The translations under genes were made by a program, and so were the position numbers. Under the pieces are notes generated by a model, which saw nothing but the letters and a program-made list of their open reading frames with translations, ran no database searches and was not told the DNA's origin. A stretch of 64,000 nt of DNA from an uncultured Ectothiorhodospiraceae bacterium. Its GTDB lineage: Bacteria; Pseudomonadota; Gammaproteobacteria; UBA9214. Position 1 is the stretch's first letter; the number at the start of each line of letters is the position of its first letter. Positions 1-64,000 of this stretch are shown here, piece by piece. The stretch spans positions 48,989 through 112,988 of the forward strand of contig CAZMAK010000001.1 of NCBI GenBank assembly GCA_964564245.1, in the 5' to 3' direction.

Positions 1-1
1 G

Positions 2-176
2 TTTCTCGACGGCACCGCGGCGCTGCACCGGCTGAACCCGTTCTTCACGCGCAGTGAGGGCCCCGGGCTGCAACGCACCTATACCTTCGACTACAGCGTC
101 GACGGTTTCGGCCGCCGTACCGGCTGCGTGATCCTGCGCAACCGCCGGATCACCACCGTGTTGCTCGATGGCTGAT
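2..176 (+). CDS. 3' end of a gene of unknown function (partial; start is before the window)
   Basis: Open frame from the window edge ending at TGA 174-176. The ATGGCTGA overlap with the next ORF start at 168 suggests translational coupling. Confidence 0.3.
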
Positions 177-536
177 ACCCCGCTTTCGGTGGATGAATTC
201 CGTGCCGGACTGGCTGACCGCGGGGAGGACTACCAGCTGCTCGGGCGACACGGGGATGACGAGGTCCGCATCCGCTTTACCGGCACCTTCGAGGGTGCAG
301 ACATCCTCTGGGATGCCACGCTACGGGCACAGGGCAAACACCACCCGGGCAGGCAGTTCATCGACATTGCCGGAAGCGGGCATCCACTGCGGCGTATCGT
401 GGTCGGGCTGAACGTGGACACCCTCGACCGGGCGACCCTGCTCAAAACAATCATCATGGTCAGGAACTACAAACGGCTGCATACCGGGCGCCACGAGTTC
501 GGCAAGCCGGGTGATCGGGACGCCACGCTGTTATAA
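168..536 (+). CDS. hypothetical protein (122 aa)
   Basis: ORF track. The ATG overlaps the upstream stop. No recognisable motif. Confidence 0.4.
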   Translation: MADTPLSVDEFRAGLADRGEDYQLLGRHGDDEVRIRFTGTFEGADILWDATLRAQGKHHPGRQFIDIAGSGHPLRRIVVGLNVDTLDRATLLKTIIMVRNYKRLHTGRHEFGKPGDRDATLL

Positions 537-569
537 TCCCCCTCAGCCGGACCATCCCAGGAATGCAGC

Positions 570-809
570 ATGCCCTATTACATCTACATCGTGACCAGCA
601 ACTTGTCATCGGCATCGAAGTCGGTCACCCGGGTCAGCGAGTTTGACAGCTTCAAGCAGGCAAAATCCGAAGTCAGGCGACTGCGTACGGAACAGCCACT
701 GGCGGATAACCAGATCTACAAGGTCATGTTCGCGGATGATGAGGCCGAGGCGGAAAAGAAACTCAGGGAAGTGCGCGAGGAACCCATTGCCAGGGAATGG
801 GAAAAATAG
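570..809 (+). CDS. small hypothetical protein (79 aa) with a highly charged C-terminal half
   Basis: ORF track. 33-nt gap after the previous gene, same strand. KE-rich helix-like C-terminus. Confidence 0.4.
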   Translation: MPYYIYIVTSNLSSASKSVTRVSEFDSFKQAKSEVRRLRTEQPLADNQIYKVMFADDEAEAEKKLREVREEPIAREWEK

Positions 810-821
810 CATCCGGCGACC

Positions 822-1286
822 ATGGACGAGCAGCAGTACAAGACCACCTATCTGGCCGTCAATGAACGGCGCTGCGTATTTGAAAAGGCGATCAGTTCAC
901 GACGCAGCACGTGCAGCAAGTCGGTGCGTTTCCACATTGCGGACCGGGAAGGGATTTCCTGCAAATCCGCCGCGGGCAACGCGCTGTGCACGGAATTGCT
1001 GAGCCTGATGCGCAGCAATGCCCGGTTTGCCCTGCACCTGACGCATGCCGAGGGACCGTTGCCGCATGCCAAGGAGATCCGGGTTCAGACGGGTGGCATG
1101 CTGGGGCTGCAGTCGGTCCTGTATCCCGACCGGCAGGGGCTGACGGATGTCGATGACATCATCGGCCTGATCGATGCCGGCCTGCAACGCTACAGCAGCC
1201 TGGAACGGTTCCCCTTCGAGCAGATCGTCCAGAACATCGTGCACTTCGAGGGCCGCCGGAAACACGGCAGCCGCGACGAGGACTGA
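822..1286 (+). CDS. hypothetical protein (154 aa) with four Cys
   Basis: ORF track. 12-nt gap after the previous gene. Fourth member of a co-directional cluster of unknown genes. Confidence 0.4.
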   Translation: MDEQQYKTTYLAVNERRCVFEKAISSRRSTCSKSVRFHIADREGISCKSAAGNALCTELLSLMRSNARFALHLTHAEGPLPHAKEIRVQTGGMLGLQSVLYPDRQGLTDVDDIIGLIDAGLQRYSSLERFPFEQIVQNIVHFEGRRKHGSRDED

Positions 1287-1305
1287 TCGGGCCGCTCCGG
1301 CGCCG

Positions 1306-1980
1306 TCACTTGCCGCCCAGGAATATCGTGTCACTGACCACCGGACTGAGCGTTTCGACCACGGCATCGTTCAGCGTGGAATGCCGACGCACCTGGAAAT
1401 AGACGCGCTTGGTGCCGCTGCCGGGACTCAGCACGAATGGGGACGAGGCTGTGAAGTCCTGCCAGCTGGCATCACTGAAATCGGCGTGCTCGCTGGCACG
1501 GTACTGGGTCACCTTGCCGGACACGGAGGCATCTAGCGTCACCTTGCCTGACCCGGTCCGGGCCGCACCCCGGTTGATCACGAAATGCGTGACCTGCAAC
1601 CCGCCATGCCGCTGCGCGCTCGCCGTGCCTGACGTGCTGCAGACCGGTCCGCCACCACCACCGGTCAGTGAAAGCACCAGCATGCGACTGGTACTGGATG
1701 TGACCAGTCGTTCCTGTTCCGATTTGTAACCGTCCCTGGACGCGGTGACCAGTAACTCTGCACGCGGCAGGGATTCAAACACGACGTACCCGTTGGCATC
1801 CGTGACCTTGCCCCCGAACTGGTCAATCCGCGCCTGTGTCCCCAGGCAGACCGAGACCCCGGCCATGGGCTTGCTTGCACCCCGCTCAAACACACGCACC
1901 CGCAGATCCGCTGCCTGGACTGCCTGCAGCGCAGCGAAGTACAGCAGTACCGCCGACATCACACACCCTAGCCGTTTCAT
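1306..1980 (-). CDS. secreted protein with a carboxypeptidase-regulatory-like (transthyretin-like) beta-sandwich domain
   Basis: Signal peptide MKRLGCVMSAVLLYFAALQAVQA. Segment DLRVRVFERG...GVSVCLG...TDANGYVVFESL is typical of CarbopepD_reg-like domains. Start chosen at MKRL inside the track ORF. Confidence 0.5.
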   Translation of the reverse strand: MKRLGCVMSAVLLYFAALQAVQAADLRVRVFERGASKPMAGVSVCLGTQARIDQFGGKVTDANGYVVFESLPRAELLVTASRDGYKSEQERLVTSSTSRMLVLSLTGGGGGPVCSTSGTASAQRHGGLQVTHFVINRGAARTGSGKVTLDASVSGKVTQYRASEHADFSDASWQDFTASSPFVLSPGSGTKRVYFQVRRHSTLNDAVVETLSPVVSDTIFLGGK

Positions 1981-2110
1981 AGACACACCCCGCCGTGATA
2001 GGTCACACATTCACCGGTCATTACCGGGAACCGGTTCATTAAACATCCATCGGCATCAATAACAGAATATTGACAGAATTACCCGGACTGTCCGCACATT
2101 CCCCCGGCAT

Positions 2111-2668
2111 TCAGTCCCCCGTGCCCACCGGCGGCCGCGCTGCCAGTTCCAGCAGGACCTTGCGCAGGTCCGCTTCCAGGACCGGGAAACTCAACGCGTG
2201 GTGGACCGGGAGCCGGTCACGCAACTTGTTGAACGGAGAACTGAATTCTTCCTCGTAGAATACGATCACCCGGGTGCCGGGTAAACGTTGCACCACCGCC
2301 AGCAGGGACTCCAGGCTACTGGTCCGGTCGCGGAAATCGGACTGAAAGTTGTATTCCGCCACGATTACGTCGGGACAGCGCCGTCTGATCCCGGCGATGG
2401 CCTTGCGCATGCGCGTCTCGACGATCACCTCATAGCCGAGGCTTTCGTAGACCGGCCGGAAATTCGGATATCCACCCAGTTCGATGATGGAAAGCAGGAG
2501 TTTCTGTCCCGGTTGATCGCCCACGCTGCCGTCTCGAATCAGTGCGCGGCGTGCCGCCGGCAGGACGAATCCGTCGCCGGCCATGCCCTGGCGAACCGTG
2601 CAGATGCACCTGCCCGGACCCGGCCAGGCGCTCCGCCGTCCACTGCCTGCCGGAAATGGATCGGACAC
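2111..2668 (-). CDS. CheY-like pseudo-receiver domain protein (non-canonical)
   Basis: Alternating beta/alpha pattern: LLLSIIE, YEVIVE, DVIVAEYNF, RVIVFYEE. The phospho-acceptor Asp position holds Glu. GTG start per track; alternative ATG (MAGDGF) near 2584. Confidence 0.3.
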   Translation of the reverse strand: MSDPFPAGSGRRSAWPGPGRCICTVRQGMAGDGFVLPAARRALIRDGSVGDQPGQKLLLSIIELGGYPNFRPVYESLGYEVIVETRMRKAIAGIRRRCPDVIVAEYNFQSDFRDRTSSLESLLAVVQRLPGTRVIVFYEEEFSSPFNKLRDRLPVHHALSFPVLEADLRKVLLELAARPPVGTGD

Positions 2669-2679
2669 ATCCCGTCAAG

Positions 2680-2862
2680 ACACTGACGATATATATCTAT
2701 CCGATTGTATTTATTTAAAAATATTTTCATCTCCATATTTTTTAATATTTTATTAATTTAGATATTGCTTATTTAAGCGTTTGCTTATATATTTATTACT
2801 GTCCTTGCTGACAACACAAATTCCAACCAACTCATACACAAACTGACTGACAGGAGAACGAC
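2680..2862 (+). promoter_or_regulatory. AT-rich promoter island upstream of the Gly/Tyr-repeat protein gene
   Basis: About 180 bp of AT-rich sequence (tatatatctat...atttatttaaaaatatttt...) in an otherwise GC-rich window. RBS CAGGAG 7 nt before the ATG at 2863. Exact -35/-10 not assignable. Confidence 0.4.
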
Positions 2863-3204
2863 ATGAAGACTATCGCAACAGTAATTACGGCCGCCACTCT
2901 GGCAATCGCCTCTACCGCCGCTTCCGCCTGGGGCTGGGGTCCTTACGGCAACAACGGTTACAACAACAACGGCTGGGGCGACGGCTGGGGCGACGGCGAC
3001 GTCGACGGCGGCTTTAACATGAACTTCAGCGGGCACGGTAGCGGTCGTGGCTACGGTCGTGGCTACGGTCGTGGCTACAACAGCTACTACGATGGTTATG
3101 CCCCCTACGGCTATGCCCCCTACGGCTACGCCCCTTACGGCTATGCCCCGGCTCCCGCTCCGGTCGCCCCGGCTGCCCCGGCTACCGACACGACGACCAG
3201 GTAA
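2863..3204 (+). CDS. secreted Gly/Tyr-rich tandem-repeat protein, sulfur-globule-envelope-protein-like
   Basis: Signal peptide [22 protein letters not shown]. Mature part is low-complexity: (GYGR)x3, (YAPYG)x4, GWGDG repeats, Pro/Ala tail. Has RBS, AT-rich promoter and intrinsic terminator. Size and composition match Sgp proteins of purple sulfur bacteria. Functional call is an inference. Confidence 0.55.
3043..3078 (+). repeat. 3 x 12-nt tandem repeat (ggtcgtggctac) encoding (GRGY)3
   Basis: Read directly in the sequence, in frame with the sgp-like ORF. Confidence 0.85.
3097..3150 (+). repeat. 3.5 x 15-nt tandem repeat (tatgccccctacggc) encoding (YAPYG)n
   Basis: Read directly in the sequence, with minor third-position variation. 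Confidence 0.85.
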
Positions 3205-3232
3205 CACGGTCTGTCAACCCGGTAAGGCCGGA

Positions 3233-3263
3233 CGGGGGGACCAGCAGGTCCCCCCGTGTTTTT
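3233..3263 (+). terminator. rho-independent terminator of the sgp-like gene
   Basis: 10-bp GC stem cggggggacc/ggtcccccc(g) with a 4-nt loop, followed by gtTTTTTat. Lies 29 nt after the TAA at 3202-3204. Confidence 0.65.
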
Positions 3264-3289
3264 ATCTGCGGGAAGAACCGGTACGGACC

Positions 3290-3622
3290 CTACTCGGGTG
3301 GCATGTCGGTCAGGTTGGTCTGACAAAGCACCCCGCGCATGGTGCCGATCAGGTCAAGCAGCTTGTCGTTGCTGACACTGTAGTAGATCCGGTTGGCGTC
3401 ACGGCGTGAACGAACGATGTTCTTGTTGCGCAACTGGTCCAGGTGCTGGGAGACATTGCTTTGTGAGGTACCGATCTTCTCGACGATCTCACCCACGGAC
3501 ATCTCCTGGTTACCCAGGGTGCAGAGGATCTTCCAGCGCAGTGGATGTCCCATCGCCTTGAGGGCTTCAGCAGTGAGTGTGATATCCTCTTCCGGCAGGT
3601 TTTCTTCGATGTCCGCCATCAA
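3290..3622 (-). CDS. ArsR/SmtB-family HTH transcriptional regulator (two-Cys, SqrR/BigR-like arrangement)
   Basis: HTH segment MSVGEIVEKIGTSQSNVSQHLDQLRNKNIV is typical of ArsR. Cys in alpha2 (KILCTL) and near the C-terminus (GVLCQT). RBS AGGAG 6 nt upstream of the ATG. Confidence 0.8.
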   Translation of the reverse strand: MMADIEENLPEEDITLTAEALKAMGHPLRWKILCTLGNQEMSVGEIVEKIGTSQSNVSQHLDQLRNKNIVRSRRDANRIYYSVSNDKLLDLIGTMRGVLCQTNLTDMPPE

Positions 3623-3695
3623 TTGCTCCTGGTCATGCTGTTCCTAGTGTACGATCTGTCCCTCGACCTGCAAACCGTGACCCTCCCTGGCCGGT

Positions 3696-4547
3696 TCAGC
3701 AGGACTCCATACGAGTATACCCCGTCATATCCTTTGCAATGCAGATTATGTCCGTGATTACACCGTTCTCATCCTTGATCGCGGTACGGGAAAACAGGAT
3801 CGGCACCCGGCGCTGGTCCTTGGCGATAAAGCTTGCCTCGATGCTGCTGATGGTACCGGTCCGGATCAGCGCCTCCAGCCAGGTACCCATGAATGCATTG
3901 GCCCGCTCGGCCTCTTCCTCTTCGAACACGTCACCGATCGCCATGCCCAGGAGCTCGCTCTCCGGGTAATCCAGCAGGTGGCAGGTGCTCGGATTGACGG
4001 CGGTGATTTTTCCTACGGGGTCAAGCACCAGCAACGCCTCGCCCATGTTGCTGATGATCTTTTCCAGGTAGGTACGCGCCTCGCGCAGCTCACGGGTCCG
4101 CTCCTCGACCAGCGCCTCGAGCCGCGTGTTGAGTTCGCGCTCCTTCTCGATCAGCCGCAGGTAGGTGCTGATCTTGTTGATGAGCTGGTTGTCGTCGATC
4201 GGCTTCAGCAGGTAGTCGGCGGCACCGACTTCATAGCCCTTCTGCTGGAATTCATCGGTCTTGTAGGCCGCGGTAAGAAAGATGATCGGGATATCCCGGG
4301 TTTTCTGGCGTACCTTGAGCATGGAGGCCGTCTGGAAGCCATCCATCTCCGGCATCTGTACATCCAGCACGATCAGGTCGATGCGGGGATTGTGCAGCGC
4401 GATGTCCAGTGCGGCCTGCCCGGAATTCGCCTCCAGCACCTCGACGTCCATGTAGCGGTTGATCAGCGCCCGCAGTGTAAACAGGTTGTTCTCGATATCA
4501 TCGACGATCAGGATCCGAAAACCGGCGTAACGTTTCCTGTCTCCCAT
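3696..4547 (-). CDS. response regulator, receiver plus PAS domain
   Basis: ILIVDD...DLIVLDVQMPEMDG...IIFLTA receiver motifs. C-terminal PAS-like region. Stop/start overlap with the upstream kinase. Confidence 0.8.
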   Translation of the reverse strand: MGDRKRYAGFRILIVDDIENNLFTLRALINRYMDVEVLEANSGQAALDIALHNPRIDLIVLDVQMPEMDGFQTASMLKVRQKTRDIPIIFLTAAYKTDEFQQKGYEVGAADYLLKPIDDNQLINKISTYLRLIEKERELNTRLEALVEERTRELREARTYLEKIISNMGEALLVLDPVGKITAVNPSTCHLLDYPESELLGMAIGDVFEEEEAERANAFMGTWLEALIRTGTISSIEASFIAKDQRRVPILFSRTAIKDENGVITDIICIAKDMTGYTRMESC

Positions 4548-6898
4548 CAGATTTCCCCGCTGCTGTTGCCGGTGCCGAGATAGCGGTCCAGCAGTGATTT
4601 CAGTTCTGTTGTGTCAAGCGGCTTGATGACGCAGTCGTTGGCGCCGGATTCCCTGCACATGCGCAGATCCCTTTCGTCTCCCACGGCGGTCAGTGCGATG
4701 ATCGGCAGATTCTGCAGCTGCGGCTGCCCGCGGATACGCCGGATGGTTTCGTAGCCATCCATGCCGGGCATCATTATATCCATAAACACCAGGCTGAATT
4801 CACCGTCGGTGGACAGTGTTTCCAGCGCCTCCGGGCCATCGCCGGCGGCCATGACCTGCAGGTTCCAGCCCTCCAGCAACGGCGTCAGGGCCAGCAGGTT
4901 ACGCACATCATCGTCGACCAGCAATACCCGTGCCGCGCCGTAATCGGCCGCGGGAATCGCCTGTTCCGCCGGCTTGCCGGGACGGACCGCCGGGAGCGGC
5001 CCGGCCGGCATGTCATTCGTATCGGCGGGCATCTCGGCAGGCAGGTACAGGGTGAAACTCGATCCGGTACCGGGTGTGCTCTCTGCGCGGATGTCACCGC
5101 CGAGCAACCAGGCCAGTTCACGGCTGATCGTCAGCCCCAGCCCGGTGCCGCCAAAGCGCCGGCTGGTCGAGCCGTCCGCCTGCTTGAAGGCCTCGAACAC
5201 CAGGTCGAGCTTGTCCGGGGCGATGCCGATCCCGGTATCCGTGACCCGGATACACACCGGGTAACTGATGCCACCCGCCGATTCCTCGCCCAGCAGCTCG
5301 AAACGGATGCCGCCATGGCTGGTGAACTTGACCGCATTCGACAGAAAATTGATGAGGATCTGGCGGATTTTCTCGCCATCGCTGATGACCGTCTCCGGGG
5401 CCGCGGGATCCACCGTGAGTTGCAGGGTCAGCCGCTTTTCATCCAGTTGCGGCCGCATCAGGTCCTGCACATGATCCAGCAAGCTGCGCAACTGCACCGG
5501 CTCCCTGACCAGGGTCATCTGCCGGGCCTCCACGCGGGACAGGTCCAGGATATTGTCGATGAGCGCCTTCAGGTCGGTACCGGCGTCATGGATGACCCGC
5601 GCCTGGCGGACCTTGTCCTCCGGCAGATTTCCTTCCGCGAGCATCTTGGAAAGCAGCAGGATGGAATTCAGCGGGGTGCGTAACTCGTGACTGACGTTGG
5701 CCAGGAATTCCGACTTGTAGCGATTCGATTCCTCGAGCTCGGCGGCGTAGTCATGCAGGGCACGGGTGTTGGCTGCGTGGGTTGCGGCCAGCCGCGTCAG
5801 GTTCTGTCCCAGTTCCTGCAATTCCCGCGGCTGGGACCAGGCGAACACCACGCCCTCGTCCCGCTCCAGCACCCGGGCGATCCGGTCGGTCAGTTCCTGT
5901 CCCAGACGCTCGATCCTGACCGCGATCAGCCGGGCCACCACGAACACCACCACCAGCAGGCCGACCACGATCAGCACGACACGCAGTTCCACCGCACGCT
6001 GCAGGGTGGCCAGTGGCGACGCGTCCACGCTGCGCCCGACCCAGAGCGTGCCGTAGTCCTGCGTATAGAACAGGGGCACCCATAACACCTGCTGGTTGCC
6101 GTATTCCCACAGGCCCAGTTCCCCCTTGCTGAACAGCTGCTGCAGACCCTGGAAGTCATCGAATGCGGAACTGCGCCGGGTCTCACCGTTCGCCGAGGGC
6201 AGGTACTGGCCGTCTCCGAGCACCCAGTAATTGCCCCGGTAGGCACTGGCCAGCCCGCCCAGGTCGAGATACACGATGACCGTGCCGCGCGGCTCGGGCA
6301 TCTCGCCCGATTCCGTGGGCATGGCCGGTATCATGACCGGGCTGATCAGGCTCATCTGCATGAACCGGTTTGGCGCGGTCACGCTGGCACCGCGGTCAAA
6401 CATGATCGGCCCGTTCATGACGGCGCCCGGACGCAGGGTCTTGCTGGCCTCGAGCAGTTCCGGGTTGATGGCCGCGTGCTTTTTCTTCCGGACCTCCATG
6501 CGCCCCGTGCTCTTGTTGCGATCCAGCCAGAACTCCGGGCTCCCGTCGGTCCTGAGAAACAGGATCTGCGTTACGTCCAGCTGGTCACTCAACACCTGGT
6601 TCACCCAGTTCACGTACGCTTTCCGGGAAGCATCGAGTTCCTGCTGATTCTGTTTCGACGTGGTGGTGCGCAACAACCCGGGCTCAGGCATCTTGGCAAG
6701 CAGTCTTGCCGTCTCGTGACGCCGCGCAAGGTGCTGGTCCAGGTCGCTGAACTCGGCGCGCAGGTTCTGCAGGTGTGCCTTGTGATACAGCAATTCGATC
6801 TTGTCAAAGATCATCGGTACATTGATCACGAATGAAACCAGCAGCGGTACCATGCTGAACAGGATCAGGTACAGGGAAATCCGGGTACGCAGCTTCAT
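4547..6898 (-). CDS. hybrid sensor histidine kinase (periplasmic sensor, TM, HisKA, HATPase, C-terminal receiver)
   Basis: H-box SHELRTPLNS. HATPase G-boxes DTGIGI and GGTGLGL. C-terminal VLLVDDD...MDIMMPGMDG receiver. Confidence 0.85.
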   Translation of the reverse strand: MKLRTRISLYLILFSMVPLLVSFVINVPMIFDKIELLYHKAHLQNLRAEFSDLDQHLARRHETARLLAKMPEPGLLRTTTSKQNQQELDASRKAYVNWVNQVLSDQLDVTQILFLRTDGSPEFWLDRNKSTGRMEVRKKKHAAINPELLEASKTLRPGAVMNGPIMFDRGASVTAPNRFMQMSLISPVMIPAMPTESGEMPEPRGTVIVYLDLGGLASAYRGNYWVLGDGQYLPSANGETRRSSAFDDFQGLQQLFSKGELGLWEYGNQQVLWVPLFYTQDYGTLWVGRSVDASPLATLQRAVELRVVLIVVGLLVVVFVVARLIAVRIERLGQELTDRIARVLERDEGVVFAWSQPRELQELGQNLTRLAATHAANTRALHDYAAELEESNRYKSEFLANVSHELRTPLNSILLLSKMLAEGNLPEDKVRQARVIHDAGTDLKALIDNILDLSRVEARQMTLVREPVQLRSLLDHVQDLMRPQLDEKRLTLQLTVDPAAPETVISDGEKIRQILINFLSNAVKFTSHGGIRFELLGEESAGGISYPVCIRVTDTGIGIAPDKLDLVFEAFKQADGSTSRRFGGTGLGLTISRELAWLLGGDIRAESTPGTGSSFTLYLPAEMPADTNDMPAGPLPAVRPGKPAEQAIPAADYGAARVLLVDDDVRNLLALTPLLEGWNLQVMAAGDGPEALETLSTDGEFSLVFMDIMMPGMDGYETIRRIRGQPQLQNLPIIALTAVGDERDLRMCRESGANDCVIKPLDTTELKSLLDRYLGTGNSSGEI

Positions 6899-6998
6899 CC
6901 GTCACCTTCGGGACAGCAATTGCTCATATGACCGCCTGGACCGGCGGACAACACTGTAACACGGGCGGCACGGGGTTCCGCCACTGCCAGGCCGCCCG

Positions 6999-7751
6999 CT
7001 AGTCCAGGTAGCGTGCCTGCCACTCCAGGAACTTGCCATGGGCATAGGCGGCATAGGACTCCGGGTCGGAAAACCGTGCGGGGTCGATGGGATCGTAGAT
7101 ATAGAAGTTCACCCGGTTATTGCGGGTGGTGCTCATATGCCAGATCTTGTGCAGCAGGGTCTGGGGATCGCGCCATTCAAAATCGTCCTGGGACTCGTAG
7201 TGGAGGAATACCGGCAGGATCGGAATGCCGCTACGCAGGGAAATGTCGAACGCCCCGTAACGGAATGACTCGAAGATGCGCCGGCCCTTGCAGCCGCCCT
7301 CCGGATACAGTGCGATGTTCCTGCCGTTGCGCAGTTCACGATCGATTTCCTCCGCCGCGGCATTGCGCGATTCCTTCGACTCACGCTGCACGTAGAGCGA
7401 CCCGGAGGCGGTGCTGATGCGACCGACGATCCACCAGTCCCTGACCTCGATCTTGGCCAGCGAATGCACCGGAAACACCGCCGGTATCCCGATATCCTCG
7501 AACGCCGAGGGATGGTTCGCGATCAGGATGTACTGCTTCGGCAGGCCCTTGCCGGTGTATTTCTGGTGGACCCGCAGATCGACCCCCAGTGCTCGCACGA
7601 AACTGCGCGCCCAGAAGCGGAACAGCGGGAAGTAGCAGGTACCGACCAGCGCCCGCGGCAGCCATGACAGCAGGTACATGAACAGGGTGAACACGGCGAG
7701 CTCCGTCCAGCAGAGGATTCGCCAGGCCAGTCTGGATACGAAACGGATCAC
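6999..7751 (-). CDS. lysophospholipid (1-acyl-glycerol-3-phosphate-type) acyltransferase
   Basis: NHPSAFED (HX4-5D-like) and YPEGG motifs. N-terminal TM segment. Directly downstream of the secretin gene on the same strand. Confidence 0.7.
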   Translation of the reverse strand: MIRFVSRLAWRILCWTELAVFTLFMYLLSWLPRALVGTCYFPLFRFWARSFVRALGVDLRVHQKYTGKGLPKQYILIANHPSAFEDIGIPAVFPVHSLAKIEVRDWWIVGRISTASGSLYVQRESKESRNAAAEEIDRELRNGRNIALYPEGGCKGRRIFESFRYGAFDISLRSGIPILPVFLHYESQDDFEWRDPQTLLHKIWHMSTTRNNRVNFYIYDPIDPARFSDPESYAAYAHGKFLEWQARYLD

Positions 7752-7900
7752 CGCCCCTGCCTGCTCCTGTCGTTACCCGACGCCTGCATCTTAGCAGTCA
7801 CGTACCACACCTTGCCACAGGCGGCACGGGGCCGGCGCCCGGCATGCCGGGCCACGTGCCGGTACCGTACTGTCCCGCACGAAGGTGTTCCAGGCACCGG

Positions 7901-9307
7901 CTAGTACAGTACCCCGCTGTCCGCATCTTTCCCCGGGGCCGCCGTCCTGCTCCGTGTATCGCCCAGCAGACTCTTCAGCGAGTCCTCGATGTAACCGTGA
8001 TTGTTCAGCTCATGGTCGATTTCCCGGGGCCGCTTCTCGAGCTGCTCGGCCGCCGCGGCGACCTTCGGTGCATTTCCGCCGTCCAGCGGGACCTTGTCAT
8101 TATCGATCAGGTAGGGTGTCACCAGCACGATCAGCTCCGAGTTGTCGCTCTTGTGCAGGTCGTTCGAAAACAGCCTGCCGAGCACCGGAATATCGCCAAG
8201 CACCGGCACGCCTTCGCGGTTGCTGTTGTCATTGCGGGTGATCAGGCCGCCGATGAACACCGTCTGCCCGCTTTCAACCAGCATGGAAGTGGTAACCTCC
8301 GCCGTCGTCTGGTTGAGGACGTCCCCGCCGCTGACCTCGGGGTGTATGTTCAGGAAAATCCGCCCCTCCCCGTCCACGGACGGCTTGACCTTCATGATGA
8401 CACCCACTTCCTGGAACTGGACCGAGGTGGTGGTGACGTTGTCGATGGTGGTGGTGACGTTATAACCGAGTCGTTTGCCGATGATGGTTTCCGCCTCCTG
8501 GTCTTCCAGTGCCAGCAGCTTCGGCGTGGACAGGGTGCGGGTGCGGCCGCGCGTACGCAGGCTGTCCAGGAAGGCCTGTACGTTGGGGGTGACATAGTTG
8601 AAGTACAGACCGGGTGAACCCGCGTTCCCCAGACCCTGGGTACCGATCGTGGCGTCACCGGAGCGAAACACCCGGGTCCAGTCCAGGCCCCAGGATTCCT
8701 GGTCGGTCAGCGATACCTCCAGTATCTTCGCCTCGATCAGGATCTGGCGCGGCTGGCGGTCCACTGCGCGGAGCATCCGTTCCACGCGGCCGAGGAAGTA
8801 CGGTGTGTCCTCGACGATCAGCAACCGCCGCTCCGGCAGCGTCGTGATCTGTCCGTAACTCGACAGGTGTGACTTGAGGATCCCGGCCACCACCTCGGGG
8901 TCGGAATACTGCACCTTGTAGGTGCGCACCTCGGTCGGTCCGCCCGGATCGGACTTGCCGGCCTGGTCGCGTTCCACGATGAAGTAACTGCCATTGCGGC
9001 GTTCCACACCGTACCCGGCCGAGGAGGCGATCGAACGGATGGCGGCATCGACCTCCACGCCGTACAGGTTGACGGAAACCTTGCCCTTGACGTTTTCGGA
9101 AAGCAGGATGTTCACGCGCGCGGTACGCGACAGCATCTCCATGACCTCCGCGATGCCCACATTGCGCAGGGTCAGCGTGATCTTGCCGTCATGGTAGATA
9201 TCCTCCGGCGCAGCGCCGTGTGCCGGCAGGGCCAGCAACAGCCACACCACCGGCAGCAACAGCGCCGGCGCGAGCCGGGATCTACCATGTTCCGCTTGTC
9301 TTTGCAT
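7901..9307 (-). CDS. type IV pilus/MSHA-type secretin (GspD/PilQ/MshL family)
   Basis: Signal peptide. Secretin C-domain motifs VPVLGDIPVLGRLF and LIVLVTPYL. Start chosen at MQRQAEHG, with GGAGAGG just upstream. The track ORF extends to 9385. Confidence 0.85.
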   Translation of the reverse strand: MQRQAEHGRSRLAPALLLPVVWLLLALPAHGAAPEDIYHDGKITLTLRNVGIAEVMEMLSRTARVNILLSENVKGKVSVNLYGVEVDAAIRSIASSAGYGVERRNGSYFIVERDQAGKSDPGGPTEVRTYKVQYSDPEVVAGILKSHLSSYGQITTLPERRLLIVEDTPYFLGRVERMLRAVDRQPRQILIEAKILEVSLTDQESWGLDWTRVFRSGDATIGTQGLGNAGSPGLYFNYVTPNVQAFLDSLRTRGRTRTLSTPKLLALEDQEAETIIGKRLGYNVTTTIDNVTTTSVQFQEVGVIMKVKPSVDGEGRIFLNIHPEVSGGDVLNQTTAEVTTSMLVESGQTVFIGGLITRNDNSNREGVPVLGDIPVLGRLFSNDLHKSDNSELIVLVTPYLIDNDKVPLDGGNAPKVAAAAEQLEKRPREIDHELNNHGYIEDSLKSLLGDTRSRTAAPGKDADSGVLY

Positions 9308-9701
9308 CCTCTCCGACCCCGGCCAGCGGCCTGACCCTGATTTCGCGTTGTACCCCGTTGTTATCGAGTACCACCCTGTCTTCATTAACGGCCATCAGCC
9401 GGTAACCATTGATTTCCTCTCCGATACCGACGATCTTCCCGCCGATATTCGCCAGTGAGTGCGGCCCGGCCAGCACAACCCCGCGCAGTTCCATGGAATC
9501 GTTACCGCCACCGGACTTGACACCGCCCCCGGCAGCGGCGGTTTGCGGTGGCACAAACGGGTTGATGTGCAGTTTCGTGTCGGGTTCCGACGCAAACCCG
9601 GCAAACGGCGGCAGCCACAGCGCCAGCAGCAACCCCAACGTGCGCCCGGCGGCCTGCCGGAACCGGTCTCCACGGGGCTGTTTCCCGCTGCGCTCAGTCA
9701 T
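9282..9701 (-). CDS. PilP/MshK-like periplasmic pilus assembly protein
   Basis: Signal peptide LGLLLALWLPPFAGFA. C-terminal beta-rich region GVVLAGPHSLANIGGKIVGIGEEINGYRLMAVNEDRVVL. Position between the PilO-like gene and the secretin. Start ATG at 9701 with GGGAGG RBS. Confidence 0.45.
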   Translation of the reverse strand: MTERSGKQPRGDRFRQAAGRTLGLLLALWLPPFAGFASEPDTKLHINPFVPPQTAAAGGGVKSGGGNDSMELRGVVLAGPHSLANIGGKIVGIGEEINGYRLMAVNEDRVVLDNNGVQREIRVRPLAGVGEDAKTSGTW

Positions 9702-10257
9702 CCTGCGCCTCCCGGTAGGAAACGATCGTGAAGGTGGCGACCACCCGCCGTGCCGTGTCGGCCGGCGGCCCCGCGGCAAGTTTGAACTGCTGGACCACCA
9801 CGTAGCCCAGTTCTTCACGCAAGTCCTGCAACCACTGGTACAGATCGAAGTAATCACCCGAAACCCGCACGTTGAACGTCACTTCCTCGAACACCTGCAC
9901 CTTGTCGCCCAGGCCGGGCGTCACGCTCAGCAGCTCGACATGATTGCGCCAGGAAATCTCCTGTAGCCGGCCGATGACGAAGGACTCCATCTGGTTCTTC
10001 GGCAGGTCGACCATATCCCCGTGCAACTGCCGGTTCAGCGTATCGACGCGGTCCTGCAAGCGGCTCATCTCGCCCTGCAGGGAATCGCCCTTGGCGGCCA
10101 CGCCTTCCAGCAGCCTGAGCGTGGCCAGCGATTCGCGGTAGGCCCTGGCCTGCGGCCACACGACGTAGCTCACCAGCGCGATAACCAGCGTCAGTGCCAG
10201 CGCGGACATCAGCAGCACGACGGTACGGGGCGGGACCCTTTGCAGGATGGCTTCCAT
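9694..10257 (-). CDS. PilO/MshJ-like inner-membrane pilus assembly protein
   Basis: Single N-terminal TM, coiled-coil, C-terminal beta domain. Gene order M-N-O-P-secretin. Confidence 0.55.
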   Translation of the reverse strand: MEAILQRVPPRTVVLLMSALALTLVIALVSYVVWPQARAYRESLATLRLLEGVAAKGDSLQGEMSRLQDRVDTLNRQLHGDMVDLPKNQMESFVIGRLQEISWRNHVELLSVTPGLGDKVQVFEEVTFNVRVSGDYFDLYQWLQDLREELGYVVVQQFKLAAGPPADTARRVVATFTIVSYREAQDD

Positions 10258-10907
10258 CAGTCTTTCGTCTCGTGCGTATTGACGGTCACGGCGAGATTGA
10301 AATCCACAAACTGGGTCCTGTCGACCAGCGTGGTATTGATGATCCGCACATCCTGGATCTCCGGCTGCCGGTACATGCGCCTGACGAATTCCGACAGCGC
10401 GGAGTAGTCTTTCGCCTGGCCATGGATCTGCATCCGCGTCTCGATCTTCCAGGCCTCGTTGCTCTGCTTGCCATCGGTGGCCGGAATGACGATGAAATAG
10501 CCGTTGCTGGCCGTCTCCGGCCTGTGCTCGACCACGCTCCCGGCCCGGTTGAAATCCCAGGACAGGAACCAGACATCGCCTTCCACCATGGCCCGGTCGA
10601 CCGCCTCGAACATGGCGGAGGCCACCGCGCCTCCGCGCAGCCCGCGCAGCAGCACCAGCCGGCTTTCCAGTTCGGCGCGTTTCCGGTCCAGCTGCGTGAA
10701 CCGCTCGCGCTGTTGCGCCGACACCGCCTGGCGCGCCTGCAGGCCGGCGATCAACCGTCCGGTCCTGATCGCCTGGTAATGCAGCACGCCCAGTGCCAGC
10801 AGCAGGACGACCACCGCCAGTGCGACCGCCACGCCAATATTGAGCGCCTTGCCCTGCAGCCAGATACGACTGCGATAGTCGGCGGGTATCAGGTCGATTT
10901 CAGCCAT
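10257..10907 (-). CDS. PilN-like inner-membrane pilus assembly protein
   Basis: N-terminal IDLIP motif (like the INLLP of PilN), then a TM and a coiled-coil. 8-nt overlap with the PilM-like gene. Confidence 0.6.
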   Translation of the reverse strand: MAEIDLIPADYRSRIWLQGKALNIGVAVALAVVVLLLALGVLHYQAIRTGRLIAGLQARQAVSAQQRERFTQLDRKRAELESRLVLLRGLRGGAVASAMFEAVDRAMVEGDVWFLSWDFNRAGSVVEHRPETASNGYFIVIPATDGKQSNEAWKIETRMQIHGQAKDYSALSEFVRRMYRQPEIQDVRIINTTLVDRTQFVDFNLAVTVNTHETKD

Positions 10908-12036
10908 TTTCGATCAGCCCGTTCATGGCCAGACCGGTGGCAATGGCGATCTCGGGGGAAGGCATGGCAACCGTCACCGGCTGCCTGCCGGCCGTCCGGC
11001 AAAACACCTGCAGCGGATTCGGAATGGTCTGGACCTCGAGCCTGATCAGCGAATTCAGCAGCGCGTCCACGCCGCGCCAGCGCGCCAGGCTGCCCAGCAG
11101 GTAGATACGGCCGATCGGTTCACCGCGTGTCTGTGAGGCGGCGTAGATCAGGGTGCGATTGATCTCCTCGGCGAGCTTGAGAAAATCCGGCTTGAGGATT
11201 TCCTGCAGTGTCACGGAAGTCTCGCGGTCGATCGTGCCGTCTTCACCGGCCCCGCCCTTTACCTGCGGGTCGAGGCTGTTGCCGGCAACCAGCCGCCGCA
11301 CCGGCTCGGTCTCCATGTCCAGCGCTTTGGCCACATGATCCAGCAAGCGGTTCTCGCCGAACCGGACCTCCTGGTCGAACAGCAGGCGCGCACCGGAAAT
11401 CACCGTCATGAAGCTCGACTCACGGCCGAAATTGATCGCCAGCACGTTCTGGTGCTCGCCGCGTTCCCCCATTGCACTGACCAGGCGGCGAATGGCGGAC
11501 GGCCCGATTTCCAGGTGTTGCGTCTCGAGTCCGCTCTTGCGCAGCAGCTCGAGATAGCGGATGACGCGTTCACGCGGGGCGACTGCGACGATCGCCAGGC
11601 GCTCCTCCATACCCTGTTCCGGACGCACCGGCAGATAATCGATCACGTAGTCACTCAGTTCGCCATCGAGCCGCTCCTCCAGAAGCTTCAGGATCGAGAC
11701 GTCGTCCGAGCCGCCCTCGGTAACCGTGTAGGACAGCGGCATGATTTTCACGTCGGAAGACGGCAGTGTCGTGACGATGGCCCGTCCGCGGAACGCATCC
11801 TGCCGCAGTGCCTCGCGCACCAGCGACCGGAACCGTTTCGGCTCGGCCAGCAGATCGTCCAGCGTCCCGGTATAGGGCAGCGAGGCGCTGGCGTGCAGGG
11901 AGATCTCGCCGCTGTGGTCCACGGCAAGCTGCACCAGGTGCAGGGCATGCAGTGCGCACTCCACGCCGATGAACCCGGTACGCCGCGCATTGGCGCCCGG
12001 GCGAACACGGTGCAGGACTTCTGCCAGCGCAGCCAT
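10900..12036 (-). CDS. PilM/MshI-like actin-fold cytoplasmic pilus assembly protein
   Basis: About 380 aa, the size and first position of pilM in pilMNOPQ-type operons. No TM. Confidence 0.6.
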   Translation of the reverse strand: MAALAEVLHRVRPGANARRTGFIGVECALHALHLVQLAVDHSGEISLHASASLPYTGTLDDLLAEPKRFRSLVREALRQDAFRGRAIVTTLPSSDVKIMPLSYTVTEGGSDDVSILKLLEERLDGELSDYVIDYLPVRPEQGMEERLAIVAVAPRERVIRYLELLRKSGLETQHLEIGPSAIRRLVSAMGERGEHQNVLAINFGRESSFMTVISGARLLFDQEVRFGENRLLDHVAKALDMETEPVRRLVAGNSLDPQVKGGAGEDGTIDRETSVTLQEILKPDFLKLAEEINRTLIYAASQTRGEPIGRIYLLGSLARWRGVDALLNSLIRLEVQTIPNPLQVFCRTAGRQPVTVAMPSPEIAIATGLAMNGLIENG

Positions 12037-12184
12037 TGCGGTATCTCTCCCCTTACCCCCGCGATTTCGCGTAGGTTACTGTCTTGAAAAAGGAATCCAG
12101 TACACCGTGATCGGCCGGGCAGGTGCGATCTTGAGGCAGTGTTGCGGGGGCATAAAGGGGGTTGCCCCGGGAAACGGCGACCGG

Positions 12185-13372
12185 TCAGGCCCGGCCCGAG
12201 CCCTGTGCGCGCGGCGGGTCAGCCAGCACCCGGCTGATGATATTGGCGGTCTGGTGGTGCCCGTCCTTGCGGGCCTTGGCGGTGTACAGGGCCTCATCGG
12301 CCTCGTGGTAGATATGTTCCTGCGAGTACTCGATGCCTGCCGGTACACTGGCCAGCCCCACGCTCAGCCAGATGGTCATGCCATTCTGCGGATTCGCTGC
12401 GCGCAGGGCGTCCTGGATCTGTTTCAGACAGGCGATGATCAGCTGCTCCGGCTGCTCATTGATAAACAGCAGCGCGAACTCGTCACCCCCCATGCGGATC
12501 AGGTAACCGTCATCCGCCAGCGCCCGGGTAAAGTGCAGGCTGATACTGCGCAGCACCTCGTCACCGAAATCATGGCCGCAGCAGTCATTGACGGGTTTGA
12601 AGTTATCCACGTCCAGATAGGCAAAATGGAAGGTCCTGTGCTCCGCGTGCCACGCCGCGGTTTTCTCCTCGAAGGTGTTTTTCAGGAACCGCCGGTTCCA
12701 GGCGCCGGTGAGCGGGTCCTTGTTGGACAGGTGCAACATCTTGCGATTCGCCTGCTCCAGCTCGTAACGGGTCTGCACTTCGGACTTGCGGATGGTCATG
12801 TTGCGCGTGACCAGCAGCAGGCTGATCATGCCGGCGCCGACCATGATGAACTGCAACGACCAGAGCGTGGCCATATCGAACCGTTCATAGGACGCCAGGG
12901 TGGACACGGTGAAGGTCAGGTAGATCAGGCCGGTCACCAGCAGCGCCTCGCGCAGCCCCCACGGCACCAGCGGGGCGACCATGAACAGCAGCGCCACACT
13001 GCCCAGCGTCACCTGGTTGAAGTCGCCGGTCTTGTGCGCCAGCAGCACGAAGGCCGTGCCACTGATCATCAGCAGGCTGGTCCCGAGCATGTACAGGGAG
13101 CTGGTATCGCGTGCGACACGTGCCGACACCATGATGTGCGTGGACAGCAGGGCAAGCAGGCCGCTGGTATAGACGGTGAAGTGCGAATACCCGAGGGCAT
13201 AGAACAGCAACGCGCTGGCACTGTAGATGCACAGCAGCACCACGCCCAGCATGACCAGGCCATGGCGGGTTTCCTCCAGTGTCACGCTACGAGCGTACAG
13301 CGCCACGTCATCCGAGTCGTAACTCGATGAAGACCATGACTTTTTCAGCATTTTTGACAGGGCGTTATACAC
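12185..13372 (-). CDS. membrane-anchored diguanylate cyclase (multi-TM N-domain plus GGDEF)
   Basis: RMGGDEFALL GGDEF motif with upstream NKDPLTGAWNRR. Six predicted TM helices N-terminal. Confidence 0.85.
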   Translation of the reverse strand: MYNALSKMLKKSWSSSSYDSDDVALYARSVTLEETRHGLVMLGVVLLCIYSASALLFYALGYSHFTVYTSGLLALLSTHIMVSARVARDTSSLYMLGTSLLMISGTAFVLLAHKTGDFNQVTLGSVALLFMVAPLVPWGLREALLVTGLIYLTFTVSTLASYERFDMATLWSLQFIMVGAGMISLLLVTRNMTIRKSEVQTRYELEQANRKMLHLSNKDPLTGAWNRRFLKNTFEEKTAAWHAEHRTFHFAYLDVDNFKPVNDCCGHDFGDEVLRSISLHFTRALADDGYLIRMGGDEFALLFINEQPEQLIIACLKQIQDALRAANPQNGMTIWLSVGLASVPAGIEYSQEHIYHEADEALYTAKARKDGHHQTANIISRVLADPPRAQGSGRA

Positions 13373-13524
13373 ACCACCGTTATCGGCAGTACGCCGTTAA
13401 ACCATAGCGGGAGAAGCGTGACGCCGAATCCACCTGATACGCAGACAAAACAGATACATGGCCGCCCAAGAGCCGGGCCTTCAGGATCGTTATCCGGAAC
13501 CGCAGGGGAGCGTTTCACGGACCT

Positions 13525-14427
13525 TCAGACCCCGATCGCGAAGCGCGAACCCGGATGCATGCCCTTGGAGCCGGGAAAGATGAGGTACATGACCCCATCG
13601 AGCTGGCATTCGACCGCTTCCCGGATGGCCGCGCACCGCGCGGCTGTCAGGCCGGTGGCCAGCCAGGCAAACTGGGGCACCCGTGACACGAAGGCGTTGT
13701 ACTCGTCCTCATCGGCCTGGCCGACATCGCTTAACAGCCCGGCAAGATGCACAATCGAGGCCTCCAGGGAATAGTCAGCCGATTGCCCGGGGGTATTGTG
13801 CAACTTTACCGGTTCCCACAGGCCTTTCGGCAGTCCCCACTGCTGCAGCAGGTCCCCGCCCAGCCGGGCATAATCAAAGCCGATCACCGCACCTTCCACC
13901 TCGTGCAGCGGGATACCTTCCGTCCGGGCACGCAGCAGGGCCGCCCGGGATTCGTCCGGAATCGACTGGTACATGACCAGGTGCCCGATATCGCGCAGTA
14001 GACCGGCGACGAACAGCCGCTCGCTATCCAGCATGTTGCAACTGGCCGCCAGCAGGCGTGCAGCCGCGGCGCAATATACGCTGCGTGTCCAGAAGGCATG
14101 CATATCCATCACCTCGATGGAAATGCCGGCAAAGGTCTGCGCCACCGAGGTGGCCAGTACCAGGTCGTGCACCTGCTGCGAACCGAGCATGCCGACAGCG
14201 CGCGAAATGGTTTCAACCTTCACGGAAAGGCCGAAATAGGGACTGTTGACCTGGCGCAGCAGGCGTGTGGCGATGGCCGGATCCGTACTGATGACTTCCT
14301 CGATGTCGGCGACAGCATAGTCGGGATCATCCAGCACCGCCTTCAGGCGTAGATAAACGGCCGGCAGCGTCAGCAACTGTGCCTTTGTAGTGACTTTTTC
14401 CCAGAGGCTATTGGTCGGCTGATCCAT
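13525..14427 (-). CDS. HDOD-domain signalling protein
   Basis: HDOD hallmark segments LPAVYLRLKAVLDDPDYAVADIEEVISTDPAIATRLLRQVNSPYFGL and LLRDIGHLVM. Confidence 0.8.
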   Translation of the reverse strand: MDQPTNSLWEKVTTKAQLLTLPAVYLRLKAVLDDPDYAVADIEEVISTDPAIATRLLRQVNSPYFGLSVKVETISRAVGMLGSQQVHDLVLATSVAQTFAGISIEVMDMHAFWTRSVYCAAAARLLAASCNMLDSERLFVAGLLRDIGHLVMYQSIPDESRAALLRARTEGIPLHEVEGAVIGFDYARLGGDLLQQWGLPKGLWEPVKLHNTPGQSADYSLEASIVHLAGLLSDVGQADEDEYNAFVSRVPQFAWLATGLTAARCAAIREAVECQLDGVMYLIFPGSKGMHPGSRFAIGV

Positions 14428-14488
14428 CAGTCGCCCTCCTTTCGTCTCTTATCGGCCACACAAGCGCAGTCCTGACCAGCTTGTTACC

Positions 14489-15419
14489 GGGTCGGACCTG
14501 TTTATCAGACTGATCCTCAAGCAATAAGTGTTCATATTTGGCTAAGGTATGGACCCTAAGCGTCGTTTCCAGGCTAAAAACGCAGTTTCAAGGAGGACAT
14601 GGATGCCTCGTGCACATCGCTATTTCCTGCCAGGCCATATCTGGCACATCACGCATCGCTGCCACAAGCGGCAGTTCCTGCTCAAGTTTGCGAAGGACCG
14701 CAGGGCCTGGGTGTACTGGCTCTATCAGGCACGCAAACGCTTTAACCTGTGCGTACTGAACTATGTTGTGACATCAAACCATATCCATTTGCTGGTTAAG
14801 GACACGGGGCGCGGAGAGATCTCGCGCAGTATGCAGTTGATTGCCGGGCGTGTGGCGCAACAGTTCAACCGACGCAAGGCACGCAAAGGCGCCTACTGGG
14901 AGGATCGCTATCATGCAACCGCCGTGCAGTCGGACGGACATCTGGCAAGGTGCATGGTCTACATCGACCTGAACATGGTCCGGGCCGGGGTGGTGGCACA
15001 TCCAGCGGACTGGGTGCATGCGGGTTACAACGAAATCCAGTCGTTGCCGAAGCGCTACCGCTGCGTCGATGTGGCAGCACTTTCCGCATTACTGGATTTT
15101 ACCGATGCGGATAGCTTGCGCGACGGACTGCGCACGCGAGTGGAACTGGCGCTTGCGAAGGGTAATCTGGAGCGCGACCCAGCGTGGACCATGAGTATCG
15201 CCGTGGGACAGCGCGACTACCTGGACGCGATCGGGCTCGAACTGAAGCTCAGTCATCCGGGGCGGAGGATTGAGGGAGACGCAGATCTATTATGCTTGCG
15301 GGAGGAACCGAGCAGTTATTCGAGCTAAAAAGTGCCAGAAAAGTATGGTCCAAGCTGAGAAATCAGTCGCTCAACCGCATTATGTGATTACTTATCAGGA
15401 TATTGGGAAGGTCCGACCC
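14489..15419 (+). mobile_element. REPtron-like unit: RAYT gene bracketed by inverted REP-like repeats
   Basis: Perfect 11-bp inverted repeat GGGTCGGACCT (14489-14499) / AGGTCCGACCC (15409-15419) flanks the transposase gene. The same core CAGGTCCGAC recurs in the 21-bp repeats at 23726-23747, 23875-23895 and 36807-36827. Confidence 0.5.
14603..15328 (+). CDS. REP-associated tyrosine transposase (RAYT; IS200/IS605-like Y1 HUH transposase)
   Basis: HUH motif NHIHLLV and catalytic-Tyr region GAYWEDRYH. AAGGAGG RBS 6 nt before ATG 14603. The track ORF starts further upstream at 14549. Confidence 0.8.
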   Translation: MPRAHRYFLPGHIWHITHRCHKRQFLLKFAKDRRAWVYWLYQARKRFNLCVLNYVVTSNHIHLLVKDTGRGEISRSMQLIAGRVAQQFNRRKARKGAYWEDRYHATAVQSDGHLARCMVYIDLNMVRAGVVAHPADWVHAGYNEIQSLPKRYRCVDVAALSALLDFTDADSLRDGLRTRVELALAKGNLERDPAWTMSIAVGQRDYLDAIGLELKLSHPGRRIEGDADLLCLREEPSSYSS

Positions 15420-15476
15420 CGTAATGCGCTCCGGGCTTTCTGCAGCAGGATGCGGCCAGCCCTTCCGGCGTTGCGC

Positions 15477-18400
15477 TCACGGCGTGCACTGGATCTGGAT
15501 GTTGTCGAACCAGACTTCATCAGCCCACCCCAGCGTGGAAGAGCTGAGCAGCCGGATGGCGGTCGTACCCGAAATATAGGCACTGATATCCTGGCTGAAC
15601 GACCGGTAGCCGTAATCCGTACCCCAGCCCTGGAAGCGGGTGAGTTCGGTCCACGGCCCCGCCGACCCGTTGCTGGACACCTGCAGGGCCACATAATCGC
15701 TGCTGGTATCCAGCTGGTTGCGGCGATACTGCAATGACAACGTAGCCGTGGTCGCACCCGCCAGGTTGGCCTCGCGCAGCACACCCTCACCACCCCCGTC
15801 GTTATCCCGCACGCGCAGCTGGTTGGTCCCCGGCGTGGCGCTGGCGGTCGAATCGGCCCCGACCCATTCATCACCCGACTGCGCACCGTCTGCCTCGTTG
15901 ACCTCCTGCCAGTCGCCGGTCCAGCTAAGTGTGCCGTCATTGCCGGAATAGTTGTGTGCATTGAAGTCGTCGCGGTAGGTGCCACTGCACCCTCCGCCAC
16001 CGCCGCCACCGCCACCGCCGCCACCGCCACCGGTCGGTGGCACCTGGTCGGCATCCACCAGCACGATACCGCGCGGACGGCTCAGGCCGGAGGAGACGAT
16101 GGTCTCCACGTTGCCGCCGTCGGGATCGGAGCGCTGCACCCGCTGGTTGAGCGCATCGACCCAGTAGATCCGGTCGTGGTCCGCATCGTAGGCGATGTCC
16201 TGTGGCGCGTTCAGCCCGGTCACGATGGTTTCCATGTTGCTGCCGTCGAGGTTGGCGCGCCTGATCCAGTCGTTGCTGGCCCCGCCGGTCCAGTACATCT
16301 TGCCGTTTACCAGGTCCAGCGCACTGCCGACGGCGCCGGTCGGCCCGGTCGTGAGCGTGGTCACGGAGCTGCCATTGACTTTCATGCTCGATACCCGGCC
16401 ACTGCCGAACTCGGTCAGGTACATCTTGCCTGCGGACTTGTCCAGGCTGAGATAGGACGGCCGGTTCAGGGTATTGTTGACGAGCGTGGCGCCGCTGCCA
16501 TCGAGGTTGGCGCTCATGACCCGGCTGGAACCGTTGTCGTGGGTCCAGTACATCTTTCCGCCGGCCACATCCAGCTTGATGTCGAAGGTCACGTAGGCAT
16601 CATTATAGACGACCTCGCTGTTGCTGCCGTCCAGGTTCGCGCGCCGGATCTGGTAATTGTTGGTCCAGTAGAGCTTGCCGTTGACGGTGTCGATATCCAG
16701 CCCGGTCGGGCGGTCCAGCCCGGTCAGTACATCCTCCACATCGCTGCCGTCCTCGTCCGAGCGCTGGATCTTGTTGGCGACATCATCGGTCCAGTACACC
16801 TTCTTCGGCGGGACGGCCGGCACTCCGTCCATGCCCCACTGGATGGCACGCTGCACCAGCAGGCGGCCGTTGTTGTTGAGGTAGTCCCAGTTGAACTTGC
16901 CGGCCCGCCCGACCGGGACCGAGATGATACGAGCAACTGCATTACCACCGCCGAACATCTGTGCACCGGCTTCGATGGCCGAGAGTCCGGTGGCCCCGTT
17001 CAGACGGCCTAACGCCTGCAGGCCCGGCGCCGGGTTGGCGGTGACGGTCGCACCCTCCATAGCGAGGTTCCCGAGCGGGATCACGCCGAGCGGGAACAGC
17101 GCGGTGATGAACTGGGTGTTATCGGCGATCCCGATACTGTCGGTGACGGTGTAGCTGCCAGGATCGGCCACCCCGAGATTATCGTACTGCTCGGCCGGTT
17201 CGGTGATGACGGCGATGGGCGCCCTTTTCAGCCGGTTGCCAAGCGTGGCATCCGCCACGGTGTTGGAAACGTACACGGCATCGTTAGCCCCCATGGCAGC
17301 ATTCATGGTGGACTGGTCGACTCCATCGTCGATCAGTGTCACCACGTAGCCCCAGGACTCGAACAGGGTTTTGCGGGTGATATCCGCGGCGGCGGGAGCG
17401 GCCGCGTTCCCGACCACCAGCAGCAGGCGACCGCTGCCCTGTGGCAACTGGCAGACCACCCCGCATTCGCAGGCAAAGGTCAGCGTGAGTTGCGGGTGCT
17501 GCGCCGCAGCGGGGCTGTCGCTGCTGGTGAAGTCGATATCGCCGGCATTGCCACCGCCCTCGCGTAACAGGAAACCAAAGTTGGGGGCACCATCCAGCCA
17601 GTCCTGGACCTGTGCAGTGACATCCCACTCGTACCAGCCAGGCGCCATGGTGGGCAGGGTTACGCTGTCAATGACCGCGGCATCATAGTCACCGCCGGGG
17701 TTATTCCAGGCGGTCAACCCATCGTAGCTCTGGTAGGTCACACCCGCACCGGGCGGTGGCACCTGGTTGTCAAAGCTGCCTTCCACCCAGGCATGGGTAA
17801 CCCGGTGCAGATCAAGCCGGCCGTTGGACACACCGGAGCCGCCTTCCAGGTACAGACCCAGGTGGGCATCGGTGATGCGCGCGCCGGGCGGCAATACCTC
17901 CAGCGCAAAGCGCAGCAGCACATTGCGGTCATTCTTGATGTTCAGAATGGAGGAAGCACCGAAATTCGTGTTCTTGTGGGCACCGGCCCAGACAAAGGCA
18001 TCCTGCAGCTCGGCACCCGGCTGCAGGGTCGCCGAACTGACCGGCTGATAGAGCGGAATATCGTTACGAACGATGGTGTAGCTGGCACCACTGTCCAGCG
18101 TACCGGTTGCGGTCACCGCGGCGCGGTTGGACAAATTGCCATCCGTATACCTGACCTCCAGGTATGGCCGGTGACTGGCATCGCTGTCTTCCTTGCTGGC
18201 GAACTCCGTGGTATCCGTGCCGAGCAGCGTGGAAGACACGATAAGTACGCCGTAGTTCGGCTGCGCGCCACTGACCCAGCCCTGCACCAGCGCGGTCAGG
18301 TTGACATCGGCATACTGATCCTGCGGCGTGCCGGCCGGGATGCTGGCGACCGTCGAGGCATCGAAACTGGTACCGATGCTGTTCCAGGTCACCGTGGCCT

Positions 18401-18983
18401 CGTCCCAGGACGCGGTCACGCGGTGCACTGTCACCGGCAAGGTGTGTTTGAACCGGGTGACATACCAGTGCGCCACGGCGGACACGATCGTGGCACTGGC
18501 CGGGATGCCGGCATTCTCGATGTCGAAGCGGTAGTAGGGCCGGTCGTAGTTGCCGCCGAGCAGGTTGCTTTCCAGGCGCAGCGTGCCGTCGCTGCCGTGG
18601 TTGGCGTTGCCGTTGTTCTTGTCGATCCAGGCATCGTCGCTGACCGGCACACTGACGTTCGAGATCGTACTGCCCACCTTGTTGACAGTGATGGTGGTCG
18701 AATAGTGATGGGCGCCGAACGGCACGCTGGACAGACCGGTATAGGGACCGCAACCGGCTGTATCGATCTGCTGCAGGGTATGTTGCAGGCCGGCCCTGGC
18801 GACGTACTCCGCCTGCGTGTGCCCGGCCACGGTGCCGGTGGCATTGAGTTCGACTGCAGAGCCATGATTGATCATGAAGGCGACCACGGCAACCAGTGCG
18901 ATCAGCAGCACCACCGGCAGCAGCACGAAACCACGCCGGTCGTTTGCACAGGCCACACGCCGTGTCGATCTGACTCGACTCAC
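15477..18983 (-). CDS. giant minor-pilin/adhesin fusion: GspK/PilX-like N-terminus, two carbohydrate-binding-like domains, YWTD beta-propeller, Gly14 linker, C-terminal lectin-like domain
   Basis: N-terminal RRGFVLLPVVLLIALVAVVAF is a pseudopilin-type helix lacking Glu5, as in GspK. Two copies of a beta-sandwich module ending W(D/V)E(A/G)T/S..W.N. Six YWTD/YWT(N/H) repeats (YWTDDVANKIQRSD, LYWTNNYQIRRANLDGSN, MYWTHDNGSSRVMSANLDGS and others), as in LDL-receptor class B propellers. Gly14 tract. Stop overlaps the upstream pseudopilin start. Confidence 0.7.
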   Translation of the reverse strand: MSRVRSTRRVACANDRRGFVLLPVVLLIALVAVVAFMINHGSAVELNATGTVAGHTQAEYVARAGLQHTLQQIDTAGCGPYTGLSSVPFGAHHYSTTITVNKVGSTISNVSVPVSDDAWIDKNNGNANHGSDGTLRLESNLLGGNYDRPYYRFDIENAGIPASATIVSAVAHWYVTRFKHTLPVTVHRVTASWDEATVTWNSIGTSFDASTVASIPAGTPQDQYADVNLTALVQGWVSGAQPNYGVLIVSSTLLGTDTTEFASKEDSDASHRPYLEVRYTDGNLSNRAAVTATGTLDSGASYTIVRNDIPLYQPVSSATLQPGAELQDAFVWAGAHKNTNFGASSILNIKNDRNVLLRFALEVLPPGARITDAHLGLYLEGGSGVSNGRLDLHRVTHAWVEGSFDNQVPPPGAGVTYQSYDGLTAWNNPGGDYDAAVIDSVTLPTMAPGWYEWDVTAQVQDWLDGAPNFGFLLREGGGNAGDIDFTSSDSPAAAQHPQLTLTFACECGVVCQLPQGSGRLLLVVGNAAAPAAADITRKTLFESWGYVVTLIDDGVDQSTMNAAMGANDAVYVSNTVADATLGNRLKRAPIAVITEPAEQYDNLGVADPGSYTVTDSIGIADNTQFITALFPLGVIPLGNLAMEGATVTANPAPGLQALGRLNGATGLSAIEAGAQMFGGGNAVARIISVPVGRAGKFNWDYLNNNGRLLVQRAIQWGMDGVPAVPPKKVYWTDDVANKIQRSDEDGSDVEDVLTGLDRPTGLDIDTVNGKLYWTNNYQIRRANLDGSNSEVVYNDAYVTFDIKLDVAGGKMYWTHDNGSSRVMSANLDGSGATLVNNTLNRPSYLSLDKSAGKMYLTEFGSGRVSSMKVNGSSVTTLTTGPTGAVGSALDLVNGKMYWTGGASNDWIRRANLDGSNMETIVTGLNAPQDIAYDADHDRIYWVDALNQRVQRSDPDGGNVETIVSSGLSRPRGIVLVDADQVPPTGGGGGGGGGGGGGGCSGTYRDDFNAHNYSGNDGTLSWTGDWQEVNEADGAQSGDEWVGADSTASATPGTNQLRVRDNDGGGEGVLREANLAGATTATLSLQYRRNQLDTSSDYVALQVSSNGSAGPWTELTRFQGWGTDYGYRSFSQDISAYISGTTAIRLLSSSTLGWADEVWFDNIQIQCTP
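15991..16034 (-). repeat. (GGN)14-15 trinucleotide tract encoding a poly-Gly linker
   Basis: Forward strand reads ccTCCGCCACCGCCGCCACCGCCACCGCCGCCACCGCCACC. Protein has TGGGGGGGGGGGGGGC. Confidence 0.8.
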
Positions 18984-19939
18984 AGCGCACCCCCGACCTG
19001 TACCCGGGTATCCAGGCTGACGCTCCGGCCACTGACGGGATCGGTCAGCACCAGCGAGATGGTAACGAGCACCGCGCCGGCGGCGGTCGCCGGCAGACGC
19101 TCGACACGAAACCCGCTGACCTGATCGGCAATGGCGGATTCGATGAAATCGCGCCCGTCCACGACGCCGCTGCCATCCACATCCCAGGGCACCGGCTGAC
19201 GGCGGATCAGCTGTGTACCCTTCAGGTAAAACACCACCGGGTCGAGCCAGTCCTCGTTGCTGGCGCCGTCCTCGTCATCGTCGCTGCTGCTGCCCTCGTC
19301 GACCGTCCCGTCCGCGTCATCGTCGACACCGCAGATGCCCGGACAGCCGTCACCGTTGAGATCAGCACCGGGGTCCTCGTCGGTGTTGCTGTCGTTGTCG
19401 TCGTCGATCCCGTTGACCGGATCGAGGTTGGCGGTCGCCGACTCGTCGTCCGAGTCCGCGGCCCCGTTATCGACCCTGCCGTCCCCGTTATCGTCGATCA
19501 GGTAGATCCCGGGCGCCGCGTCGTTGGTCCAGTCGGCCGGCGGGTCCTCGTCGAAACGGCCGTCGCCGTCATTGTCCGCATCGGGCGTGCCGTTGCCGTC
19601 CAGGTCGGTAACATGATCGAGCGTCACCGCGACCACATTGTTGATGTTCTCCGGGTAGGCGGTCGCGGTATCGTCGTTGAGCGGGACCAGCAGGTGCGGA
19701 CTGCGACCGACCGCCTGCACGATCTGGTCCATGGCAAAGCGCGCATCGCGGTTGAGCGCACCGGTCTCCGAAACCGAGTCGAGGGTATCGAGCACCTGGC
19801 CGGTGACGCCGTTCAGGGCGGCAAGCAGTAGCGCGGACAGGGCCAGCGCCAGCAGCAGTTCGACGAGGGTAAAACCGCGCTGGCAGGCAGACCCCGCCCG
19901 GCTGGAAGCGGCGGGCGAGGGCAATATCGGGCTAGTCAT
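18980..19939 (-). CDS. GspJ/PilW-like minor pilin with an Asp-rich thrombospondin-type-3-like calcium-binding repeat insertion
   Basis: Prepilin motif QRG|FTLVELLLALALSALLLA after a 21-aa leader. Central region has 9 or more DxDxDG/DxDGDG-type repeats (DLDGNGTPDADNDGDGRFDED, DDNGDGRVDNG, DDDADGTVDEG). ATG at 19939 overlaps the upstream gene stop by 8 nt. Confidence 0.65.
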   Translation of the reverse strand: MTSPILPSPAASSRAGSACQRGFTLVELLLALALSALLLAALNGVTGQVLDTLDSVSETGALNRDARFAMDQIVQAVGRSPHLLVPLNDDTATAYPENINNVVAVTLDHVTDLDGNGTPDADNDGDGRFDEDPPADWTNDAAPGIYLIDDNGDGRVDNGAADSDDESATANLDPVNGIDDDNDSNTDEDPGADLNGDGCPGICGVDDDADGTVDEGSSSDDDEDGASNEDWLDPVVFYLKGTQLIRRQPVPWDVDGSGVVDGRDFIESAIADQVSGFRVERLPATAAGAVLVTISLVLTDPVSGRSVSLDTRVQVGGAL

Positions 19940-20423
19940 GGGCACTGCGCAGGGTCTCCAGTGCCGTGTCGCCGATCTCCACCCGCAGCCAGAGCAGGTC
20001 CGCCTCGGTGCCGGTAAACGGGTCAGCATCGCCATCCGCGTTGTCGCTGTCGTAACGCGACAGGTAAACATTGCGGGTCACCGTCCTGCCGTCCTGGAAC
20101 GTGACCGTGTCACTGTAACTGCCCGGCGTGACCCGGCTGCCGGCCGCCGTCGCGGCCGCATCCAGCGCGGCAAACGGCTCTGCCAGCAATTCCTCCATCC
20201 GCCCGGCCACCGCAAAGTGATCCTCGACCCGGTTGGCGTGCGCCCCGGCAGCGGCTTCCCCGGGTGACAGGGCCTCCAGTGCCGGCGCCAGCGCCAGCAT
20301 GATCAGCACGATCGCAATCAGCACCTCGACATAACTGATGCCGGCCATGCGGGCGCAACCGGTTTTACGCACCCTGGCCGGGCGTCTCCCGCACGCCGGC
20401 CGCCACGTCGTTACCCGGTTCAT
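19932..20423 (-). CDS. GspI/PilV-like minor pilin
   Basis: Prepilin-like G|ISYVEVLIAIVLIMLALAP with Glu at +5. The ATG forms an ATGA overlap with the stop of the upstream H-like pilin gene. The track ORF extends further upstream. Confidence 0.5.
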   Translation of the reverse strand: MNRVTTWRPACGRRPARVRKTGCARMAGISYVEVLIAIVLIMLALAPALEALSPGEAAAGAHANRVEDHFAVAGRMEELLAEPFAALDAAATAAGSRVTPGSYSDTVTFQDGRTVTRNVYLSRYDSDNADGDADPFTGTEADLLWLRVEIGDTALETLRSAHD

Positions 20424-20962
20424 TGCACGCTCACCCGGCCGCTGCTGCCGTCCAGGGTCAGTACCCGCTGCCGGCCGGCGATCCTGAACACGAGGCTGGC
20501 CTGCTCCAGGAACACCGGGTACGGTTTGCGGCAGTACGGTGTACCGTGGCCGTCGAACAGCGTTTCTCCGGTGCTCGAACAACTGCCGTGGTATCGGGCG
20601 CTGCTGCTGACCGAATCCACGGCCAGGTACGGCTGTGCCGCCAGGTCCACCGTGTAGGGCTGCCTGCTGAGCGGGTCACGCATGTCATACACCGGTGTCG
20701 GCGGGCTGGTAGTCATGTCGGCACTGAACAGGCGGATGGCCGGCGGGTCCGTGGTGATGGCAAAACCATGGGGAATGCCGGTGCGGATCGCCTCGTTGCG
20801 TGCGAAGCGGATGGCGTCGGCAAAGGCCTGGCTGGCGGCATCCAGCCGCTCCGGACCGGTCGACGACAAAAAAGGGATTGCCGCACTCGCGGCAATCCCC
20901 AGTATTGCGATGACAACCAGCAGCTCTACAAGAGTCAGGCCATGACTACGCAACGCCCGCAT
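20420..20962 (-). CDS. GspH/FimT-like minor pilin
   Basis: MRALRSHG|LTLVELLVVIAILGIAA prepilin signal. Size and position after the major pilin fit GspH/FimT. Confidence 0.65.
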   Translation of the reverse strand: MRALRSHGLTLVELLVVIAILGIAASAAIPFLSSTGPERLDAASQAFADAIRFARNEAIRTGIPHGFAITTDPPAIRLFSADMTTSPPTPVYDMRDPLSRQPYTVDLAAQPYLAVDSVSSSARYHGSCSSTGETLFDGHGTPYCRKPYPVFLEQASLVFRIAGRQRVLTLDGSSGRVSVQ

Positions 20963-20995
20963 CGGTACCGGTTCTCATGCATGCGAGGCTGCGGG

Positions 20996-21574
20996 TCAGT
21001 AGGCGTCGAACTGGGTGCCGCTACTGTCCTTGGACGTGTCATCGGCGATGAACTTGCCGGAGGTGGTGTCATAGCGCCAGCCCCCGCCCGCAGCGGCAGC
21101 GGTCATGTCCAGATCCCCGGTGGTCTCGATGGCCACGGTACCGTTGTGGGTCACCGGATTGGCCGGCAGGTCACCCTTGATGTAGGGGCCGAACGGATAT
21201 TCCACGGCAGCCGTATCCGTTGTATCGGAAATGCTGCAGGTCTGACCGGTGGAATTGGAATAGTATTTCAGCTGCTCGACCACCGCTGCCTGGCTGTCGG
21301 CGGCGCCACTGCCGACCGTACCACCGGTGCAGGTACCGCCACTCGAGGCCACCGCACCCGGGAACGCCCCGCTGTGCTGCTGGGTATACAGGTCAATGGC
21401 GCTGCGGATGCCGGACAGGTCGGAACGCAGTGCCGAGGCGGCGGCATCACCCGTCGAGGAGGCGAACTGCGGCACCACGATCGCGGCCAGGATGGCCAGG
21501 ATGATGGCGACGATCAACAATTCAACAAGGGTAAAACCTTCCTGGTTTGCCCTGTTCCCGTGTAGCGTAGTCAT
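20996..21574 (-). CDS. major type IV pilin / pseudopilin (MshA/GspG-like)
   Basis: Leader MTTLHGNRANQEG then FTLVELLIVAIILAILAAIVVPQF. C-terminal Cys pairs. AGGAG RBS 7 nt before the ATG at 21574. First gene of the G-H-I-J-K series. Confidence 0.75.
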   Translation of the reverse strand: MTTLHGNRANQEGFTLVELLIVAIILAILAAIVVPQFASSTGDAAASALRSDLSGIRSAIDLYTQQHSGAFPGAVASSGGTCTGGTVGSGAADSQAAVVEQLKYYSNSTGQTCSISDTTDTAAVEYPFGPYIKGDLPANPVTHNGTVAIETTGDLDMTAAAAGGGWRYDTTSGKFIADDTSKDSSGTQFDAY

Positions 21575-21882
21575 GGTTAACTCCTGTTCGCCCATATAGT
21601 ATGGTTTGGACAAACGGGGTATCGGCAAGTACCCGGGCGGCTTTAAAATATCAGGTTAATTAAGAGCTTCCAGCCACCCACCGCCATGACCGATGCTCTC
21701 CCGGCGAGCAACCGGATTTAACCATATAAACAGTGGGTTATCTATCTTCCGGACCTGGCTGACGGTGGCAAATCGCTTCAGGCTCGCCAGCTTGCAGAGC
21801 TGTGTGCGGGTAACTACTATAGCCCTGCATACGAGAAAACATATTCTTGCGCATACACAATAATGATTACGGAGGCTCTGTC

Positions 21883-22608
21883 ATGCAATTATTACGCACT
21901 GGCTGCGTGGTTCTCGCCTGTCTCGCAGGAGTTTCTCTAGAGGCCAACGCCCTCACCATTGACTTCGGCACGGTTAAGGATGCCAACGTGCAAAGCGACA
22001 GTTCCGGTCCGCTCGGGGGTGGCAGCGCAATCCTCGATCCCTTTACAAACAGTAGCTACAGCATCGATTCCTACATCGGATTTGATATCGCTGACTTTCA
22101 GTCGCTCGGAAACCCGGCTGTCGACGTTTCCCTCGATCTGTATGGCTTTGCTGCAAGAACCTCGCTGGTCCTGAATATCTATGGACTGAACGATCTGGTA
22201 TCTCCCGGCTGGTCAGAAAGCACCATCGACTGGACCAATGCACCCGGAATACAGTCAGATTCGATTGATCCTGCCACAACGACCCTGTTGTTTTCGGGGT
22301 CGGTCAGCTATACAGCGAATAACGTCATCAGCTTCAGTGACAGTTCTTTTGCTGATTTCATTAACAGCGACACAGATGGCCTGGTCACCTTCATTCTCAC
22401 GCAGCCAACCGCTACCAGCGAAAACCACGCATTCAGCAGCAAGGAATCCTCTGGCAATCCCGCTATCGGTCTCCCGGGTGACTATGCGCCCACACTGCAC
22501 ATTACAGCAGCGCCCGTCCCCGCCGCTGTCTGGCTGTTCGGTTCCGGCCTGCTGGGGCTGATCGTTGTGGCGCGGCGCCGGCACCGCGCCTCAGTGCACC
22601 GCCTGTGA
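21883..22608 (+). CDS. PEP-CTERM-anchored secreted protein with a carbohydrate-binding-like beta-sandwich domain
   Basis: Signal peptide MQLLRTGCVVLACLAGVSLEA. Domain ending WSESTIDWTNAPG is the same module as in the giant pilin-adhesin. C-terminus PVPAAVWLFGSGLLGLIVVARRRHR matches the PEP-CTERM sorting-signal architecture (VPxx, TM, RRR). GGAGG RBS before ATG 21883. Confidence 0.6.
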   Translation: MQLLRTGCVVLACLAGVSLEANALTIDFGTVKDANVQSDSSGPLGGGSAILDPFTNSSYSIDSYIGFDIADFQSLGNPAVDVSLDLYGFAARTSLVLNIYGLNDLVSPGWSESTIDWTNAPGIQSDSIDPATTTLLFSGSVSYTANNVISFSDSSFADFINSDTDGLVTFILTQPTATSENHAFSSKESSGNPAIGLPGDYAPTLHITAAPVPAAVWLFGSGLLGLIVVARRRHRASVHRL

Positions 22609-23715
22609 CAGCTTGAAGATCGGCAGGATCAGCGAACTCACGATCAGACCGACCACGGCACCCATGACGATCAGCATGACCGGTTCCACCATGCGCGAGA
22701 AGGTTGCCAGGTTGCGCGCCAGTTCGCGTTCGTAATAGAGCGCGATCCGCCCCAGCACCAGCGGCAGCTTGCCGGTTTCCTCCCCGGTGGTCACCATCTG
22801 GCTCACCATCGGTGGAATGAAACTCGCGGTCTGGAATGCAGCGGAAAAACCGCCGCCCTCGTTGACCGTTTCCTCCAGCCCGGTCAGGAAGCGGCGGAAC
22901 TCCCGGTTGGCAACCACCTCACGGCAGGCGGACAGGGCGTCCGGCACGCTCACGCCATGTTCCAGCGACAGGCCCAGTACCCGCAGCGACTGGATCAGGT
23001 ATATCCGGGTATAGATGTCGCGCAGGCCGAAGGCCGACAGCTTGAACCGGTCGAGCGCGGCACGACCGGCGTCACTTCGAAGCCACCACACCAGCAGGGC
23101 CACTGCAACCGCCACGCCGGCGCCCAGTTCCGGCCAGTACCGGACAAGGAAATGACTGAACCGCATCAGTACCAGCGTGGTGACCGGCAGCTTGTCGGCA
23201 ATGCTGGCAAACATGACGGCGAACTTCGGGAACACCTCCATCAGCACGAACACCACGACAAACAGCGAGAATGCGATCAGGAAGGCCGGGTAGGACAGGG
23301 CGGAAGTCACGGTACGGCGCAGCTCCATCCGCTTCTCGTCCATGTTTTTCAGCTCCAGCAGCACACTGTCCAGAAAGCCGCCCTGCTCCGCGGCCGCGAC
23401 CAGCGTGACGTAACTGACCGGGAACATGTCCGGGAAGTGGGTCAGTGCCCGGGAAAAGGAATTCCCGCTGGTCACCTGTTCCTGCAGCCGGTTGATGATG
23501 GCCGCCATGGCCGGATTCGCGACCTGTTTGCCCAGCGCGTTCAGCGCGGCATGCAGGGGGGTGCCCGTCTCCAGCAACAGCGACAGCTGCTCGGTAAAGA
23601 AGATACGGTCCTGCACACCGGGCCTGTGTCGCGCAAACAGTCGCGTGCGCGGTTTCGGAGTTGCCAGTGCGGCCTTCCGGGCAGTCTCCCGCAACGCGGT
23701 TATTTCAAGCGCCAT
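22591..23715 (-). CDS. type II/IV secretion platform protein (GspF/PilC/MshG family)
   Basis: Two T2SS-F repeats and three TM segments. Conserved C-terminus GE(E)TGKL...L...YYERE. Confidence 0.85.
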   Translation of the reverse strand: MALEITALRETARKAALATPKPRTRLFARHRPGVQDRIFFTEQLSLLLETGTPLHAALNALGKQVANPAMAAIINRLQEQVTSGNSFSRALTHFPDMFPVSYVTLVAAAEQGGFLDSVLLELKNMDEKRMELRRTVTSALSYPAFLIAFSLFVVVFVLMEVFPKFAVMFASIADKLPVTTLVLMRFSHFLVRYWPELGAGVAVAVALLVWWLRSDAGRAALDRFKLSAFGLRDIYTRIYLIQSLRVLGLSLEHGVSVPDALSACREVVANREFRRFLTGLEETVNEGGGFSAAFQTASFIPPMVSQMVTTGEETGKLPLVLGRIALYYERELARNLATFSRMVEPVMLIVMGAVVGLIVSSLILPIFKLSQAVH

Positions 23716-23725
23716 GCGGGTGACT

Positions 23726-23895
23726 CCTGGGAGCCTGTCGGGCCTGGGCGATCGTAGCGAGCCGTGTGGGAGAACGAGGCCATTTTTCCGATCGTTCGAG
23801 GAGAATAGCCGTCGCTATTTGACGAGGAGGAGCGGAACAATGGACCGCTGTCCCACCGGCGCAGTAGATCAGTCCCAGGTCCGACAGGCTCCTAG
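23726..23895. mobile_element. MITE/REPIN-like element (about 170 bp) with 21-bp terminal inverted repeats
   Basis: CCTGGGAGCCTGTCGGGCCTGG (23726-23747) and its near-perfect inverted copy CCAGGTCCGACAGGCTCCTAG (23875-23895) bound the ATPase-platform intergenic region. 19 of 21 positions match. The left repeat contributes part of the platform gene RBS. The right repeat contains the ATPase stop codon. Confidence 0.55.
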
Positions 23896-25931
23896 ACATT
23901 GATGACACGGGAAACCTCCTCGATCGTGGTTTCACCCGCCCGCACGTGATCCAGGCCATCGACAAACAGATTGCGGAAATCCCGCTCATGTAGATGCCGG
24001 TGCAGCTCGTCGCGCCCCGGACTGGTGGTGATCAGGCGTTGCAACGATTCATCACATTGCAGCACCTCGTGTATACCCATGCGCCCGCGATAGCCGGAAT
24101 CGTAGCATTCGTTACAGCCACGCCCGCGCGCCAGCTGCACCTGCCCGTCCCAGCCGAACCGGCTGATCAGGCCCGGTTCGGCCACATAGCGCGTCTTGCA
24201 GGCCGGGCAGATGACGCGGACCAGCCGTTGCGCAACCACGCCGATCAGTGCGGAGGACAGCAGATACGGTTCCACGTCCATATCGATCATGCGCGTGATT
24301 GCGCCGATCGCATGATTGGTGTGCAGGGTCGACAGCACCAGATGGCCGGTCAGGGCCGCCTGCACGGCGATTTCCGCCGTCTCGCGGTCACGGATCTCAC
24401 CCACCATCACGATATCCGGATCCTGGCGCAGCGTGTGGCGCAGGATGGTGGAGAAGGTCAGGCCGATGTGCTCATGCACCTCGTTCTGGTTGACCACCTC
24501 GATCTGGTATTCGACCGGATCCTCGATGGTCACGATGTTCTTTTCCATGCTGTTGAGGTAGTTCAGCGCGGCATACAGCGAGGTGGTCTTGCCGCTGCCG
24601 GTCGGTCCGGTGACCAGGATCAGTCCGTGGCTGCTGTCGAGCAGGGACTTGAACAGGGTCAGGTTGCCCGCGCTCATGCCGAGCTTGTTGACGTCCAGCA
24701 GCGAACGGTTCTTGTCCAGCACGCGCAATACCACCTTCTCCCCGAACAGGCCCGGCAGTGAACTGAAGCGCAGGTCCACCGCGCGACCCTGGGTACGTAC
24801 CTGGATACGGCCGTCCTGCGGCATGCGACGCTCGGCGATATCCAGGTTGGCCATCACCTTGAGACGGGAGACAATGGCCGGGTGGTATTCGGCACTGAGC
24901 GTGGTGACCTCGTACAACACCCCGTCGATACGGAAGCGTACGCGGGTCCGGTTTCGTGACGGCTCGATGTGAATGTCGCTGGCGCCGTCACGGATCGCGC
25001 GCTGGACCAGCGAATTGACCAGGTTGACGATCGGACTGCCTTCCGCCATCTCGTCGATCGCGGCGTAGTCGTCGCGGGCAATATTCTCGACCACGGTAAA
25101 GTCGGCATCGACATCGCCGATCAGTTCAATGGTGTCCACGTTACCTGCGTAGGCATCGTTGAGGGCGTTCAGGATGTCCTCGCGCCGTGCAATCACCGGC
25201 TGCACGCGGCAACCGGAAAGCTTCTCGACCTCGGCGAACGCGGGCATGGCCTGCGGGTCCGAGGTGGCCAGGAACAGCACATCATGTATCTTCTGCAGCG
25301 GCAGCATCTGCAGGCGTTTCGCAACCCGCATGTCGATGATTCCCGTCACGGCAGGATCGTAGATACCGGCACGCAGGCGCACGCAGGGAATCGACAGCTG
25401 TTCACCCAGCGCGGTCAGCACGTCCTGATCGGACACCCACCCCTTGTCGATGATGATCTGCCCCATGCGCCGCGACGTCCGCTTCTGCAGCTCGATCGCC
25501 TCGGCAATACGTTCCTCCGTGATCAGACCCCGTTCCAGCAGGATATCTCCCAGGCGTTGTGTCCCGCCGCTGCGCGTAGTGCGTTGCACGGGGTCCACGT
25601 CCACCATGGGGACATAACTGGAAAACGAGGTAAGCGTCAGGATATCCAGCACGATCGTGTTGGCTCGCGCCAGCTTCAGCCAGCCGCCCTGCCGTACCGC
25701 CTGTTCCTGGATGTCTACCAGCGCCTCCAGCGCCGCACTGTTGAGCAGCTTGACCGATCCCAGGTCCACTACGAGCTGTGCATCGCCCGGTCGCATGCTT
25801 TCGTTCGCGGCGGCCGTCAGCGCCCGGATATCCTCATCACTGAGCAACGAGGTACGTGGCACCAGCTGGGTCATCACGCCCACGCGGGTACGCAACACCT
25901 CGCTCGTCAGATATTCGGGTGAAACACTCAT
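23892..25931 (-). CDS. pilus extension ATPase of the GspE/MshE family with N-terminal STAS-like domain and MshEN-type c-di-GMP-binding motifs
   Basis: Walker A GPTGSGKT, Asp box, His box, CPACK Zn motif. MshEN motif RLGDILLERGLITEERIAEAIELQKRT at about residue 118. The preceding 110 aa (LVVDLGSVKLLNSAALEALVDIQEQAVRQGGWLKLARANTIVLDILTLTSF) align with SpoIIAA-type STAS domains. 679 aa, versus about 575 aa for canonical MshE. Confidence 0.9.
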   Translation of the reverse strand: MSVSPEYLTSEVLRTRVGVMTQLVPRTSLLSDEDIRALTAAANESMRPGDAQLVVDLGSVKLLNSAALEALVDIQEQAVRQGGWLKLARANTIVLDILTLTSFSSYVPMVDVDPVQRTTRSGGTQRLGDILLERGLITEERIAEAIELQKRTSRRMGQIIIDKGWVSDQDVLTALGEQLSIPCVRLRAGIYDPAVTGIIDMRVAKRLQMLPLQKIHDVLFLATSDPQAMPAFAEVEKLSGCRVQPVIARREDILNALNDAYAGNVDTIELIGDVDADFTVVENIARDDYAAIDEMAEGSPIVNLVNSLVQRAIRDGASDIHIEPSRNRTRVRFRIDGVLYEVTTLSAEYHPAIVSRLKVMANLDIAERRMPQDGRIQVRTQGRAVDLRFSSLPGLFGEKVVLRVLDKNRSLLDVNKLGMSAGNLTLFKSLLDSSHGLILVTGPTGSGKTTSLYAALNYLNSMEKNIVTIEDPVEYQIEVVNQNEVHEHIGLTFSTILRHTLRQDPDIVMVGEIRDRETAEIAVQAALTGHLVLSTLHTNHAIGAITRMIDMDVEPYLLSSALIGVVAQRLVRVICPACKTRYVAEPGLISRFGWDGQVQLARGRGCNECYDSGYRGRMGIHEVLQCDESLQRLITTSPGRDELHRHLHERDFRNLFVDGLDHVRAGETTIEEVSRVINV

Positions 25932-28135
25932 TGGATGCAGCGCCGGGACCCGCCGGTATGCAGGGACTCCAGGTAGCCCGTCAGGGGTGACGGCCTGTCG
26001 ATGCCGTATCCCTGCAGATAGTCCACGCCCATCCGCGTCAACTGTTCGGCAATGGCGTCGTTTTCCACGTATTCGGCAATCGTCTTCAGTCCCATGACGT
26101 GACCGATCTGTATGACGGAAGCCACCATGGCGGAAGACACCGGGTCCTCGAGTATCTGCCGCACGAAGGAGCCGTCGATCTTCACGTACTCGACCGGCAG
26201 GCCCTTCAGGTAACTGAACGAACTCAATCCGGTCCCGAAGTCATCCAGCGAGAAACGGCAACCGATCGCCTTCAGTTGCCCGATGATCGCTAGCGCCGCC
26301 TCCCGGTTACCGATCGCGGCCGTTTCGGTCACCTCGAAACAGAGACAGTCCGGTGCAATGCGGTACTCACCGATCTTTCCGGTAATGTAGGTCGCAAGCT
26401 CCAGGTCGGCAAGCGACTGTCCGGACAGGTTGATGGAGACGATGCCCTGCCCCGCACTCCCGGCGATGCCGGCCTCGGCCAGGCTGGCCAGGGTTGCATT
26501 GATCACCCAGCGATCGATGGACGGCATCAGGTTGAACTGTTCCGCCGCCGGCAGGAAGCTGTCCGGGCTGAGCAGGTGACCGTCCTCGTCGACCAGCCGC
26601 ATCAGTACCTCGAAATGGAACTGTTCGCCGTTCGCGGAAACCGGCCGGATGGTCTGGCAATGCAGCATGACCCGGTCTTCGCGCAATGCCCTCTGGATAC
26701 TCGCCACGCACTGGATGTTACTACGCCGCGTCGCCAGCCCGGTGTCATCCTCACCAAATGCCTGGATCTGGCCGGTGCCCAGCTCCTTGGCGGCCGCGCG
26801 CGCGAGCTCGGCTGATTCCATCGCCTCACCGGCACTGGCGGTCTGCGGCCCGACCATGACCACACCGGTAGCCATCTGCAGGTCGATGGAGGCGGAATCC
26901 AGGTGTATCTGGTCACGCTGCACATGATCGCGCAACATGTACGCGACCCTCACACCCTGATCGATCCCGGTCCTTTCCAGCAGTACGCCATAGCGGCCCT
27001 CGCCGAGATACCCGATGGTATCCGTACCGCGCAGCTTGTTGCGCAACTTCTCGCCGACGATACGTATGACGGTGTCACCGGCCTTGCGGCCGTAGGTCTC
27101 GTTGATGACCTGCAGGCGCCCGATGTCGATATTCAGCAGACAGTGGTGCAGACCTTCACCGCTGGCATCCTGTATGGCCCGCTGCAGCACGGTCTCGAAG
27201 GCATGCGGGTTCATCAGTCCGGTCAGCGTATCGTAGTTGGCCTGCGTGATCTTGGCGATTTTCCGGCCCATGACCTTGAGCAGGTTGCGGTCGCTGTTGA
27301 AAAAGTCCGGCCGGTAGATGTGGTTAAGACAGACCAGCACCCCCTCGATCTCGCCACGGGCGTTGACTACCGGGCAAGACAGCAGCTTGTAGGGGATATC
27401 GAGGGAGAGTTCCTCACGTCGCTGGTCATAGAGTTCATTGATCAGCAGGCAATCGGGCTGTGTAATGGCATACGGCAGGAACTTCCCGGCCAGCACCTCG
27501 AACAGCTCATCGGGATGCAGTACCGGATCGCGCGGGCCGGCGGCATACAGGGTGCGCCTCCGGTCCGGGTAAAACAGCGCCACCATGTCGACATCGAGAT
27601 ACTCGACGTAGCTTTCGACCAGCGATGTCAGTGCGACATTTTCCTGCTCGATGCTGGCGCTCTCTTCCACATCGTAGACCAGGTTCAGCTCGTCGTAGCG
27701 ACCGGCCAGTTCCCTGGCCATGGTATCCAGTTCGACAGTCAGGCGGTATTCCTTTTCCACACACCCCACGATACAGGCGAAGGCCGCGTTCACGGCGGCA
27801 TCCAGCCCGTCGGCGGGCAGCTCGTCACCGGGATCACCCGTGCCGATGAGCCATCCTGCGCACCTGTCGGCCGGTGTGCGGATTTCCATCAGGCAGGTGA
27901 TGATCCCGTCGTTGCGTTCCACCACAAGCCGCCGGCCGGTAGCCGGCACTGCATGGATTCCCGCCGCATCGACGTTGAAGCGTGTCCGGGAAATCTGCGC
28001 AGCGTTGTCCGTATCACCGTCCAGTACCAGCCCGGCACAGTCACACACGTAGAGATCCAGGCCACGCGGCAGTAGCTGGCGCAGCAGCGCGAAATAGTTC
28101 CCTAAACCGATCTGGCTCAACGGACCTGCCGGCAT
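25928..28135 (-). CDS. c-di-GMP phosphodiesterase: sensor (GAF/PAS-like), degenerate GGDEF, EAL
   Basis: EAL-domain motifs EVLMRL, DDFGTG, KIDGSF. The GGDEF position reads GEGRYGV, which is degenerate. ATGA-type overlap with the ATPase start (25928/25931). Confidence 0.85.
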   Translation of the reverse strand: MPAGPLSQIGLGNYFALLRQLLPRGLDLYVCDCAGLVLDGDTDNAAQISRTRFNVDAAGIHAVPATGRRLVVERNDGIITCLMEIRTPADRCAGWLIGTGDPGDELPADGLDAAVNAAFACIVGCVEKEYRLTVELDTMARELAGRYDELNLVYDVEESASIEQENVALTSLVESYVEYLDVDMVALFYPDRRRTLYAAGPRDPVLHPDELFEVLAGKFLPYAITQPDCLLINELYDQRREELSLDIPYKLLSCPVVNARGEIEGVLVCLNHIYRPDFFNSDRNLLKVMGRKIAKITQANYDTLTGLMNPHAFETVLQRAIQDASGEGLHHCLLNIDIGRLQVINETYGRKAGDTVIRIVGEKLRNKLRGTDTIGYLGEGRYGVLLERTGIDQGVRVAYMLRDHVQRDQIHLDSASIDLQMATGVVMVGPQTASAGEAMESAELARAAAKELGTGQIQAFGEDDTGLATRRSNIQCVASIQRALREDRVMLHCQTIRPVSANGEQFHFEVLMRLVDEDGHLLSPDSFLPAAEQFNLMPSIDRWVINATLASLAEAGIAGSAGQGIVSINLSGQSLADLELATYITGKIGEYRIAPDCLCFEVTETAAIGNREAALAIIGQLKAIGCRFSLDDFGTGLSSFSYLKGLPVEYVKIDGSFVRQILEDPVSSAMVASVIQIGHVMGLKTIAEYVENDAIAEQLTRMGVDYLQGYGIDRPSPLTGYLESLHTGGSRRCIQ

Positions 28136-28527
28136 TGCCGCTCTCCTCCGGAATCGTCGTTGCTGAAATATTCCTTCAGCCTGGCCAGCAGCCGGCGGAT
28201 GCTTACCGGCTTCTCCAGAAAGTCCAGGTTGCCTATGCCCTGTGACCAGCGGCGGAGTTCGTCTTCCGCGCGCGCGGACAGGACATAGATGCCGAAGCTG
28301 CGCCCGGGCATCTCCTCGGCGATCCGGTCACACAGGTCCCTGCCGCTCATCTGCGGCATATCGATGTCCGTGATCAGCAGATCCGGGGGATTGCCGCGGA
28401 TTTTTTCCAGGGCCTGGCAGCCGTTACAGGCCTCGTCCGTCGAATAGCCGGCCGCGTCCAGCGCCAGCTTCAGCACCCGGATCACATGTGGTTCGTCGTC
28501 AACGAGCAGAATTCGTTTCCCGGTCAT
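28117..28527 (-). CDS. single-domain response regulator (receiver only)
   Basis: ILLVDDE...DLLITDIDMPQMSG...K receiver motifs. No output domain. Overlaps the kinase stop and the PDE start. Confidence 0.8.
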   Translation of the reverse strand: MTGKRILLVDDEPHVIRVLKLALDAAGYSTDEACNGCQALEKIRGNPPDLLITDIDMPQMSGRDLCDRIAEEMPGRSFGIYVLSARAEDELRRWSQGIGNLDFLEKPVSIRRLLARLKEYFSNDDSGGERQCRQVR

Positions 28528-30383
28528 ACCGCCCGCCTCAGCAGTTCAGCTTCCTTGTCGAACTCGATGACAAATTCCGATCCTTCGCCAGGCGCGCTGT
28601 TCACCGTCAGTGTCCCGTGGTGAAGCTGGATGATCTCGCGCGCCAGCGCCAGCCCGAGACCATGCCCGCTCCTGCGGGACACCTCTTCGTTCTGCGAACG
28701 ATAGAACTTGTCGAATATCTTCTCCTGCTCCTCCGGCGAGATACCGATCCCCTTGTCCCGGACGGATACTCGCACGGTCCGTTCCGTTTCCTCGACGGCC
28801 ATCCTGACCATGCCGTGCTCGTCGCTGTACTTGATCGCATTGGTCAGCAGGTTATTGACAGCGATACGGATCAGGTCCTTGTCCAGCGCCACCGGGCTGA
28901 TCTCGTGGGGCAGGTCGAGCTGGAAATCGATGTGCTTTTCCTGCCCCCCGCGGGCACAGGCATTGAAGGTGTCCTCGAGCAGGTCCCGCAGCTTCACCCG
29001 CTTGCGCTCGATGGATATGCTGCCGGTCTCGATCTTGGTGATGCTGAGGATGTTATTGATCAGCAGGGCAAGCCGTTCGACCTCGTCATGAATGATATTG
29101 GCCGCCTCGATGCGGAACTGTTCGCGTCCGCCCTCCGCGCCCTGCAGCATCTCGCTGTACATCGCCAGGACATTCAGCGGCGTCTTCAGTTCGTGTGAAA
29201 CGTGCGCAACGAACTCTCCACTGCTGTCCCGCGCCAGTTTCTCCGCGGTGATGTCACGGAACACGACCAGGGTACCGGGCGGCTCGGCGGTATCCTGCGG
29301 GGAAAACAGCGGGTAGGGGGAAATCGCGAAGGTGCGGCCCGGCAGCGATCCCGGCGTGTATTCGAGCGCATCGCTGTGATACCCGTGACTCCTGCGACCA
29401 CCCTGGCCGGAAAGAAAGGCAATGATCCCGGGATCCTTGCACCATTCCACCGGCTTCTTGCCGACGATATCCCGGTTGCTGACATCCAGCAGCTGTCCAA
29501 CCCTGGCATTGGCGAGACTCACGGTACCGCTTTCATCCAGCACCAGGACTGCCTCCGGGAACGATTGCAGCACGGACTCGACACGCGAACGCCGGTAACC
29601 AAGCAGCTTTGCCGAGGTCTCCAGCTGTGTACGATCCTCCTCCAGCTCGCCGATCCGGTGTTGAGACGCATCGATGAAGCGGTTGAAACGCTCCATGAAA
29701 TCCTGCAATTCCGCACTCGCGGCAAGCTCCACGCTGCCGGCAAGCCCGTTGCCGCCCATCAGTGTGTCCAGTCGCGTATTGACCTCCCGGACGGGACGCA
29801 CCTCCCTGCGCAACAGAAGATAAAACAGCGGGGTCAGCAAGAAGATCGGCAGGGCGAAGCTCGCCACAAATTCCAGCTGGTCCGGCCTTGGTCCGACGAC
29901 AGGCTGCAGGTATCCGAGACGGACATACCCGGCAAGCTGGTCATGCTCGAACAGCGGGGCATGAAATTCGATCATCTTCCGGTTACTGCCGGGCATCACC
30001 AGACGGCGTTGCCCGACCCAGCCGGCGGGCTCGGTTGGCAACGATGCGGCAGGGACGACGACATCGTTTCCGGCGATCTCCTCCACCATGCGGCCCCCGG
30101 CATCCACGATCTCCAGATAGGCCAGGTCCGAGGTGCCGCGTATCTGCTGCAGGATGGAAAGGATCCCGGCCTTGCCGGTCTCCGGGACAAACCGGGCGTA
30201 GGGGATACGCGTCAGGATGCGGACCAGGCTGGCGCCCTGGCTTTGTATGTTGTTTTCCTCACTGCGCTGCTGGTAGCGAAACAGCAACAGGACGGTGATC
30301 GCGATCACCGCCAGCGACGCAACGATCATGGTCAGCCCGAGTCGCTCTTTTCTCCATGCGCTCGCCAACCTGCTGAGAGGCAT
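28524..30383 (-). CDS. sensor histidine kinase (periplasmic sensor, HAMP, PAS, HisKA, HATPase)
   Basis: H-box VSHELKTPLN. G-boxes DKGIGI and GHGLGL. Two TM segments flanking a roughly 150-aa periplasmic region. Confidence 0.85.
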   Translation of the reverse strand: MPLSRLASAWRKERLGLTMIVASLAVIAITVLLLFRYQQRSEENNIQSQGASLVRILTRIPYARFVPETGKAGILSILQQIRGTSDLAYLEIVDAGGRMVEEIAGNDVVVPAASLPTEPAGWVGQRRLVMPGSNRKMIEFHAPLFEHDQLAGYVRLGYLQPVVGPRPDQLEFVASFALPIFLLTPLFYLLLRREVRPVREVNTRLDTLMGGNGLAGSVELAASAELQDFMERFNRFIDASQHRIGELEEDRTQLETSAKLLGYRRSRVESVLQSFPEAVLVLDESGTVSLANARVGQLLDVSNRDIVGKKPVEWCKDPGIIAFLSGQGGRRSHGYHSDALEYTPGSLPGRTFAISPYPLFSPQDTAEPPGTLVVFRDITAEKLARDSSGEFVAHVSHELKTPLNVLAMYSEMLQGAEGGREQFRIEAANIIHDEVERLALLINNILSITKIETGSISIERKRVKLRDLLEDTFNACARGGQEKHIDFQLDLPHEISPVALDKDLIRIAVNNLLTNAIKYSDEHGMVRMAVEETERTVRVSVRDKGIGISPEEQEKIFDKFYRSQNEEVSRRSGHGLGLALAREIIQLHHGTLTVNSAPGEGSEFVIEFDKEAELLRRAV

Positions 30384-30708
30384 TCCATTACTCCGATCAG
30401 GAAATGTTACAAGGAGGATAGCGGCAGAAAATCACATGGCTTGAACAAGTTATGTTCACCGCAGTGACGTGGAATCACCCCGCCGGGAGGCAGGCTCACC
30501 GTACACGGAAGTCCGGTGGCCAGGAGGAAGGCAGGCGCCTGTCCCCCGGAATCAGGAAACGGGGTCGTACGGCAGGATCACCGGGGGTGGGGACCACCGC
30601 CGGGGGAACATCACCGGCTTCATCCGGCCCGTCCAGGGACCGGCCCGGCGCCAGCGCGAACCTGGATCCCGACGCGGGTACGCAGACCGCGTGCCCGCGT
30701 CCGGCCGG

Positions 30709-31527
30709 TCAGTGGATGTCCGCCAGCAGGTTTGCGATCACGGCCCCGTCCAGCGGTTCCAGGCCATGCTGTACCGGCAAGGTCACCAGGGTTGAACGCC
30801 CGCGCAGCGCCGGCACGTTGTTCATGTCCTGACTGTAGGCCGGCACGATGTAGTCCCCGGGGCCGTTACTGGCTCGCACCACGGAGAAGTATTTGATGTC
30901 CGGATGCGGCTGGTTATTCAGCCAGTACAGGAGGGATCCGGGCCGTGGCCGGACCAGATCCACATACAGGCTCCGGGAACGCATGGCCGTGTGATAGGTT
31001 GCACCGCCAAAAAAGTCGGTAACCAGCGAAACCGGAAACGGGATGTCCGTGGCATCCAGTGCCTCTTCCGCCCGGTCGGTACCCAGGTGCGGAGCGGCGA
31101 TCGTGATCAGGGCCTTCACGTCTTTGGCCCCGCCACGCACCAGTGCCGCCCGCGCCACGACGCCACCGGCAGAGTGCCCGACCAGTATGATCGGCTCGCC
31201 GGGATGATTTGTCCTGATCGATCCCAGGATGTCGTTCAGGAGGTATACCTGGACCAGGATCGGGGCCTCCGATGGCAGGTCAACCGAGTAGACCTTGTGC
31301 GCGGCCTGTGCACCCGGGGCCGGGACCAGCTGCTCACCGCCCGGTCCGGCGACATAGATACCGGCCGGCTCCCAGCCATGCTGCTGCAGGACCGAGGTTA
31401 CACCGCTGCGGTCCCAGGAACCGGCGTCTCCCAGGTAGCCGTGCACCAGCAACACGATGTCGGCACGGGCCGGTTGCACCACCAGGCCGGACAACAGAAT
31501 CAGCCAAACCATCATCCTCTTTTTCAT
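30709..31527 (-). CDS. secreted alpha/beta-hydrolase (lipase/esterase-like)
   Basis: Signal peptide. Nucleophile elbow GHSAGG. LVHGY oxyanion region. Confidence 0.7.
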   Translation of the reverse strand: MKKRMMVWLILLSGLVVQPARADIVLLVHGYLGDAGSWDRSGVTSVLQQHGWEPAGIYVAGPGGEQLVPAPGAQAAHKVYSVDLPSEAPILVQVYLLNDILGSIRTNHPGEPIILVGHSAGGVVARAALVRGGAKDVKALITIAAPHLGTDRAEEALDATDIPFPVSLVTDFFGGATYHTAMRSRSLYVDLVRPRPGSLLYWLNNQPHPDIKYFSVVRASNGPGDYIVPAYSQDMNNVPALRGRSTLVTLPVQHGLEPLDGAVIANLLADIH

Positions 31528-32072
31528 GATTCACCTACCGTATTTTCCGGGTTTCGATCACACCACACTGCCTTCGCAACTTCCTTGCGCATCATCAACT
31601 GCATTGAGGCCGGCCACGTCGCCTCATCCACCCGCTCGAAGCCCGGGAACGGGTCCGGTCTGCGCCTCACCCGCCACCCTGCCAGGCAATCCATCCGGCG
31701 AGCAGACAGTGGCCATGGCCACAACATGATAAATATATAAGCAAATACTAAATTAGACAAGCGGGGATCATCACCAACCGCCTGTCCCCGGCTCCTGGAT
31801 TTGTCCAAGCATTAACATCGAGTTAGCAGACATTCCGCAGGACGGATCGTGAAACATCGTCCAAGTCGGGACCAACGCAGCGACGGTATTCCGGCAGGAT
31901 GGGGTAATATTATTTATATATCATATAGTTATGTAAGCTCCCCCGACCGGCTGAAAAAATATTTTTTTGATAACGCCATATACCAACATTACCCGATTCC
32001 GATATTCCAGCATTTTCAGACCACTACATCACTCCCCTCGGACAGTGCCAAATTCGCGTCAATCTATTGTGG

Positions 32073-32101
32073 TTGACAGGCCACGGCACAGAAGGCGTAA
32101 T
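32073..32101 (+). promoter_or_regulatory. candidate sigma-70 promoter (TTGACA-17nt-CGTAAT) in an AT-rich island
   Basis: TTGACA at 32073-32078. 17-nt spacer. CGTAAT at 32096-32101. Lies about 40 nt upstream of the small ORF RBS. Confidence 0.35.
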
Positions 32102-32140
32102 CATTACTCATTGATCGAACCTTGTTACCAGGAGCGTCTC

Positions 32141-32335
32141 TTGGAAAACATAACCTTCGATGTTGATGAGTTGGCCCTGCTGGACGAGGTTGAACAGGCG
32201 CGACGCCTTGAAGAGGCGGAACGCCGGATCGATGAAGTGCAACGTGCTGCCGCTGGTGATCCCGATTCACTCCTGTGGGTCAAACAGCAGCGACAATACC
32301 TAGTGGATATGCAGCATTTGATATTTACGTGTTAG
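32141..32335 (+). CDS. small helical protein (64 aa, TTG start) or small-RNA transcription unit
   Basis: AGGAG (32130-32134), 6-nt spacer, TTG 32141. LENITFDVDELALLDEVEQARRLEEAERRIDEVQRAAAGDPDSLLWVKQQRQYLVDMQHLIFTC. Followed by a strong terminator. The track ORF extends upstream through AT-rich DNA and is probably not translated there. Confidence 0.35.
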   Translation: MENITFDVDELALLDEVEQARRLEEAERRIDEVQRAAAGDPDSLLWVKQQRQYLVDMQHLIFTC

Positions 32336-32359
32336 CCCGACACGAACCTCCATTTCCGA

Positions 32360-32384
32360 CCCGCCTTCCCGGCGGGTTTTTTTT
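32360..32384 (+). terminator. rho-independent terminator
   Basis: CCCGCC / ttccc / GGCGGG stem-loop followed by a T8 run. Lies 25 nt after the TAG at 32333-32335. Confidence 0.75.
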
Positions 32385-32464
32385 GCGCCGCCCGGCCGGC
32401 CCCGATCGCAATCTCCGCTGGCCGCGGGTACCCTGAACACTGGTACGGATCCGGCAGGTACACC

Positions 32465-32956
32465 ATGCAAATCTGGCTGGCCAATGAACTGCTGCTGATG
32501 CTGGTGGTCGTCAACGGGGCTCCCGTCGCTCTGGGGCTGCTCGCCCGGCGCCGGCTGGATACACCGGTGGACGGCGGACTGGTCCTGCGGGACGGCCGCC
32601 GGCTGCTGGGGCCTTCCAAAACCGTGCGCGGAGTCATTGCCGCCATCCTGGCGGGCAGTGCAGCGGCCCCGCTGGCCGATCTCACGTACCTGCAAGGGGC
32701 CATTTTCGGTAGCCTGGCCATGGCCGGTGACCTTGTCTCCAGTTTTCTGAAGCGACGGCTGGGCCATGCATCGAGCCATTCCTGCCCCGTGCTGGACCAG
32801 TTACCGGAGTCCCTGTTGCCCCTGCTGGTGGTCAACCCGCACCTGCACGCCGGCCCGCCGGAAATCCTGGTTGCGGCGGCGGCCTTCACCGTGATCGACC
32901 TGCTGGTTACCCGGATCATTCGACCGGTCAACCGGCGTGCAGGTGATGCAGGGTGA
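32465..32956 (+). CDS. CarS-like (CDP-archaeol-synthase family, DUF46) CTP-transferase membrane protein
   Basis: Family signature blocks: NGAPV, DGG, GPSKTVRG, GDLVSSFLKRRLG, LDQLPE. Confidence 0.6.
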   Translation: MQIWLANELLLMLVVVNGAPVALGLLARRRLDTPVDGGLVLRDGRRLLGPSKTVRGVIAAILAGSAAAPLADLTYLQGAIFGSLAMAGDLVSSFLKRRLGHASSHSCPVLDQLPESLLPLLVVNPHLHAGPPEILVAAAAFTVIDLLVTRIIRPVNRRAGDAG

Positions 32957-33953
32957 TCTCGGGCGGGCAGTTGAGCCGGATATCCGCCACGCAGGCACCG
33001 GAACCGACCGAGGTATATCCGTGCATGGCCAGGTAACGCCACGCCCCCTTGCAATATTTCCTGCTGCAGGACACGTTACAGACCAGTGCAATCCCGCCCG
33101 GCAGACAAATCTGGCCGCCATGGGTATGGCCGCACAGAACGACGTTGAATTCGGCATGTGCCGCTGAACGATAGATTTCCGGGCTGTGCGACAGCAGGAT
33201 CGATACCACGTCATCGGGGATCGAATCCGCCGTCTTTTCCAGGTTGTCCGCCCTGAAGTAATGCGGGTCATCGATACCGGCCAGATAGATATGCTGCCCG
33301 TCCCGCTCCAGCGCCACGTGCTCGTTCATCAGCATGCGGATTCCCATCTGTTCCATCGCCGGTACCATGCGAATGCTGTCGTGATTGCCCAGCACCGCGT
33401 ACACCTCCCTGTCCAGCGAAGTCCGTAGCTGGCGCAGGCCTTCCAGTGCCGGCTCACAGGGACCGAACGTCTCGGCCCGGTAATCACCGGTCAGCACGCA
33501 TACGTCATACTCGAGATCACGCACCGCGGCTGCCAGCACATGCGGAAAGTCCGGCGCGATGTCCAGGTGCAGGTCGGAAATGTGCAACAGGGTAAAACCC
33601 TCGAATGCAGCCGGCAGGCGCTCCAGCGCAATGTGATTGTGCCGCACCCTGATCCGCCGGGCATTGCGCCGGCTGCGGCCACCGAGCAAGGCCAGCCCGA
33701 GGAGCACGTGCACTAACGGGCGCAGTGCCCGCCAGTTCTCGATGTGAAAGAAATTACGGCCCTGTCCGAACAGCCGGTGCTCGTAAACCCGTTCCATGCC
33801 CAGGCGCTGCCGCAAATGGACCCTGCCTACGCGAGCCTGCAGCGCCTGCAGGGTTTGCTCATCAGGCTCGAAGCGTTGCATGCAGGCATTTTGGGTTTCC
33901 GTTGCCGGTAATGCAATCCTCGTCCGGTCCACAAACCCCGGATGCGGCAGCAC
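32928..33953 (-). CDS. calcineurin-like metallophosphoesterase (membrane-associated)
   Basis: LHISDLHLD, VLTGDY, VLGNHDS and VVLCGHTHGGQ motifs. 3' end overlaps the CarS-like gene by 29 nt (convergent). Confidence 0.7.
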   Translation of the reverse strand: MLPHPGFVDRTRIALPATETQNACMQRFEPDEQTLQALQARVGRVHLRQRLGMERVYEHRLFGQGRNFFHIENWRALRPLVHVLLGLALLGGRSRRNARRIRVRHNHIALERLPAAFEGFTLLHISDLHLDIAPDFPHVLAAAVRDLEYDVCVLTGDYRAETFGPCEPALEGLRQLRTSLDREVYAVLGNHDSIRMVPAMEQMGIRMLMNEHVALERDGQHIYLAGIDDPHYFRADNLEKTADSIPDDVVSILLSHSPEIYRSAAHAEFNVVLCGHTHGGQICLPGGIALVCNVSCSRKYCKGAWRYLAMHGYTSVGSGACVADIRLNCPPEITLHHLHAG

Positions 33954-34285
33954 CGGCAGGTGCTCCGCCCGCAGTGCCGGCCGGCAAACCGCGGTTTGCC
34001 GGCGACCGCTTGCCAGTCAGTGACTTTCTCGAAGACGGAGCGCGAATCCCGAGCGCGTCCCGCGTCAACGGCAACGAACGAACCGACGCGGGCAATCCTC
34101 ACCGGCCCGCCAGGCGGTGCGGCCTGCCGGGAAACGGATGGAGGACAATACCGTCTCATCGAAACCCGGCCTCGACCCGTCCGGCGAAGACTTCCTTCAA
34201 TGGCATGTGAAATGCATGGTTTATACCATACTCACTGCACAACCCGACCTGCGCATCCCGCCCAGGGCAACATGGAGATTTCAGT

Positions 34286-34510
34286 ATGAAAACACTTGAA
34301 CTTCAGTTAATTACAGTTGGGTTGGATGATGGAAAACAGGGCGTGTTCGTGGGCCTGCCACTGGTAACCTCGCAAACGGCAGAAGATTGCGGGCAGGTGG
34401 AAAACATCTGGTTTTCCAATATAAAAGAAGTACCTGACAGCCTGACCATGGAAGAGTTGATGGCACTGATCGGAAAGCAGCTGTTCGACAAGCTGTCCAC
34501 CCTCCAGTGA
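34286..34510 (+). CDS. small hypothetical protein (74 aa)
   Basis: GGAGA RBS 7 nt before the ATG. No recognised motif. Confidence 0.35.
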   Translation: MKTLELQLITVGLDDGKQGVFVGLPLVTSQTAEDCGQVENIWFSNIKEVPDSLTMEELMALIGKQLFDKLSTLQ

Positions 34511-34690
34511 GGTCGAAAAGTCATTTTTCTGTCATTTCATGACCCTTGTGGCCAAGATTTGTCAACAATATGACGTTATTTGCCCCGACCGGGTGTTGTC
34601 ACGGCGCCTTGCCTGAAGCCGGTCCGTGCCGGGCGCGTGGATTCTTGTATATAATCACGCCCGCACTGAACCCGAAAACGGTACCGACCC

Positions 34691-34948
34691 ATGGCGCGCG
34701 TCAAGATCTTCAGTACGGCCAGTTGCCCCTTTTGTACCAAGGCCAAGCAGCTGCTGACCCGGTGGAACATCCCCTTTGAGGAGGCCATGATCGACTCCGA
34801 CGTGACGGCACGACGCGAATTCGCGGCCGTCACGAACGGCGCGCGCACGGTTCCCCAGATTATCATCGACGGTGTCTGCATCGGCGGCTTCACGGAGCTG
34901 ACCGAACTGCACATGGATGACCAGCTGGATCACCTGGTAGAACGATAA
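34691..34948 (+). CDS. grxC: glutaredoxin 3
   Basis: CPFC active site. TVPQIIIDG and GG motifs. 85 aa. Confidence 0.85.
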   Translation: MARVKIFSTASCPFCTKAKQLLTRWNIPFEEAMIDSDVTARREFAAVTNGARTVPQIIIDGVCIGGFTELTELHMDDQLDHLVER

Positions 34949-35064
34949 TCCTCCGCAGGCCGGGAGCACTGCCGGAACACCCGGGCTGCGCAGGCCGGTC
35001 CATCCTCCCGAACCACTGCCACCCCGCCCCTCTGCAATACGGGTTCCGCCGATCCCGGCCGCGC

Positions 35065-35087
35065 TACTTGCCTTCTACAGGCAAGTA
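35065..35087 (+). promoter_or_regulatory. perfect 8-bp inverted repeat TACTTGCC-N7-GGCAAGTA (candidate operator or hairpin)
   Basis: Read directly. Lies 47 nt upstream of the ATG at 35134. No flanking U-run, so not a convincing terminator. Confidence 0.3.
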
Positions 35088-35133
35088 TCGTCCAATAGCA
35101 ATTAAGAAAAAAATATGCCCCTGGAGAAACCGG

Positions 35134-35559
35134 ATGGACTATTCCAACATCATCACCCCCAAGCGTCTGACGAACATGCAGAATATGGAAGTACAGGTGA
35201 ATGGTCCGGACGGCGCCAATCGACTTTATATCTATACGGGCATGGCCGAGGTCGAACTATGTGGTGGCCTGCCTCATCCGCGCTGGTCGCTGGAGGTCGT
35301 CTGTTTCGATATCGGCAGGAAGTATGACTGCGACAGCGGGGAGTCCGTCGTCAAGATCGTTGCCTCCGCCGCCCTGGCGGGCGGGCGCACGGATGGTGTC
35401 GCCAGTTTCGCCGGCTGGCAGATTTTCGGCGCGGCCGGAGAATTCGACGATTCCGACTGCACGGTACGCATGAACATCGCGGCCGGCGCGCGTGATACCC
35501 AGGCCTTCCTGGAACAGATCAGTTTCCAGGTCCATGTACTGGCGAAAGTCCTTTCCTGA
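35134..35559 (+). CDS. hypothetical protein (141 aa)
   Basis: GGAG RBS 7 nt before the ATG. The track ORF starts earlier with TTG at 35068. Confidence 0.4.
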   Translation: MDYSNIITPKRLTNMQNMEVQVNGPDGANRLYIYTGMAEVELCGGLPHPRWSLEVVCFDIGRKYDCDSGESVVKIVASAALAGGRTDGVASFAGWQIFGAAGEFDDSDCTVRMNIAAGARDTQAFLEQISFQVHVLAKVLS

Positions 35560-35668
35560 CAGACCGCTTTCGCACCACAACGGAAACAGCCTGCCGGCAA
35601 CTCACCCGCCAGACGGGATCGGCCGCGTGGCGGGCCACGCAGCGTATGGCGCCGGCCAGGCAGGCGGG

Positions 35669-35917
35669 TTACTGCGCCGCTCTCAGCCGTACACGCCAGC
35701 GTGCCGGGAATTCCAGTATTCCGCGTGAACGGCGTAACGCACGCAGATACAACCGGGAGGCACGGAAGCCCTCGCGGAACGACTGTTTCATAAATTCGAC
35801 CCGGTCCAGCTGACCACCCTTGAGGCCGTGGCGAAAACCGGCACAGAAACGCTCCTTGATCAGGTGTGGCGGAATACGGATACCGACATCATCGGGGCCA
35901 GGATAACAATAGTCCAT
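35669..35917 (-). CDS. small hypothetical protein (82 aa, Arg-rich C-terminus)
   Basis: GAGGTG RBS 5 nt before the ATG. No motif recognised. Confidence 0.3.
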   Translation of the reverse strand: MDYCYPGPDDVGIRIPPHLIKERFCAGFRHGLKGGQLDRVEFMKQSFREGFRASRLYLRALRRSRGILEFPARWRVRLRAAQ

Positions 35918-36084
35918 GGCTGCACCTCACTGGATAAAGATAGCAACAATCAGGGTATCGGCTACCTCCGCCGACCATTAAATTGCTGCAACGGACTGAT
36001 ACAAATAAACTTAATCGCCACTGAAACAATTACATCCGGACGCTGTCCATTAGCATTACCGCTCACCCACAGGCAGAACTCGCT

Positions 36085-36705
36085 ATGAATACATCCCTGA
36101 TCCGGCGCTGGTGCATGGCAATCGCCTGTGCCGGAATTCTCGTCACTCCCTTCGTGAGGGCTGACGGTCCGGCACCGGGCAGTGCCGTGGCCACATTCGC
36201 CGGCGGCTGTTTCTGGTGCATGGAACCGCCCTTCGACAAACTCGACGGCGTCATCTCCACCACCGCGGGTTACACCGGTGGTGACAAGGAAAACCCGACC
36301 TACAAGGAAGTTTCAAAGGGCGGTACAGGACATGCCGAATCGGTACAGATCGTTTATGACCCGAAACGGATCAGCTATGAAAAGCTGCTGGACGTGTTCT
36401 GGCACAACGTCGACCCGACCAGCGCCGGAGGCCAGTTCTGCGACTGGGGTAACCAGTACCGCAGCGAAATCTTCTACCATGACGCGCAACAGAAGCGGCT
36501 TGCGGAAGCCTCGAAGGCCGCACTCGAAAAGTCCAAACCGTTCAAGGAACCGATCGTCACGAAAATCACCGCGGCCGGAAAATTCTGGCCGGCCGAGGAA
36601 TACCACCAGCACTACTACAAGAAGAATCCGTTACGCTACAAGTTCTACCGCTACGGGTGCGGCCGTGACAAACGGCTGGAAGAACTGTGGGGCAAGGCTG
36701 AATAG
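36085..36705 (+). CDS. msrA: peptide methionine sulfoxide reductase MsrA (periplasmic, with signal peptide)
   Basis: GCFWC active-site motif. Conserved YHQ and E-Y-HQ-Y C-terminal motifs. N-terminal signal peptide. Confidence 0.9.
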   Translation: MNTSLIRRWCMAIACAGILVTPFVRADGPAPGSAVATFAGGCFWCMEPPFDKLDGVISTTAGYTGGDKENPTYKEVSKGGTGHAESVQIVYDPKRISYEKLLDVFWHNVDPTSAGGQFCDWGNQYRSEIFYHDAQQKRLAEASKAALEKSKPFKEPIVTKITAAGKFWPAEEYHQHYYKKNPLRYKFYRYGCGRDKRLEELWGKAE

Positions 36706-36806
36706 GCCGGGACAGACCACCCGGCGCTACAACCATGGACAGTACCGGCAGGACGCTACGGGAGATGCGGCCGTTTCTGCCAGCCACACCCCGCCGGACA
36801 TCCAGG

Positions 36807-36827
36807 CCAGGTCCGACAGGCTCCTAG
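36807..36827. repeat. solo copy of the 21-bp REP-like repeat CCAGGTCCGACAGGCTCCTAG
   Basis: Exact 21-mer identity with 23875-23895. Again overlaps the TAG stop (CTA at 36824-36826) of a minus-strand gene. Upstream flank shows partial similarity to the interior of the 23.7-kb element. Confidence 0.7.
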
Positions 36828-37009
36828 TGCCAGAAGAAAAACTCGACGGTCGGATTGCGATAATGCCGCTGTAACTTGCGCTCGTAGTGCGAGATCGCGA
36901 TGACCAGCACTCCCGCCACAACCAGCAACGTGGCGACGATAATCGATAACAGCGGCGGGTAGAGCACCAGCAGCAACCCGGCGAGAATCAGTACCACTCC
37001 TGCAATCAT
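36824..37009 (-). CDS. small two-TM membrane protein (DUF3096-like)
   Basis: MIAGVVLILAGLLLVLYPPLLSIIVATLLVVAGVLVIAIS. Start chosen at an internal Met of the track ORF. Confidence 0.4.
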   Translation of the reverse strand: MIAGVVLILAGLLLVLYPPLLSIIVATLLVVAGVLVIAISHYERKLQRHYRNPTVEFFFWH

Positions 37010-37079
37010 GTTACGCTCCGGATAGTAGTTACCTGTCTGAACCTCGGGGCAAACACGAACAAAATCAAGTGGCACTCCG

Positions 37080-38120
37080 ATGAAAAAGGTCGTCATACAC
37101 ACGCCCGGGGGCTATGACCGCCTGCAGGTCGAAACCCACCCGGATCCCACACCGGCGCCACAGGAAGTACTGATCCGTGTGGCGGTGTGTGGTATCAACT
37201 TTGCCGACTGTGTGACCCGCATGGGACTGTATGCCTCGGCCCGCCACTACGTCGGTTACCCGGTCACGCCCGGATTTGAGGTTGCCGGAACCGTGCTGGC
37301 AACCGGCAGCGACATCAGTGGACCGTCACCCGGCACACCGGTGTTCGCCGTCACCCGCTTCAACGGCTATGCCTCGCAGGTTTGCGTGCCCTGTCACCAG
37401 GTCTTCCCGGTTCCGGAAGCGCTCACCCTCGAGCAGGCGGCGGCCCTGCCCGCCGCCGGGCTGACGGCGTGGTACGCACTGGGCGAACTTGCCCATGCCC
37501 GTCCCGGCGACCGGGTGCTGGTACATTCGGCCGCCGGCGGGGTCGGCAGCATGCTGGTCCAGATCGGCAAGCTGCTCGGCTGTCATGTCACCGGCGTCGT
37601 CGGTGCCGCGCACAAAACGGCTGCCGTGCAGGCACTGGGCGCCGAGGACGTGATCGACAAGTCCACGCATGCACTCTGGCCGGAAGCGGAACGGCTCGCG
37701 CCGGAGGGTTATGACGTCATTCTCGACGCAAACGGTGTTGCCACCCTGCGCGAGAGCTATCGGCACCTGGCCGCCACCGGGAGACTGGTGGTATATGGTT
37801 TTCACAGCATGCTGGTCACGCGCCATGGCCGGCCCGACCGGTTGCGACTCGCACTGGACTGGTTGCGCACCCCGCGCTTCAGCCCCTTTGACCTGACCAC
37901 CCGCAACCGCAGCGTCTCGGGCTTCAACCTGAGTTTCCTGTTCGAGCGGACAGCACTGCTGCAGCGCGGCATCGGGCAGTTGCTCGAATGGACCACGGCC
38001 GGACGCCTGCAGGTACCGCCGATCACCACCTTCCGGTTCGAATCCGTGGCCGAGGCACAGCGCGCGCTGGAATCGCGCCAGACCACCGGGAAGCTGGTAT
38101 TGCTGGTCGACGCGCCGTGA
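37080..38120 (+). CDS. zinc-independent MDR-family NADPH:quinone oxidoreductase
   Basis: GVNFAD-like block. AAGGVG cofactor-binding motif. 346 aa. Confidence 0.8.
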   Translation: MKKVVIHTPGGYDRLQVETHPDPTPAPQEVLIRVAVCGINFADCVTRMGLYASARHYVGYPVTPGFEVAGTVLATGSDISGPSPGTPVFAVTRFNGYASQVCVPCHQVFPVPEALTLEQAAALPAAGLTAWYALGELAHARPGDRVLVHSAAGGVGSMLVQIGKLLGCHVTGVVGAAHKTAAVQALGAEDVIDKSTHALWPEAERLAPEGYDVILDANGVATLRESYRHLAATGRLVVYGFHSMLVTRHGRPDRLRLALDWLRTPRFSPFDLTTRNRSVSGFNLSFLFERTALLQRGIGQLLEWTTAGRLQVPPITTFRFESVAEAQRALESRQTTGKLVLLVDAP

Positions 38121-38287
38121 TTAACCGGTTCGCCGCCACCCGCACAGCCGGAACCCGTCTCAGGCAGGTAAACCGGATGCCAGGAACAGGCGCAGACACG
38201 GCGGGGAGCGGAGTTTACCCGTGTAACCGTGCACCGCAGCCGGGTCCACCACACCGCATTGGCGCCCGCCGGCATTCAGGACGGGTA

Positions 38288-38872
38288 TTATCGGTCGCCG
38301 CCTGTCAGCACACGTTCGATGCGCCGGTCCGGGACCAGCCAGATCAGTGCCACCAGCACATACAGACCGATGGAGATCCACTGCGACCGGAATGCGGACG
38401 CAATGGCCAGCGCATAGATGGCCGGTGACAGCTTGCCTTTCCAGTCCCTGCCGATCGCCTTCTTCAGCAGGGACCCGCTGCCCTGCGAGGCGATGATCAC
38501 CTGCTGCAGGATCCAGTAGGCGATGGCGGCCATCAGCAGCACCACGCCGTAAACGGCGGCCGGCACGGCGGAGAAGTGATTCTCACCCATCCAGCCCGTG
38601 GTGAACGGGATCAGCGACAGCCAGAACAGCAGGTGAAGATTCGCCCACAGCATCGGACCGGTCACCTCCCGGCTGGCATGCAGCATGTGATGATGGTTGT
38701 TCCAGTAGATCCCCAGGTAGATGAAACTCAGCACGTAGCTCAGAAACACCGGCAGCAGTGGCACGAGCGCTGCCAGGCTGTCGCCGTGGGGAACCTTCAG
38801 TTCCAGTACCATGATGGTGATGATGATGGCGATGACGCCGTCACTGAATGCCTCGATCCTGTTCTTGTTCAT
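38288..38872 (-). CDS. TMEM175/DUF1211-family putative K+ channel
   Basis: RIEAFSDGVIAIIITIMVLEL (RxxxFSD signature). Six TM segments. Confidence 0.7.
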   Translation of the reverse strand: MNKNRIEAFSDGVIAIIITIMVLELKVPHGDSLAALVPLLPVFLSYVLSFIYLGIYWNNHHHMLHASREVTGPMLWANLHLLFWLSLIPFTTGWMGENHFSAVPAAVYGVVLLMAAIAYWILQQVIIASQGSGSLLKKAIGRDWKGKLSPAIYALAIASAFRSQWISIGLYVLVALIWLVPDRRIERVLTGGDR

Positions 38873-38879
38873 GCCCGGC

Positions 38880-40276
<1,397 letters not shown>

Positions 40277-40280
<4 letters not shown>

Positions 40281-42013
40281 TCCTCCTCCACGATGGTAAA
40301 GCGCATGGCAAAACGGGCGCCCGGCCCGCTGTCGGGCACCAGTACCAGTGTCGCGCCGCTGGCCTCGACCAGGGTATTGGCCAGCGTCAGCCCGAGTCCG
40401 CTGCCCTGCGCCCGGGTCGTGAAGAACGGCTCGAACAGCCGCGTCATCAACTCCAACGGGATACCCGGCCCGCTGTCCTGCAGATAAATCACCACCTCCT
40501 TTCCTTCCACGGTCGAGCCGGCACGCAGCGTTCCCGCCCCCTCCATCGCCTCCAGTGCATTGCGCACCAGGTTGACCCAGGCCTGCTGCAGCAGGTCCGC
40601 ATCGGCGCGAATGCGGTGCTCACCGTGTGTGTAGTTGCTGATGACCGTCACGCCGTCGCGTCCGGTAAGCATCAGTTGCAGGGCCCGCTCCAGCGGCCCT
40701 GCGGGATCGATCAGCATCAGCTGCGGCTTGCGGTGGCGGGCCAGTTGCTGGAAATCGCGGAGAAACTGGTCCAGCCGCTGGCATTCCTCGCGAATCATGC
40801 GCAACAGGTCGGCGCGCCTGGCCGGGTCGTCCGTTGTCTCCAGCAACCGGGAGGCGGTATTGATCACGCCCACCGGGTTGCGGATCTCGTGCGCGAGGGC
40901 CAGCGAAAGCTCACCGAGAGAGGCAATCTTGTCGCGCTGGAAATCCCGCAACTGCTGATCACGACTCTCGCGCAGTGTCGCAGCCATACTGTTGAAGGCG
41001 CGCGCCAGGTCACCGATCTCGTCACGCCAGGCAATCGGTACGCTCGCCCGGAAATCCTGGGCCGCCACCTTCATCACGCCTTCCCGCAGCAGGGTGACCG
41101 GGCGTACCAGCAGCCGTGACAGCAGCAGACCGGTGCTGGCCGCCAGCAGCGTACCCAGCAGTACCACGGCCAGGGTGACTGCCGCCTGGTCGGTCAGGAA
41201 ACGGGCGCCGCCATGGCGTTCCAGGCCACTGAACAGCACCGCCTCCACCCGCCCGCCGGAGTCGGCGACCGGCGTATAGAGGCCCCAGTACTCCCCGTTC
41301 TCCGCCGTATCGCTGTAGTAGTCGTGCTGCTGCTTGAGGCGCTCGAACGCGACCGGTGGCAGACGCAGCCTGAGCGGGCTGCCTTCCCCGGAAAAGGCCT
41401 TGGCGAAATCCCCGTCACGGGGATAGAACAGACGGGTCTTGAGTCCGCTCATGCGACTGAGACGGCCCAGCAGTGCCTGGTCGAATACGGTACCGAACAC
41501 CAGCCGGTAGTGTTTGGGATGATCGTGGGGGTAACGCACGATGGTGACGGCGGCAAGCAGGCTCTTGCTCCCCTGGTTGGCCTTGAGCACGGCGGTACTC
41601 TGCCCGGGCTCCCAGGCGCTGCCGAGCATGACCTTTGAGGAAGAATAGATCTGACGTCCGCGGGGGTCATACACCTGGATCAGGTTGATGCCGAGCTCCC
41701 GCGCCAGCGGCTCCAGCTGGTGCGGGATCGGAGACTGGCCGGCGACGAACCGGGGTGCCTGCCCGCCGGACAGGTGATCGAACAGGTCGGCAAACAACTG
41801 GCCGTTCTTGTTCAGGGTGTCCAGCCAGTTGCTGTTTACCTGCGCCGCCTCCCGGATCCAGCGTTCGATGGAGTCATCCATGCGGCCGGCCACCCATGCG
41901 GCAGAGAGCAGGCCCGTCACCACCATGGGCACCAGGATGATCACCAGTACGACCAGCAGTACCTTGCGCTGGAGTCGGTTCAGGTGTAACGCGGCTAGCA
42001 GGCTACAAGACAC
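40277..42013 (-). CDS. sensor histidine kinase partner of the NtrC-family regulator
   Basis: HEIRNPVG H-box. HATPase G-boxes. Periplasmic sensor region between two TMs. 4-nt overlap with the regulator gene. Confidence 0.85.
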
Positions 42014-42120
42014 GGGTTTCCTTCAAATTTTGTAGATCAGAATTTTAGCAATTTTTTATAAACGAAACATAAATATTCATAACCTGTTGTTTCATAGTAG
42101 TAATAATTTGAATTTTTTGC

Positions 42121-42136
42121 TGGCCTGCATTTTGCA
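42121..42136 (+). promoter_or_regulatory. candidate sigma-54 (-24/-12) promoter TGGCCTGCATTTTGCA
   Basis: GG and GC dinucleotides are separated by exactly 10 nt, and the TTGCA -12 element matches the TGGCAC-N5-TTGCA consensus. Lies in the AT-rich divergent region between the NtrC-like operon and the Sel1-SulP-ClC genes. Confidence 0.4.
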
Positions 42137-42181
42137 GGAGATCTGGTGCACCAACTCATCCCGCTAGGCAAGACACATACC

Positions 42182-43093
42182 ATGCTACACACAGATGACA
42201 GGAACAAGCGTCTCACAATGACACTGTGGAGCGGTCTGCTCGTGGTCGGCCTGATTGCCTTCCTGGCCGCCCGCGCCGGTGGAATCACCGCCGAGAACGA
42301 ACTCGACTGGCTCACCAGGCTGGCCACGCAGGGCGATGCAGGCGCCCAGCTGCAACTCGGGCTGGCCTATCGTGACGGCCGCTACGGACTGCGCCCGGAC
42401 CCGCGGACCAGCCTCCACTGGCTCACTGCCGCCGGTCAGGCCGGCGATCCCTACGCCGCGGACATGGTCGCCAATGACTACGCCCACGGCACCGGCATCG
42501 CGCACGACATGCAGCAGGCGGCGTTCTGGTGGGCACTGGCCGCCCGCGGCGGCAATGCCGACGCCCAGACAAACCTGGGTGAATACCTGCTGTCCAGTGG
42601 CCGTGACGACCAGGCCGTTGAGTGGCTGCGTAATGCCGCGAGCCGTGGCGACACCCGCGCTCGCACCGACCTGGCGCACCTGTATCGCGAGGACGTGCTG
42701 TCCGAACAGGAGCTGCCCGATGCCGACCTGCTGCGTGGCAACAACCCGTTCGCCGTACTGGGTGAGGAGTTCGATTCCCACGGCCTGAAAACCCTGTTCG
42801 CCATCTGGCACGCCATGCAGAACGACGCGCCGCTGCTGCAATCGTCAGACAAGCTGCTGCAGCGCGCAATCAGCGGCGACCCGCTTGCCGAGTACCAGCT
42901 GGGACTGCGTTACCGCGATGGCGCCTGGGCGGTCAGGCGCGACCCGGTCAAGGCCCGGGTCTGGCTGGAGCGTGCAGCGACCGCCGGCAATCGCAATGCC
43001 GCCGAGGCGCTGGCACAACTGAAGCAGAGCGGCGCGCCTGAGCAATCACCGCCCGGACACATCCTCCAGGCAAACCAGACAACCAATCATTAA
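42182..43093 (+). CDS. Sel1-repeat (TPR-like) protein with N-terminal membrane anchor
   Basis: Repeated AxxxLGxxY..G motifs (GDAGAQLQLGLAYRDG, NADAQTNLGEYLL, DTRARTDLAHLYRED). Start placed at the first ATG downstream of the predicted sigma-54 transcription start. The track GTG at 42146 is less likely. Confidence 0.65.
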   Translation: MLHTDDRNKRLTMTLWSGLLVVGLIAFLAARAGGITAENELDWLTRLATQGDAGAQLQLGLAYRDGRYGLRPDPRTSLHWLTAAGQAGDPYAADMVANDYAHGTGIAHDMQQAAFWWALAARGGNADAQTNLGEYLLSSGRDDQAVEWLRNAASRGDTRARTDLAHLYREDVLSEQELPDADLLRGNNPFAVLGEEFDSHGLKTLFAIWHAMQNDAPLLQSSDKLLQRAISGDPLAEYQLGLRYRDGAWAVRRDPVKARVWLERAATAGNRNAAEALAQLKQSGAPEQSPPGHILQANQTTNH

Positions 43094-43114
43094 CCACCCC
43101 CAAGGAACCCGTTT

Positions 43115-44953
43115 ATGACCAAACCGGAATACCCTGTGTGGCTGCAGAGAGTGCTGCCCGTGCTTAACTGGAAGGAACGTATTACCAGGGACACGCTTCG
43201 CGCCGACCTGATCGCCGGACTGACTGTCGCGATCGTGGTGGTGCCGCAGGCAATGGCCTTCGCCTCCATCGCCGGCATGCCGCCGCAGTACGGCCTCTAC
43301 GCGGGCATGATCCCGCCCATCATTGCCGCCCTCTTCGGCTCCTCCTGGCACCTGATGTCGGGACCGACCACCGCGGCCTCCATCGTGCTGCTTTCCTCAC
43401 TGAGCGCCTTTGCCGAGCCGATGACACCGCAGTACGTCCAGCTCGCCTTCACACTCACCCTGATGGTCGGTGTGATCGAACTGACGCTCGGGCTGGCGCG
43501 CATGGGGACACTGGTCAACTTCATCTCCCACTCGGTGGTGGTAGGCTTTACCACCGGCGCCGCCATTCTGATTGCCGCCAAGCAGCTGAAGAACTTTTTC
43601 GGCGTACCGATCCCGCGCGAAGGTCACCTGTTCGCGACCCTGGAACACTTCGTGCACCAGATCCCCAACATCAACGGCTACATCACGGCAATCGCCATGC
43701 TGACCCTGGTCTCCGGCCTGGTCGTGAAGGCCTTCTATCCCAGGGCGCCGTTTCTGATCGTGGGGCTGTTCTCCGGCACCTTCCTCAGCGTGGGCCTCAA
43801 CCATTTCCTCGGCACCGACGTCACCCACGTCAGTACCGTCGGCGCGCTGCCACAGACCCTGCCGCCACTGTCAATGCCGGACTTCTCCTACGCCACGATG
43901 CACAAGCTCGTCCCCGCCGCCCTGGCGATGACCCTGTTCGCGCTGACCGAGGCGGTCTCCATCGGCCGCGCCATCGGCATCCGCAGCGGCCAGCTGATCG
44001 ACGGCAACCAGGAGTTCATCGGACAGGGCCTGTCCAATATCGCGGGCAGCTTCTTTTCCGCCTACGTGGCCACCGGCTCGTTCAACCGCACCAGCCTCAA
44101 CTACCAGGCCGGCGCGAAGACGCCGGTGAGCGCCATGACCGCCGGGGTCCTGGAGATCTTTATCGTGCTGGCGATCGCCCCGCTGGTCGCCTACCTGCCC
44201 AACGCGGCGATGGCGGGCATCCTGTTTACCGTCGCCTGGGGCCTGATCGACTTTGTGGCTATCAGGCACATCCTGCATACCACCCATTCGGAACGGGCGG
44301 TGTTCATCACCACCTTCGTCGCGACCCTCACCCTCGACCTGGTGTTTGCCATCATGCTTGGCATCCTGCTGTCGCTGGTGCTGTACCTGATGCGGGTTTC
44401 CAAGCCGCATATTGTCAGCCGCGTACCCGACCCGCATCTGCCCAACCGCAAGTTTTCCAGCGTGGTGGAAGGCAATCACCTGACCGAGTGTCCGCAGCTG
44501 CACATCATGCGCATTGACGGTTCACTGTTTTTCGGCTCGGTGGCCTACATCCGCGAAAAATTCGCGCGTCTGGCCAAGCAGAAACCGGAACAGAAACACC
44601 TGGCCATCGTGGCACAGGGCATCAGCTTCGTGGACATCGCCGCCGCCGACGTGCTGGCCAACGAGGCGGAACGGCGGCGCGCCAGCGGCGGCGGTTTATA
44701 TCTTATCAACCCCAAGGACGGACTGTGGCGATCCCTTGAGGAATGCCATGCGCTGGAGAAGATCGGCACCAACAACATCTTCCGCAGCAAGTCGGCGGCA
44801 CTGCACGGCATCTTCCAGAAACTGGACAAGAAGGTCTGCAGCAATTGCAGTCTGAGCACCTTCCGGGAATGTGCCAGTGTCAACTGCAACTGCAAACCGG
44901 ACCCGGCGGCAACTGAATCGGTATTGCCGGTCGAAACCCTGGCAAGCGCCTGA
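43115..44953 (+). CDS. SulP-family anion transporter with C-terminal STAS domain and Cys-rich tail
   Basis: SulP signature region around LTVAIVVVPQAMAFASIAGMPPQYGLY. C-terminal STAS. Extra tail CSNCSLSTFRECASVNCNC. Confidence 0.9.
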   Translation: MTKPEYPVWLQRVLPVLNWKERITRDTLRADLIAGLTVAIVVVPQAMAFASIAGMPPQYGLYAGMIPPIIAALFGSSWHLMSGPTTAASIVLLSSLSAFAEPMTPQYVQLAFTLTLMVGVIELTLGLARMGTLVNFISHSVVVGFTTGAAILIAAKQLKNFFGVPIPREGHLFATLEHFVHQIPNINGYITAIAMLTLVSGLVVKAFYPRAPFLIVGLFSGTFLSVGLNHFLGTDVTHVSTVGALPQTLPPLSMPDFSYATMHKLVPAALAMTLFALTEAVSIGRAIGIRSGQLIDGNQEFIGQGLSNIAGSFFSAYVATGSFNRTSLNYQAGAKTPVSAMTAGVLEIFIVLAIAPLVAYLPNAAMAGILFTVAWGLIDFVAIRHILHTTHSERAVFITTFVATLTLDLVFAIMLGILLSLVLYLMRVSKPHIVSRVPDPHLPNRKFSSVVEGNHLTECPQLHIMRIDGSLFFGSVAYIREKFARLAKQKPEQKHLAIVAQGISFVDIAAADVLANEAERRRASGGGLYLINPKDGLWRSLEECHALEKIGTNNIFRSKSAALHGIFQKLDKKVCSNCSLSTFRECASVNCNCKPDPAATESVLPVETLASA

Positions 44954-45073
44954 CCGTACACCCGTTCCCGGCACCGTGGTGTCCGGGGACGGGCCCTTGA
45001 TCTGTTCCGATACATCCGGAATACCCGCCGGCGGCAGCCCGGCGGCACACACACTGAAAGGAACCTGACCCGC

Positions 45074-46435
45074 ATGTCTCATCGTCATGGCCCCCCGTTA
45101 CGCCATCACATCCGGCGCAGCCAGCGCAAATTCCTGTCACGCTTCGCCTGGAAGACACGGCTGGTGCTGTGGGCCGGTGCCCTGCTGGTGGGCCTGATCT
45201 GTGCCGTGTTCGCCCTGCTGGCCGACCAGGCCGACCACGTGTTTCGCTATCTGACCACATTCGGCCCCTGGGTGCCGCTGGTCGTGACCCCGCTGACACT
45301 GGCCGGACTGGCGTGGGCGACCCGCAACCTCTTTCCCGGCTCGCAGGGCAGCGGCATCCCGCAGGCCATTGCCGCGCTCGAATCGAGCCGCAAGGGTGCC
45401 GTGCTGTCGCTGCGTATCGCCGCCGGAAAGATCCTGCTGACACTGCTCGGCCTGGTGGCGGGCGCCTCGATCGGACGCGAGGGGCCATCGGTGCACATCG
45501 GCGCCTCGATCCTGTACTCGCTGGGCCGCATCGCGCGTTTCCCGCCACGCTACATGGAACGCGGCCTCATCCTCGCCGGCGGTGCGGCGGGTATCGCGGC
45601 GGCGTTCAACACCCCGCTGGCCGGTATCGTGTTTGCCATCGAGGAGATGAGCAAGAGCTTCGAGCAGCGCGCCAGCGGCATCGTGACCATCGGCGTGGTC
45701 ATCGCCGGTGTCACCGCGCTGGCCACGCTCGGGCCGTACCACTACTTCGGCACTTCCGATGCCTTCATGCCGGATACCGCGAGCTGGCTGGCGATCCCGG
45801 TCTGCGGCGTGATCGGCGGCCTGCTCGGCGGGCTGTTTTCCAGTGCGCTGGTCGAAGGCTCGCGCCGGCTCACCCCGGTCGTGCGTCATCACCCCTACCT
45901 GGTCGCGTTTGCCTGTGGGCTGGTGGTCGCCGTCATCGCATACTTTTCCGACTACAGCTCCTCGGGCACCGGCTACGCCACCGCGAAGTCCATCATCACC
46001 GGCACGGCCGACTGGGATCCGCTCTATCCCGTGCTGAAATTCGGATCCACACTGGCCTCCTATCTGAGCGGTATTCCGGGCGGCATCTTCGCCCCCTCGC
46101 TGGCCACCGGCGCGGGTGTCGGCGCCAATCTCGGTCACTGGCTCCCGATCGCCCCGGTCTCCGTGATGATCATCCTCGGCATGGTGGGCTATTTCTCGGG
46201 TGTCGTGCAGTCACCGATCACGGCCTTCATCATCGTCACGGAGATGATCAACGACCAGGACATGCTGCTGGCCCTGATCGCGACCTCCTTCATTGCCTAC
46301 GGGGCGTCACGCCTGGTGTGTCCGCAGCCCATCTATCATGCCCTGTCGCAGGCGTTCCTCAGGTCAGAAGCGGAGACACAGGGCGCCGGCAAGCCGGACC
46401 TGCCCGCACCGGGATCCGCACGTCAGGAGGGCTGA
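45074..46435 (+). CDS. ClC-family chloride channel/transporter (no CBS domains)
   Basis: GSGIP and GREGP selectivity-filter motifs. 10-12 TM. Confidence 0.85.
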   Translation: MSHRHGPPLRHHIRRSQRKFLSRFAWKTRLVLWAGALLVGLICAVFALLADQADHVFRYLTTFGPWVPLVVTPLTLAGLAWATRNLFPGSQGSGIPQAIAALESSRKGAVLSLRIAAGKILLTLLGLVAGASIGREGPSVHIGASILYSLGRIARFPPRYMERGLILAGGAAGIAAAFNTPLAGIVFAIEEMSKSFEQRASGIVTIGVVIAGVTALATLGPYHYFGTSDAFMPDTASWLAIPVCGVIGGLLGGLFSSALVEGSRRLTPVVRHHPYLVAFACGLVVAVIAYFSDYSSSGTGYATAKSIITGTADWDPLYPVLKFGSTLASYLSGIPGGIFAPSLATGAGVGANLGHWLPIAPVSVMIILGMVGYFSGVVQSPITAFIIVTEMINDQDMLLALIATSFIAYGASRLVCPQPIYHALSQAFLRSEAETQGAGKPDLPAPGSARQEG

Positions 46436-46486
46436 GCCACAGGCAACCCGTGCAGCGCGCCACTGCAGCCCGCAGGGCGCTACCGG

Positions 46487-47536
46487 TCACTGTTTCACAG
46501 GCAGGACGCAACGCCGGATTTCCGGACTGTTGCCGGCCGGGACCAGGTTTTCGAAAAACTGTCGCGTGGCCATTTCCCAGGTGTGCTTCAATGCCTCCGC
46601 GCGGCAACGTTCGCGCGAGAGGTCCAGTGCGGCAAGCGCCGCCCGGCCCAGATCCATGTCCAGAAACCCCGTCTCTTCGTGCGTGACCACGTCGACCGGC
46701 CCGGTCACCGGGAAGGCCGCCACCGGTACCCCGCAGGCCATCGCCTCCAGCATCACCAGCCCGAAGGTATCGGTGAGACTGGGAAACACGAACACATCCG
46801 CCGCGGCGATGTAACGTGACAGCTCCCGTCCGAACCGATAGCCGGCAAACAGTACCTCCGGATAACGGCGGCGCAATTCCGCCAGGCGCGGTCCGTCACC
46901 GATGATGCACTTGCTGCCCGGCAGTTCAAGCCGCAGGAACGCGTCGAGATTCTTCTCCACGGCAACGCGGCCGGCACAGGCAAACAACGGGCGCGGCACC
47001 GCCAGCGGCTCCCGCTCGTCCGGGGTAAAGAGCGCCGTATCCACGCCACGCGACCAGCGCACGATGTGGCTGAAATTCCACCGCTTCAGCAACCGCTCCT
47101 GGCTGGCCGTGGCCACCATGGTGCGTTGTGCGGAATTGTGAAAGCGCCGCATGAAGGCATAGGAAACGGCAAGCGGTACCGGCACACGCCTGCGGATGTA
47201 TTCCGGAAACTGGGTATGGTACGACGTGGTGAATGCCAGACCGTTACAGAGACAGTACCGGCGCGCAGCCTGCCCAAGCGGCCCCTCGGTCGCAATGTGG
47301 ATGTGGTCCGGTGCCAGCGCGGCCAGTTGCTTCGCGACGGCGCGGTAGGGACGGAACGACAGCCGGATCTCCGGATAGGTCGGGCACGAAAAGGTGCGAT
47401 GGTCCTGCGGCGTCAGCATGGTGACCCGGTGACCCAGGTCTTGCAGGCTGCCACGGGTCTGGTTCAGGGAATTGACCACACCGTTGACCTGGGGCGCCCA
47501 GGCGTCCGTGATGATCGCAATCGAGGCTGCACTCAT
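46487..47536 (-). CDS. GT4-family glycosyltransferase
   Basis: C-terminal EX7E region FPSLTDTFGLVMLEAMACGVPV. N-terminal MSAASIAIITDAWAPQVNGV. Start chosen at an internal Met of the longer track ORF. Confidence 0.8.
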   Translation of the reverse strand: MSAASIAIITDAWAPQVNGVVNSLNQTRGSLQDLGHRVTMLTPQDHRTFSCPTYPEIRLSFRPYRAVAKQLAALAPDHIHIATEGPLGQAARRYCLCNGLAFTTSYHTQFPEYIRRRVPVPLAVSYAFMRRFHNSAQRTMVATASQERLLKRWNFSHIVRWSRGVDTALFTPDEREPLAVPRPLFACAGRVAVEKNLDAFLRLELPGSKCIIGDGPRLAELRRRYPEVLFAGYRFGRELSRYIAAADVFVFPSLTDTFGLVMLEAMACGVPVAAFPVTGPVDVVTHEETGFLDMDLGRAALAALDLSRERCRAEALKHTWEMATRQFFENLVPAGNSPEIRRCVLPVKQ

Positions 47537-47657
47537 GGCCCACCCGGCATGCAGGCCGGCAGATCCGCTTCGGAACCACGAGTATCTCGCGGCTACATGG
47601 CAGTTTGATGGTGTTTTTGTTACCGGTCCGTGACAGCCGCCGGCATCGCGCCGTGTC

Positions 47658-48305
47658 ATGCAAGGTACACACAACCTTCATGAAACTGTTGCATTGGCGG
47701 CGCATGCTGGCTCACGGGTCAGAACAGGGATGCAACTCATGGCATTGGAAACCTGTGGCAGACTGGGCAGCTTCGCCCGGAAACTCGACAACGTGGACGT
47801 CAGCCTGTGCGCGAGGCTGAACCGGTTCAGCCGCACACCACTGGTACGGGACCTGTTTCGCATCATCAGCCGCGTCGGTGACGGCGTGTTGTGGTACTGC
47901 ATGATGGCCGTCCTGCCGGTGATCGGTGGCTACAGCGGCCTCGTGGCTACCCTGCACATGGCCGGCACCGCCCTGGCCGGGCTGGCCATCTACAGGATCA
48001 CCAAGCTGCTGTCCGGGCGCGAACGCCCCTACGTCCAGCACGGTGACCAGGTCGCCTGCGTGATGCCTCCGCTCGACCGGTACAGCTTCCCGTCCGGCCA
48101 TACCCTGCACGCCGTCAGCTTCACGATGGTCCTGTACGGCTATTTCCCGCAGATGATCTGGGTGCTGATGCCGCTGACCGCACTGATCGCGCTGTCACGC
48201 ATGATCCTGGGACTGCACTACCCGAGCGATGTGCTGGCCGGAGCCGCAATCGGCGCGGCACTGGCGCTGGTGAGTTTCAGGCTGCCGCTGCCAGCGGCCT
48301 GCTGA
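47658..48305 (+). CDS. PAP2-family lipid phosphatase
   Basis: KxxxxxxRP (KLLSGRERP), PSGH and SRxxxxxHxxxD (SRMILGLHYPSD) motifs. True start may be an internal Met around 47730. Confidence 0.75.
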   Translation: MQGTHNLHETVALAAHAGSRVRTGMQLMALETCGRLGSFARKLDNVDVSLCARLNRFSRTPLVRDLFRIISRVGDGVLWYCMMAVLPVIGGYSGLVATLHMAGTALAGLAIYRITKLLSGRERPYVQHGDQVACVMPPLDRYSFPSGHTLHAVSFTMVLYGYFPQMIWVLMPLTALIALSRMILGLHYPSDVLAGAAIGAALALVSFRLPLPAAC

Positions 48306-48334
48306 GCCGGGGGTACCCTGCGCATGGCCCCGAC

Positions 48335-48718
48335 TCAGGCCGGGGCGAAGAAATTCTGGTAAATGATCAGACCCCAGCAGATTGCCGTCATCCACAGGCT
48401 GATGAACACCGCCGCCGAACCCATGTCCTTGGCACGTCCGGACAGCTGGTGGATGTCCGCGCCGATCCGGTCCACGACCGCCTCGACGGCCGAGTTCAGC
48501 AGTTCCACCACCAGCACGAACAGGCAGGTACCGATCAGCAGGCCACGTTCCACCGCCGAGTGGCCGACCCAGAGCGCCGCCGGCACCAGGAACAGGCACA
48601 ACACCAGTTCCTGGCGAAACGCCGCCTCGTTTTTCCAGGTGGCCCTGATACCGGCAATGGAATAGAGCGCGGCATTCCAGACACGACGCATGCCACCGAC
48701 CTGATTATGATTCGCCAT
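48335..48718 (-). CDS. dgkA: diacylglycerol kinase
   Basis: 127 aa, three TM, ELLNSAVEAVVDR motif. Confidence 0.85.
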   Translation of the reverse strand: MANHNQVGGMRRVWNAALYSIAGIRATWKNEAAFRQELVLCLFLVPAALWVGHSAVERGLLIGTCLFVLVVELLNSAVEAVVDRIGADIHQLSGRAKDMGSAAVFISLWMTAICWGLIIYQNFFAPA

Positions 48719-48840
48719 GCTGGCTCCAGCGTTTGCGGCGCTACAGTGTACCTGCAGTCATTTATCCCGGCCATCCCCGCAACCGTGCAGCGGGGCAGTG
48801 CGTTAATAAATCTGCAATATCCGGCTGCTAGCATCCTGCG

Positions 48841-49659
48841 ATGCCTGAAAATCCTGCGCAGCGGGGGCACAAGAAGGTGCATTACCGGACCATCTGGCTG
48901 TCCGACATCCACCTCGGCACACGTGGCTGCAAGGCCGGCTTCCTGCTCGATTTCCTGCGTTCCACCGAATCCGATCACCTGTACCTCGTCGGCGACATCA
49001 TCGACGGCTGGTCACTGCGCCGCACCTGGTACTGGGACCAGAATCACAACGACGTGGTGCAGAAGATCCTGCGCAAGGCGCGCAAGGGCACCACCGTCAT
49101 CTACGTTCCGGGCAACCACGACGAGTTTGCCCGGCAATACGTGGACCTGATGTTCGGCGGCATCGAGGTCAGGAACCACGTCATCCATGAACTGGCCGAC
49201 GGCCGACGGTTGCTCACCCTGCACGGCGACGAATTCGACGGCGTGGTGCGTTACGCACGCTGGCTGGCGATCCTGGGCGACCTCGCCTACCGGGCAGCAC
49301 TGGCACTGAACCACTGGGTGAACGGCATCCGGCGCCGGCTGGGCTATCCGTACTGGTCGCTGTCGGCCTGTCTCAAGCACAAGGTCAGGAACGCCGTGCA
49401 GTTCATCGACAACTACGAACACCTGGTCGCACGCGAGGCCGGCCTGCACGAGGTCGATGGCGTGGTGTGCGGCCATATCCACAAGGCGGAACTGCGCCAC
49501 ATCGACGGCATCCTGTACTGCAACGACGGCGACTGGGTCGAGAGCTGCACGGCACTGGTCGAGACACTGGAAGGAAACCTGGAAATCCTCCACTGGACGG
49601 ACGCCGGCAACACCGTGTTGTTCAGTTCCGCCACGCTGCAGCCCGCCGTGGCGGCCTGA
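48841..49659 (+). CDS. LpxH-like metallophosphoesterase, PlcP-type phospholipase C candidate
   Basis: WLSDIHLG, LVGDIIDGW, VPGNHDE, LHGDEFD and CGHIHKAE motifs. Followed 24 nt later by a GT4 glycosyltransferase, as in plcP-agt lipid-remodelling operons. Confidence 0.6.
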   Translation: MPENPAQRGHKKVHYRTIWLSDIHLGTRGCKAGFLLDFLRSTESDHLYLVGDIIDGWSLRRTWYWDQNHNDVVQKILRKARKGTTVIYVPGNHDEFARQYVDLMFGGIEVRNHVIHELADGRRLLTLHGDEFDGVVRYARWLAILGDLAYRAALALNHWVNGIRRRLGYPYWSLSACLKHKVRNAVQFIDNYEHLVAREAGLHEVDGVVCGHIHKAELRHIDGILYCNDGDWVESCTALVETLEGNLEILHWTDAGNTVLFSSATLQPAVAA

Positions 49660-49682
49660 ACGCAAGGCGGCGGGGGTTCAGC

Positions 49683-50882
49683 ATGAATATCCTGATGATT
49701 TCCGACGTGTACTTTCCACGGGTCAACGGTGTCTCGACCTCCATCGCCACCTTCCGGCGCAGCCTGCTGGAGTCGGGCCACCGTGTCTGCCTGATTGTCC
49801 CGGACTACCTGCGCGACGCTGGTGACGACCCGGACATCATTCGCATTCCGTCCCGTTATCTCGCGCTGGACCCGGAAGACCGGATGCTGAAGTCCGGCGC
49901 CATCCTGTCTCTCGAGGCCGAACTGCGCACACGCGACCTTGACCTGGTGCATATCCAGACCCCGTTTATCGCACACCGCGTCGGCCTGCAGCTGGCCAGG
50001 CGGCTTGGCCTGCCGGCGGTCGAGACCTGCCACACCTATTTCGAGGAATACCTCTATCACTATGTCTCCTTCCTCCCACGCGGCCTGATGAAGGCCGCGG
50101 CCCGTCATTTCACCCGGGCACAGTGCAACCGCCTGGACGCCGTGATCGTCCCGTCCACGGCGATGCAGGAGGTACTGAAATCCTACGGGGTCAGGGTGCC
50201 GCTATCGATCATCCCGACCGGACTCGATCTGGCGCAGTTCACGGGTGGCTCCGGCGCACGCTTCAGGAAGGCCAACCACATCACCGCACAGCAACCGGTA
50301 CTGGTGTTCGTCGGGCGCGTGGCACATGAGAAAAACATCGGCTTCCTGCTGGATGTGGTGGACCGTCTGCGGCCGGCCTGGCCGGATCTCCTGCTGCTCA
50401 TCGCCGGCGAGGGGCCGGCACGAAACTCCCTGCAGACCCGGGTTTCCCGGGCCGGTCTCAAGGACAATGTCCGCTTTGTGGACTACCTGCCGCGTGGCGA
50501 GCCGCTCTGGGACTGTTTCCGTGCCGGCGACCTCTTTGTTTTCGCCTCACCGACCGAGACCCAGGGACTGGTCCTGCTGGAAGCCATGGCGCTCGGTGTA
50601 CCGGTGGTCTCCACCGCGGTGATGGGTACCCGCGACATCCTGCTGCCCGGACGCGGTTGTCTCGTCGCCGAGGAAGAACCCCGGGCATTCGCCGACCGGG
50701 TGGCGGGGCTGCTGGAGCGGCCGGCACAGCGCCGGCAACTGGCCAGCGAGGCCCGTGACTACGTTAGCGGGTGGTCCGCCGGCGAGATGGCCGCGCGGCT
50801 CGTGACGTTCTATACACAGGTACTCGACAATCCCGCGGCAGCGGCAAGCGGTCAGCCGGAACAGGCGACCCGGACCGGCTGA
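49683..50882 (+). CDS. GT4-family glycosyltransferase (Agt-like glycolipid synthase candidate)
   Basis: MNILMISDVYFPRVNGV N-terminus. VFASPTETQGLVLLEAMALGVPVV EX7E motif. Start at ATG 49683, internal to the track ORF. Confidence 0.8.
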   Translation: MNILMISDVYFPRVNGVSTSIATFRRSLLESGHRVCLIVPDYLRDAGDDPDIIRIPSRYLALDPEDRMLKSGAILSLEAELRTRDLDLVHIQTPFIAHRVGLQLARRLGLPAVETCHTYFEEYLYHYVSFLPRGLMKAAARHFTRAQCNRLDAVIVPSTAMQEVLKSYGVRVPLSIIPTGLDLAQFTGGSGARFRKANHITAQQPVLVFVGRVAHEKNIGFLLDVVDRLRPAWPDLLLLIAGEGPARNSLQTRVSRAGLKDNVRFVDYLPRGEPLWDCFRAGDLFVFASPTETQGLVLLEAMALGVPVVSTAVMGTRDILLPGRGCLVAEEEPRAFADRVAGLLERPAQRRQLASEARDYVSGWSAGEMAARLVTFYTQVLDNPAAAASGQPEQATRTG

Positions 50883-50997
50883 CTTCCACCCTGCCCGGCA
50901 TTCCCGCCAGCGGGATTGCGGCTTGTTCCGCGGCGTCGACGCGTGCAAACTCGGCGCACACATCGGGAGACACAGACCACTCCGGGCCGGGCAGAGC

Positions 50998-51573
50998 ATG
51001 CGATCCTTCATCCGTACCGCAGTCTCACTGACCTGGCTGCTCTGCCTGCCTGCCCTGCAGCTGCCGGCACTCGAGCGGCCGTCGCCGCCAGGCGCCTGGT
51101 ACGAGGACGACCGCATGCTGGTCAGGCTGGTGCCGCGCACGCCCATGCAGATGGCCGCATTCTACGAGGCACGCGGCTTCCCGCCGGCCGCGCTGGACCG
51201 GATCCGGCAGACCTGTTTCATCACCCTGACGGTCCGCAACAAGGGCAGGGAAGTCCTGTGGGTGGACCTGGACCAGTGGAAGTTCTCCAGCCACGGCGAG
51301 GACGTTGACCGCCTCGACCGGGGCTACTGGCAGCAGCAGTGGGACCGGATCAGCCTGCGCCAGGCCAGCCGCTCCACCTTCGGCTGGACCCAGTTCCCGC
51401 CGCTTCGTGACCTGCAGCCGGACGAACCGGCGGGCGGCAACCTCGTCTTCCCGGGTAACCTCGACAGCGTGACCGTCGCGGCCGTGCTGCACACCGGCCC
51501 CGACCGCAATGGCCCGCCGATCCGGCTCGGCTTCGGCAATCTTCCCTGCGCGAAGGGAGACGCCGGATCATGA
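50998..51573 (+). CDS. secreted hypothetical protein
   Basis: Signal peptide MRSFIRTAVSLTWLLCLPALQLPALE. No motif recognised. 4-nt overlap with the following thioredoxin-like gene. Confidence 0.4.
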   Translation: MRSFIRTAVSLTWLLCLPALQLPALERPSPPGAWYEDDRMLVRLVPRTPMQMAAFYEARGFPPAALDRIRQTCFITLTVRNKGREVLWVDLDQWKFSSHGEDVDRLDRGYWQQQWDRISLRQASRSTFGWTQFPPLRDLQPDEPAGGNLVFPGNLDSVTVAAVLHTGPDRNGPPIRLGFGNLPCAKGDAGS

Positions 51574-52109
51574 AGCGCCTGCCCAGCACCATCCTGCTGA
51601 TACTGCTGCTGACGATGGCGACCGGTTACGCGCAATCGCTCCCGCCGGGCGTGATGAGTGTCACCCCGAAACCGGCGCCGGCACTGCAACTGAAGGATCT
51701 CGATGGCCAGGCCCGTGACCTGGCCGCAAGCGCCGGTCACTGGCGTTTCGTGCATTTCTGGGCCAGCTGGTGCGCACCGTGCCGGCGTGAAATGCCCGCC
51801 ATCCAGGCCATGATTCCGCTGCTGAAAGACAGTGGCATGGTGTTCGTACTGGTCAACACGGCCGAGACCGAGGACGAGGTCTTCACCTTTGTCGGGAGCG
51901 TCGCGCCCGACCTCGTCCCGCTGCTGGACAGCGACGGGCTGGTGACCGGGGCCTGGCAACCACGCGGCCTGCCGGCGACCTTCCTGGTCGACCCGGAAGG
52001 CCGCATCCGTTACCAGGCACTGGGCGGACGCGCATGGGACAAACCGCAGTACCGGGAATTCCTGCGCCGGCTGGCAGCTACGCCAGCCAGTCCAGCAGGT
52101 AGTAGATGA
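51570..52109 (+). CDS. TlpA/ResA-like periplasmic thiol:disulfide oxidoreductase
   Basis: Signal peptide. WASWCAPCRREMP thioredoxin-fold active site. Confidence 0.8.
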   Translation: MKRLPSTILLILLLTMATGYAQSLPPGVMSVTPKPAPALQLKDLDGQARDLAASAGHWRFVHFWASWCAPCRREMPAIQAMIPLLKDSGMVFVLVNTAETEDEVFTFVGSVAPDLVPLLDSDGLVTGAWQPRGLPATFLVDPEGRIRYQALGGRAWDKPQYREFLRRLAATPASPAGSR

Positions 52110-52311
52110 ACTGCCCTTCGGAGGACTTCGAAGGCCCGACCACGCGGGCCGCATGCCGCTTGTGGTCCGGGTCAGCGGCCTGCAGGGCGGAGTCCCGGTC
52201 CGGGAAGATCTCCACACACCCGGCCGGGTAGCGCTTGCGGTTCTGGCGTGGTGTGAAGATCACGGCAAAGCGCACCTGTGAAACCCCCGTCTCGGGGTCC
52301 GGTGGCACCAT
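52078..52311 (-). CDS. small hypothetical protein (77 aa)
   Basis: Lies 12 nt downstream of sixA on the same strand. 3' end overlaps the TlpA-like gene (convergent). Start chosen at an internal Met. Confidence 0.3.
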   Translation of the reverse strand: MVPPDPETGVSQVRFAVIFTPRQNRKRYPAGCVEIFPDRDSALQAADPDHKRHAARVVGPSKSSEGQFIYYLLDWLA

Positions 52312-52322
52312 ACCCCGCAGGC

Positions 52323-52799
52323 TCACGCGGACTTCCCGCCACACAGCTTCGGATGCAGCAACCACTGGACGATCCAGTGGTCATCCGCGACCCGCTTCAG
52401 GCAGGCCACGCTGCCGGTGCTGAGCGCCAGTGGCTCACGGTCAACCGCGTTACACAGCAACAGGGCCGCCAGCCTGCCCAGGAATGGCATATGCCCGACC
52501 ACCATGGTGTTCTCCTGCCAGACATCCAGGTCGCGGGCAAATTCCTCCACCGGGTCCATCGGGGCAATTCCGGAGATGCGTTCGATATCGTGCCGGTGGC
52601 GAAGCTGCTTCGCCAGTAACGCCGCCGTCTGCTCGGCACGCAGTCTGCCACTGTGCCAGATCCGGTCGACGTGCACGCCGGCCCTGCCCAGCACGGCAGC
52701 CACCTGGCTGACCTCCCGCACGCCCTGCTCGCTCAGCGGCCGCAATGCATCAGGCGACTGGTCCACCGCGTCACCATGACGTGCCAGGTACAGTTTCAT
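52323..52799 (-). CDS. sixA: phosphohistidine phosphatase SixA
   Basis: N-terminal LYLARHGDA (RHG motif). Histidine-phosphatase fold, about 158 aa. Confidence 0.8.
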   Translation of the reverse strand: MKLYLARHGDAVDQSPDALRPLSEQGVREVSQVAAVLGRAGVHVDRIWHSGRLRAEQTAALLAKQLRHRHDIERISGIAPMDPVEEFARDLDVWQENTMVVGHMPFLGRLAALLLCNAVDREPLALSTGSVACLKRVADDHWIVQWLLHPKLCGGKSA

Positions 52800-53716
52800 G
52801 TCGAGTCACCTCCGTTTGCCCGCGCCCCCGGCACCTCCCGGCCTGCAATGAAGTCTACCGCAGCCGCCACCGTGTGCGCATCGTGCAGGATGCGCCCGTG
52901 TCCGAGGCCACGGGTTTTCAGAAAACGCGCACCCGGCCAGGCCGCTGCGATCCGCTCGCCCTGTTGCCACGGCACACTGCGGTCGTCCTCGTCATGGACC
53001 ACCAGGGCCGGCATCTGCAGATGCTGCACATTGCGCACGGTTGAGATCCGGTCCCAGAAGCCTTGTTCAAAGCGCCGTTCCATGCGTGTGCACAGGTCGG
53101 CAATCACCCGGTCATGCATCTCCAGGGTCTGTGCAAAACCCTCCACCAGGAACTGCGCATCCACCGGCGGGCAGAAACAGACCACGCGTTGCGTGCGCAC
53201 CCCGTGGTTCAGCGCAAAGGCCAGCACCATGCCGCCGAAGGAATGGCTGATCACGGCGTGCGGGGCCGTATACCGGTCCTGGATCGCCTGCAGGACCCCG
53301 GCACATTCCAGGATATTGGTGCTGTGCCCGGACGAACCGCCGTGCCCCGGCAGGTCCATCGCCAGCACCTGGAAACCGGCGGCCGTCAACGGTTCGACAA
53401 AGGCCGCCACCTGGCTGCCACGGCCCGACCAGCCATGGACAAACCACACGACCGGTCCCTGCCCCCAGCGGTGCATCGACACCTGTTTCCCGCCCACCGG
53501 CAGGAATTCCTGGCGGGCATCGAGTACCGCGCGCCTGCCCGCCGCGGACTCCGGGAAGCGCCGGCTGCGGAACCACAGCCAGAGTGCCCAGCGGCCCATC
53601 AGGGACGGCAACACGGCACCGACGCGGCCGAACAGAACGCGCATCAGGCGCAGTGACAACGGTACGTCCCGGGGGGTGGAACGTGCACCGTGCAGTTGTA
53701 CCTTGCGCCTTGCCAT
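52796..53716 (-). CDS. alpha/beta-hydrolase fold protein
   Basis: VWFVHGWSG and SHSFGG nucleophile elbow. ATGA overlap with sixA. Confidence 0.75.
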   Translation of the reverse strand: MARRKVQLHGARSTPRDVPLSLRLMRVLFGRVGAVLPSLMGRWALWLWFRSRRFPESAAGRRAVLDARQEFLPVGGKQVSMHRWGQGPVVWFVHGWSGRGSQVAAFVEPLTAAGFQVLAMDLPGHGGSSGHSTNILECAGVLQAIQDRYTAPHAVISHSFGGMVLAFALNHGVRTQRVVCFCPPVDAQFLVEGFAQTLEMHDRVIADLCTRMERRFEQGFWDRISTVRNVQHLQMPALVVHDEDDRSVPWQQGERIAAAWPGARFLKTRGLGHGRILHDAHTVAAAVDFIAGREVPGARANGGDST

Positions 53717-53926
53717 CTGACCTGTCCTCGGGAATCTGCCACAAGCATAGCCATGACCAGCGGAAACCGCTGCGCCGGCCCGGGAGATCCCGGACCGGCG
53801 GCAAAGGGATTCCGGTTTTCAGGGAAATCAGCCGCTTGCCAGCCGCCCTTCCGGATCGGTCAGAAATCCGTATCATGGCCCGCGACCAGCGCCTGGCATA
53901 ATGCCGGGCCGGAAAGCGGAGCAGTC

Positions 53927-54208
53927 ATGGCAAGTACAGTAGATGAACTGACCATACGGTACGAAGAGGACGGAATCGAAACCGTACGCGAACTCGACAA
54001 GCAGATCCTGACCAGGGGTGCCTGGTCCACGGTGATTTTCCGGTACCAGGACTGGGATCGCAGCAAGGAGGCCTACGGGCCGGACAAGTACAGCATCCGT
54101 CGTTACCAGAAACGCAACGGCGAGTACCAGCAGAAATCGAAGTTCAACATCTCCAGCAAGGACCAGGCCGAAAAGATCATCGCGGCACTGCAGGGCTGGA
54201 TCAAATAA
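53927..54208 (+). CDS. small conserved hypothetical protein (93 aa)
   Basis: GGAG RBS 5 nt before ATG 53927. The track ORF extends upstream and is probably non-coding there. Confidence 0.45.
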   Translation: MASTVDELTIRYEEDGIETVRELDKQILTRGAWSTVIFRYQDWDRSKEAYGPDKYSIRRYQKRNGEYQQKSKFNISSKDQAEKIIAALQGWIK

Positions 54209-54584
54209 CCGGGCCGGACTGCGCATCGGCGGTACGGGCCCGGGCCACATCGGCCGCCGTCACCGCGCATTCCTTCAGCAGCGATTCGAGCAGGGCCCGC
54301 TGCTGCGGGGACGAGCTGCCGGATTCGTGGTCGAGCCGGTCAAAGTAGTACGCCAGTGCCGCCTTCACCATGGCCCGCGGCCGGCGGCTGATGTGTACAC
54401 TGCCGGTCTCCGCGGTAATCCCCTGCTCGATCTGACCGGCCAGTTCCAGCAGGGTGTAACGCGCCACCTGGGCACACTCCGAACCACCGACCGGGTAGGC
54501 GGCATGGGCATAGTCGCGAATCGCGCCACACAACAGGTCCCGAACGGGAATGTCGCACTGAATCCTGAGGTTTCCACGGGCCAT
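54201..54584 (-). CDS. hypothetical protein (127 aa)
   Basis: ORF track only. No motif recognised. Confidence 0.35.
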   Translation of the reverse strand: MARGNLRIQCDIPVRDLLCGAIRDYAHAAYPVGGSECAQVARYTLLELAGQIEQGITAETGSVHISRRPRAMVKAALAYYFDRLDHESGSSSPQQRALLESLLKECAVTAADVARARTADAQSGPVI

Positions 54585-55192
54585 GCGCGAATTCTAGCAG
54601 CCGGGCGGAAGCCCCTGCGCACGTCATCCAGGCGCGGCACCGGCCAGGCTGGCCGGTGCAGAGGATCGGTCTGGATGGGCCGGCCCGACGGCCGGCCGGT
54701 CAGGCGCGGCGGCTAACGCCGGCGCCGGGGACTCTCGTCCGCAAATACGTCGAACAGCTGCTCCTGCAACCAGGCATCTTCCTGCATCACCTCGACCTTG
54801 CGCCGGGCAAGGGCTGCGCGCAGGGCCTTCAGTGCCGCCATGCCTTTACGGCGTTTCTTCCGGCCCGGTTTTCTCTTCGGTGCGATATCGTGCGTGACTG
54901 CGCTCATGCTGCCCCCTGACAGTAGCGTCGATTACCACCCCCGTAACAGGGGTTTCACTGGCTATCGGCCTGTCGGAAAAATGGCTTTAATGACATCCGG
55001 CACACCGGGAGCTGCTGTGTCCGAATGTGCAGATCACGCGTATCCTCCTGTAACGGCTCAGGAATCCAGGCAATCCCGAGGTCATTTCGAGGAACCGCCG
55101 GCGCGCCTGTCACGCACAGGAAAAACTTGTTGAATTACGTTATCTTGAAAGAGCTGAATGAATCGCGATATCCGGCAAGGAGGGTTCTGGCC

Positions 55193-55711
55193 ATGCGAGT
55201 CCTGCGCAACATCATCCTGCAACTGCTTCTTTTGCTTTTCATTAGTCCGGCCCAGGCGGGGCCGGTGTATCGCTGGATCGACGCCGGGGGAATCACCCAT
55301 TTCAGCGAGACACCGCCGGTCGACACGGCGGCCACGGTCCAGGTGCTCGAACTGCCACCACCGCCCCCGTACAACCCGGACGATGACTACTACTCGGTCG
55401 CCAACCAGGCCGCGCGCATGGAAGCGGCCCGGCTGGAACGTGACCGGGTACATGCCGAACAGCTACGCGCCGAGGCCGCCCTGCGGCAGGCACAGGCCGC
55501 CGCGGAACCCGTGCAACCCCCCGCCCCGGCCGAGCCGGTGACAATCCCGGTCTACACCTACCGGCACTTCCGGTATCCCGGCTACGGGTCGCCCCCCCGT
55601 GTCGAGCCCCGCCATCACCGTCATTCCCGGCGGCCCCTGCCGCCCGGCGCAGCACCGCGCCCGTTCGATCCCCGTTTCAACCAGCCCGACCGGTGGCTGC
55701 GGTCGCAGTGA
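55193..55711 (+). CDS. DUF4124-domain secreted protein
   Basis: Signal peptide, then the [17 protein letters not shown] signature. Coiled-coil and Pro-rich tail. AAGGAGGG RBS. Confidence 0.65.
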
Positions 55712-55717
55712 GTCGGC

Positions 55718-56035
55718 TTGACGGCCCTGATACACTGTCCACTGAAACCAGACCCTCCCCCGGACATGACCGAAGAACCGGAAAGCCCGCTCCAGTTTCC
55801 CTGCGCCTTCCCCATCAAGGCCATGGGCAAGGCCGGCTGCGACCTGGACCTCATCGTCGTGGAGATCGTGCGCCGGCACGCGCCGGACCTGCACGAAGGC
55901 GCCATCCACAGCCGGACCAGCGGCCAGGGCAACTACGTGGCGGTGACCGTCACGGTCAACGCCACCAGCCGCGCCCAGCTCGACGCCATCTACCAGGACC
56001 TGGTCGATTGCGAAGCGGTACTGATGGCCCTGTGA
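55718..56035 (+). CDS. ybeD: YbeD/UPF0250-family protein
   Basis: [13 protein letters not shown] motif. Position immediately upstream of lipB, as in ybeD-lipB-lipA. Confidence 0.75.
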
Positions 56036-56046
56036 ACCGGCCGCTC

Positions 56047-56694
56047 ATGGATCCCCTGCCGCACGCCGCCACCGGCGACCGGTTCCCGCTGCGGGTACAA
56101 CGGCCCGGCACGGTGGAGTACCTGCGCTGCTGGCGGGACATGCAGGCATTTACCGAGGCGCGCACCCCGGCCACCCCGGACGAGCTGTGGTTCCTGGAAC
56201 ACCCGCCGGTCTACACGCTGGGACGCAATGGCAAGGATGAGCACCTGCTCGACCCCGGCACCATCCCCGTACTGCGGGTGGACCGCGGCGGACAGGTCAC
56301 CTACCACGGCCCCGGACAGCTGGTGGTCTATACCCTGCTGGACCTGCGGCGCCGCCAACTCGGTGTACAATCCCTCGTCAACCGGCTGGAACAGGCGGTA
56401 ATCGACCTGCTGTCCGGTCACGCCATTCACGCCGAACGGCGCAGTGGTGCGCCGGGTGTCTACGTCGACGGGTGCAAGATCGCCGCGCTGGGGCTGCGGG
56501 TGCGCCGGGGCTGCAGCTTCCACGGACTCAGCCTGAACGTGAACATGGACCTGTCACCGTTTACCCGCATCAACCCGTGCGGCTATCACGGCCTGCAGGT
56601 CACACAACTCGCGGACCTGGGCATCGAGATCAGCCCGGACCAGGTCAGTCATACGTTCCAGGCACACCTGGAATCCCTGTTGCAGGACACATGA
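56047..56694 (+). CDS. lipB: octanoyltransferase LipB
   Basis: [21 protein letters not shown], active-site Lys (CKIAALG) and Cys (PCGY). Confidence 0.9.
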
Positions 56695-57638
56695 TGAACA
56701 GCGACGAAAAGAAACAGCGCGGCGCGGCGAAGACGGCCCGCATTCCGGTCAGGATCGAGACCACGACACGGCCGCTGCGCAAACCCGCGTGGATCCGCGC
56801 ACGCTCGACGGCCGACCCGGCGGTCAGCCGGCTCAAGGGGGTGCTGCGCGAGAACCGGCTGCACACGGTGTGCGAAGAGGCATCCTGCCCGAACATCGGC
56901 GAGTGTTTCTCCGGCGGCACCGCCACCTTCATGATCATGGGCGACATCTGCACCCGCCGCTGTCCGTTCTGCGACGTGGCGCACGGCCGTCCCGATCCAC
57001 TGGACCCGGACGAACCGGAGAACCTCGGCCGTACCATCCGGACCATGGGCCTGCGTTACGTCGTGATCACCTCGGTGGACCGTGACGACCTGCGTGACGG
57101 CGGTGCGGGGCACTTCAGCGCCTGCATCGGCGCCATACGCCGGCACAGCCCGCAGATCCGCATCGAGGTACTGGTGCCGGACTTCCGCGGACGCATGGAC
57201 CGGGCACTGGAAATACTCACCTGCACGCCGCCGGATGTCTTCAACCACAACCTGGAAACGGTACCGGGACTGTACCGCAAGGTGCGACCCGGCTCCGACT
57301 ACCAGTGGTCACTGCAGCTGCTGCAACGCTTCCACGCATTGCACCCGGAGGTGCCGACCAAATCCGGGTTGATGCTGGGCGTGGGTGAAACCATGGAAGA
57401 GGTGGAGCAGGTCATGCGCGACCTGCGTGCGCACGACTGCGACATGCTGACGCTGGGCCAGTATCTGCAACCCAGCGTACATCACCTGCCGGTGGAACGC
57501 TTCGTACATCCGGACGAATTCGAACGGCTGGGCGAACTGGGTCGCGCGCTGGGATTCACGCACGTGGCCAGCGGACCGATGGTGCGTTCGTCCTATCACG
57601 CGGACCGGCAGGCGCAGGACGCTATCGGGGATTCCTGA
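56691..57638 (+). CDS. lipA: lipoyl synthase LipA
   Basis: [12 protein letters not shown] and radical-SAM CTRRCPFC motifs. ATGA overlap with the lipB stop. Confidence 0.95.
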
Positions 57639-59427
57639 ACCCGGTTCCGGCCACGGTTTCCACCGCACCGAACGCACCGTACTCGCGCAGCCAGCGCTCC
57701 ATTTCCTCCGCCGGCAACGCGCTGGTGAAGTAGAAGCCCTGTGCCTCGTCACAACCGCGCTCGCACAGGAAATCGTGCTGCTGCAGGCTTTCCACTCCCT
57801 CGGCGATCACTCGCAGCCGCAGGCTGTGCGCCAGCATGATGATGGCCTCGACAATCGCGGTGACATCCGCGTTGATGGCGATATCGCGTACGAAGGAATT
57901 GTCAATCTTGAGTGTATCGATCGGCAGGCACTTGAGCAGGCTGAGCGAGGAATATCCGGTTCCGAAATCATCCAGGCTGATATGCACACCCGACTGCCTC
58001 AGGTCCCGTAACATCCGGCTGCTGTTATGGATGTCCTCCATGAGTACCGCCTCGGTCAGTTCCAGCTCCAGCCAGCCGGGCGATACCCCGGCGTCCTGCA
58101 GGCCGAGTTCGACCATCTGGGAAAACATGGTCTGCCGGAACTGGCAGGCGGACAGGTTCACCGCCATGCGCAACGGCGCCAGCCCCGCATCGGCCCAGCG
58201 GCGCAACTGCTGGCAGGCACTGCGCAGCACCCATTCCCCGATCGGCACGACCAGCCCGGTTTCCTCGGCCGGCAGCATGAAGTCCTGCGGCAGCAGGATA
58301 CCTTTCTCCGGGTGCCGCCAGCGCAGCAGCGCCTCGAGACCGGACACCGCGCGCGTATGCAGGTCGATCTTGGGCTGGTAATGCACCTCGAATTCGGCAT
58401 TGGACAACGCCTTGCGCAGGCCGTTTTCCATGGCCAGACGCTCGAACGCCGAGGTACTCATCGAATGGGTATAGAACTCGTAGTTGTTCTTGCCGTGTTC
58501 CTTGGTATCGAACATGGCGGTGTCGGCATTGCGCAGCAGTTCTTCCACACTGTCGCCATCATACGGGAACACGGCGATACCGATACTCGTGGTTACCACC
58601 ACTTCCTCGGTACCGATCAGGAACGGCACCGTAATGGCGTCGATGATGCGCCGGGCCACACGCGCGGCGTCCTCGGCCTGCTCGATGTTACTCAGCATGA
58701 CGGTAAACTCGTCGCCGCCCAGCCTGGCAACCGGCACTTCCTCATTCTCCAGTTCACGGCCGATGGCGTCACTGCGCCGCAGGCAGGTCAGCAACTGGCC
58801 GGCCACGCTGCGCAGCAGGCGGTCACCGACCGAGTGGCCGAACGTATCGTTGATGCGCTTGAAGTTGTCGATATCGATGAACAGCACACCCATCAGGCGG
58901 TTGTTGCGCCGGGCCGCCTCCAGCGACTGGTACAGGCGCTCGGTGAACATGCGCCGGTTCGGGAGGTTGGTGAGTGAATCGTAGTAGGCCAGATGATGGA
59001 TGGCCTTGCGGCTCTGGCGCACACTTTCAAAGGCCCGCATGGTACGCAGCAGGTAGCGTACCCGGTGTCCGAGAATGGCGTAATTGAGCGGCTTGGTGAT
59101 GAAGTCCGTGGCACCGACCTCGAAGGCGTGGTCGATGGAATCGATGTCATCCAGTCCGGTCATCATCAGCACCGGAATATGCCGGCCCTCGTCCGTGACC
59201 CGGATCGCCTTGCAGGTATCGAACCCGTCCATGCCGGGCATCAGCACATCCAGCAACACCACGTCAGGCTGGGAGTGGCTGATGAATTCCAGCGCGGCCT
59301 CCCCGGTGTCGGCCTCTTCCACGACCAGTCCGGCCTGGCGCAGGGTCTCGCTGACCAGAACCCGTATCATCGGATCGTCATCGACCACCAGCACCAGCGA
59401 CGTACCCTCGATCACGCGCCCTCCCAT
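57622..59427 (-). CDS. response regulator with receiver, GGDEF and EAL domains
   Basis: LVVDDD...DVLMPGMDG receiver. [15 protein letters not shown] motif. [15 protein letters not shown] and KIDNSF EAL motifs. 3' end overlaps the lipA 3' end by 17 nt (convergent). Confidence 0.9.
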
Positions 59428-62363
59428 CAGGCGACCCCCCGTTTGCGTTCCACCTGCAGCGCGGCGACAACCCGGCGGAACTCGGACTCGACGCGCTGCA
59501 GCAGTGCCACCGCCTCACCGAGTTCGCCGCTGCGACCAAGCTCCTCCAGTTCCCGGCACAGCTCCGCCATACGCGTTGCCCCCAGGTTGGCGCTGCCGGA
59601 TTTCATGCGATGCGCATGCTGGCGCACCTGCTCCGCGTCCTGGTCATCGATGGCCTGGCGCAGCCGGTTCATGACGCCGGGACAATCGGAGAGATACAGC
59701 TCGATGATCTTGTCGAGAATGTCGGGTTTGCCGGACTGCTGCAGGCCACGGATATTGTTCAGGGCGGCGGGTTCCAGGACCACATCCGCCTCCGGAACGC
59801 CGTCACCTGCCGCAGTGGACGGGGCGGACTCGTGCTCGACAGGGTCCGTTCCGGCAAACCAGCGGTTGAGCAGTTCCAGCAGCTGCACCCGCGAGAACGG
59901 CTTGCTCAGGTAATCATCCATGCCGGCCTGCAGGCACTGCTCCCGGTCTCCCTCCATCGCATTGGCCGTGACCGCGATGATCGGCACGTGTCCGCCGTCC
60001 TGCGCCTCCCGCTCACGGCGGCGAATCGCGGCGGTTGCCTCGAAGCCGTCCAGTTCCGGCATCTGGCAATCCATCAGGATAAGGTCGTACTGGCTGTGAT
60101 CCAGTGCCTCCAGTACCTCGCGTCCGTTTGCGGCAAGATCCACGCGGCAACCGAGCATCTCCAGCATGGAGATCGCCACTTCCTGGTTTACCGGGTTGTC
60201 TTCCGCCAGCAACAGCCGGATGTCACCGAGCTGCAGCGAGCCTTCCTCGACGTGCCCGGACCCGGCGGTGGCAGCCGGCAGTTCCGCCGCGCCCAGCAGG
60301 GCGTTGTACAGGTCGGACTGCCGTACCGGTTTGTGCAGATAACTGTGAATACCGCTGACCTGTGCACGGCGGGCATCACCGAAACCGCCCACCGAGGTCA
60401 GCATGATCATCGGCGTTTCCGCCACCAGGCGGTCTGCCTTGATGGCACGCGCCAGGGTGATGCCGTCCATACCCGGCATGTGCATATCCAGAATGGCCAG
60501 GTCGTAGGGATCGTTGCGATCGACGGCGACGCGCAGCATGGCCAGCGCCTGTTTGCCGCCGGAGGCCGATGTATGGCGCAGGCCCCAGGCGGCGGTCTGG
60601 TGCTCGAGGATTGCGCGATTGGTGTCGTTGTCATCCACGATCAACACACGCAGTCCGCGCAGACCGTCATGCCCCCGCCGGCTGTCATCCCGGTCCTCAC
60701 GCTTCTGCAGGCGAATATGGAAGTGAAACACCGATCCCACGTTGAGCTGGCTGGTCACACCGATCTCCCCGCCCATCATTTCCACCAGCCGCCGGGAGAT
60801 CGCCAGGCCAAGCCCGGTACCGCCGTAATGCCGCGTGGTCGAGCCATCCGCCTGGGTAAAGGATTCGAAGATGCGTGAACAGGCCCCGTCGGTCATGCCG
60901 ATACCGGTGTCGCGCACCTCGAACGCCAGTGTGACCTCGTGTTCATCCTGCGCCATCACGCCGAGCCTGACGAACACCTCACCCTGATCGGTGAACTTGA
61001 GGGCATTCCCCACCAGATTGGTCAGGATCTGGCGCAGGCGATTGGGGTCGCCGCTCACTGCAAGCGGGGTATCGGGGGCAATCTCGAGCAGCAGTTCCAG
61101 TCCCTTGCGATGGGCCGACTCGGCCAGCAGCTCCATCACCTCCTCGACTGCTTCGCGCAGGTTGAACTCCAGCATCTCCAGCTCGAGCTTGCCGGCCTCG
61201 ACCTTGGAGAAATCCAGGATGTCGTTGATGACGTGCAGCAGTGCCTTGCCGGAACGATGCACCGTGTTGCAGAACTTTGCCTGCTGCTCGTTGAGACCGG
61301 TTTCCATCAGCAACTCGGTCATGCCCAGCACACCATTCATCGGTGTACGGATCTCGTGGCTCATATTGGCAAGAAACTGGGACTTTGCCAGGCTCGCCTG
61401 TTCCGCCGCATCGCGCGCCCGTTTCAGCTCGCGGTCACGCTCGCGGACCTGCGCCAGCATGTCATTGAAGCCTTCAGTGAGTGCACCGAGCTCGTCATGA
61501 CCCGACCAGCGCGCACGCAGCGAGTAATCGCGCTCTGTCTTGACCCGCTGCATGATGCCGGCCAGCTCCAGCACGGGCTCCGAGATGGAACTCTGCAACA
61601 GGGCGGCCAGTACGAAGGCAACCACGATGGAGATCACCAGGATGGCGCCGATCACCATGAAATCCTGGCGTATCTGGGTACGGATCGGCTGCAGGCTGGA
61701 ATGGATGCCGATAAATCCGAGTAGTTCATGGTCCAGGTGAATCGGTGCCACCAGGTCCAGGCTGTGGCTGCTGAAGCGGTAATCGGCCGGTGCGGCATTA
61801 TCCGGATCGCTGGCATAGCGGTCGAGCCCCGGGCTTTCCAGGACTGGCGTTTTCGCATCCGCCGGGTAACTGGCCAGTACCCCGCCATTGGCACGGCGGA
61901 TGGAGGCACTCAGCACATTCGGCTCCGCCTTCAATGCGGCCAGGGTTTCGATTGCCGCACTCCTGTCGTCGAAGGCCAGCGCCGCGGAACTGTTATGCCC
62001 GATCACATTGGCCAGTGCGGTGAGGCTGTCCACCATCCCGCTGCGGATCCGGATCACGTCGTTGGCCATGAATGCGACCGACGCCAGCATCAGCACCACC
62101 ACACTGATCAGCGCCATCATCAGCATCAGCTTCGCGCGAATGGACTTGTTGTGCAGACGCAGAATATTGCCGTACATGCTCATTCCCTGGTGATGACGGA
62201 TGATCGCTGCTGCCGGATCAAGCAAACTGATCCTGAAACCTATCGGCGTAACCGGGAAAAGTTTGACCCGGCCCGCCCGATGCGGACACCGGCAGGGAAC
62301 AGGGGGGAATACGGGAAATATCTTTTTATTACATGGAGTTGCTAAATATACGATCCCGCGCAA
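59427..62363 (-). CDS. unorthodox hybrid sensor histidine kinase (sensor, TM, HisKA, HATPase, two receivers, Hpt)
   Basis: MSHEIRTPMNG H-box. DTGIGM and GGTGLGL G-boxes. Two receiver domains (VLIVDDND..., LLAEDNPVNQ...). C-terminal Hpt with HAHRMKSGSANLGA. Stop overlaps the start of the REC-GGDEF-EAL gene. Confidence 0.85.
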   Translation of the reverse strand: MRGIVYLATPCNKKIFPVFPPVPCRCPHRAGRVKLFPVTPIGFRISLLDPAAAIIRHHQGMSMYGNILRLHNKSIRAKLMLMMALISVVVLMLASVAFMANDVIRIRSGMVDSLTALANVIGHNSSAALAFDDRSAAIETLAALKAEPNVLSASIRRANGGVLASYPADAKTPVLESPGLDRYASDPDNAAPADYRFSSHSLDLVAPIHLDHELLGFIGIHSSLQPIRTQIRQDFMVIGAILVISIVVAFVLAALLQSSISEPVLELAGIMQRVKTERDYSLRARWSGHDELGALTEGFNDMLAQVRERDRELKRARDAAEQASLAKSQFLANMSHEIRTPMNGVLGMTELLMETGLNEQQAKFCNTVHRSGKALLHVINDILDFSKVEAGKLELEMLEFNLREAVEEVMELLAESAHRKGLELLLEIAPDTPLAVSGDPNRLRQILTNLVGNALKFTDQGEVFVRLGVMAQDEHEVTLAFEVRDTGIGMTDGACSRIFESFTQADGSTTRHYGGTGLGLAISRRLVEMMGGEIGVTSQLNVGSVFHFHIRLQKREDRDDSRRGHDGLRGLRVLIVDDNDTNRAILEHQTAAWGLRHTSASGGKQALAMLRVAVDRNDPYDLAILDMHMPGMDGITLARAIKADRLVAETPMIMLTSVGGFGDARRAQVSGIHSYLHKPVRQSDLYNALLGAAELPAATAGSGHVEEGSLQLGDIRLLLAEDNPVNQEVAISMLEMLGCRVDLAANGREVLEALDHSQYDLILMDCQMPELDGFEATAAIRRREREAQDGGHVPIIAVTANAMEGDREQCLQAGMDDYLSKPFSRVQLLELLNRWFAGTDPVEHESAPSTAAGDGVPEADVVLEPAALNNIRGLQQSGKPDILDKIIELYLSDCPGVMNRLRQAIDDQDAEQVRQHAHRMKSGSANLGATRMAELCRELEELGRSGELGEAVALLQRVESEFRRVVAALQVERKRGVA

Positions 62364-62425
62364 GGGCGTCTGGCCGGTGTTTGCCGCGGCCAGGTATCGG
62401 ACCCGCTCGCAGCCCGCCGCCGCGG

Positions 62426-63466
62426 CTACTCCGGCAGCAGGCGTTCCATCAGATAACCGAGGCAGTCCTGGCGAATGATGTTCGTGTCGAGGGTGAACAT
62501 CGACGGCATGAACGCACGGGTACTGCGCAACACCCCGCCCTCCACCGTGAAATAGCGCGCGTACACCGGCTGGTCGTTCTCGTCGAGCACCTCCAGCGGT
62601 ACCGCCAAGCCATCCCGTACCCGGCCCAGCACGGTCCCGGCCGGCAATTCGCGAAAATTCAGGTGATCGATGTCGGCCACCAGTTGCAGGTCCGCGTCGC
62701 CCGGATCAAAACCGAAACCGACCGACTCCGGCACGTACACCGTGGCGACCGTGTGGAACAGGTCCACGTCGTGTGCCGCCACGGCGTGATGCGGGAACTC
62801 GTGCAGACGCAGTACCGCCTCCAGGAAATCCCGTGCATGCCGGGCACCGTATTCCTGGTCCGGCTTGCCGCATTCGATGGTCACCGCCGGACACAGTGCC
62901 GACATGGCCATCGACTGGACCCCGAGTGGCCGGATGAAATACACCACGGTGCGGCTGAACAGTGCCGCCAGCTGCAGGAAACGGTTGTCGATCCGGTTGA
63001 TACAGGCATAGTGTGGATTGATGCCGGTGTTGTTGTGAATGTCGATACTGGCAAACGGCGCGCGCGCCTGCATGCGGCGCACCACCTCCTGCATCAGGAT
63101 TGCTTCCGCCGCCTCCGGCATGGTGGTGCCCGGCCAGACGCGGTTGTAGTCCGCCTGCCCGTCCAGCCGGCGCAAACCGAGCCCGGCGGCGGCCACATTG
63201 CCGAAAAAGACCGACAGCGCGCGCGGCAACACAGCGTCACGATAGTCCCGCAACAGCATCTGCAACGCCGTCAGCCCCGTGGTCTCGTTGCCATGCGCCA
63301 GTACCGTAACAAATACCGGCTCCGGCTGGCGCCCCGGCAGGTGCAGCAGGGTCGGGCCGCCCAGCAACCGCAGCAGTTCCTCGGCACGCGCTTCCAGCAG
63401 TCCGCCCGGCAGCTCGTGCAATTCATTCAACACGGTCATCACGACTCCGTTATCCGGGTATCCCAT
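62426..63466 (-). CDS. succinylglutamate desuccinylase/aspartoacylase (AstE/AspA) family zinc hydrolase
   Basis: LAHGNETTG (HGNE metal-ligand motif) and DIHNNTG blocks. About 346 aa. Confidence 0.6.
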   Translation of the reverse strand: MGYPDNGVVMTVLNELHELPGGLLEARAEELLRLLGGPTLLHLPGRQPEPVFVTVLAHGNETTGLTALQMLLRDYRDAVLPRALSVFFGNVAAAGLGLRRLDGQADYNRVWPGTTMPEAAEAILMQEVVRRMQARAPFASIDIHNNTGINPHYACINRIDNRFLQLAALFSRTVVYFIRPLGVQSMAMSALCPAVTIECGKPDQEYGARHARDFLEAVLRLHEFPHHAVAAHDVDLFHTVATVYVPESVGFGFDPGDADLQLVADIDHLNFRELPAGTVLGRVRDGLAVPLEVLDENDQPVYARYFTVEGGVLRSTRAFMPSMFTLDTNIIRQDCLGYLMERLLPE

Positions 63467-64000
63467 TCATGTACCGGCAGGCCATCCTGCTGGCGACGGT
63501 AACAGGCCGCCGTGATGGTGGCAGGATCACTGGCGCACTGTGCCGCGGCAGCACGCAGCCAGGCGGCACCGGTCTGGCCGCTTTGGACGCGCGCCTCGAT
63601 GATCGACAGGTAACGTTCGCTGTCCACCCGGTTGATTTCCAGCTGCTGCAGACCGGCCCGTGCCAGTGGTACCAGCTGCTGCAACACCAGTGCCCGCAGG
63701 CTGCCGCGCTGCCCGTCCAGCCAGTGGACCTGTGCATCCAGCCCGTGCTGTGCCGCCGCGTAGAAGTTGTCCCGCGCCGTGGAGAATTCCAGCACGTGCT
63801 CCGGTGCCGTGTCCCGTGCCAGCAGGGATTGCACCAGGCCGTGGAAGAACGCCGCATTGGCGATCATGTCCACGATAGTGGGCCCGGCCGGTATCACGCG
63901 ATGCTCGATACGCAGATGCGGCCTGCCATCGTAATCGAAGCCGATCAGCGGGCGGTTCCAGCGCCAGATGGTACCATTGTGCAGGCGCACATGATCCATC
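63439..64000 (-). CDS. carboxylate-amine ligase-like protein (possible GCS2/YbdK family), C-terminal part only; gene continues beyond the window end
   Basis: Open frame running out of the window on the minus strand. Weak family resemblance only. 3' end overlaps the AstE/AspA-like gene start by 28 nt. Confidence 0.3.
   Translation of the reverse strand, partial: MDHVRLHNGTIWRWNRPLIGFDYDGRPHLRIEHRVIPAGPTIVDMIANAAFFHGLVQSLLARDTAPEHVLEFSTARDNFYAAAQHGLDAQVHWLDGQRGSLRALVLQQLVPLARAGLQQLEINRVDSERYLSIIEARVQSGQTGAAWLRAAAAQCASDPATITAACYRRQQDGLPVHEWDTRITES

Follow-up and report, generated by a model that had tools for sequence, protein, structure and literature searches.

The window, by which we mean the whole 64-kb stretch of DNA analysed, carries on its plus strand a small gene, here called sgp, with a promoter region on one side and a terminator on the other, and with a minus-strand gene at either flank. 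The features of the locus are as follows.

2111..2668, minus strand: divergent neighbouring gene, conserved, of unassigned function (157-185 aa), syntenic in related genomes
2680..2862, plus strand: AT-rich promoter island and 5' leader of sgp, common to the divergent gene at 2111-2668 (-); the sequence TTGCTTATTTAAG lies within it
2757..2793, plus strand: conserved sgp promoter box (TTTAG at 2757-2761, -35 TTGCTT at 2765-2770, 17-nt spacer, -10 TATATT at 2788-2793)
2801..2808, plus strand: GTCCTYGC element just downstream of the -10, invariant columns in the upstream alignment
2852..2857, plus strand: Shine-Dalgarno sequence AGGAGA, 5 nt before the sgp ATG, read from the sequence
2863..3204, plus strand: coding sequence of sgp, specifying the 113-aa precursor of a sulfur globule protein of the SGP family, PF17228 (ORF list, Pfam, homologues)
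2863..2928, plus strand: signal peptide coding region, 22 aa, predicted cleavage after ASA and before W23
2969..2997, plus strand: 12-nt tandem repeat, 2.4 copies, GWGD units (Tandem Repeats Finder, 100% match)
3042..3078, plus strand: 12-nt tandem repeat, 3.1 copies, GRGY units (Tandem Repeats Finder, 100% match)
3097..3149, plus strand: 15-nt tandem repeat, 3.5 copies, YAPYG units (Tandem Repeats Finder, 92% match)
3166..3183, plus strand: 9-nt repeat, 2 copies, APA tail (Tandem Repeats Finder)
3232..3264, plus strand: intrinsic terminator of sgp (11-bp stem with 9 G-C pairs, 4-nt loop, then a T run)
3290..3622, minus strand: two-Cys ArsR/SmtB-family regulator, convergent with sgp; the annotated form starts at ATG 3619

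The sgp ORF begins with ATG and encodes 113 aa (ORF list). Its N-terminus reads as a Sec-type signal peptide of n-h-c layout, with a basic start, a 15-residue hydrophobic core and an A-x-A motif, and it lines up with the stretch annotated as a transport peptide in the Beggiatoa Sgp; such a peptide is a trait of the SGP family. The ASAW junction is almost invariant across the family alignment, and the precursor would be cleaved there. The first-pass annotation had described a secreted 113-aa protein, and the ORF at 2863-3204 (+) with its 22-aa Sec-type signal peptide agrees with that description. The mature protein (91 aa, 9.6 kDa, pI 4.7; G 25%, Y 15%, A 11%, P 10%, N 9%) is small, repetitive and Gly/Tyr-rich with regularly spaced Pro, which is how sulfur globule proteins have been described (PMC8877833, PMC10386293). 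AlphaFold2, run with the family alignment, gave a mean pLDDT of 51 and no confident structure, the sole predicted element being a helix over residues 3-22. The codons of sgp are skewed: CGT makes up three of four Arg codons, GCT 5 of 18 Ala codons (against 4% in the window background), GCG none of the 18 (against 34%), and AAC is used 8 times out of 8. A codon pattern of this kind goes with high expression in proteobacteria, and sgp would be expected to be highly expressed. In Ca. Thiodiazotropha, SgpB ranks with the most abundant proteins (PMC11171427).

The precursor matches the Pfam family PF17228 (Sulphur globule protein) with 69.5 bits against a cut-off of 26.7 (E = 4.5e-19), residues 25-107 covering profile positions 2-90 of 93. 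The match is not a product of chance, because six shuffles and the reversal of the mature sequence gave no PF17228 match at E <= 10 while the native mature protein alone scored 70.3 bits; the similarity is due to the order of the residues and not to their composition. No other Pfam family matches the protein. A spore-coat, cuticle or YbgS-like reading was considered and rejected, the YbgS (E = 0.076) and TrAA12 (E = 0.047) scores both lying far below their cut-offs. Among the Sgp homologues we counted 414 representatives of the PF17228-type family, and an alignment shows ordered motif blocks common to the window protein and 20 relatives. A related-locus search started from the single Sgp protein gave a best match of 79% identity, the window's own species not being among the results, and a homologue search seeded with a Chromatiaceae 'CV1' fragment gave 14 metagenome fragments only. 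The relatives in named genomes come from Sedimenticola, Ca. Thiodiazotropha, Thiogranum, Chromatiaceae, Magnetovibrio and 'Ectothiorhodospiraceae' MAGs; almost all of these are sulfur oxidisers, a restriction that is observed directly. One relative, ALJrbin.36, belongs to a salt-marsh study of sulfur-oxidising MAGs (PMC10686091).

The closest known systems include SgpA/SgpB of Allochromatium vinosum and two Beggiatoa proteins, B. alba EIJ43877.1 and B. leptomitoformis ALG67575.1, the latter (15 kDa, 152 aa) being longer than the window protein, with more expanded AP/YG repeats. The B. leptomitoformis Sgp was identified by mass spectrometry, and its gene is disrupted in a globule-less strain (PMC7356093). 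Default BLASTP gave no alignment between the window Sgp and the Beggiatoa Sgp because of compositional correction, and the homology therefore rests on profile methods and shuffle controls. A profile of the relatives aligned to ALG67575.1 in hhalign with a probability of 99.1% (E = 8e-19, 71 columns), and the family HMM scored 53.7 bits on the Beggiatoa Sgp in hmmsearch and matched 0 of 90 shuffled Thiotrichales Sgps; BLASTP without the correction reported 46% identity over 116 residues. Both proteins share one order of blocks, in which a signal peptide ending A-W-W/G is followed by GWG(N/D), DG..GDFNMS, GGRGYGR, Y-rich/(A)PYG repeats and a PA-rich tail, and the short-form Sgp is co-linear with the Beggiatoa Sgp over its whole length. 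The window protein is thus homologous to an experimentally supported sulfur globule protein. Its likeness to SgpA and SgpB (CV1/CV2) of A. vinosum, which rests on the Pfam profile and published descriptions, lies in a small precursor with a Sec signal peptide, a mature Gly/Tyr-rich protein of ~9-10 kDa with regularly spaced prolines, and a monocistronic gene framed by a promoter and a rho-independent terminator of its own. Unlike A. vinosum, the window host is an uncultured gammaproteobacterium, and its nearest relatives by genome are MAGs labelled 'Ectothiorhodospiraceae' and Thiogranum, not Chromatiaceae. The earlier proposal of an SgpA/B/C-like envelope protein is therefore supported as correct by the PF17228 score, its dependence on residue order and the profile match to the Beggiatoa Sgp, and the window gene is an ordinary, self-contained member of the known sulfur globule protein family.

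Descent within PF17228 could also be combined with a different periplasmic or envelope structural role, such as a Gly/Tyr-rich matrix or an adhesive, in place of a globule coat. In some family members the domain is joined to an OmpA peptidoglycan-binding domain or followed by a long charged C-terminal extension, so that it serves in more than one setting; few members have been localised experimentally (PMC10386293, PMC7356093), SgpD among those with a fluorescent fusion that co-localised with globules, and the Pfam survey of ~50 ORFs in the 64-kb window found no sulfur-oxidation gene (dsr, sox, sqr, fcc or apr). Against such a role stand the sulfur-oxidising nature of almost all named genomes with relatives, the co-linearity of the short form with the MS-verified Beggiatoa Sgp and the match to no Pfam family besides PF17228, and we consider it improbable.

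The tandem repeats in the mature-protein coding DNA are literal, as the first-pass annotation had reported, but its description of a protein built almost entirely of repeats is overstated, because the arrays cover ~137 of 273 nt, about half; the remainder is Gly/Asn/Tyr/Trp-rich low-complexity sequence. In the window gene, unlike those of A. vinosum SgpA/SgpB, the DNA that encodes the GWGD x2, GRGY x3 and YAPYG x4 units itself repeats exactly or nearly so. The exactness of these units suggests a recent, lineage-specific expansion. GRGY runs hold 1 to 3 units in the orthologues and four in a long-form relative (L043), and the PYG count in the relatives ranges from 2 to 5. The predicted variation in repeat number is hence found between related species, but not among the same-species contigs found, all of which encode an identical 113-aa Sgp.

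Upstream of sgp, the GC content falls to 0.28 over 2680-2862 and to 0.16 over 2690-2800, against 0.63 for the 64-kb window, and 2680-2862 is the lowest-GC 183-nt stretch of the whole window. AT-rich islands lie upstream of sgp in all short-form orthologues too. A second AT-rich spot, at 31.9-32.1 kb of the window, has no sgp-like ORF. A strict sigma-70 consensus scan found no sgp promoter because the -35 fits the consensus at only three of six positions; phylogenetic footprinting revealed one. In an upstream alignment of six genomes, the promoter box (TTGCTTATTT..., -10 TATATT) is an invariant block. In 573 kb of loci, TTGCTTATTT occurs 27 times, and in 25 cases an sgp ATG follows 88-98 nt downstream; scanning with a weight matrix built from the box located it ahead of sgp genes in Thiodiazotropha and a Chromatiaceae MAG, among others. 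The short-form box of ~35 nt (TTGCTWATWTWAG-N5-6-CTWATAT) is thus common to several lineages of gammaproteobacterial sulfur oxidisers. It resembles the published sgpD promoter, TTGATA-N13-TTATATACT (PMC10386293). The GTCCTYGC element at 2801-2808, of which GTCMT recurs at the other sgp loci, likely marks the transcription start region, and from it we infer where the exact start may lie. The first-pass claim that the gene has its own promoter in an AT-rich island is supported by the lowest GC content in the 64 kb and by the conservation of the box beside sgp in many organisms.

On the 3' side, the terminator scan placed a stem-loop at 3232-3257, followed by GTTTTTA, and the folded 3' region has a free energy of -34.9 kcal/mol (z = -2.7). 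The hairpin (ACGGGGG...CCCCCGTTTT) also lies 3' of sgp in 10 other loci, in one of which sgp is placed elsewhere in the block and the hairpin is still present. The GC-stem terminator noted earlier is accordingly real as a sequence element, with its 11-bp stem and T run conserved beside sgp in other organisms. Rfam and tRNA scans of the window found nothing. Judged by these sequence elements, sgp would be transcribed as a unit of its own, from its promoter to a rho-independent terminator, and published sgp genes have the same organisation (PMC10386293).

Repetitive GC-rich DNA can generate spurious reading frames, and the sgp ORF could in principle be such a by-product: the low-complexity repeats also open a reading frame of 140 aa on the other strand (2785-3207), and the exact Sgp is absent from the cluster look-up, in which the products of neighbouring genes are present. 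A real gene is indicated by the Shine-Dalgarno sequence, the signal peptide, the above-threshold Pfam match and the many family representatives, by an identical 113-aa protein called on seven metagenome contigs, and by the conserved promoter and terminator. The gene signals, the family match and the conservation effectively refute a by-product, to which we assign a negligible probability.

Next to sgp, the convergent arsR product scores 90.5 bits against NCBIfam HTH_metalloreg and also matches HTH_5. Its closest solved structures are NolR, YgaV, HlyU, BigR and SqrR. The two-Cys layout of persulfide sensors claimed for this regulator holds: in the alignment, C34 and C100 fall on the Cys pairs found in BigR (3pqj), YgaV (3cuo) and HlyU (3jth), and neither varies in nine orthologues. 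With the BigR/SqrR/YgaV/HlyU subgroup the protein shares the winged-helix ArsR/SmtB fold and a Cys pair 66 residues apart, whereas NolR, its best solved relative, is without the first Cys in the alignment. Against the BigR equivalog NF040642 it scores 77.3 bits, under the 155-bit cut-off. Around arsR lie sgp and genes for a PAS response regulator, a hybrid histidine kinase and an acyltransferase; unlike genes of the BigR subgroup, arsR sits at the end of a histidine kinase/PAS response regulator gene string, and sqr, persulfide dioxygenase, rhodanese and TauE/YeeE, the BigR-type association, are absent beside it. The divergent gene at 2111-2668 has no Pfam or PDB match.

Conceivably, sgp could be more than a gene under a strong housekeeping-type promoter and be switched by the two-Cys ArsR, which would sense persulfide or redox state and might act with the histidine kinase and PAS response regulator encoded next to it. 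The invariant Cys pair is consistent with such a sensor, and sgp and arsR are adjacent in three arrangements: convergent in the window clade, with arsR beside a long-form sgp at the loci of Thiogranum and HyVt-519, and pointing the same way, 85 nt apart, in ALJrbin.36. The adjacency may, however, be simple inheritance, because the whole region is syntenic, and in one related locus (L027) the block is without sgp at the corresponding position; the convergent genes have no common promoter region, and arsR has a conserved promoter-like motif of its own and no similar box. The promoter spacer of sgp is unusually conserved and partly palindromic (CTTA-TT-TAAG in the window, CTAATATTAG in the L019 locus), and 2757-2772 fits the NolR consensus (A/T)TTAG-N9-A(T/A). 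That motif is low in information, with an estimated ~0.4 chance matches expected in the AT-rich stretch, and 2757-2772 does not fit the stricter Lee motif. A role for the box as an ArsR-specific operator is disfavoured, since the box is also found ahead of sgp where no such ArsR gene lies alongside, as in Thiodiazotropha and a Chromatiaceae MAG, among others. The sub-cut-off BigR score speaks against the switch as well, as does the description of A. vinosum SgpA-C as constitutively synthesised (PMC3368242). The case for ArsR as a regulator of sgp is circumstantial, and we regard this switch as unlikely. Since the spacer is far more conserved than a plain sigma-70 promoter needs, the box might imply a dedicated transcription factor for envelope synthesis, for which the neighbouring ArsR, as a persulfide-responsive switch, would be the candidate in the Thiogranum-related lineage; this too is a doubtful proposition.

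The region is very probably a monocistronic cassette for an SgpA/SgpB-type sulfur globule protein of the PF17228 family. Points that tell against this are the lack of sulfur-oxidation genes among the window ORFs surveyed, the blank default BLASTP comparison with the Beggiatoa Sgp and the low AlphaFold2 confidence. In this cassette, transcription would start from a sigma-70-like promoter (-35 TTGCTT, 17-nt spacer, -10 TATATT) within an A/T-rich island that resembles an UP element, and would give a leader of ~60-65 nt with a strong Shine-Dalgarno sequence and a transcript ended by the strong intrinsic terminator. The 113-aa precursor would be exported by Sec and cleaved after ASA, releasing the 91-residue, 9.6-kDa Gly/Tyr/Pro/Asn/Trp-rich protein, for which no stable fold is predicted. 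This protein may join paralogues encoded elsewhere in forming a thin envelope around periplasmic globules of elemental sulfur, which would be made during the oxidation of sulfide or thiosulfate; its placement on the globules is a prediction from sequence.

Sulfur globule proteins coat stored elemental sulfur in sulfur-oxidising bacteria, and sgp marks the host, an uncultured gammaproteobacterium from sediment with Thiogranum and 'Ectothiorhodospiraceae' MAGs as relatives, as a probable periplasmic sulfur storer. True Ectothiorhodospiraceae have been reported to be without sulfur globule proteins (PMC8877833). Two results are of modest practical use: the neighbouring ArsR is a testable candidate regulator of sgp, and the compact cassette of promoter, gene and terminator may help in searches for sgp genes which gene callers have left as 'hypothetical'. 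In essence, the gene leaves the current understanding of sulfur globules unchanged; it is useful for the interpretation of metagenomes, yet it is expected biology.

The sgp gene encodes a 113-aa precursor with a 22-residue predicted signal peptide and a 91-aa mature part (9.6 kDa, pI 4.7) composed largely of glycine (25%), tyrosine (15%), alanine (11%), proline (10%), and asparagine (9%). The first-pass annotation had described a secreted Gly/Tyr repeat protein of this length, and the ORF, the repeats, and the composition are all as described there. The features of the locus are as follows.

2852-2857, + strand: AGGAGA ahead of the sgp ORF, read in the sequence
2863-3204, + strand: sgp ORF, ATG start, 113 aa
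2969-2997, + strand: 12-nt tandem repeat, 2.4 copies, GWGD units (Tandem Repeats Finder, 100% matches)
3042-3078, + strand: 12-nt tandem repeat, 3.1 copies, GRGY units (Tandem Repeats Finder, 100% matches)
3097-3149, + strand: 15-nt tandem repeat, 3.5 copies, YAPYG units (Tandem Repeats Finder, 92% matches)
3166-3183, + strand: 9-nt tandem repeat, 2 copies, APA units (Tandem Repeats Finder)
3232-3257, + strand: predicted terminator hairpin, 11-bp stem (9 G-C pairs), 4-nt loop, then a T run (terminator scan)
3290-3622, - strand: arsR, ArsR/SmtB regulator (HTH_metalloreg, 90.5 bits)

Although the literal DNA repeats are present, the four arrays make up only about half of the mature-protein coding region, and the earlier wording that the protein consists almost entirely of repeats is therefore an overstatement. 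AlphaFold2, run with the family alignment, predicted the signal-peptide helix as the sole structure (mean pLDDT 51), a low-confidence result that is consistent with a low-complexity structural protein. Codon use in sgp differs from the window background, with CGT for three of the four arginines (vs 17%), GCT for 5 of the 18 alanines (vs 4%), GCG for none of the 18 (vs 34%), and AAC for all eight asparagines. In proteobacteria, such a pattern goes with high expression, with which the codon choice of this small sample would be compatible. In a Ca. Thiodiazotropha symbiont, SgpB is reported to be among the most abundant transcripts and proteins (PMC11171427).

The Pfam-A search placed Sgp in PF17228, ‘Sulphur globule protein’ (E = 4.5e-19; 69.5 bits vs a cut-off of 26.7), with the match spanning profile positions 2-90 of 93. 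Because the protein is compositionally extreme, six shuffles and one reversal of the mature part, with the signal peptide retained, were scanned against Pfam as a control; none matched PF17228 even with E <= 10 allowed, as against 70.3 bits for the unaltered mature part by itself. The family is small yet well established: 57 relatives, nearly all already annotated as PF17228, were found in 5.8 billion proteins, and when a 21-sequence profile was run with HMMER over the full set of 1.84 billion cluster representatives, 414 passed E <= 1e-3, of which 194 also passed E <= 1e-10. The order of blocks in the family alignment is fixed, running from the signal peptide (...ASAW) through WG..NGWG, DGxGDGDxDGGF(S/N)MNFSG, an 11-residue block, a Y-rich linker, and a 10-residue block to APVAAPVAP. 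The Sgp of Beggiatoa leptomitoformis (ALG67575.1), the sequence of which is printed in a supplement, was found by mass spectrometry, and its gene carries a transposon disruption in a strain unable to form globules (PMC7356093). Default BLASTP of the window Sgp against ALG67575.1 gave no match; hhalign with the family profile aligned 71 columns (probability 99.1%, E = 8e-19), and an HMM of the family alignment scored three Thiotrichales Sgps at 53.7, 43.4, and 20.9 bits, with 0 of 90 shuffles matching. The proposed assignment to the sulfur globule envelope proteins is supported by the Pfam match, the negative shuffles, and the profile match to the Beggiatoa protein.

The GC content upstream of sgp falls to 0.28 over 2680-2862 (vs 0.63 for the window), the lowest of any 183-nt stretch in the 64 kb, in agreement with the AT-rich promoter island noted before. 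Only two other stretches of the window have a GC content below 0.40, namely 41929-42233, an intergenic region from which a histidine kinase gene and a Sel1-repeat gene diverge, and 31896-32078, in which no gene was recognisable. A strict sigma-70 scan upstream of sgp returned no promoter. The upstream regions of six syntenic genomes share an invariant TTGCTTATTT (2765-2774), CTTATAT (~2785-2791), and GTCCTYGC (2801-2808), and we read the predicted promoter as a -35 TTGCTT, a 17-nt spacer, and a -10 TATATT (2788-2793); it could also be read with a 15-nt spacer and TATATA. The fetched loci (573 kb), in which we estimate that a random 10-mer would occur about once, contain TTGCTTATTT 27 times, and in 25 of these cases an sgp start codon follows 88-98 nt downstream. 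A weight matrix of the conserved promoter block (the box) located it in further lineages, among them Ca. Thiodiazotropha, a Chromatiaceae MAG, and ALJrbin.36, where it precedes short sgp genes by 88-120 nt, and the box can be likened to the published A. vinosum sgpD promoter, TTGATA-N13-TTATATACT (PMC10386293). Downstream, the folded 3′ region has -34.9 kcal/mol (z = -2.7), and in each of the ten further loci inspected sgp is followed by the hairpin ACGGGGG...CCCCCGTTTT, also at the relocated copy of locus L027. Since box and hairpin are kept with the gene, sgp behaves as a self-contained promoter-gene-terminator cassette, bearing out the earlier reading of an own promoter and a GC-stem terminator and agreeing with the literature, in which sgp genes are separate transcription units (PMC10386293).

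Conceivably, a dedicated factor, which might be the ArsR neighbour, acts through the deeply conserved box, but we consider this unlikely, and ArsR is a candidate regulator of sgp. The second-best NCBIfam match of ArsR is the BigR equivalog (77.3 bits, below the cut-off of 155), and the closest solved structures are NolR, YgaV, HlyU, BigR, and SqrR. The two-Cys layout pointed out previously is genuine, as the Cys pairs of YgaV, HlyU, and BigR have their counterparts in the alignment in C34 and C100, which are invariant in nine orthologues, one of them 49% identical. The two genes are adjacent in three arrangements, one of them that of ALJrbin.36, in which the ArsR gene is preceded at 85 nt by a second sgp of the same orientation; in the window, however, they are convergent, the box is missing from the promoter-like motif that arsR has of its own, and the box also occurs in lineages without an ArsR neighbour. 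Although 2757-2772 fits the loose NolR consensus (A/T)TTAG-N9-A(T/A) (PMC12445080), this motif is low in information, and the synthesis of A. vinosum SgpA-C is described as constitutive (PMC3368242).

A scan with a single genome for each GTDB species recovered 25 loci, which by their record titles belong to Sedimenticola, five Ca. Thiodiazotropha, Thiogranum, a Chromatiaceae MAG, Magnetovibrio, an ‘Ectothiorhodospiraceae’ MAG with two paralogues, and gammaproteobacterial MAGs; these lineages are sulfur-oxidising. The best locus match is only 79% identical, which indicates that the window's own species is absent from the representative genomes. True Ectothiorhodospiraceae are reported to be without sulfur globule proteins, and Thiogranum to be a deep-branching lineage outside this family (PMC8877833). 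By tblastn of the window neighbours, the order CarboxypepD_reg-like gene, unknown 157-185-aa protein, sgp, arsR, PAS response regulator, hybrid histidine kinase, and acyltransferase is syntenic in five related MAGs, and the Thiogranum and HyVt-519 loci carry a long-form sgp near arsR, response regulator, and histidine kinase genes. In the related MAG L027, sgp is absent from the syntenic position at the arsR/unknown-gene junction (222-nt gap), and an sgp lies 5.5 kb away, as a complete cassette of box, gene, and terminator beyond the acyltransferase-kinase-regulator-arsR block; the two stretches concerned are 2110-2640 and 8297-8519. In L031, sgp likewise adjoins the acyltransferase.

Long forms, in which the SGP domain carries a C-terminal extension, are common (L009, L011, L013, L015, L023, L026, L029, L043; P0010, P0016, P0018, P0061) and reach 311 aa, some with internal repeats; the extension (80-200 aa) is Q/E/K/R/M-rich, helical-looking, and without a Pfam family. 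As A. vinosum SgpD is described as helical or coiled-coil, long forms may by analogy join two envelope functions in one protein. Fusion of the SGP domain to an OmpA-like peptidoglycan-binding domain (PF00691) in P0081, P0082, P0084, and P0091 hints that some globule proteins could be anchored to the cell wall. In five Ca. Thiodiazotropha loci (L014, L016, L021, L028, L030; ~9400-10650), the pyruvate dehydrogenase E1/E2 genes are directly preceded by a tandem pair of one short sgp (114 aa; 82 bits to PF17228) and one long form. Several small secreted Asn/Trp-rich paralogues (MKTLLT...SADWDMPFFGDNNN...) form arrays in L020 (~350-3600) and L024 (~5900-10500), where the weight-matrix scan caught two per locus with the box upstream.

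Orthologues and close relatives of Sgp (103-128 aa) differ mainly by repeat-block indels, with G[RH]G[YH] runs of 1-3 units (four in long-form L043) and PYG counts of 2-5, and the 100% identity of the 12-nt units in the window gene indicates recent expansion. The exact protein was called on seven short metagenome contigs with identical neighbours; the same-species contigs found all encode the identical 113-aa Sgp, one with a single nucleotide difference, and SNPs are present in the promoter spacer of these contigs. The anticipated proneness to repeat-number variation is thus documented between species, but not within the window's species. A look-up that placed four products of the window (ArsR, the PAS response regulator, the MshE-like ATPase, and MsrA) on a 132,041-bp public contig had no entry for the exact Sgp product, which only contigs shorter than 10 kb carry; sgp may be uncalled on the long contig.

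Among about 50 window ORFs surveyed with Pfam, none was a dsr, sox, sqr, fcc, or apr gene; the survey found a type IV/MSHA-like pilus cluster, c-di-GMP and two-component signalling, a SulP transporter, a ClC channel, glycosyltransferases, LipB/LipA, and MsrA. The pilus cluster (7901-25931) encodes a secretin, a PilM-like protein, an MshE-type ATPase with an N-terminal STAS-like domain, T2SS-F, prepilin-type proteins, a 1168-aa protein with CBM96 and LDL-receptor class B repeats (15477-18983), and a 253-aa CBM96 protein (21847-22608). An IS200-like Y1 transposase ORF (14549-15328; PF01797, E = 2e-10) lies between an HDOD-domain gene and the large CBM96 gene. In two regions, 33953-36085 and 50923-53720, the longest ORFs matched no Pfam family, and Rfam and tRNA scans of the entire window gave no matches. 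In essence, the first-pass finding is real and its interpretation essentially right: the window Sgp adds a new, as yet uncharacterised protein to the known sulfur-globule-protein family, and its gene has the monocistronic architecture already known for such genes.

Follow-up and report, generated by a model that had tools for sequence, protein, structure and literature searches.

A probable TIRtron of long residence beside HDOD in an MSHA-like type IV pilus locus of uncultured Gammaproteobacteria

The 931-bp unit at positions 14489-15419 of the window (the whole 64,000-nt stretch of DNA from an uncultured Ectothiorhodospiraceae bacterium that was analysed here) is probably a TIRtron, an IS-like unit with a TIRYT-type Y1 HUH endonuclease/transposase and near-invariant 10-bp ends, which has long been resident in its locus and did not make the surrounding gene order. 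It consists of a 114-nt leader, an intact gene, and a 91-nt trailer (Table 1). Comparison with a clade of uncultured Gammaproteobacteria showed that residence of the unit beside HDOD, in an MSHA-like type IV pilus locus, predates the divergence of these genomes; across dozens of unrelated genomic contexts, unit and ends form a single conserved block. Units of this kind have already been described and are little studied; the copy in the window adds one more example. For the window itself, the result removes a tempting transposon-made explanation of the pilus gene order.

Table 1. Coordinates of the unit, its parts, and the neighbouring features in the window
Feature	Position	Strand	Remark
Hybrid histidine kinase	4547-6898		
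Secretin	7901-9385		Pilus locus
HDOD gene	13525-14427	-	Pfam HDOD, 203 bits
HDOD upstream region, start codon to left end	14428-14488	-	Motif TATCGGCC..GCG..C(T)TGAC
Left end / leader	14489-14602	+	114 nt, 46% GC
Left terminal inverted-repeat core GGGTCGGACC	14489-14498	+	Perfect 11-bp repeat when T14499 is added
-35-like CTGATC	14510-14515	+	In leader
-10-like CATATT	14533-14538	+	In leader
Hairpin CGTTT/AAACG	14564-14568 / 14578-14582	+	In leader
Shine-Dalgarno AAGGAGGA	14590-14597	+	6 nt before ATG 14603
Y1 HUH transposase gene	14603-15328	+	241 aa, intact ORF
Right end / trailer	15329-15419	+	91 nt, 45% GC; conserved GAAAAG...TCCAAGC module
Right terminal inverted-repeat core GGTCCGACCC	15410-15419	+	Perfect 11-bp repeat when A15409 is added
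Outer flank of right end to adhesin stop codon	15420-15476		
CBM96/LDL-B adhesin	15477-18983	-	Beyond right end

The original prediction placed a perfect 11-bp inverted repeat around the gene, and the letters of the window bear this out: GGGTCGGACCT (14489-14499) is the exact reverse complement of AGGTCCGACCC (15409-15419). Extended outward, the repeat is complementary at 15 of 16 positions (14484-14499 and 15409-15424), and extended inward it becomes an imperfect terminal inverted repeat of 26 bp (18/26 matches; left copy to 14514, right copy from 15394), in which both ends display the pattern GGGTCGGACC-N11-CTGAT. The core palindrome has a 1-nt centre. Taken alone, the 11-bp repeat stands hardly above chance locally and points only weakly to an element: by our own estimate about 0.2 perfect 11-bp inverted repeats are expected by chance in 1.3 kb, and the 11-mer with at most one mismatch is found three times in the window against 1.9 expected. 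The comparative evidence from aligned homologous loci, which places the core at fixed offsets, is decisive for reading the repeat as the element end. In about 52 of the 80 homologous loci, which come from several phyla, the core G-GGTCNGACC precedes the ATG by about 114 nt and recurs 85-91 nt past the stop codon; in 52 loci it is at least 90% conserved at its offset, the sequence outside the core is unconserved, and conservation ends exactly at the core motifs. The repeats can thus be taken as the flanks of a real unit, as had been proposed. Just outside the right core, C15420 is 90% conserved. Across the family, ungapped extension of the repeat past the core is weak (-2 at 56%, -3 at 47%), and the additional TTAC/GTAA of the window may therefore be due to chance. 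The TTATCAG noted just inside each repeat is indeed present (14502-14508 and 15392-15398), but its reading as a pair of direct motifs does not stand, since the right copy is the inverted counterpart of the left-end CTGAT; the left-end TTATCAG is part of a local palindrome, ATCAGACTGAT.

The translation start of the transposase is ATG 14603, which aligns with the MPR... of all homologues and is preceded by AAGGAGGA; the alternative ATG 14549 was rejected on these grounds. Both motifs by which the gene had been recognized as an HUH Y1 transposase, NHIHLLV and AYWEDRYH, are present in the ORF. The former contains the HuH motif N59-H60-I-H62 (N59-H60-x-H62 is invariant in the alignment), and the latter requires a correction, as it is the 'W motif' of the family (W99-E-D-R-Y103) and not the site of the catalytic tyrosine; the predicted catalytic residue is Y120, within the invariant YIDLNMVRA. 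Together with a Pfam Y1_Tnp match (41 bits), these motifs show the RAYT/IS200 catalytic fold with its HuH and Tyr motifs. The best fold match of the model was E. coli TnpA-REP (4er8); this fold comparison alone gave a structural relative, and a sequence-profile search of the PDB gave none. The C-terminal ~100 aa are helical in the model and fall outside known families, with no Pfam hit for residues 138-241 at E values up to 10. The gene is under purifying selection, with a pN/pS of about 0.15 (~0.05/0.30) relative to a homolog in a related genome (L007); the L006 transposase was left out of this comparison owing to a frame artefact.

TIRtrons are RAYT-like Y1 genes (TIRYTs) bounded by terminal inverted repeats, not by REPs, with the repeat consensus GGGGWSAS; in some genomes the repeats also occur as solo copies, dimers, or clusters (Di Nocera, De Gregorio & Rocco 2013, BMC Genomics 14:522; PMC3733652). 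BLASTP comparison with the sequences printed in Additional file 5 of that paper (PMC3733652) gave E values from 1e-28 to 1e-19 against the published TIRYTs (best match 39%, E 1e-28; protein core 33-39% identical; similarity ending at residue 137-145), versus 20-23% identity to classical RAYTs (E 9e-11 and 0.003; E. coli RAYT, 20%). On this measure the protein is nearer to the published TIRYTs than to the REP-associated RAYTs. The organization is also alike: repeats, not REP hairpins, flank the gene in the window at a near-constant distance, and some genomes contain solo, dimeric, or clustered copies of the repeat. The right end read inward, GGGGTCGG, agrees with seven of the eight positions of GGGGWSAS, position 7 being G instead of A, and motif variants with GGTCAGACC are present in relatives. 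Differences from the published TIRYTs are found in the protein, which has YIDLNM in place of YIELNP, 'HAGY' in place of 'WSSY', and a C-terminal region of ~100 aa unrelated to theirs. The cross-phylum 10-bp palindromic core, the tandem duplications at the junctions, and the passenger-like gene linkage are absent from the 2013 description.

The unit is likewise close to TnpA-Y1 subclass 2.1, which is characterized by NH[VYF]H, W[EQ], and YIELNP or Y[IV]HLNP with a median length of 238 aa (Quentin et al. 2018, PMC6006769, Table 1) and corresponds to RAYT Group 1 (Bertels et al. 2017, PMC5581495). The 241-aa protein of the window possesses NHIH and WE, has no REP nearby, and belongs to a family of low copy number, with duplicates now and then, and of wide, patchy distribution (Proteobacteria, Desulfobacterota, and others). 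Its Y motif, YIDLNM, ends in NM and not NP and is thus a near but inexact match, and the C-terminal HTH-like domain of the subclass and of RAYT Group 1 (DnaA_C / HTH_23 / HTH_28-like) is undetectable in it.

The unit had originally been called REPtron-like. REPs are imperfect palindromes of 20-40 nt, which form hairpins headed by a 5' GT[AG]G. A REPtron reportedly combines a RAYT (TnpA-REP) with REP/BIME or REPIN sequences (Nunvar 2010; Bertels & Rainey 2011; Ton-Hoang 2012; structure 4ER8). A classical REPtron, in which a domesticated single-copy RAYT spreads a genome-wide REP/REPIN family, would agree with the fold being closest to E. coli TnpA-REP, with one vertically persistent gene lying between inverted copies of a short sequence, with its synteny and purifying selection in relatives, and with the solo or clustered end copies of some relatives (for example L045). 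Even the score against the NCBIfam RAYT profile (NF047646, REP_Tyr_transpos equivalog) is a near miss, 74.7 bits against a cutoff of 80. The ends themselves, however, are not REP-like: folding of both as single-stranded DNA gave no structure beyond shuffled sequences (z 0.2-0.4), and they carry no GT[AG]G head. A census of the 64-kb window found no repeat family, no further copy of the end sequence, and no 12-mer present more than three times, and the conserved block is the entire 930-bp unit, not short repeats alone. A genuine GTAG-REP family does exist in the relatives, separate from and unrelated to these ends. We therefore consider the REPtron reading improbable; because the protein resembles TIRYTs more than RAYTs and the ends are not REP-like, TIRtron is the correct label. 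A literature search with the literal end sequence matched only unrelated primers.

IS200/IS605 elements encode a TnpA of ~130-150 aa with Y...Q and have no terminal inverted repeats but subterminal hairpins at both ends, on one strand. It is very improbable that the unit is an ordinary member of this group in which subterminal hairpins are the functional ends and the inverted repeat is incidental. The unit does share the HUH/Y1 catalytic fold with IS608 and ISDra2, and, family-wide, similar T4/A4 hairpins have a common orientation, one ahead of the start codon and the other at the stop codon, both of which are retained in an internal-deletion derivative described below; structure in the 5'-UTR beside the ribosome-binding site also recalls IS200. 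Support for these direct subterminal hairpins as a family-wide feature is moderate, and conservation runs ~65-75 nt past them to the invariant cores. The clade of the window has lost the stop-codon hairpin (in the window, CTAAAAAG-TGCC-AGAAAAG cannot form it) and yet retains the ends. In addition, the protein is 100 aa longer than an IS200/IS605 TnpA, has Y...N(M/P) rather than Y...Q, and scores 20.7 bits against a cutoff of 55 with the NCBIfam IS200 profile (NF033573); the unit has terminal inverted repeats, no tnpB, and no high-copy identical copies.

The leader hairpin was tested as a named structure, since RNAalifold on the full leader alignment displayed only trivial pairing of the core. 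In that test, 75.5% of the cells pair, compared to 68.5% in shuffled alignments (reached in 0 of 500), with a covariation score of 0.232 against 0.145. TTGA is conserved in 36-39 of the 42 leader sequences. A sigma-70 promoter and terminator scan of 13300-15600 gave no hit and a fixed-column promoter test was passed by only 4 of the 42 sequences, so that the leader promoter is something we infer rather than observe; the window's own match to it is poor. Because of this poor match and the loss of the stop-codon hairpin in the clade, the copy in the window may be immobile or domesticated. The ortholog of the trailer in L007 is the distal right end (RE'; 87 nt, 90%), and both have the outer flank CCGTAATGC.

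Annotation of the neighbouring genes confirmed that the unit lies between the adhesin block and a block of HDOD, GGDEF (diguanylate cyclase, DGC), PilM/N/O, and secretin genes. From this position it had been proposed that an insertion or a REP-mediated rearrangement explains the split gene order. The idea that a recent event of this kind split an ancestral pilus operon gains some appeal from the exact placement of the unit between the two blocks, from its variable position among relatives, and from one genome (L006) in which pilMNOP and the DGC gene are missing beside the left end. The synteny comparison nevertheless makes it the least probable of the readings weighed here. The closest relative by neighbouring genes (L084) has the same adhesin-HDOD-DGC-PilMNO-secretin order and no transposase gene, retaining only a degenerate solo right end; this is essentially the finding, identical order with no RAYT at the site, that the original prediction had named as speaking against it. 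All other relatives do likewise, the unit standing on one or the other side of HDOD, and the order holds in every relative of 55-78% protein identity. Divergence of the transposase has kept pace with that of the locus (dS 0.35-1.1), and the association of unit and locus is therefore old, not recent. The order of the pilus locus is ancestral and not transposon-made; element-linked rearrangement is real and is restricted to the HDOD/transposase/toxin-antitoxin block.

Within that block, the unit stands on either side of HDOD depending on the genome, with decayed ends left at the opposite site, and solo or decayed ends are found at both HDOD-flanking sites among the relatives; the DGC-HDOD spacer of the window contains no recognizable remnant. 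In L007, a brnTA toxin-antitoxin pair lies between duplicated right ends, and one MAG has two diverged copies of the unit (L001 and L009). Non-autonomous derivatives and solo ends clearly exist. A 266-bp derivative in L053 joins left-end nt 1-97 to the last 169 nt, is 97% identical to its master copy, and lies 2.5 kb from it; units of ~260 bp bounded by the terminal repeats occur in L045 and L023, and 20 kb of L045 contains seven extra cores. An end pair 2.1 kb apart in L059 was rejected as a cargo carrier, as the enclosed ORF is a DDE-type transposase. Family-wide, a short tandem duplication abuts 30% of the element ends, compared to 3-5% in controls. A plasmid collection gave three matches only, distant and limited to the core. 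The family comprises at least 7,854 protein clusters at E <= 1e-20; TIRtrons belong to a very large family, yet are scarcely named in the literature.

A putative mechanism can be put forward conditionally. The enzyme would make single-strand nicks at the outer repeat edges by means of Y120 and the HuH metal site. On one strand, the complementary repeats could form a stem of 10-11 bp, amounting to a REP-like hairpin with the gene between its arms, and this pairing would juxtapose the two cleavage sites for excision or copying. Movement would be rare and mostly local. Transcription might start from a weak promoter within the left end, and the 5'-UTR hairpin beside the ribosome-binding site might temper translation. 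The invariant 10-bp palindromic core, the direct subterminal hairpins, and the internal-deletion derivative provide testable handles, as do the end-abutting tandem duplications, the long vertical residence with local hops, and the neighbouring gene of common history; these features bear on how transposase lineages shift between 'selfish' and 'resident' lifestyles.

A domesticated, immobile nuclease with a host function, for instance modulation of HDOD/diguanylate-cyclase expression and hence of c-di-GMP control of the pilus, has to be weighed as well, and we hold it to be improbable to about the same degree as the REPtron. The long synteny beside HDOD under strong purifying selection and the loss of the right-end hairpin in this clade would suit it, and the left end is located 61 bp upstream of HDOD (in other genomes, upstream of DGC), next to the promoter-like motif TATCGGCC..GCG..C(T)TGAC, which every relative conserves with or without the element beside it. 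In L094, a distant HDOD gene (49% identity) in an unrelated context even has a canonical TIRYT divergently upstream. L084, however, lost the gene and kept the locus, and most family members are located away from HDOD. This protein class has no known regulatory mechanism, and the population of the window (L081, L082, and the window itself) gave no evidence of inversion or switching.

The HDOD gene and the TIRtron have a history in common. HDOD divergence is flat (pN 0.09-0.17, pS 0.26-0.49), in distinction from the two-level divergence of PilM, DGC, and the secretin, and a 1935-bp block is 88% identical between L002 and L007, with flanks at 69%. Codon bias was rejected as the cause of the low synonymous divergence, because the GC3 of HDOD (0.75) is lower, not higher, than that of its neighbours (0.78-0.85). 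Judged by these substitution patterns, HDOD and the unit show a shallower history than both flanks, distinct from that of the surrounding pilus genes. We tentatively raise the rather unlikely possibility that the TIRtron and HDOD, in some genomes with brnT/brnA, form an end-bounded cassette (LE...RE') exchanged between lineages, and that the tandem duplications are footprints of end processing, for instance a staggered nick at the repeat edge and its repair, unlike the chemistry of IS200/IS605 and REP/RAYT. Such a cassette would be the first RAYT-lineage Y1 element with passenger genes.

In the population of the window, no transposition was seen, L081, L082, and the window having the unit at one site. 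L082, a metagenome contig 99.5-99.9% identical to the window, displays an 89-bp insertion/deletion polymorphism at ~15427-15433, just beyond the right end, and its extra DNA brings two degenerate copies of CCGTAATG.

The two 11-nt repeats bracketing the transposase gene (see the table) are exact reverse complements of each other, as the original prediction had stated, and the repeat finder extended them outward to 16 nt with complementarity at 15 of the 16 positions. By our own estimate, chance alone would place about 0.2 inverted repeats with 11 perfect base pairs in 1.3 kb, and the 11-mer with up to one mismatch occurs three times in the window, versus 1.9 expected. Taken on its own, the repeat is weak evidence. 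No folding of the ends was detected beyond that expected by chance from shuffled sequences. When one genome per species was scanned, relatives of the protein turned out to be encoded in 252 stretches, from which 80 loci were retained. None was an identical copy; the top ones displayed 90% identity, all from uncultured Gammaproteobacteria, and relatives of 50–60% identity belonged to Desulfobacterota, Nitrospirota, and Alpha- and Betaproteobacteria. About 52 of the 80 retained loci carry a palindromic core, GGTCNGACC, about 114 nt 5' of the start codon and again 85–91 nt 3' of the stop codon. Conservation reaches at least 90% per position over G-GGTCGGACC at the left end and GGTCCGACC-C at the right end, and the DNA immediately beyond both cores is not conserved. 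The fixed offsets together with the unconserved DNA outside point to a mobile unit of about 930 bp bounded by the cores, and this comparison shows that the inverted repeat represents the true element ends.

The family consensus at either end is GGTCGGACC-N5-AAC-N4-TGA, and both ends in the window run GGGTCGGACC-N11-CTGAT (matches at 18 of 26 positions). TTATCAG had been described as a direct motif just inside each repeat. Both copies are present, but their role as direct motifs was not retained: the right copy pairs, inverted, with CTGAT of the left end, and the left copy falls within a local palindrome, ATCAGACTGAT.

Coordinates of the features, in the window unless a homologous locus is named
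Feature	Position	Strand or remark
Left repeat GGGTCGGACCT	14489-14499	sequence
Right repeat AGGTCCGACCC	15409-15419	sequence
Extended repeat, 16 nt	14484-14499 / 15409-15424	
TTATCAG	14502-14508 and 15392-15398	
Leader hairpin CGTTT/AAACG	14564-14568 / 14578-14582	
Start codon ATG	14603	
Adhesin, 1168 aa, CBM96/LDL-receptor-B	15477-18983	opposite to unit
HDOD	13525-14427	opposite to unit; followed by GGDEF cyclase and PilM/N/O
Secretin	7901-9385	
HDOD and GGDEF upstream regions	14428-14488; 13373-13524	
GTAG-REP copies, L001	~4050-4250	
GTAG-REP copies, L007	~8640-8760 and 11530-11600	

A single intact ORF lies between the repeats. Its true start codon is 6 nt after AAGGAGGA and lines up with the invariant MPR... 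of every homologue, and the NHIHLLV and AYWEDRYH peptides noted earlier are found in it. The protein matched Pfam Y1_Tnp (41 bits) and scored 74.7 bits with the NCBIfam RAYT equivalog, under the cutoff of 80, and 20.7 bits with the NCBIfam IS200 model (cutoff 55). Aligning 29 homologues showed N59-H60-x-H62, W99-E-D-R-Y103, and Y120-I-D-L-N-M-V-R-A among the invariant residues; AYWEDRYH is accordingly the "W motif", and Y120 is the catalytic tyrosine. The last ~100 residues, which are helical, gave no Pfam match, and a PDB sequence-profile search with the protein found nothing. At least 7,854 protein clusters were related at E ≤ 1e-20; one is labelled "RayT", and all the others bear just the annotation "transposase" or "putative transposase".

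Di Nocera et al. 2013 (PMC3733652) described RAYT-like genes with terminal inverted repeats at a nearly constant distance and no REPs, naming the unit TIRtron and the protein TIRYT; GGGGWSAS is common to many such repeats, and solo, dimeric, or grouped repeat copies occur in some genomes. Most TIRYTs are TnpA-Y1 subclass 2.1 (Quentin et al. 2018, PMC6006769), with a median of 238 aa, NHVH/NH[YF]H, W[EQ], and YIELNP motifs, and no REP (PMC6006769), corresponding to Bertels' RAYT Group 1 (PMC5581495). Compared with the sequences printed in the supplement of Di Nocera 2013 (PMC3733652), the window protein is nearest to TIRYTs (sml_1152, 39% identity, E 1e-28; hch_1378, 33%), whereas it is distant from classical RAYTs (20–23%). 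The similarity to TIRYTs spans only residues 1–145; the C-terminal domain is thus different from the published ones. The window sequence GGGGTCGG agrees with GGGGWSAS at seven of eight positions. In contrast to REPtrons, the ends neither fold nor have GTAG, and the 64-kb window contains no repeat family: the only further core copy is one chance match, and no 12-mer occurs more than three times. These features together led us to abandon the REPtron-like assignment and to file the unit as a TIRtron, a somewhat divergent member of an already described class. A classical GTAG-headed REP family (GTAGGGTGCGTTTTACGCACC / GGTGCACAAAGTGCACCCTAC), separate from the unit ends, is intergenic in close relatives; no copies of it were found in the window.

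Within the family, locus L053 carries a 266-bp derivative 2.5 kb from the full unit, in which left-end nt 1–97 (97%) are joined to the final 169 nt (98%), and L045 and L023 have ~260-bp units between the same cores. Two diverged copies exist within one MAG in L001 and L009, and tandemly duplicated ends are frequent (L001, L008, L011, and L007). The comparisons thus reveal an intact Y1 enzyme under selection, conserved ends, gene-less derivatives, and local position changes. Y120 and the HuH site presumably introduce a nick into one strand at each repeat's outer border. The two cores complement each other on a single strand and could therefore pair into a 10–11-bp stem, comparable to a REP hairpin interrupted by the gene. 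Such pairing would bring the two cleavage sites together. Movement would be rare and chiefly local.

The interest of the unit is raised by duplications abutting its ends and by a history shared with HDOD. Beside either end, the host DNA frequently consists of a tandemly duplicated 6–13-nt unit (up to one mismatch) including the terminal 1–3 nt of the element (L003, L012, L039, L040, L041, L074, and others), and larger duplications copy the entire core. Such duplications abut 31 of 103 ends, compared with 5/103 for the same flank shifted 40 nt outward (Fisher p = 2e-6), 3/103 just inside the core, and 3.0% of random windows (binomial p = 2e-22). In L082, from the window's own organism, an 89-bp insertion 8–14 bp outside the right end (window ~15427–15433) adds the flank unit CCGTAATG twice more in degenerate form. 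The duplications suggest that some reaction takes place at the repeat edge, possibly fork stalling or staggered nicking followed by repair. The two papers that deal with the TIRtron class make no mention of them.

The flanking genes all lie on the strand opposite to the unit, with N-methyl pilins, a T2SSF platform protein, and a T2SSE/MshEN ATPase ahead of the adhesin; they confirm its place between the adhesin/pilin operon and the HDOD/DGC/PilMNO-secretin block. Relatives chosen through the transposase exhibited two arrangements. The first, PilM-DGC-HDOD-[unit]-adhesin, is that of the window and of L001, L002, and L007; decayed ends persist in its DGC-HDOD spacer (GGGTCGACC in L001 and L007; GGACCGACCC in L002, adjoining the HDOD stop codon). 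The second, DGC-[unit]-HDOD-adhesin (L003, L005, and L008; also L087 and L083), has a solo right end between HDOD and adhesin, precisely at the position of the window's right end. The latter is orthologous to the distal right end of L007 (87 nt, 90%, common outer flank CCGTAATGC). In L007 (10872–11421), the proximal and distal right ends enclose a brnT/brnA toxin-antitoxin pair, which is also found beside the solo right end of L005 (~11900–12500); the window, the simplest version, has neither the pair nor a remnant. A similar pair is probably present in L001 (6300–7100).

A second scan, seeded with HDOD, recovered L081 and L082 from the window's own organism (99.5–99.9% identity), both carrying the unit at the site it occupies in the window. 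Among its other finds was L084, the closest by neighbours (adhesin 64%, DGC 78%, and PilM 75%), in which the genes follow the identical order, the transposase gene is absent, and all that is left is a degenerate right-end remnant. A relative of this kind is what the original prediction had named as evidence against itself. The order is thus ancestral, and the earlier suggestion that insertion or rearrangement caused the split is not supported: the unit does not explain the gene order. In L006, pilM-pilP and the GGDEF gene are missing (8828–10000) and the left end is ~370 bp away from a secretin gene that is truncated, suggesting that a deletion took place next to the element.

PilM, DGC, and secretin display two divergence levels (pN 0.11–0.18 in the close group; 0.25–0.33 versus L002, L003, and L008), and HDOD divergence is flat across all pairs (pN 0.09–0.17, pS 0.26–0.49). 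The transposase groups by arrangement, not by neighbour phylogeny (L007 versus L002, pS 0.16; PilM pS 0.73). L002 and L007 align continuously over 1,935 bp at 88% identity, beginning at the HDOD stop codon and reaching the right-end core, with flanks at 69%. The most economical reading is that an HDOD-unit block was exchanged among these lineages, either because it was transferred and replaced the resident allele or because an end-bounded cassette moved; the data also fit a stage at which HDOD had a copy on each side, with reciprocal loss afterwards. Codon bias was rejected as the cause of the low synonymous divergence of HDOD, whose GC3 (0.75) is lower, not higher, than that of the other host genes (0.78–0.85) and intermediate toward the transposase (0.69). 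The HDOD and GGDEF upstream regions and the matching spacers of L001–L008 share TATCGGCC-N7-GCG-N4-6-C(T)TGAY, and wherever present, an element or remnant left end lies 10–15 nt past the TATCGGCC motif, often as GACA|GGGTC. The motif may represent a site for a common regulator, reflect a target preference, or be flanking DNA that was carried along.

In the leader, TTGA at positions 23–26 is conserved in 36–39 of 42 sequences, with an A/T-rich −10-like hexamer 16–17 nt downstream. The window version, CTGATC-17-CATATT, is a poor match, and a promoter scan of 13300–15600 found none. A family hairpin 10–25 nt ahead of the ribosome-binding site is supported by alignment (pairing in 75.5% of cells versus 68.5% shuffled, 0/500; covariation score 0.232 versus 0.145; slid controls 40–57%). 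Support is moderate for a putative similar hairpin of the same orientation around the stop codon in the wider family, followed by TCTAAG (69.6% versus 63.3%, 1/500). The two recall the subterminal hairpins that IS200/IS605 carries in direct orientation. With AAAA as its 5' arm, the stop-codon hairpin cannot form in the window's clade, and this loss may be tied to reduced mobility.

A second HDOD-TIRYT adjacency was observed in L094 (252–944 and 1274–2137), where a canonical TIRYT (230 aa, NHVH/WE/YIELNP, 54% identity to the published hch_1378) lies divergently upstream of a distant HDOD (49% identity), in a nuo-like, unrelated context. At 3042–3078, the window also contains three tandem repeats of a 12-bp unit (CGGTCGTGGCTA/C).

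Follow-up and report, generated by a model that had tools for sequence, protein, structure and literature searches.

A 1168-residue modular protein at the K position of a type IV filament locus in an uncultured gammaproteobacterium

The 1168-aa gene described here probably encodes the apical minor pilin, of the GspK/PilK/PilX class, of a dedicated type IV filament system, with several non-pilin modules grafted onto it. It lies in the window, the whole 64,000-nt stretch of DNA that was analysed. Our analysis confirms the features of this open reading frame that were observed in the original prediction, adds that it is read from the minus strand, and supports the proposed fusion of a K-position pseudopilin to adhesin modules in every part that could be checked.

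Results

An intact gene for a giant modular protein

The open reading frame runs for 1168 codons without interruption, and the mature protein has a computed mass of ~121 kDa and a pI of 4.55. Six full-length homologues (P0001-P0006) match the protein with 97-100% coverage and 48-64% identity, and have the same C-terminal domain, preceded by a similar G/S-rich linker. Therefore, the reading frame is real, and is neither a chance ORF nor a mis-assembly. The gene and its encoded regions are as follows:

15477..18983 (-): predicted modular GspK-class minor pilin gene, intact ORF, 1168 aa
18930..18983 (-): leader peptide, aa 1-18, ending in the putative cleavage motif RRG/F
18756..18929 (-): pilin alpha-1 helix, aa 19-76 (AF2 helix 21-76; NF037980 positions 2-59)
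18648..18755 (-): pilin beta-strands 1-2, aa 77-112 (AF2 strands 84-89 and 92-100)
18138..18647 (-): DNRLRE/CBM96 module 1, aa 113-282, inserted inside the pilin beta-sheet
18045..18137 (-): pilin beta-strands 3-4, aa 283-313, AAVTATGTLDSGASYTIVRNDIPLYQP (AF2 strands 287-295 and 301-310)
17469..18026 (-): DNRLRE/CBM96 module 2, aa 320-505, the second DNRLRE stretch by HMM
17451..17471 (-): conserved CxCxxxC motif, aa 505-511
16824..17450 (-): ThuA-like / class-I glutamine-amidotransferase-like alpha/beta domain, aa 512-720
16038..16814 (-): six-blade YWTD (LDL-receptor class B type) beta-propeller, aa 724-982 (PF00058, PF16472)
15990..16031 (-): Gly14 linker, aa 985-998, in frame
15480..15989 (-): C-terminal jelly-roll, aa 999-1168 (MAM / choice-of-anchor-J / CBM-like)

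The original prediction had allowed for an artificial fusion of two genes, through mis-assembly or a frameshift close to the Gly tract, and errors of sequencing or assembly could in principle arise in such a repetitive GGT/GGC tract. The linker nevertheless comprises exactly 14 glycines, a multiple of three, in mixed codons (GGT/GGC/GGA/GGG), with G/S-rich linkers occupying its position in homologues and no frameshift present. Moreover, the same architecture recurs in the independent assemblies of P0001-P0006, and the C-terminal domain is found in ~50 relatives. Such an artefact has next to no chance of being correct: the independent assemblies and the in-frame, mixed-codon tract effectively refute it.

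A GspK-like N-terminus at the K position

As originally described, a hydrophobic N-terminal helix (RRGFVLLPVVLLIALVAVVAF) is present at aa 16-36. The protein begins as class III signal peptides do, with a short polar leader, a predicted cleavage site at RRG18/F19 (VLLPVVLLIALVAVVAF), and then ~20 hydrophobic residues. Its GTG start codon and the TGA stop codon of the J gene upstream overlap in the tetranucleotide GTGA; initiation at an internal GTG would shorten the leader to 9 aa. Among 90 relatives, Gly occupies position -1 in 89 and Pro position +5 in 80, with F or Y conserved at +1; Glu is absent at +5 and from the whole of +1..+11. PilK-class pilins, which form the most apical subunit, always lack Glu5 and are a recognised exception in this respect (PMC13533445).

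Profile searches place this N-terminus with GspK, as had been proposed. The NCBIfam model T2SS_GspK (NF037980), the only one besides DNRLRE to match the protein, picks up 32 of 47 N-termini from the family, at E-values down to 6.4e-8; these matches are confined to 58 N-terminal profile positions (2-59), and at 18-23 bits stay below the equivalog cutoff of 130. All other models that recur in at least 4 of the 47 (XpsI, ComGG, ComGE and Verru_Chthon_A) represent minor pilins. The T2SSK alpha-domain model PF03934 has no match in the protein. The N-methylation models PF07963 and TIGR02532, which we take to be the signatures behind IPR012902, give no match even at E 10; they do recognise the G, H and J pilins nearby. 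By the IPR012902 motif that served as criterion in the survey of Raynaud et al. (2021), the protein thus has no match, and a survey of modular pilins built on this motif would miss the giant K pilin family.

The gene is the last pilin gene of its operon, as noted originally, and directly follows the G, H, I and J genes both here and in ~46 related loci; neither the window nor these loci contain a separate K gene or another K candidate. We found no prepilin peptidase gene or motif within the window. It is improbable that the helix is a mere Sec signal or membrane anchor and the protein an ordinary multidomain adhesin adjoining pilin genes by chance. The lack of N-methylation matches, a Foldseek search without a significant pilin match, and the annotation of most relatives simply as "DNRLRE domain-containing protein" would all fit this idea. 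Against it stand the near-invariant Gly at -1 and F/Y at +1, the GspK and other pseudopilin matches, the overlap between its start codon and the stop of J, and the fixed place after H-I-J. A plain signal peptide with no pseudopilin relationship, which the original prediction had considered, is thus not what we find.

A pilin sheet interrupted by a DNRLRE module

In the pilin module, a long N-terminal alpha-helix packs on an antiparallel beta-sheet. The helix has a hydrophobic N-terminal half followed by a conserved AxYVAxAGLxHA motif, and Cys78 and Tyr94, in the region of strands 1-2, are invariant alignment columns. Beyond the helix the protein had been described as not pilin-like; most of it is indeed cargo, but two more pilin strands (aa 287-310) follow DNRLRE module 1. 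In P0091, P0096 and P0099-P0102, strands 3-4 come straight after strand 2. Since these relatives, which do not have module 1, possess a contiguous pilin module, DNRLRE module 1 is an insertion within the pilin beta-sheet. The alpha-domain of GspK is likewise inserted in the pilin sheet (PMC8179133).

Cargo domains

The protein combines a pilin module with two DNRLRE modules, a ThuA-like domain, a YWTD propeller and a jelly-roll, and in this sense is a "modular pilin" as defined by Raynaud et al. (2021). HMM searches score it at 196 bits for DNRLRE_dom (cutoff 34) and 126 bits for CBM96 (cutoff 26), and the modules show the beta-sandwich fold of the founding CBM96/DNRLRE structures, bearing out their description as carbohydrate-binding-like. 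The motifs WDEATVTWN (aa 193-201) and AWVEGSFDN (aa 398-406) are present as reported, but lie mid-module instead of at the module ends. Module 2 is mosaic, with higher per-domain identity to the module of distant relatives than to that of the closest ones. Both modules are acidic (pI 4.65 and 4.38, from computed net charge only), whereas the groove of an alginate-binding CBM96 is lined by Lys and Arg (PMC9971899); this argues against simply transferring the ligand by homology. Binding of a polysaccharide, alginate or chondroitin sulfate, in CBM96/DNRLRE domains goes through a basic groove.

The CxCxxxC motif after module 2 may pair with Cys78. Next comes a conserved alpha/beta domain of ~210 aa (aa 512-720) that the original domain list had overlooked; this ThuA-like domain has no conserved catalytic Cys. 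The propeller is six-bladed as predicted, with YWTD-like motifs at aa 728, 770, 810, 853, 895 and 938, spaced 40-43 residues apart. Ldl_recept_b (PF00058) scores 62.5 bits (cutoff 21), and there is a DUF5050/LRP1-like propeller match as well. This propeller is a variable cassette, found in only ~10 of 108 relatives, and is unrelated to that of PilY1. Finally, the C-terminal jelly-roll, bracketed by Cys999 and Cys1166, spans ~170 aa rather than the 200 first estimated, and is kept across the family.

A conserved filament locus

The pilin operon and its surroundings encode the predicted parts of a type IV filament machine:

7901..12036 (-): PilM, PilN, PilO/GspM-like, PilP/GspC-like and a short (494-aa) secretin
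12185..14427 (-): GGDEF and HDOD genes, between the pilin operon and pilM
18980..19939 (-): J-position pseudopilin (QRG/FTLVE) with an Asp-rich insert; N_methyl match, weak GspJ match
19932..20348 (-): I-position pseudopilin (MAG/ISYVE); sequence motif with Glu+5, no HMM match
20420..20962 (-): H-position pseudopilin (SHG/LTLVE); TIGR01708 gspH E 2e-11, N_methyl
20996..21574 (-): major (G-type) pilin, ~192 aa (QEG/FTLVE); N_methyl, TIGR01710 gspG E 1.8e-11
22591..23715 (-): platform protein (GspF/PilC family); PF00482; GspF 281 bits, cutoff 424
23892..25931 (-): extension ATPase with STAS, MshEN c-di-GMP-binding domain and GspE/PilB core; PF00437, PF05157, STAS

The order GspE-GspF-G-H-I-J-giant gene-(HDOD/GGDEF)-PilMNO(P)-secretin recurs in ~38 loci, those that include both flanks, and the adjacency of J and the giant gene holds in ~46. 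Related loci retain the I-position pseudopilin, the same order from PilM through PilN, PilO and PilP to the secretin and, in most cases, a GGDEF and/or HDOD gene at the same place; a histidine kinase, a response regulator and a GGDEF-EAL protein also belong to the conserved content. In the ATPase, the c-di-GMP motif NF053729 scores 64.7 bits against a cutoff of 38.

Parts of this machine resemble a type II secretion system (T2SS), and a T2SS-like apparatus would assign the giant protein a different role. In such an apparatus, it would cap a short periplasmic pseudopilus, never reach the surface, and use its CBM-like modules to grip periplasmic cargo, such as an exopolysaccharide or glycoprotein, and drive this cargo out via the secretin. 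By a small margin, the ATPase, platform protein and secretin match T2SS models (GspE, GspF, GspD) better than type IV pilus models, the O- and P-position proteins match GspM and GspC weakly, and no PilT-type retraction ATPase is encoded at the locus. The GspK-like N-terminus, the encoding of a PEP-CTERM DNRLRE protein within the operon in the window, and the predicted c-di-GMP control, of a kind typical for matrix export, point the same way. However, all T2SS equivalog scores are under cutoff (GspE 593 versus 630, GspF 281 versus 424, GspD 186 versus 351), and the secretin scores nearly as well against PilQ (184 bits) as against GspD. PilM and PilN stand in place of GspL, and the major pilin has ~190 aa against ~140 for GspG. 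Hypervariable lectin cassettes and a mosaic second DNRLRE module would fit less well with a housekeeping piston than with an exposed head that selects ligands. We know of no T2SS that exports polysaccharide. Overall, we consider a T2SS-like apparatus with such cargo unlikely.

A model for tip display

In the preferred reading, that of an apical minor pilin, a prepilin peptidase encoded elsewhere would cut after Gly18, leaving the giant K pilin anchored in the inner membrane by its hydrophobic helix, where it would join with the I- and J-type pilins to nucleate a tip complex. The major pilin would polymerise below this complex, powered at high c-di-GMP by the STAS-MshEN-GspE ATPase. The filament would then exit via the secretin, carrying at its distal end an ectodomain of ~110 kDa. 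With two CBM96-type modules, the ThuA-like domain, the YWTD propeller and the MAM/CBM-like jelly-roll, this ectodomain may serve as a multivalent head for binding glycans or surfaces, attaching cells to particles, to host surfaces or to their own matrix. A head of ~110 kDa would have to pass a short secretin of 494 aa, which we count against this model.

Family and distribution

Beyond the six full-length homologues, we identified ~100 relatives with partial architectures, carrying variable cassettes that include LamG and other lectin-type domains. An N-terminal profile search returned ~600 clusters (50% identity, E <= 1e-10), and here too most are annotated only as DNRLRE proteins. The pilus system is conserved in uncultured marine Gammaproteobacteria, and the locus is apparently restricted to such uncultured marine, largely sulfur-oxidising lineages, including endosymbionts of tubeworms and lucinids. 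A bolder and rather doubtful reading is that the whole conserved locus represents an undescribed type IV filament lineage, in which the tip pilin is a scaffold for recombining lectin cassettes that set attachment specificity. If true, the particle, matrix or host glycan to which each lineage binds would depend on its cassettes (the mosaic module 2, and YWTD, LamG and other inserts), making the pilus tip a specificity determinant for symbiont-host or particle colonisation.

Discussion

Assignment as an apical minor pilin, if correct, extends the "modular pilin" principle to the GspK class, whose apical subunits without Glu5 escape motif-based surveys. Nature would here have placed one binding module in the pilin sheet, at the site of the GspK alpha-domain, and appended a string of others. 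The family would also supply candidates for c-di-GMP-controlled attachment to particles or hosts, both in uncultured sediment bacteria and in chemosynthetic symbionts, and a test case for ideas on tip complexes licensing filament assembly. The giant K pilin overturns no concept. Fusion of pilin and adhesin at the K position is already known, and is less unusual than the original prediction implied: with CpaL/TadG, PilB/PilC and CofB as precedents (PMC13533445, PMC11870444, PMC8179133), this gene is a variant and not a new principle.

Comparison with known systems

One close counterpart is GspK/XcpX, the T2SS apical minor pseudopilin (PDB 3CI0, 5VTM). Both have a leader ending in Gly, no Glu+5, similarity over the first ~58 residues, a place as last gene after the H-I-J homologues, and a foreign domain inserted in the pilin beta-sheet (PMC8179133, PMC13533445). 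In our protein, however, the insert is a DNRLRE/CBM96 beta-sandwich rather than an alpha-domain, the chain continues for ~850 residues beyond the last pilin strand, the equivalog score falls far short of its cutoff with no PF03934 match, and the accompanying machine, with PilM and PilN, is not a canonical T2SS.

CpaL/TadG of the Tad pilus shares the combination of a K-position pilin-like module and a large adhesin in one polypeptide, and is predicted to share the tip with two small minor pilins, the completing beta-strand being supplied in cis (PMC13533445, PMC11870444). Its filament is of the Tad/T4c type and its cargo is vWA, in contrast to CBM96, YWTD and jelly-roll here. CpaL's extreme C-terminus is suggested to fold back onto its pilin module, whereas here the sheet is completed right after DNRLRE module 1 and the C-terminus forms the last jelly-roll strand in the model.

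Streptococcus sanguinis PilB (vWA) and PilC (a lectin, which binds glycans) and type IVb CofB/TcpB likewise display grafted binding modules at the tip on a pilin carrier (PMC8179133, PMC9934059). In these pilins the N-methyl motif is canonical and includes Glu5, and a linker attaches one or two modules; our protein is K-class without Glu5, with one module in the sheet and four more after it.

PilY1/PilC and MshQ are similar in size (~1100-1200 aa), are encoded last in a minor-pilin operon and are thought to mediate tip adhesion, and in the MSHA system, too, the driving ATPase, MshE, binds c-di-GMP (PMC13533445, PMC7096442). Both PilY1 and MshQ are non-pilins, separate from the K homologue (PilX and MshP), and are proposed to dock by C-terminal beta-strand donation (PMC13533445). 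Here, pilin and cargo form one chain, and no match to the PilY1/PilC family, including its propeller, was found at E 0.1; we set MshQ apart by its description.

Finally, the CBM96/DNRLRE modules of polysaccharide lyases (PDB 7VBO, 8WAB) belong to the same family as ours by HMM and fold. Theirs are carried on enzymes and bind anionic polymers via basic grooves (PMC9971899), while those described here are acidic and carried on a pilin.

The K-position gene is intact and defines a family

The 1168-aa GspK-class pilin (hereafter K, or the big pilin) is encoded at the end of the pilin operon:
15477-18983, minus strand: big pilin ORF, 1168 codons, GTG start

A homology search identified 108 relatives of this protein (numbered from P0001). 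Six of them cover 97-100% of it at 48-64% identity, and most others cover the first ~60% and then continue into different C-terminal parts. The gene is thus real and not a fusion artefact. The original prediction had noted a Gly14 linker and raised the possibility of two ORFs joined near it; the run is indeed present and in frame (aa 985-998, 14 residues, mixed GGT/GGC codons). In homologues, too, a linker rich in G and S precedes this C-terminal domain, which stays in frame; a frameshift or mis-assembly at the Gly tract was rejected.

Existing annotation mostly labels family members “DNRLRE domain-containing protein”, with PilX used a few times by JGI. A profile of the N-terminal module matched 600 clusters (50% identity, E <= 1e-10) among 1.84 billion representatives, a result that speaks to family size only; the best 150 matches, those listed, all belong to the family. 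Nearly all hosts are uncultured Gammaproteobacteria, including Sedimenticolaceae, Woeseiaceae, Ectothiorhodospiraceae, Chromatiales, endosymbionts of Escarpia and Lamellibrachia, and a Thiodiazotropha symbiont. Members in the tubeworm endosymbiont MAGs (Escarpia, Lamellibrachia) and in the lucinid clam symbiont Candidatus Thiodiazotropha (loci L005 and L007, protein P0051) are a hint that the family may take part in host association. In a MAG labelled ‘Halobacteria archaeon’, two short contigs (loci L025 and L026; protein P0027) carry a bacterial-type big gene beside a J-type pilin gene, and are probably binning contamination.

K carries a GspK-like pilin module interrupted by a DNRLRE domain

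As predicted, K has a hydrophobic N-terminal segment (RRGFVLLPVV...). A Gly precedes the motif [F/Y][I/V]LLPVV in 89 of 90 relatives; 80 of the 90 have Pro at +5, and Glu occurs within +1 to +11 in none (0/90). Across 47 aligned N-termini, the invariant residues are this Gly plus Cys78 and Tyr94 of the globular part that follows. T2SS_GspK is the sole NCBIfam model besides DNRLRE to match the big pilin, whose residues 17-74 align with its positions 2-59; it also matches 32 of the 47 family N-termini when these are scanned alone (best E 6.4e-8). The proposed resemblance to GspK-type pseudopilins lacking Glu5 is thus upheld. Other recurring matches of the N-termini are likewise to minor pilins (XpsI, ComGG, ComGE and Verru_Chthon_A). 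The big pilin has no match to the N_methyl models of Pfam and NCBIfam, and the T2SS_GspK scores fall far short of the equivalog cutoff, so it is a protein with a GspK-like N-terminus and not a GspK orthologue. Pfam at E 10 gave no match to the isolated N-terminal fragment, and a profile of this module found nothing meaningful among PDB sequences, which we attribute to solved pilins lacking the N-terminal helix. A plain signal peptide was considered for the N-terminus and rejected.

We modeled aa 1-335 with AlphaFold2 from a 35-sequence family alignment (mean pLDDT 84). The model comprises a 56-residue helix (aa 21-76), two strands within aa 84-100, a DNRLRE sandwich, and strands at aa 287-295 and 301-310. 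The figures listed with the model are EpsI 8.0, S. sanguinis PilA 7.7, GspI 7.6, XcpX 7.2, a Thermus competence pilin 7.2 and XcpV 6.8. Foldseek of the model against the PDB confirmed the DNRLRE domain and returned no significant pilin match. The view that nothing after the helix is pilin-like needs correcting: the strands at 84-100, 287-295 and 301-310 are pilin strands, with DNRLRE1 inserted. In relatives without DNRLRE1 (P0071, P0091, P0096 and P0099-P0102, all more distant) the pilin module runs on without a break, as ...FG..SY.A.fTP..GSPV.ItATGTLasGa..L.R.., and its two adjoining halves are separated in the big pilin by aa 113-282. DNRLRE1 therefore sits as an insertion within the pilin fold. 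GspK, too, holds a foreign (alpha) domain within its pilin sheet (PMC8179133, PMC13533445).

Only one Cys of the pilin module is invariant (aa 78, 18750-18752), and a conserved CxCxxxC follows DNRLRE2 (aa 505-511, 17451-17471). A disulfide may fasten the end of DNRLRE2 to the pilin module.

The cargo modules

The two related beta-sandwich modules of the original prediction are of DNRLRE type: Pfam and NCBIfam find two copies of DNRLRE/CBM96 (196 bits; cutoff 34). DNRLRE2 (aa 320-505; 17469-18026, minus strand) shares 38-47% identity with P0001-P0005, the nearest full-length relatives, and 63-74% with P0007, P0009, P0013, P0015 and P0020, family members that are less closely related elsewhere in the protein; this mosaic suggests cassette exchange between lineages. 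Both modules are acidic (pI 4.4-4.7), whereas alginate-binding CBM96 relies on a Lys/Arg groove (PMC9971899). Homology thus assigns them no ligand, and a transfer of alginate or chondroitin specificity was rejected.

The predicted domain list was otherwise sound, but missed a ThuA-like alpha/beta domain in the middle of the protein (aa 512-720). Neither Pfam nor the PDB sequences offered a relative of this domain, and Pfam on 17 of its homologues gave noise only. Pfam at E 10 did not match the isolated middle or C-terminal fragments, and profiles of these two modules found nothing meaningful among PDB sequences because both are too divergent. We modeled the contiguous middle-plus-C-terminal region of P0020, a homologue of minimal architecture (pLDDT 88.6). 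P0020 and the big pilin share 43% identity over the middle domain and 54% over the C-terminal one. The C-terminal domain is present as predicted, at ~170 aa and not ~200, and is enclosed by invariant Cys999 and Cys1166. Relatives show weak Pfam matches to InhA-like MAM, reelin subrepeat B and F5/8-C, and one matches NCBIfam choice_anch_J above cutoff.

The predicted YWTD propeller is confirmed, with six repeats at aa 728-943 (Ldl_recept_b, 62.5 bits against a cutoff of 21). It is present in only ~10 relatives; in others its place is taken by LamG, toxin-receptor-binding-like or additional ThuA-like modules. Homology of the propeller to PilY1 was rejected.

A conserved locus encodes a pilus-like machine

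Genes upstream of K on the same strand encode a GspE/PilB-type ATPase, a platform protein of GspF type, the major pilin (~192 aa) and the minor pilins of types H, I and J; each of these four pilins has a G|xxxxE motif. The GTG start of K overlaps the TGA stop of J. Downstream are HDOD and GGDEF genes, then PilM, PilN, PilO/GspM-like, PilP/GspC-like and a 494-aa secretin:
23892-25931, minus strand: extension ATPase, N-terminal STAS (anti-sigma-antagonist-like), then MshEN c-di-GMP-binding domain
7901-12036, minus strand: PilM/N, PilO/GspM-like, PilP/GspC-like and secretin; alignment proteins mix PilM/PilN with GspM/GspC-like matches

The proposed fusion at the K position, closing the operon, agrees with this arrangement: the big gene follows G-H-I-J, and the locus has no separate K-type gene. 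The same order surrounds P0003 (62% identical) and P0075 (34% identical), and recurs in essentially all related loci found by tblastn in species-representative genomes (both flanks included in ~38; J directly before the big gene in ~46).

The ATPase scores 593 bits with GspE (cutoff 630) and 567 with PilB (676), and the platform protein 281 with GspF (424). The short secretin scores almost equally with GspD (186; cutoff 351) and PilQ (184; 284), and 131 with MshL (250). By these scores, the machine matches none of the curated T2SS, T4aP or MSHA equivalogs. The main though less probable rival to a surface filament is a T2SS-like periplasmic pseudopilus, whose tip would handle a cargo. A motif scan, with Pfam on the other large ORFs, found no prepilin peptidase in the window.

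The STAS-MshEN-T2SSE architecture of the ATPase also occurs in loci L001 and L002. The J pseudopilin (18980-19939, minus strand) has an Asp-rich ~120-aa insert with repeated DxDxDG-like motifs (e.g. DLDGNGTPD, DNDGDGRFD, DDNGDGRVD) that look like calcium-binding loops. Between the platform and major pilin genes, on the opposite strand (21847-22608, plus), lies a gene for a 253-aa DNRLRE/CBM96 protein with a PEP-CTERM/VPLPA-CTERM sorting tail (best NCBIfam match flocculation protein PepA, E 5e-10, below cutoff); since no counterpart occurs in the 55 related loci compared, it is an insertion specific to this genome. Directly downstream of K is a REP-associated tyrosine transposase-like gene (14549-15328, plus strand; 74.5 bits against a cutoff of 80), with no REP-like hairpin repeats found flanking it in the window. 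Seven related loci (L017, L032, L035, L042, L047, L049, L054) have a homologue there, in one orientation or the other. Signalling genes are unusually numerous in the window (3696-6898, 25928-30383, 38880-42013, 57622-62363): they encode several hybrid histidine kinases, two GGDEF-EAL proteins, a PAS response regulator, and a sigma-54 activator together with its kinase. A GT4 glycosyltransferase is encoded at 49467-50882.

Proposed role and comparison with known systems

The best reading, by analogy, is that K would act as a modular apical minor pilin. As in the GspIJK and PilVWX tip complexes, it would start assembly together with I and J and end at the distal tip of the filament, showing its cargo, whose folds are of types used in glycan or surface binding. 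K may lack Glu5 because, on the same analogy, no subunit would sit above it (PMC13533445). The MshEN domain suggests that c-di-GMP would turn extension on, as it does for MSHA pili (PMC4624765, PMC7096442).

The modular-pilin principle is already established by PilB and PilC of S. sanguinis, described together with a survey of their diversity (PMC8179133, PMC9934059), and by CofB/TcpB and CpaL/TadG. What is new is the family itself, with a K-class pilin lacking the N-methyl motif, a CBM96 domain inserted in the pilin sheet, cargo of this size and variability, and a dedicated conserved locus. Unlike K, PilY1 and MshQ (the latter compared by description) are separate non-pilin proteins, for which docking onto the K pilin has been proposed (PMC13533445). 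The nearest precedent is CpaL/TadG, where a pilin-like protein at the K position bears a vWA adhesin domain (PMC11870444, PMC13533445).
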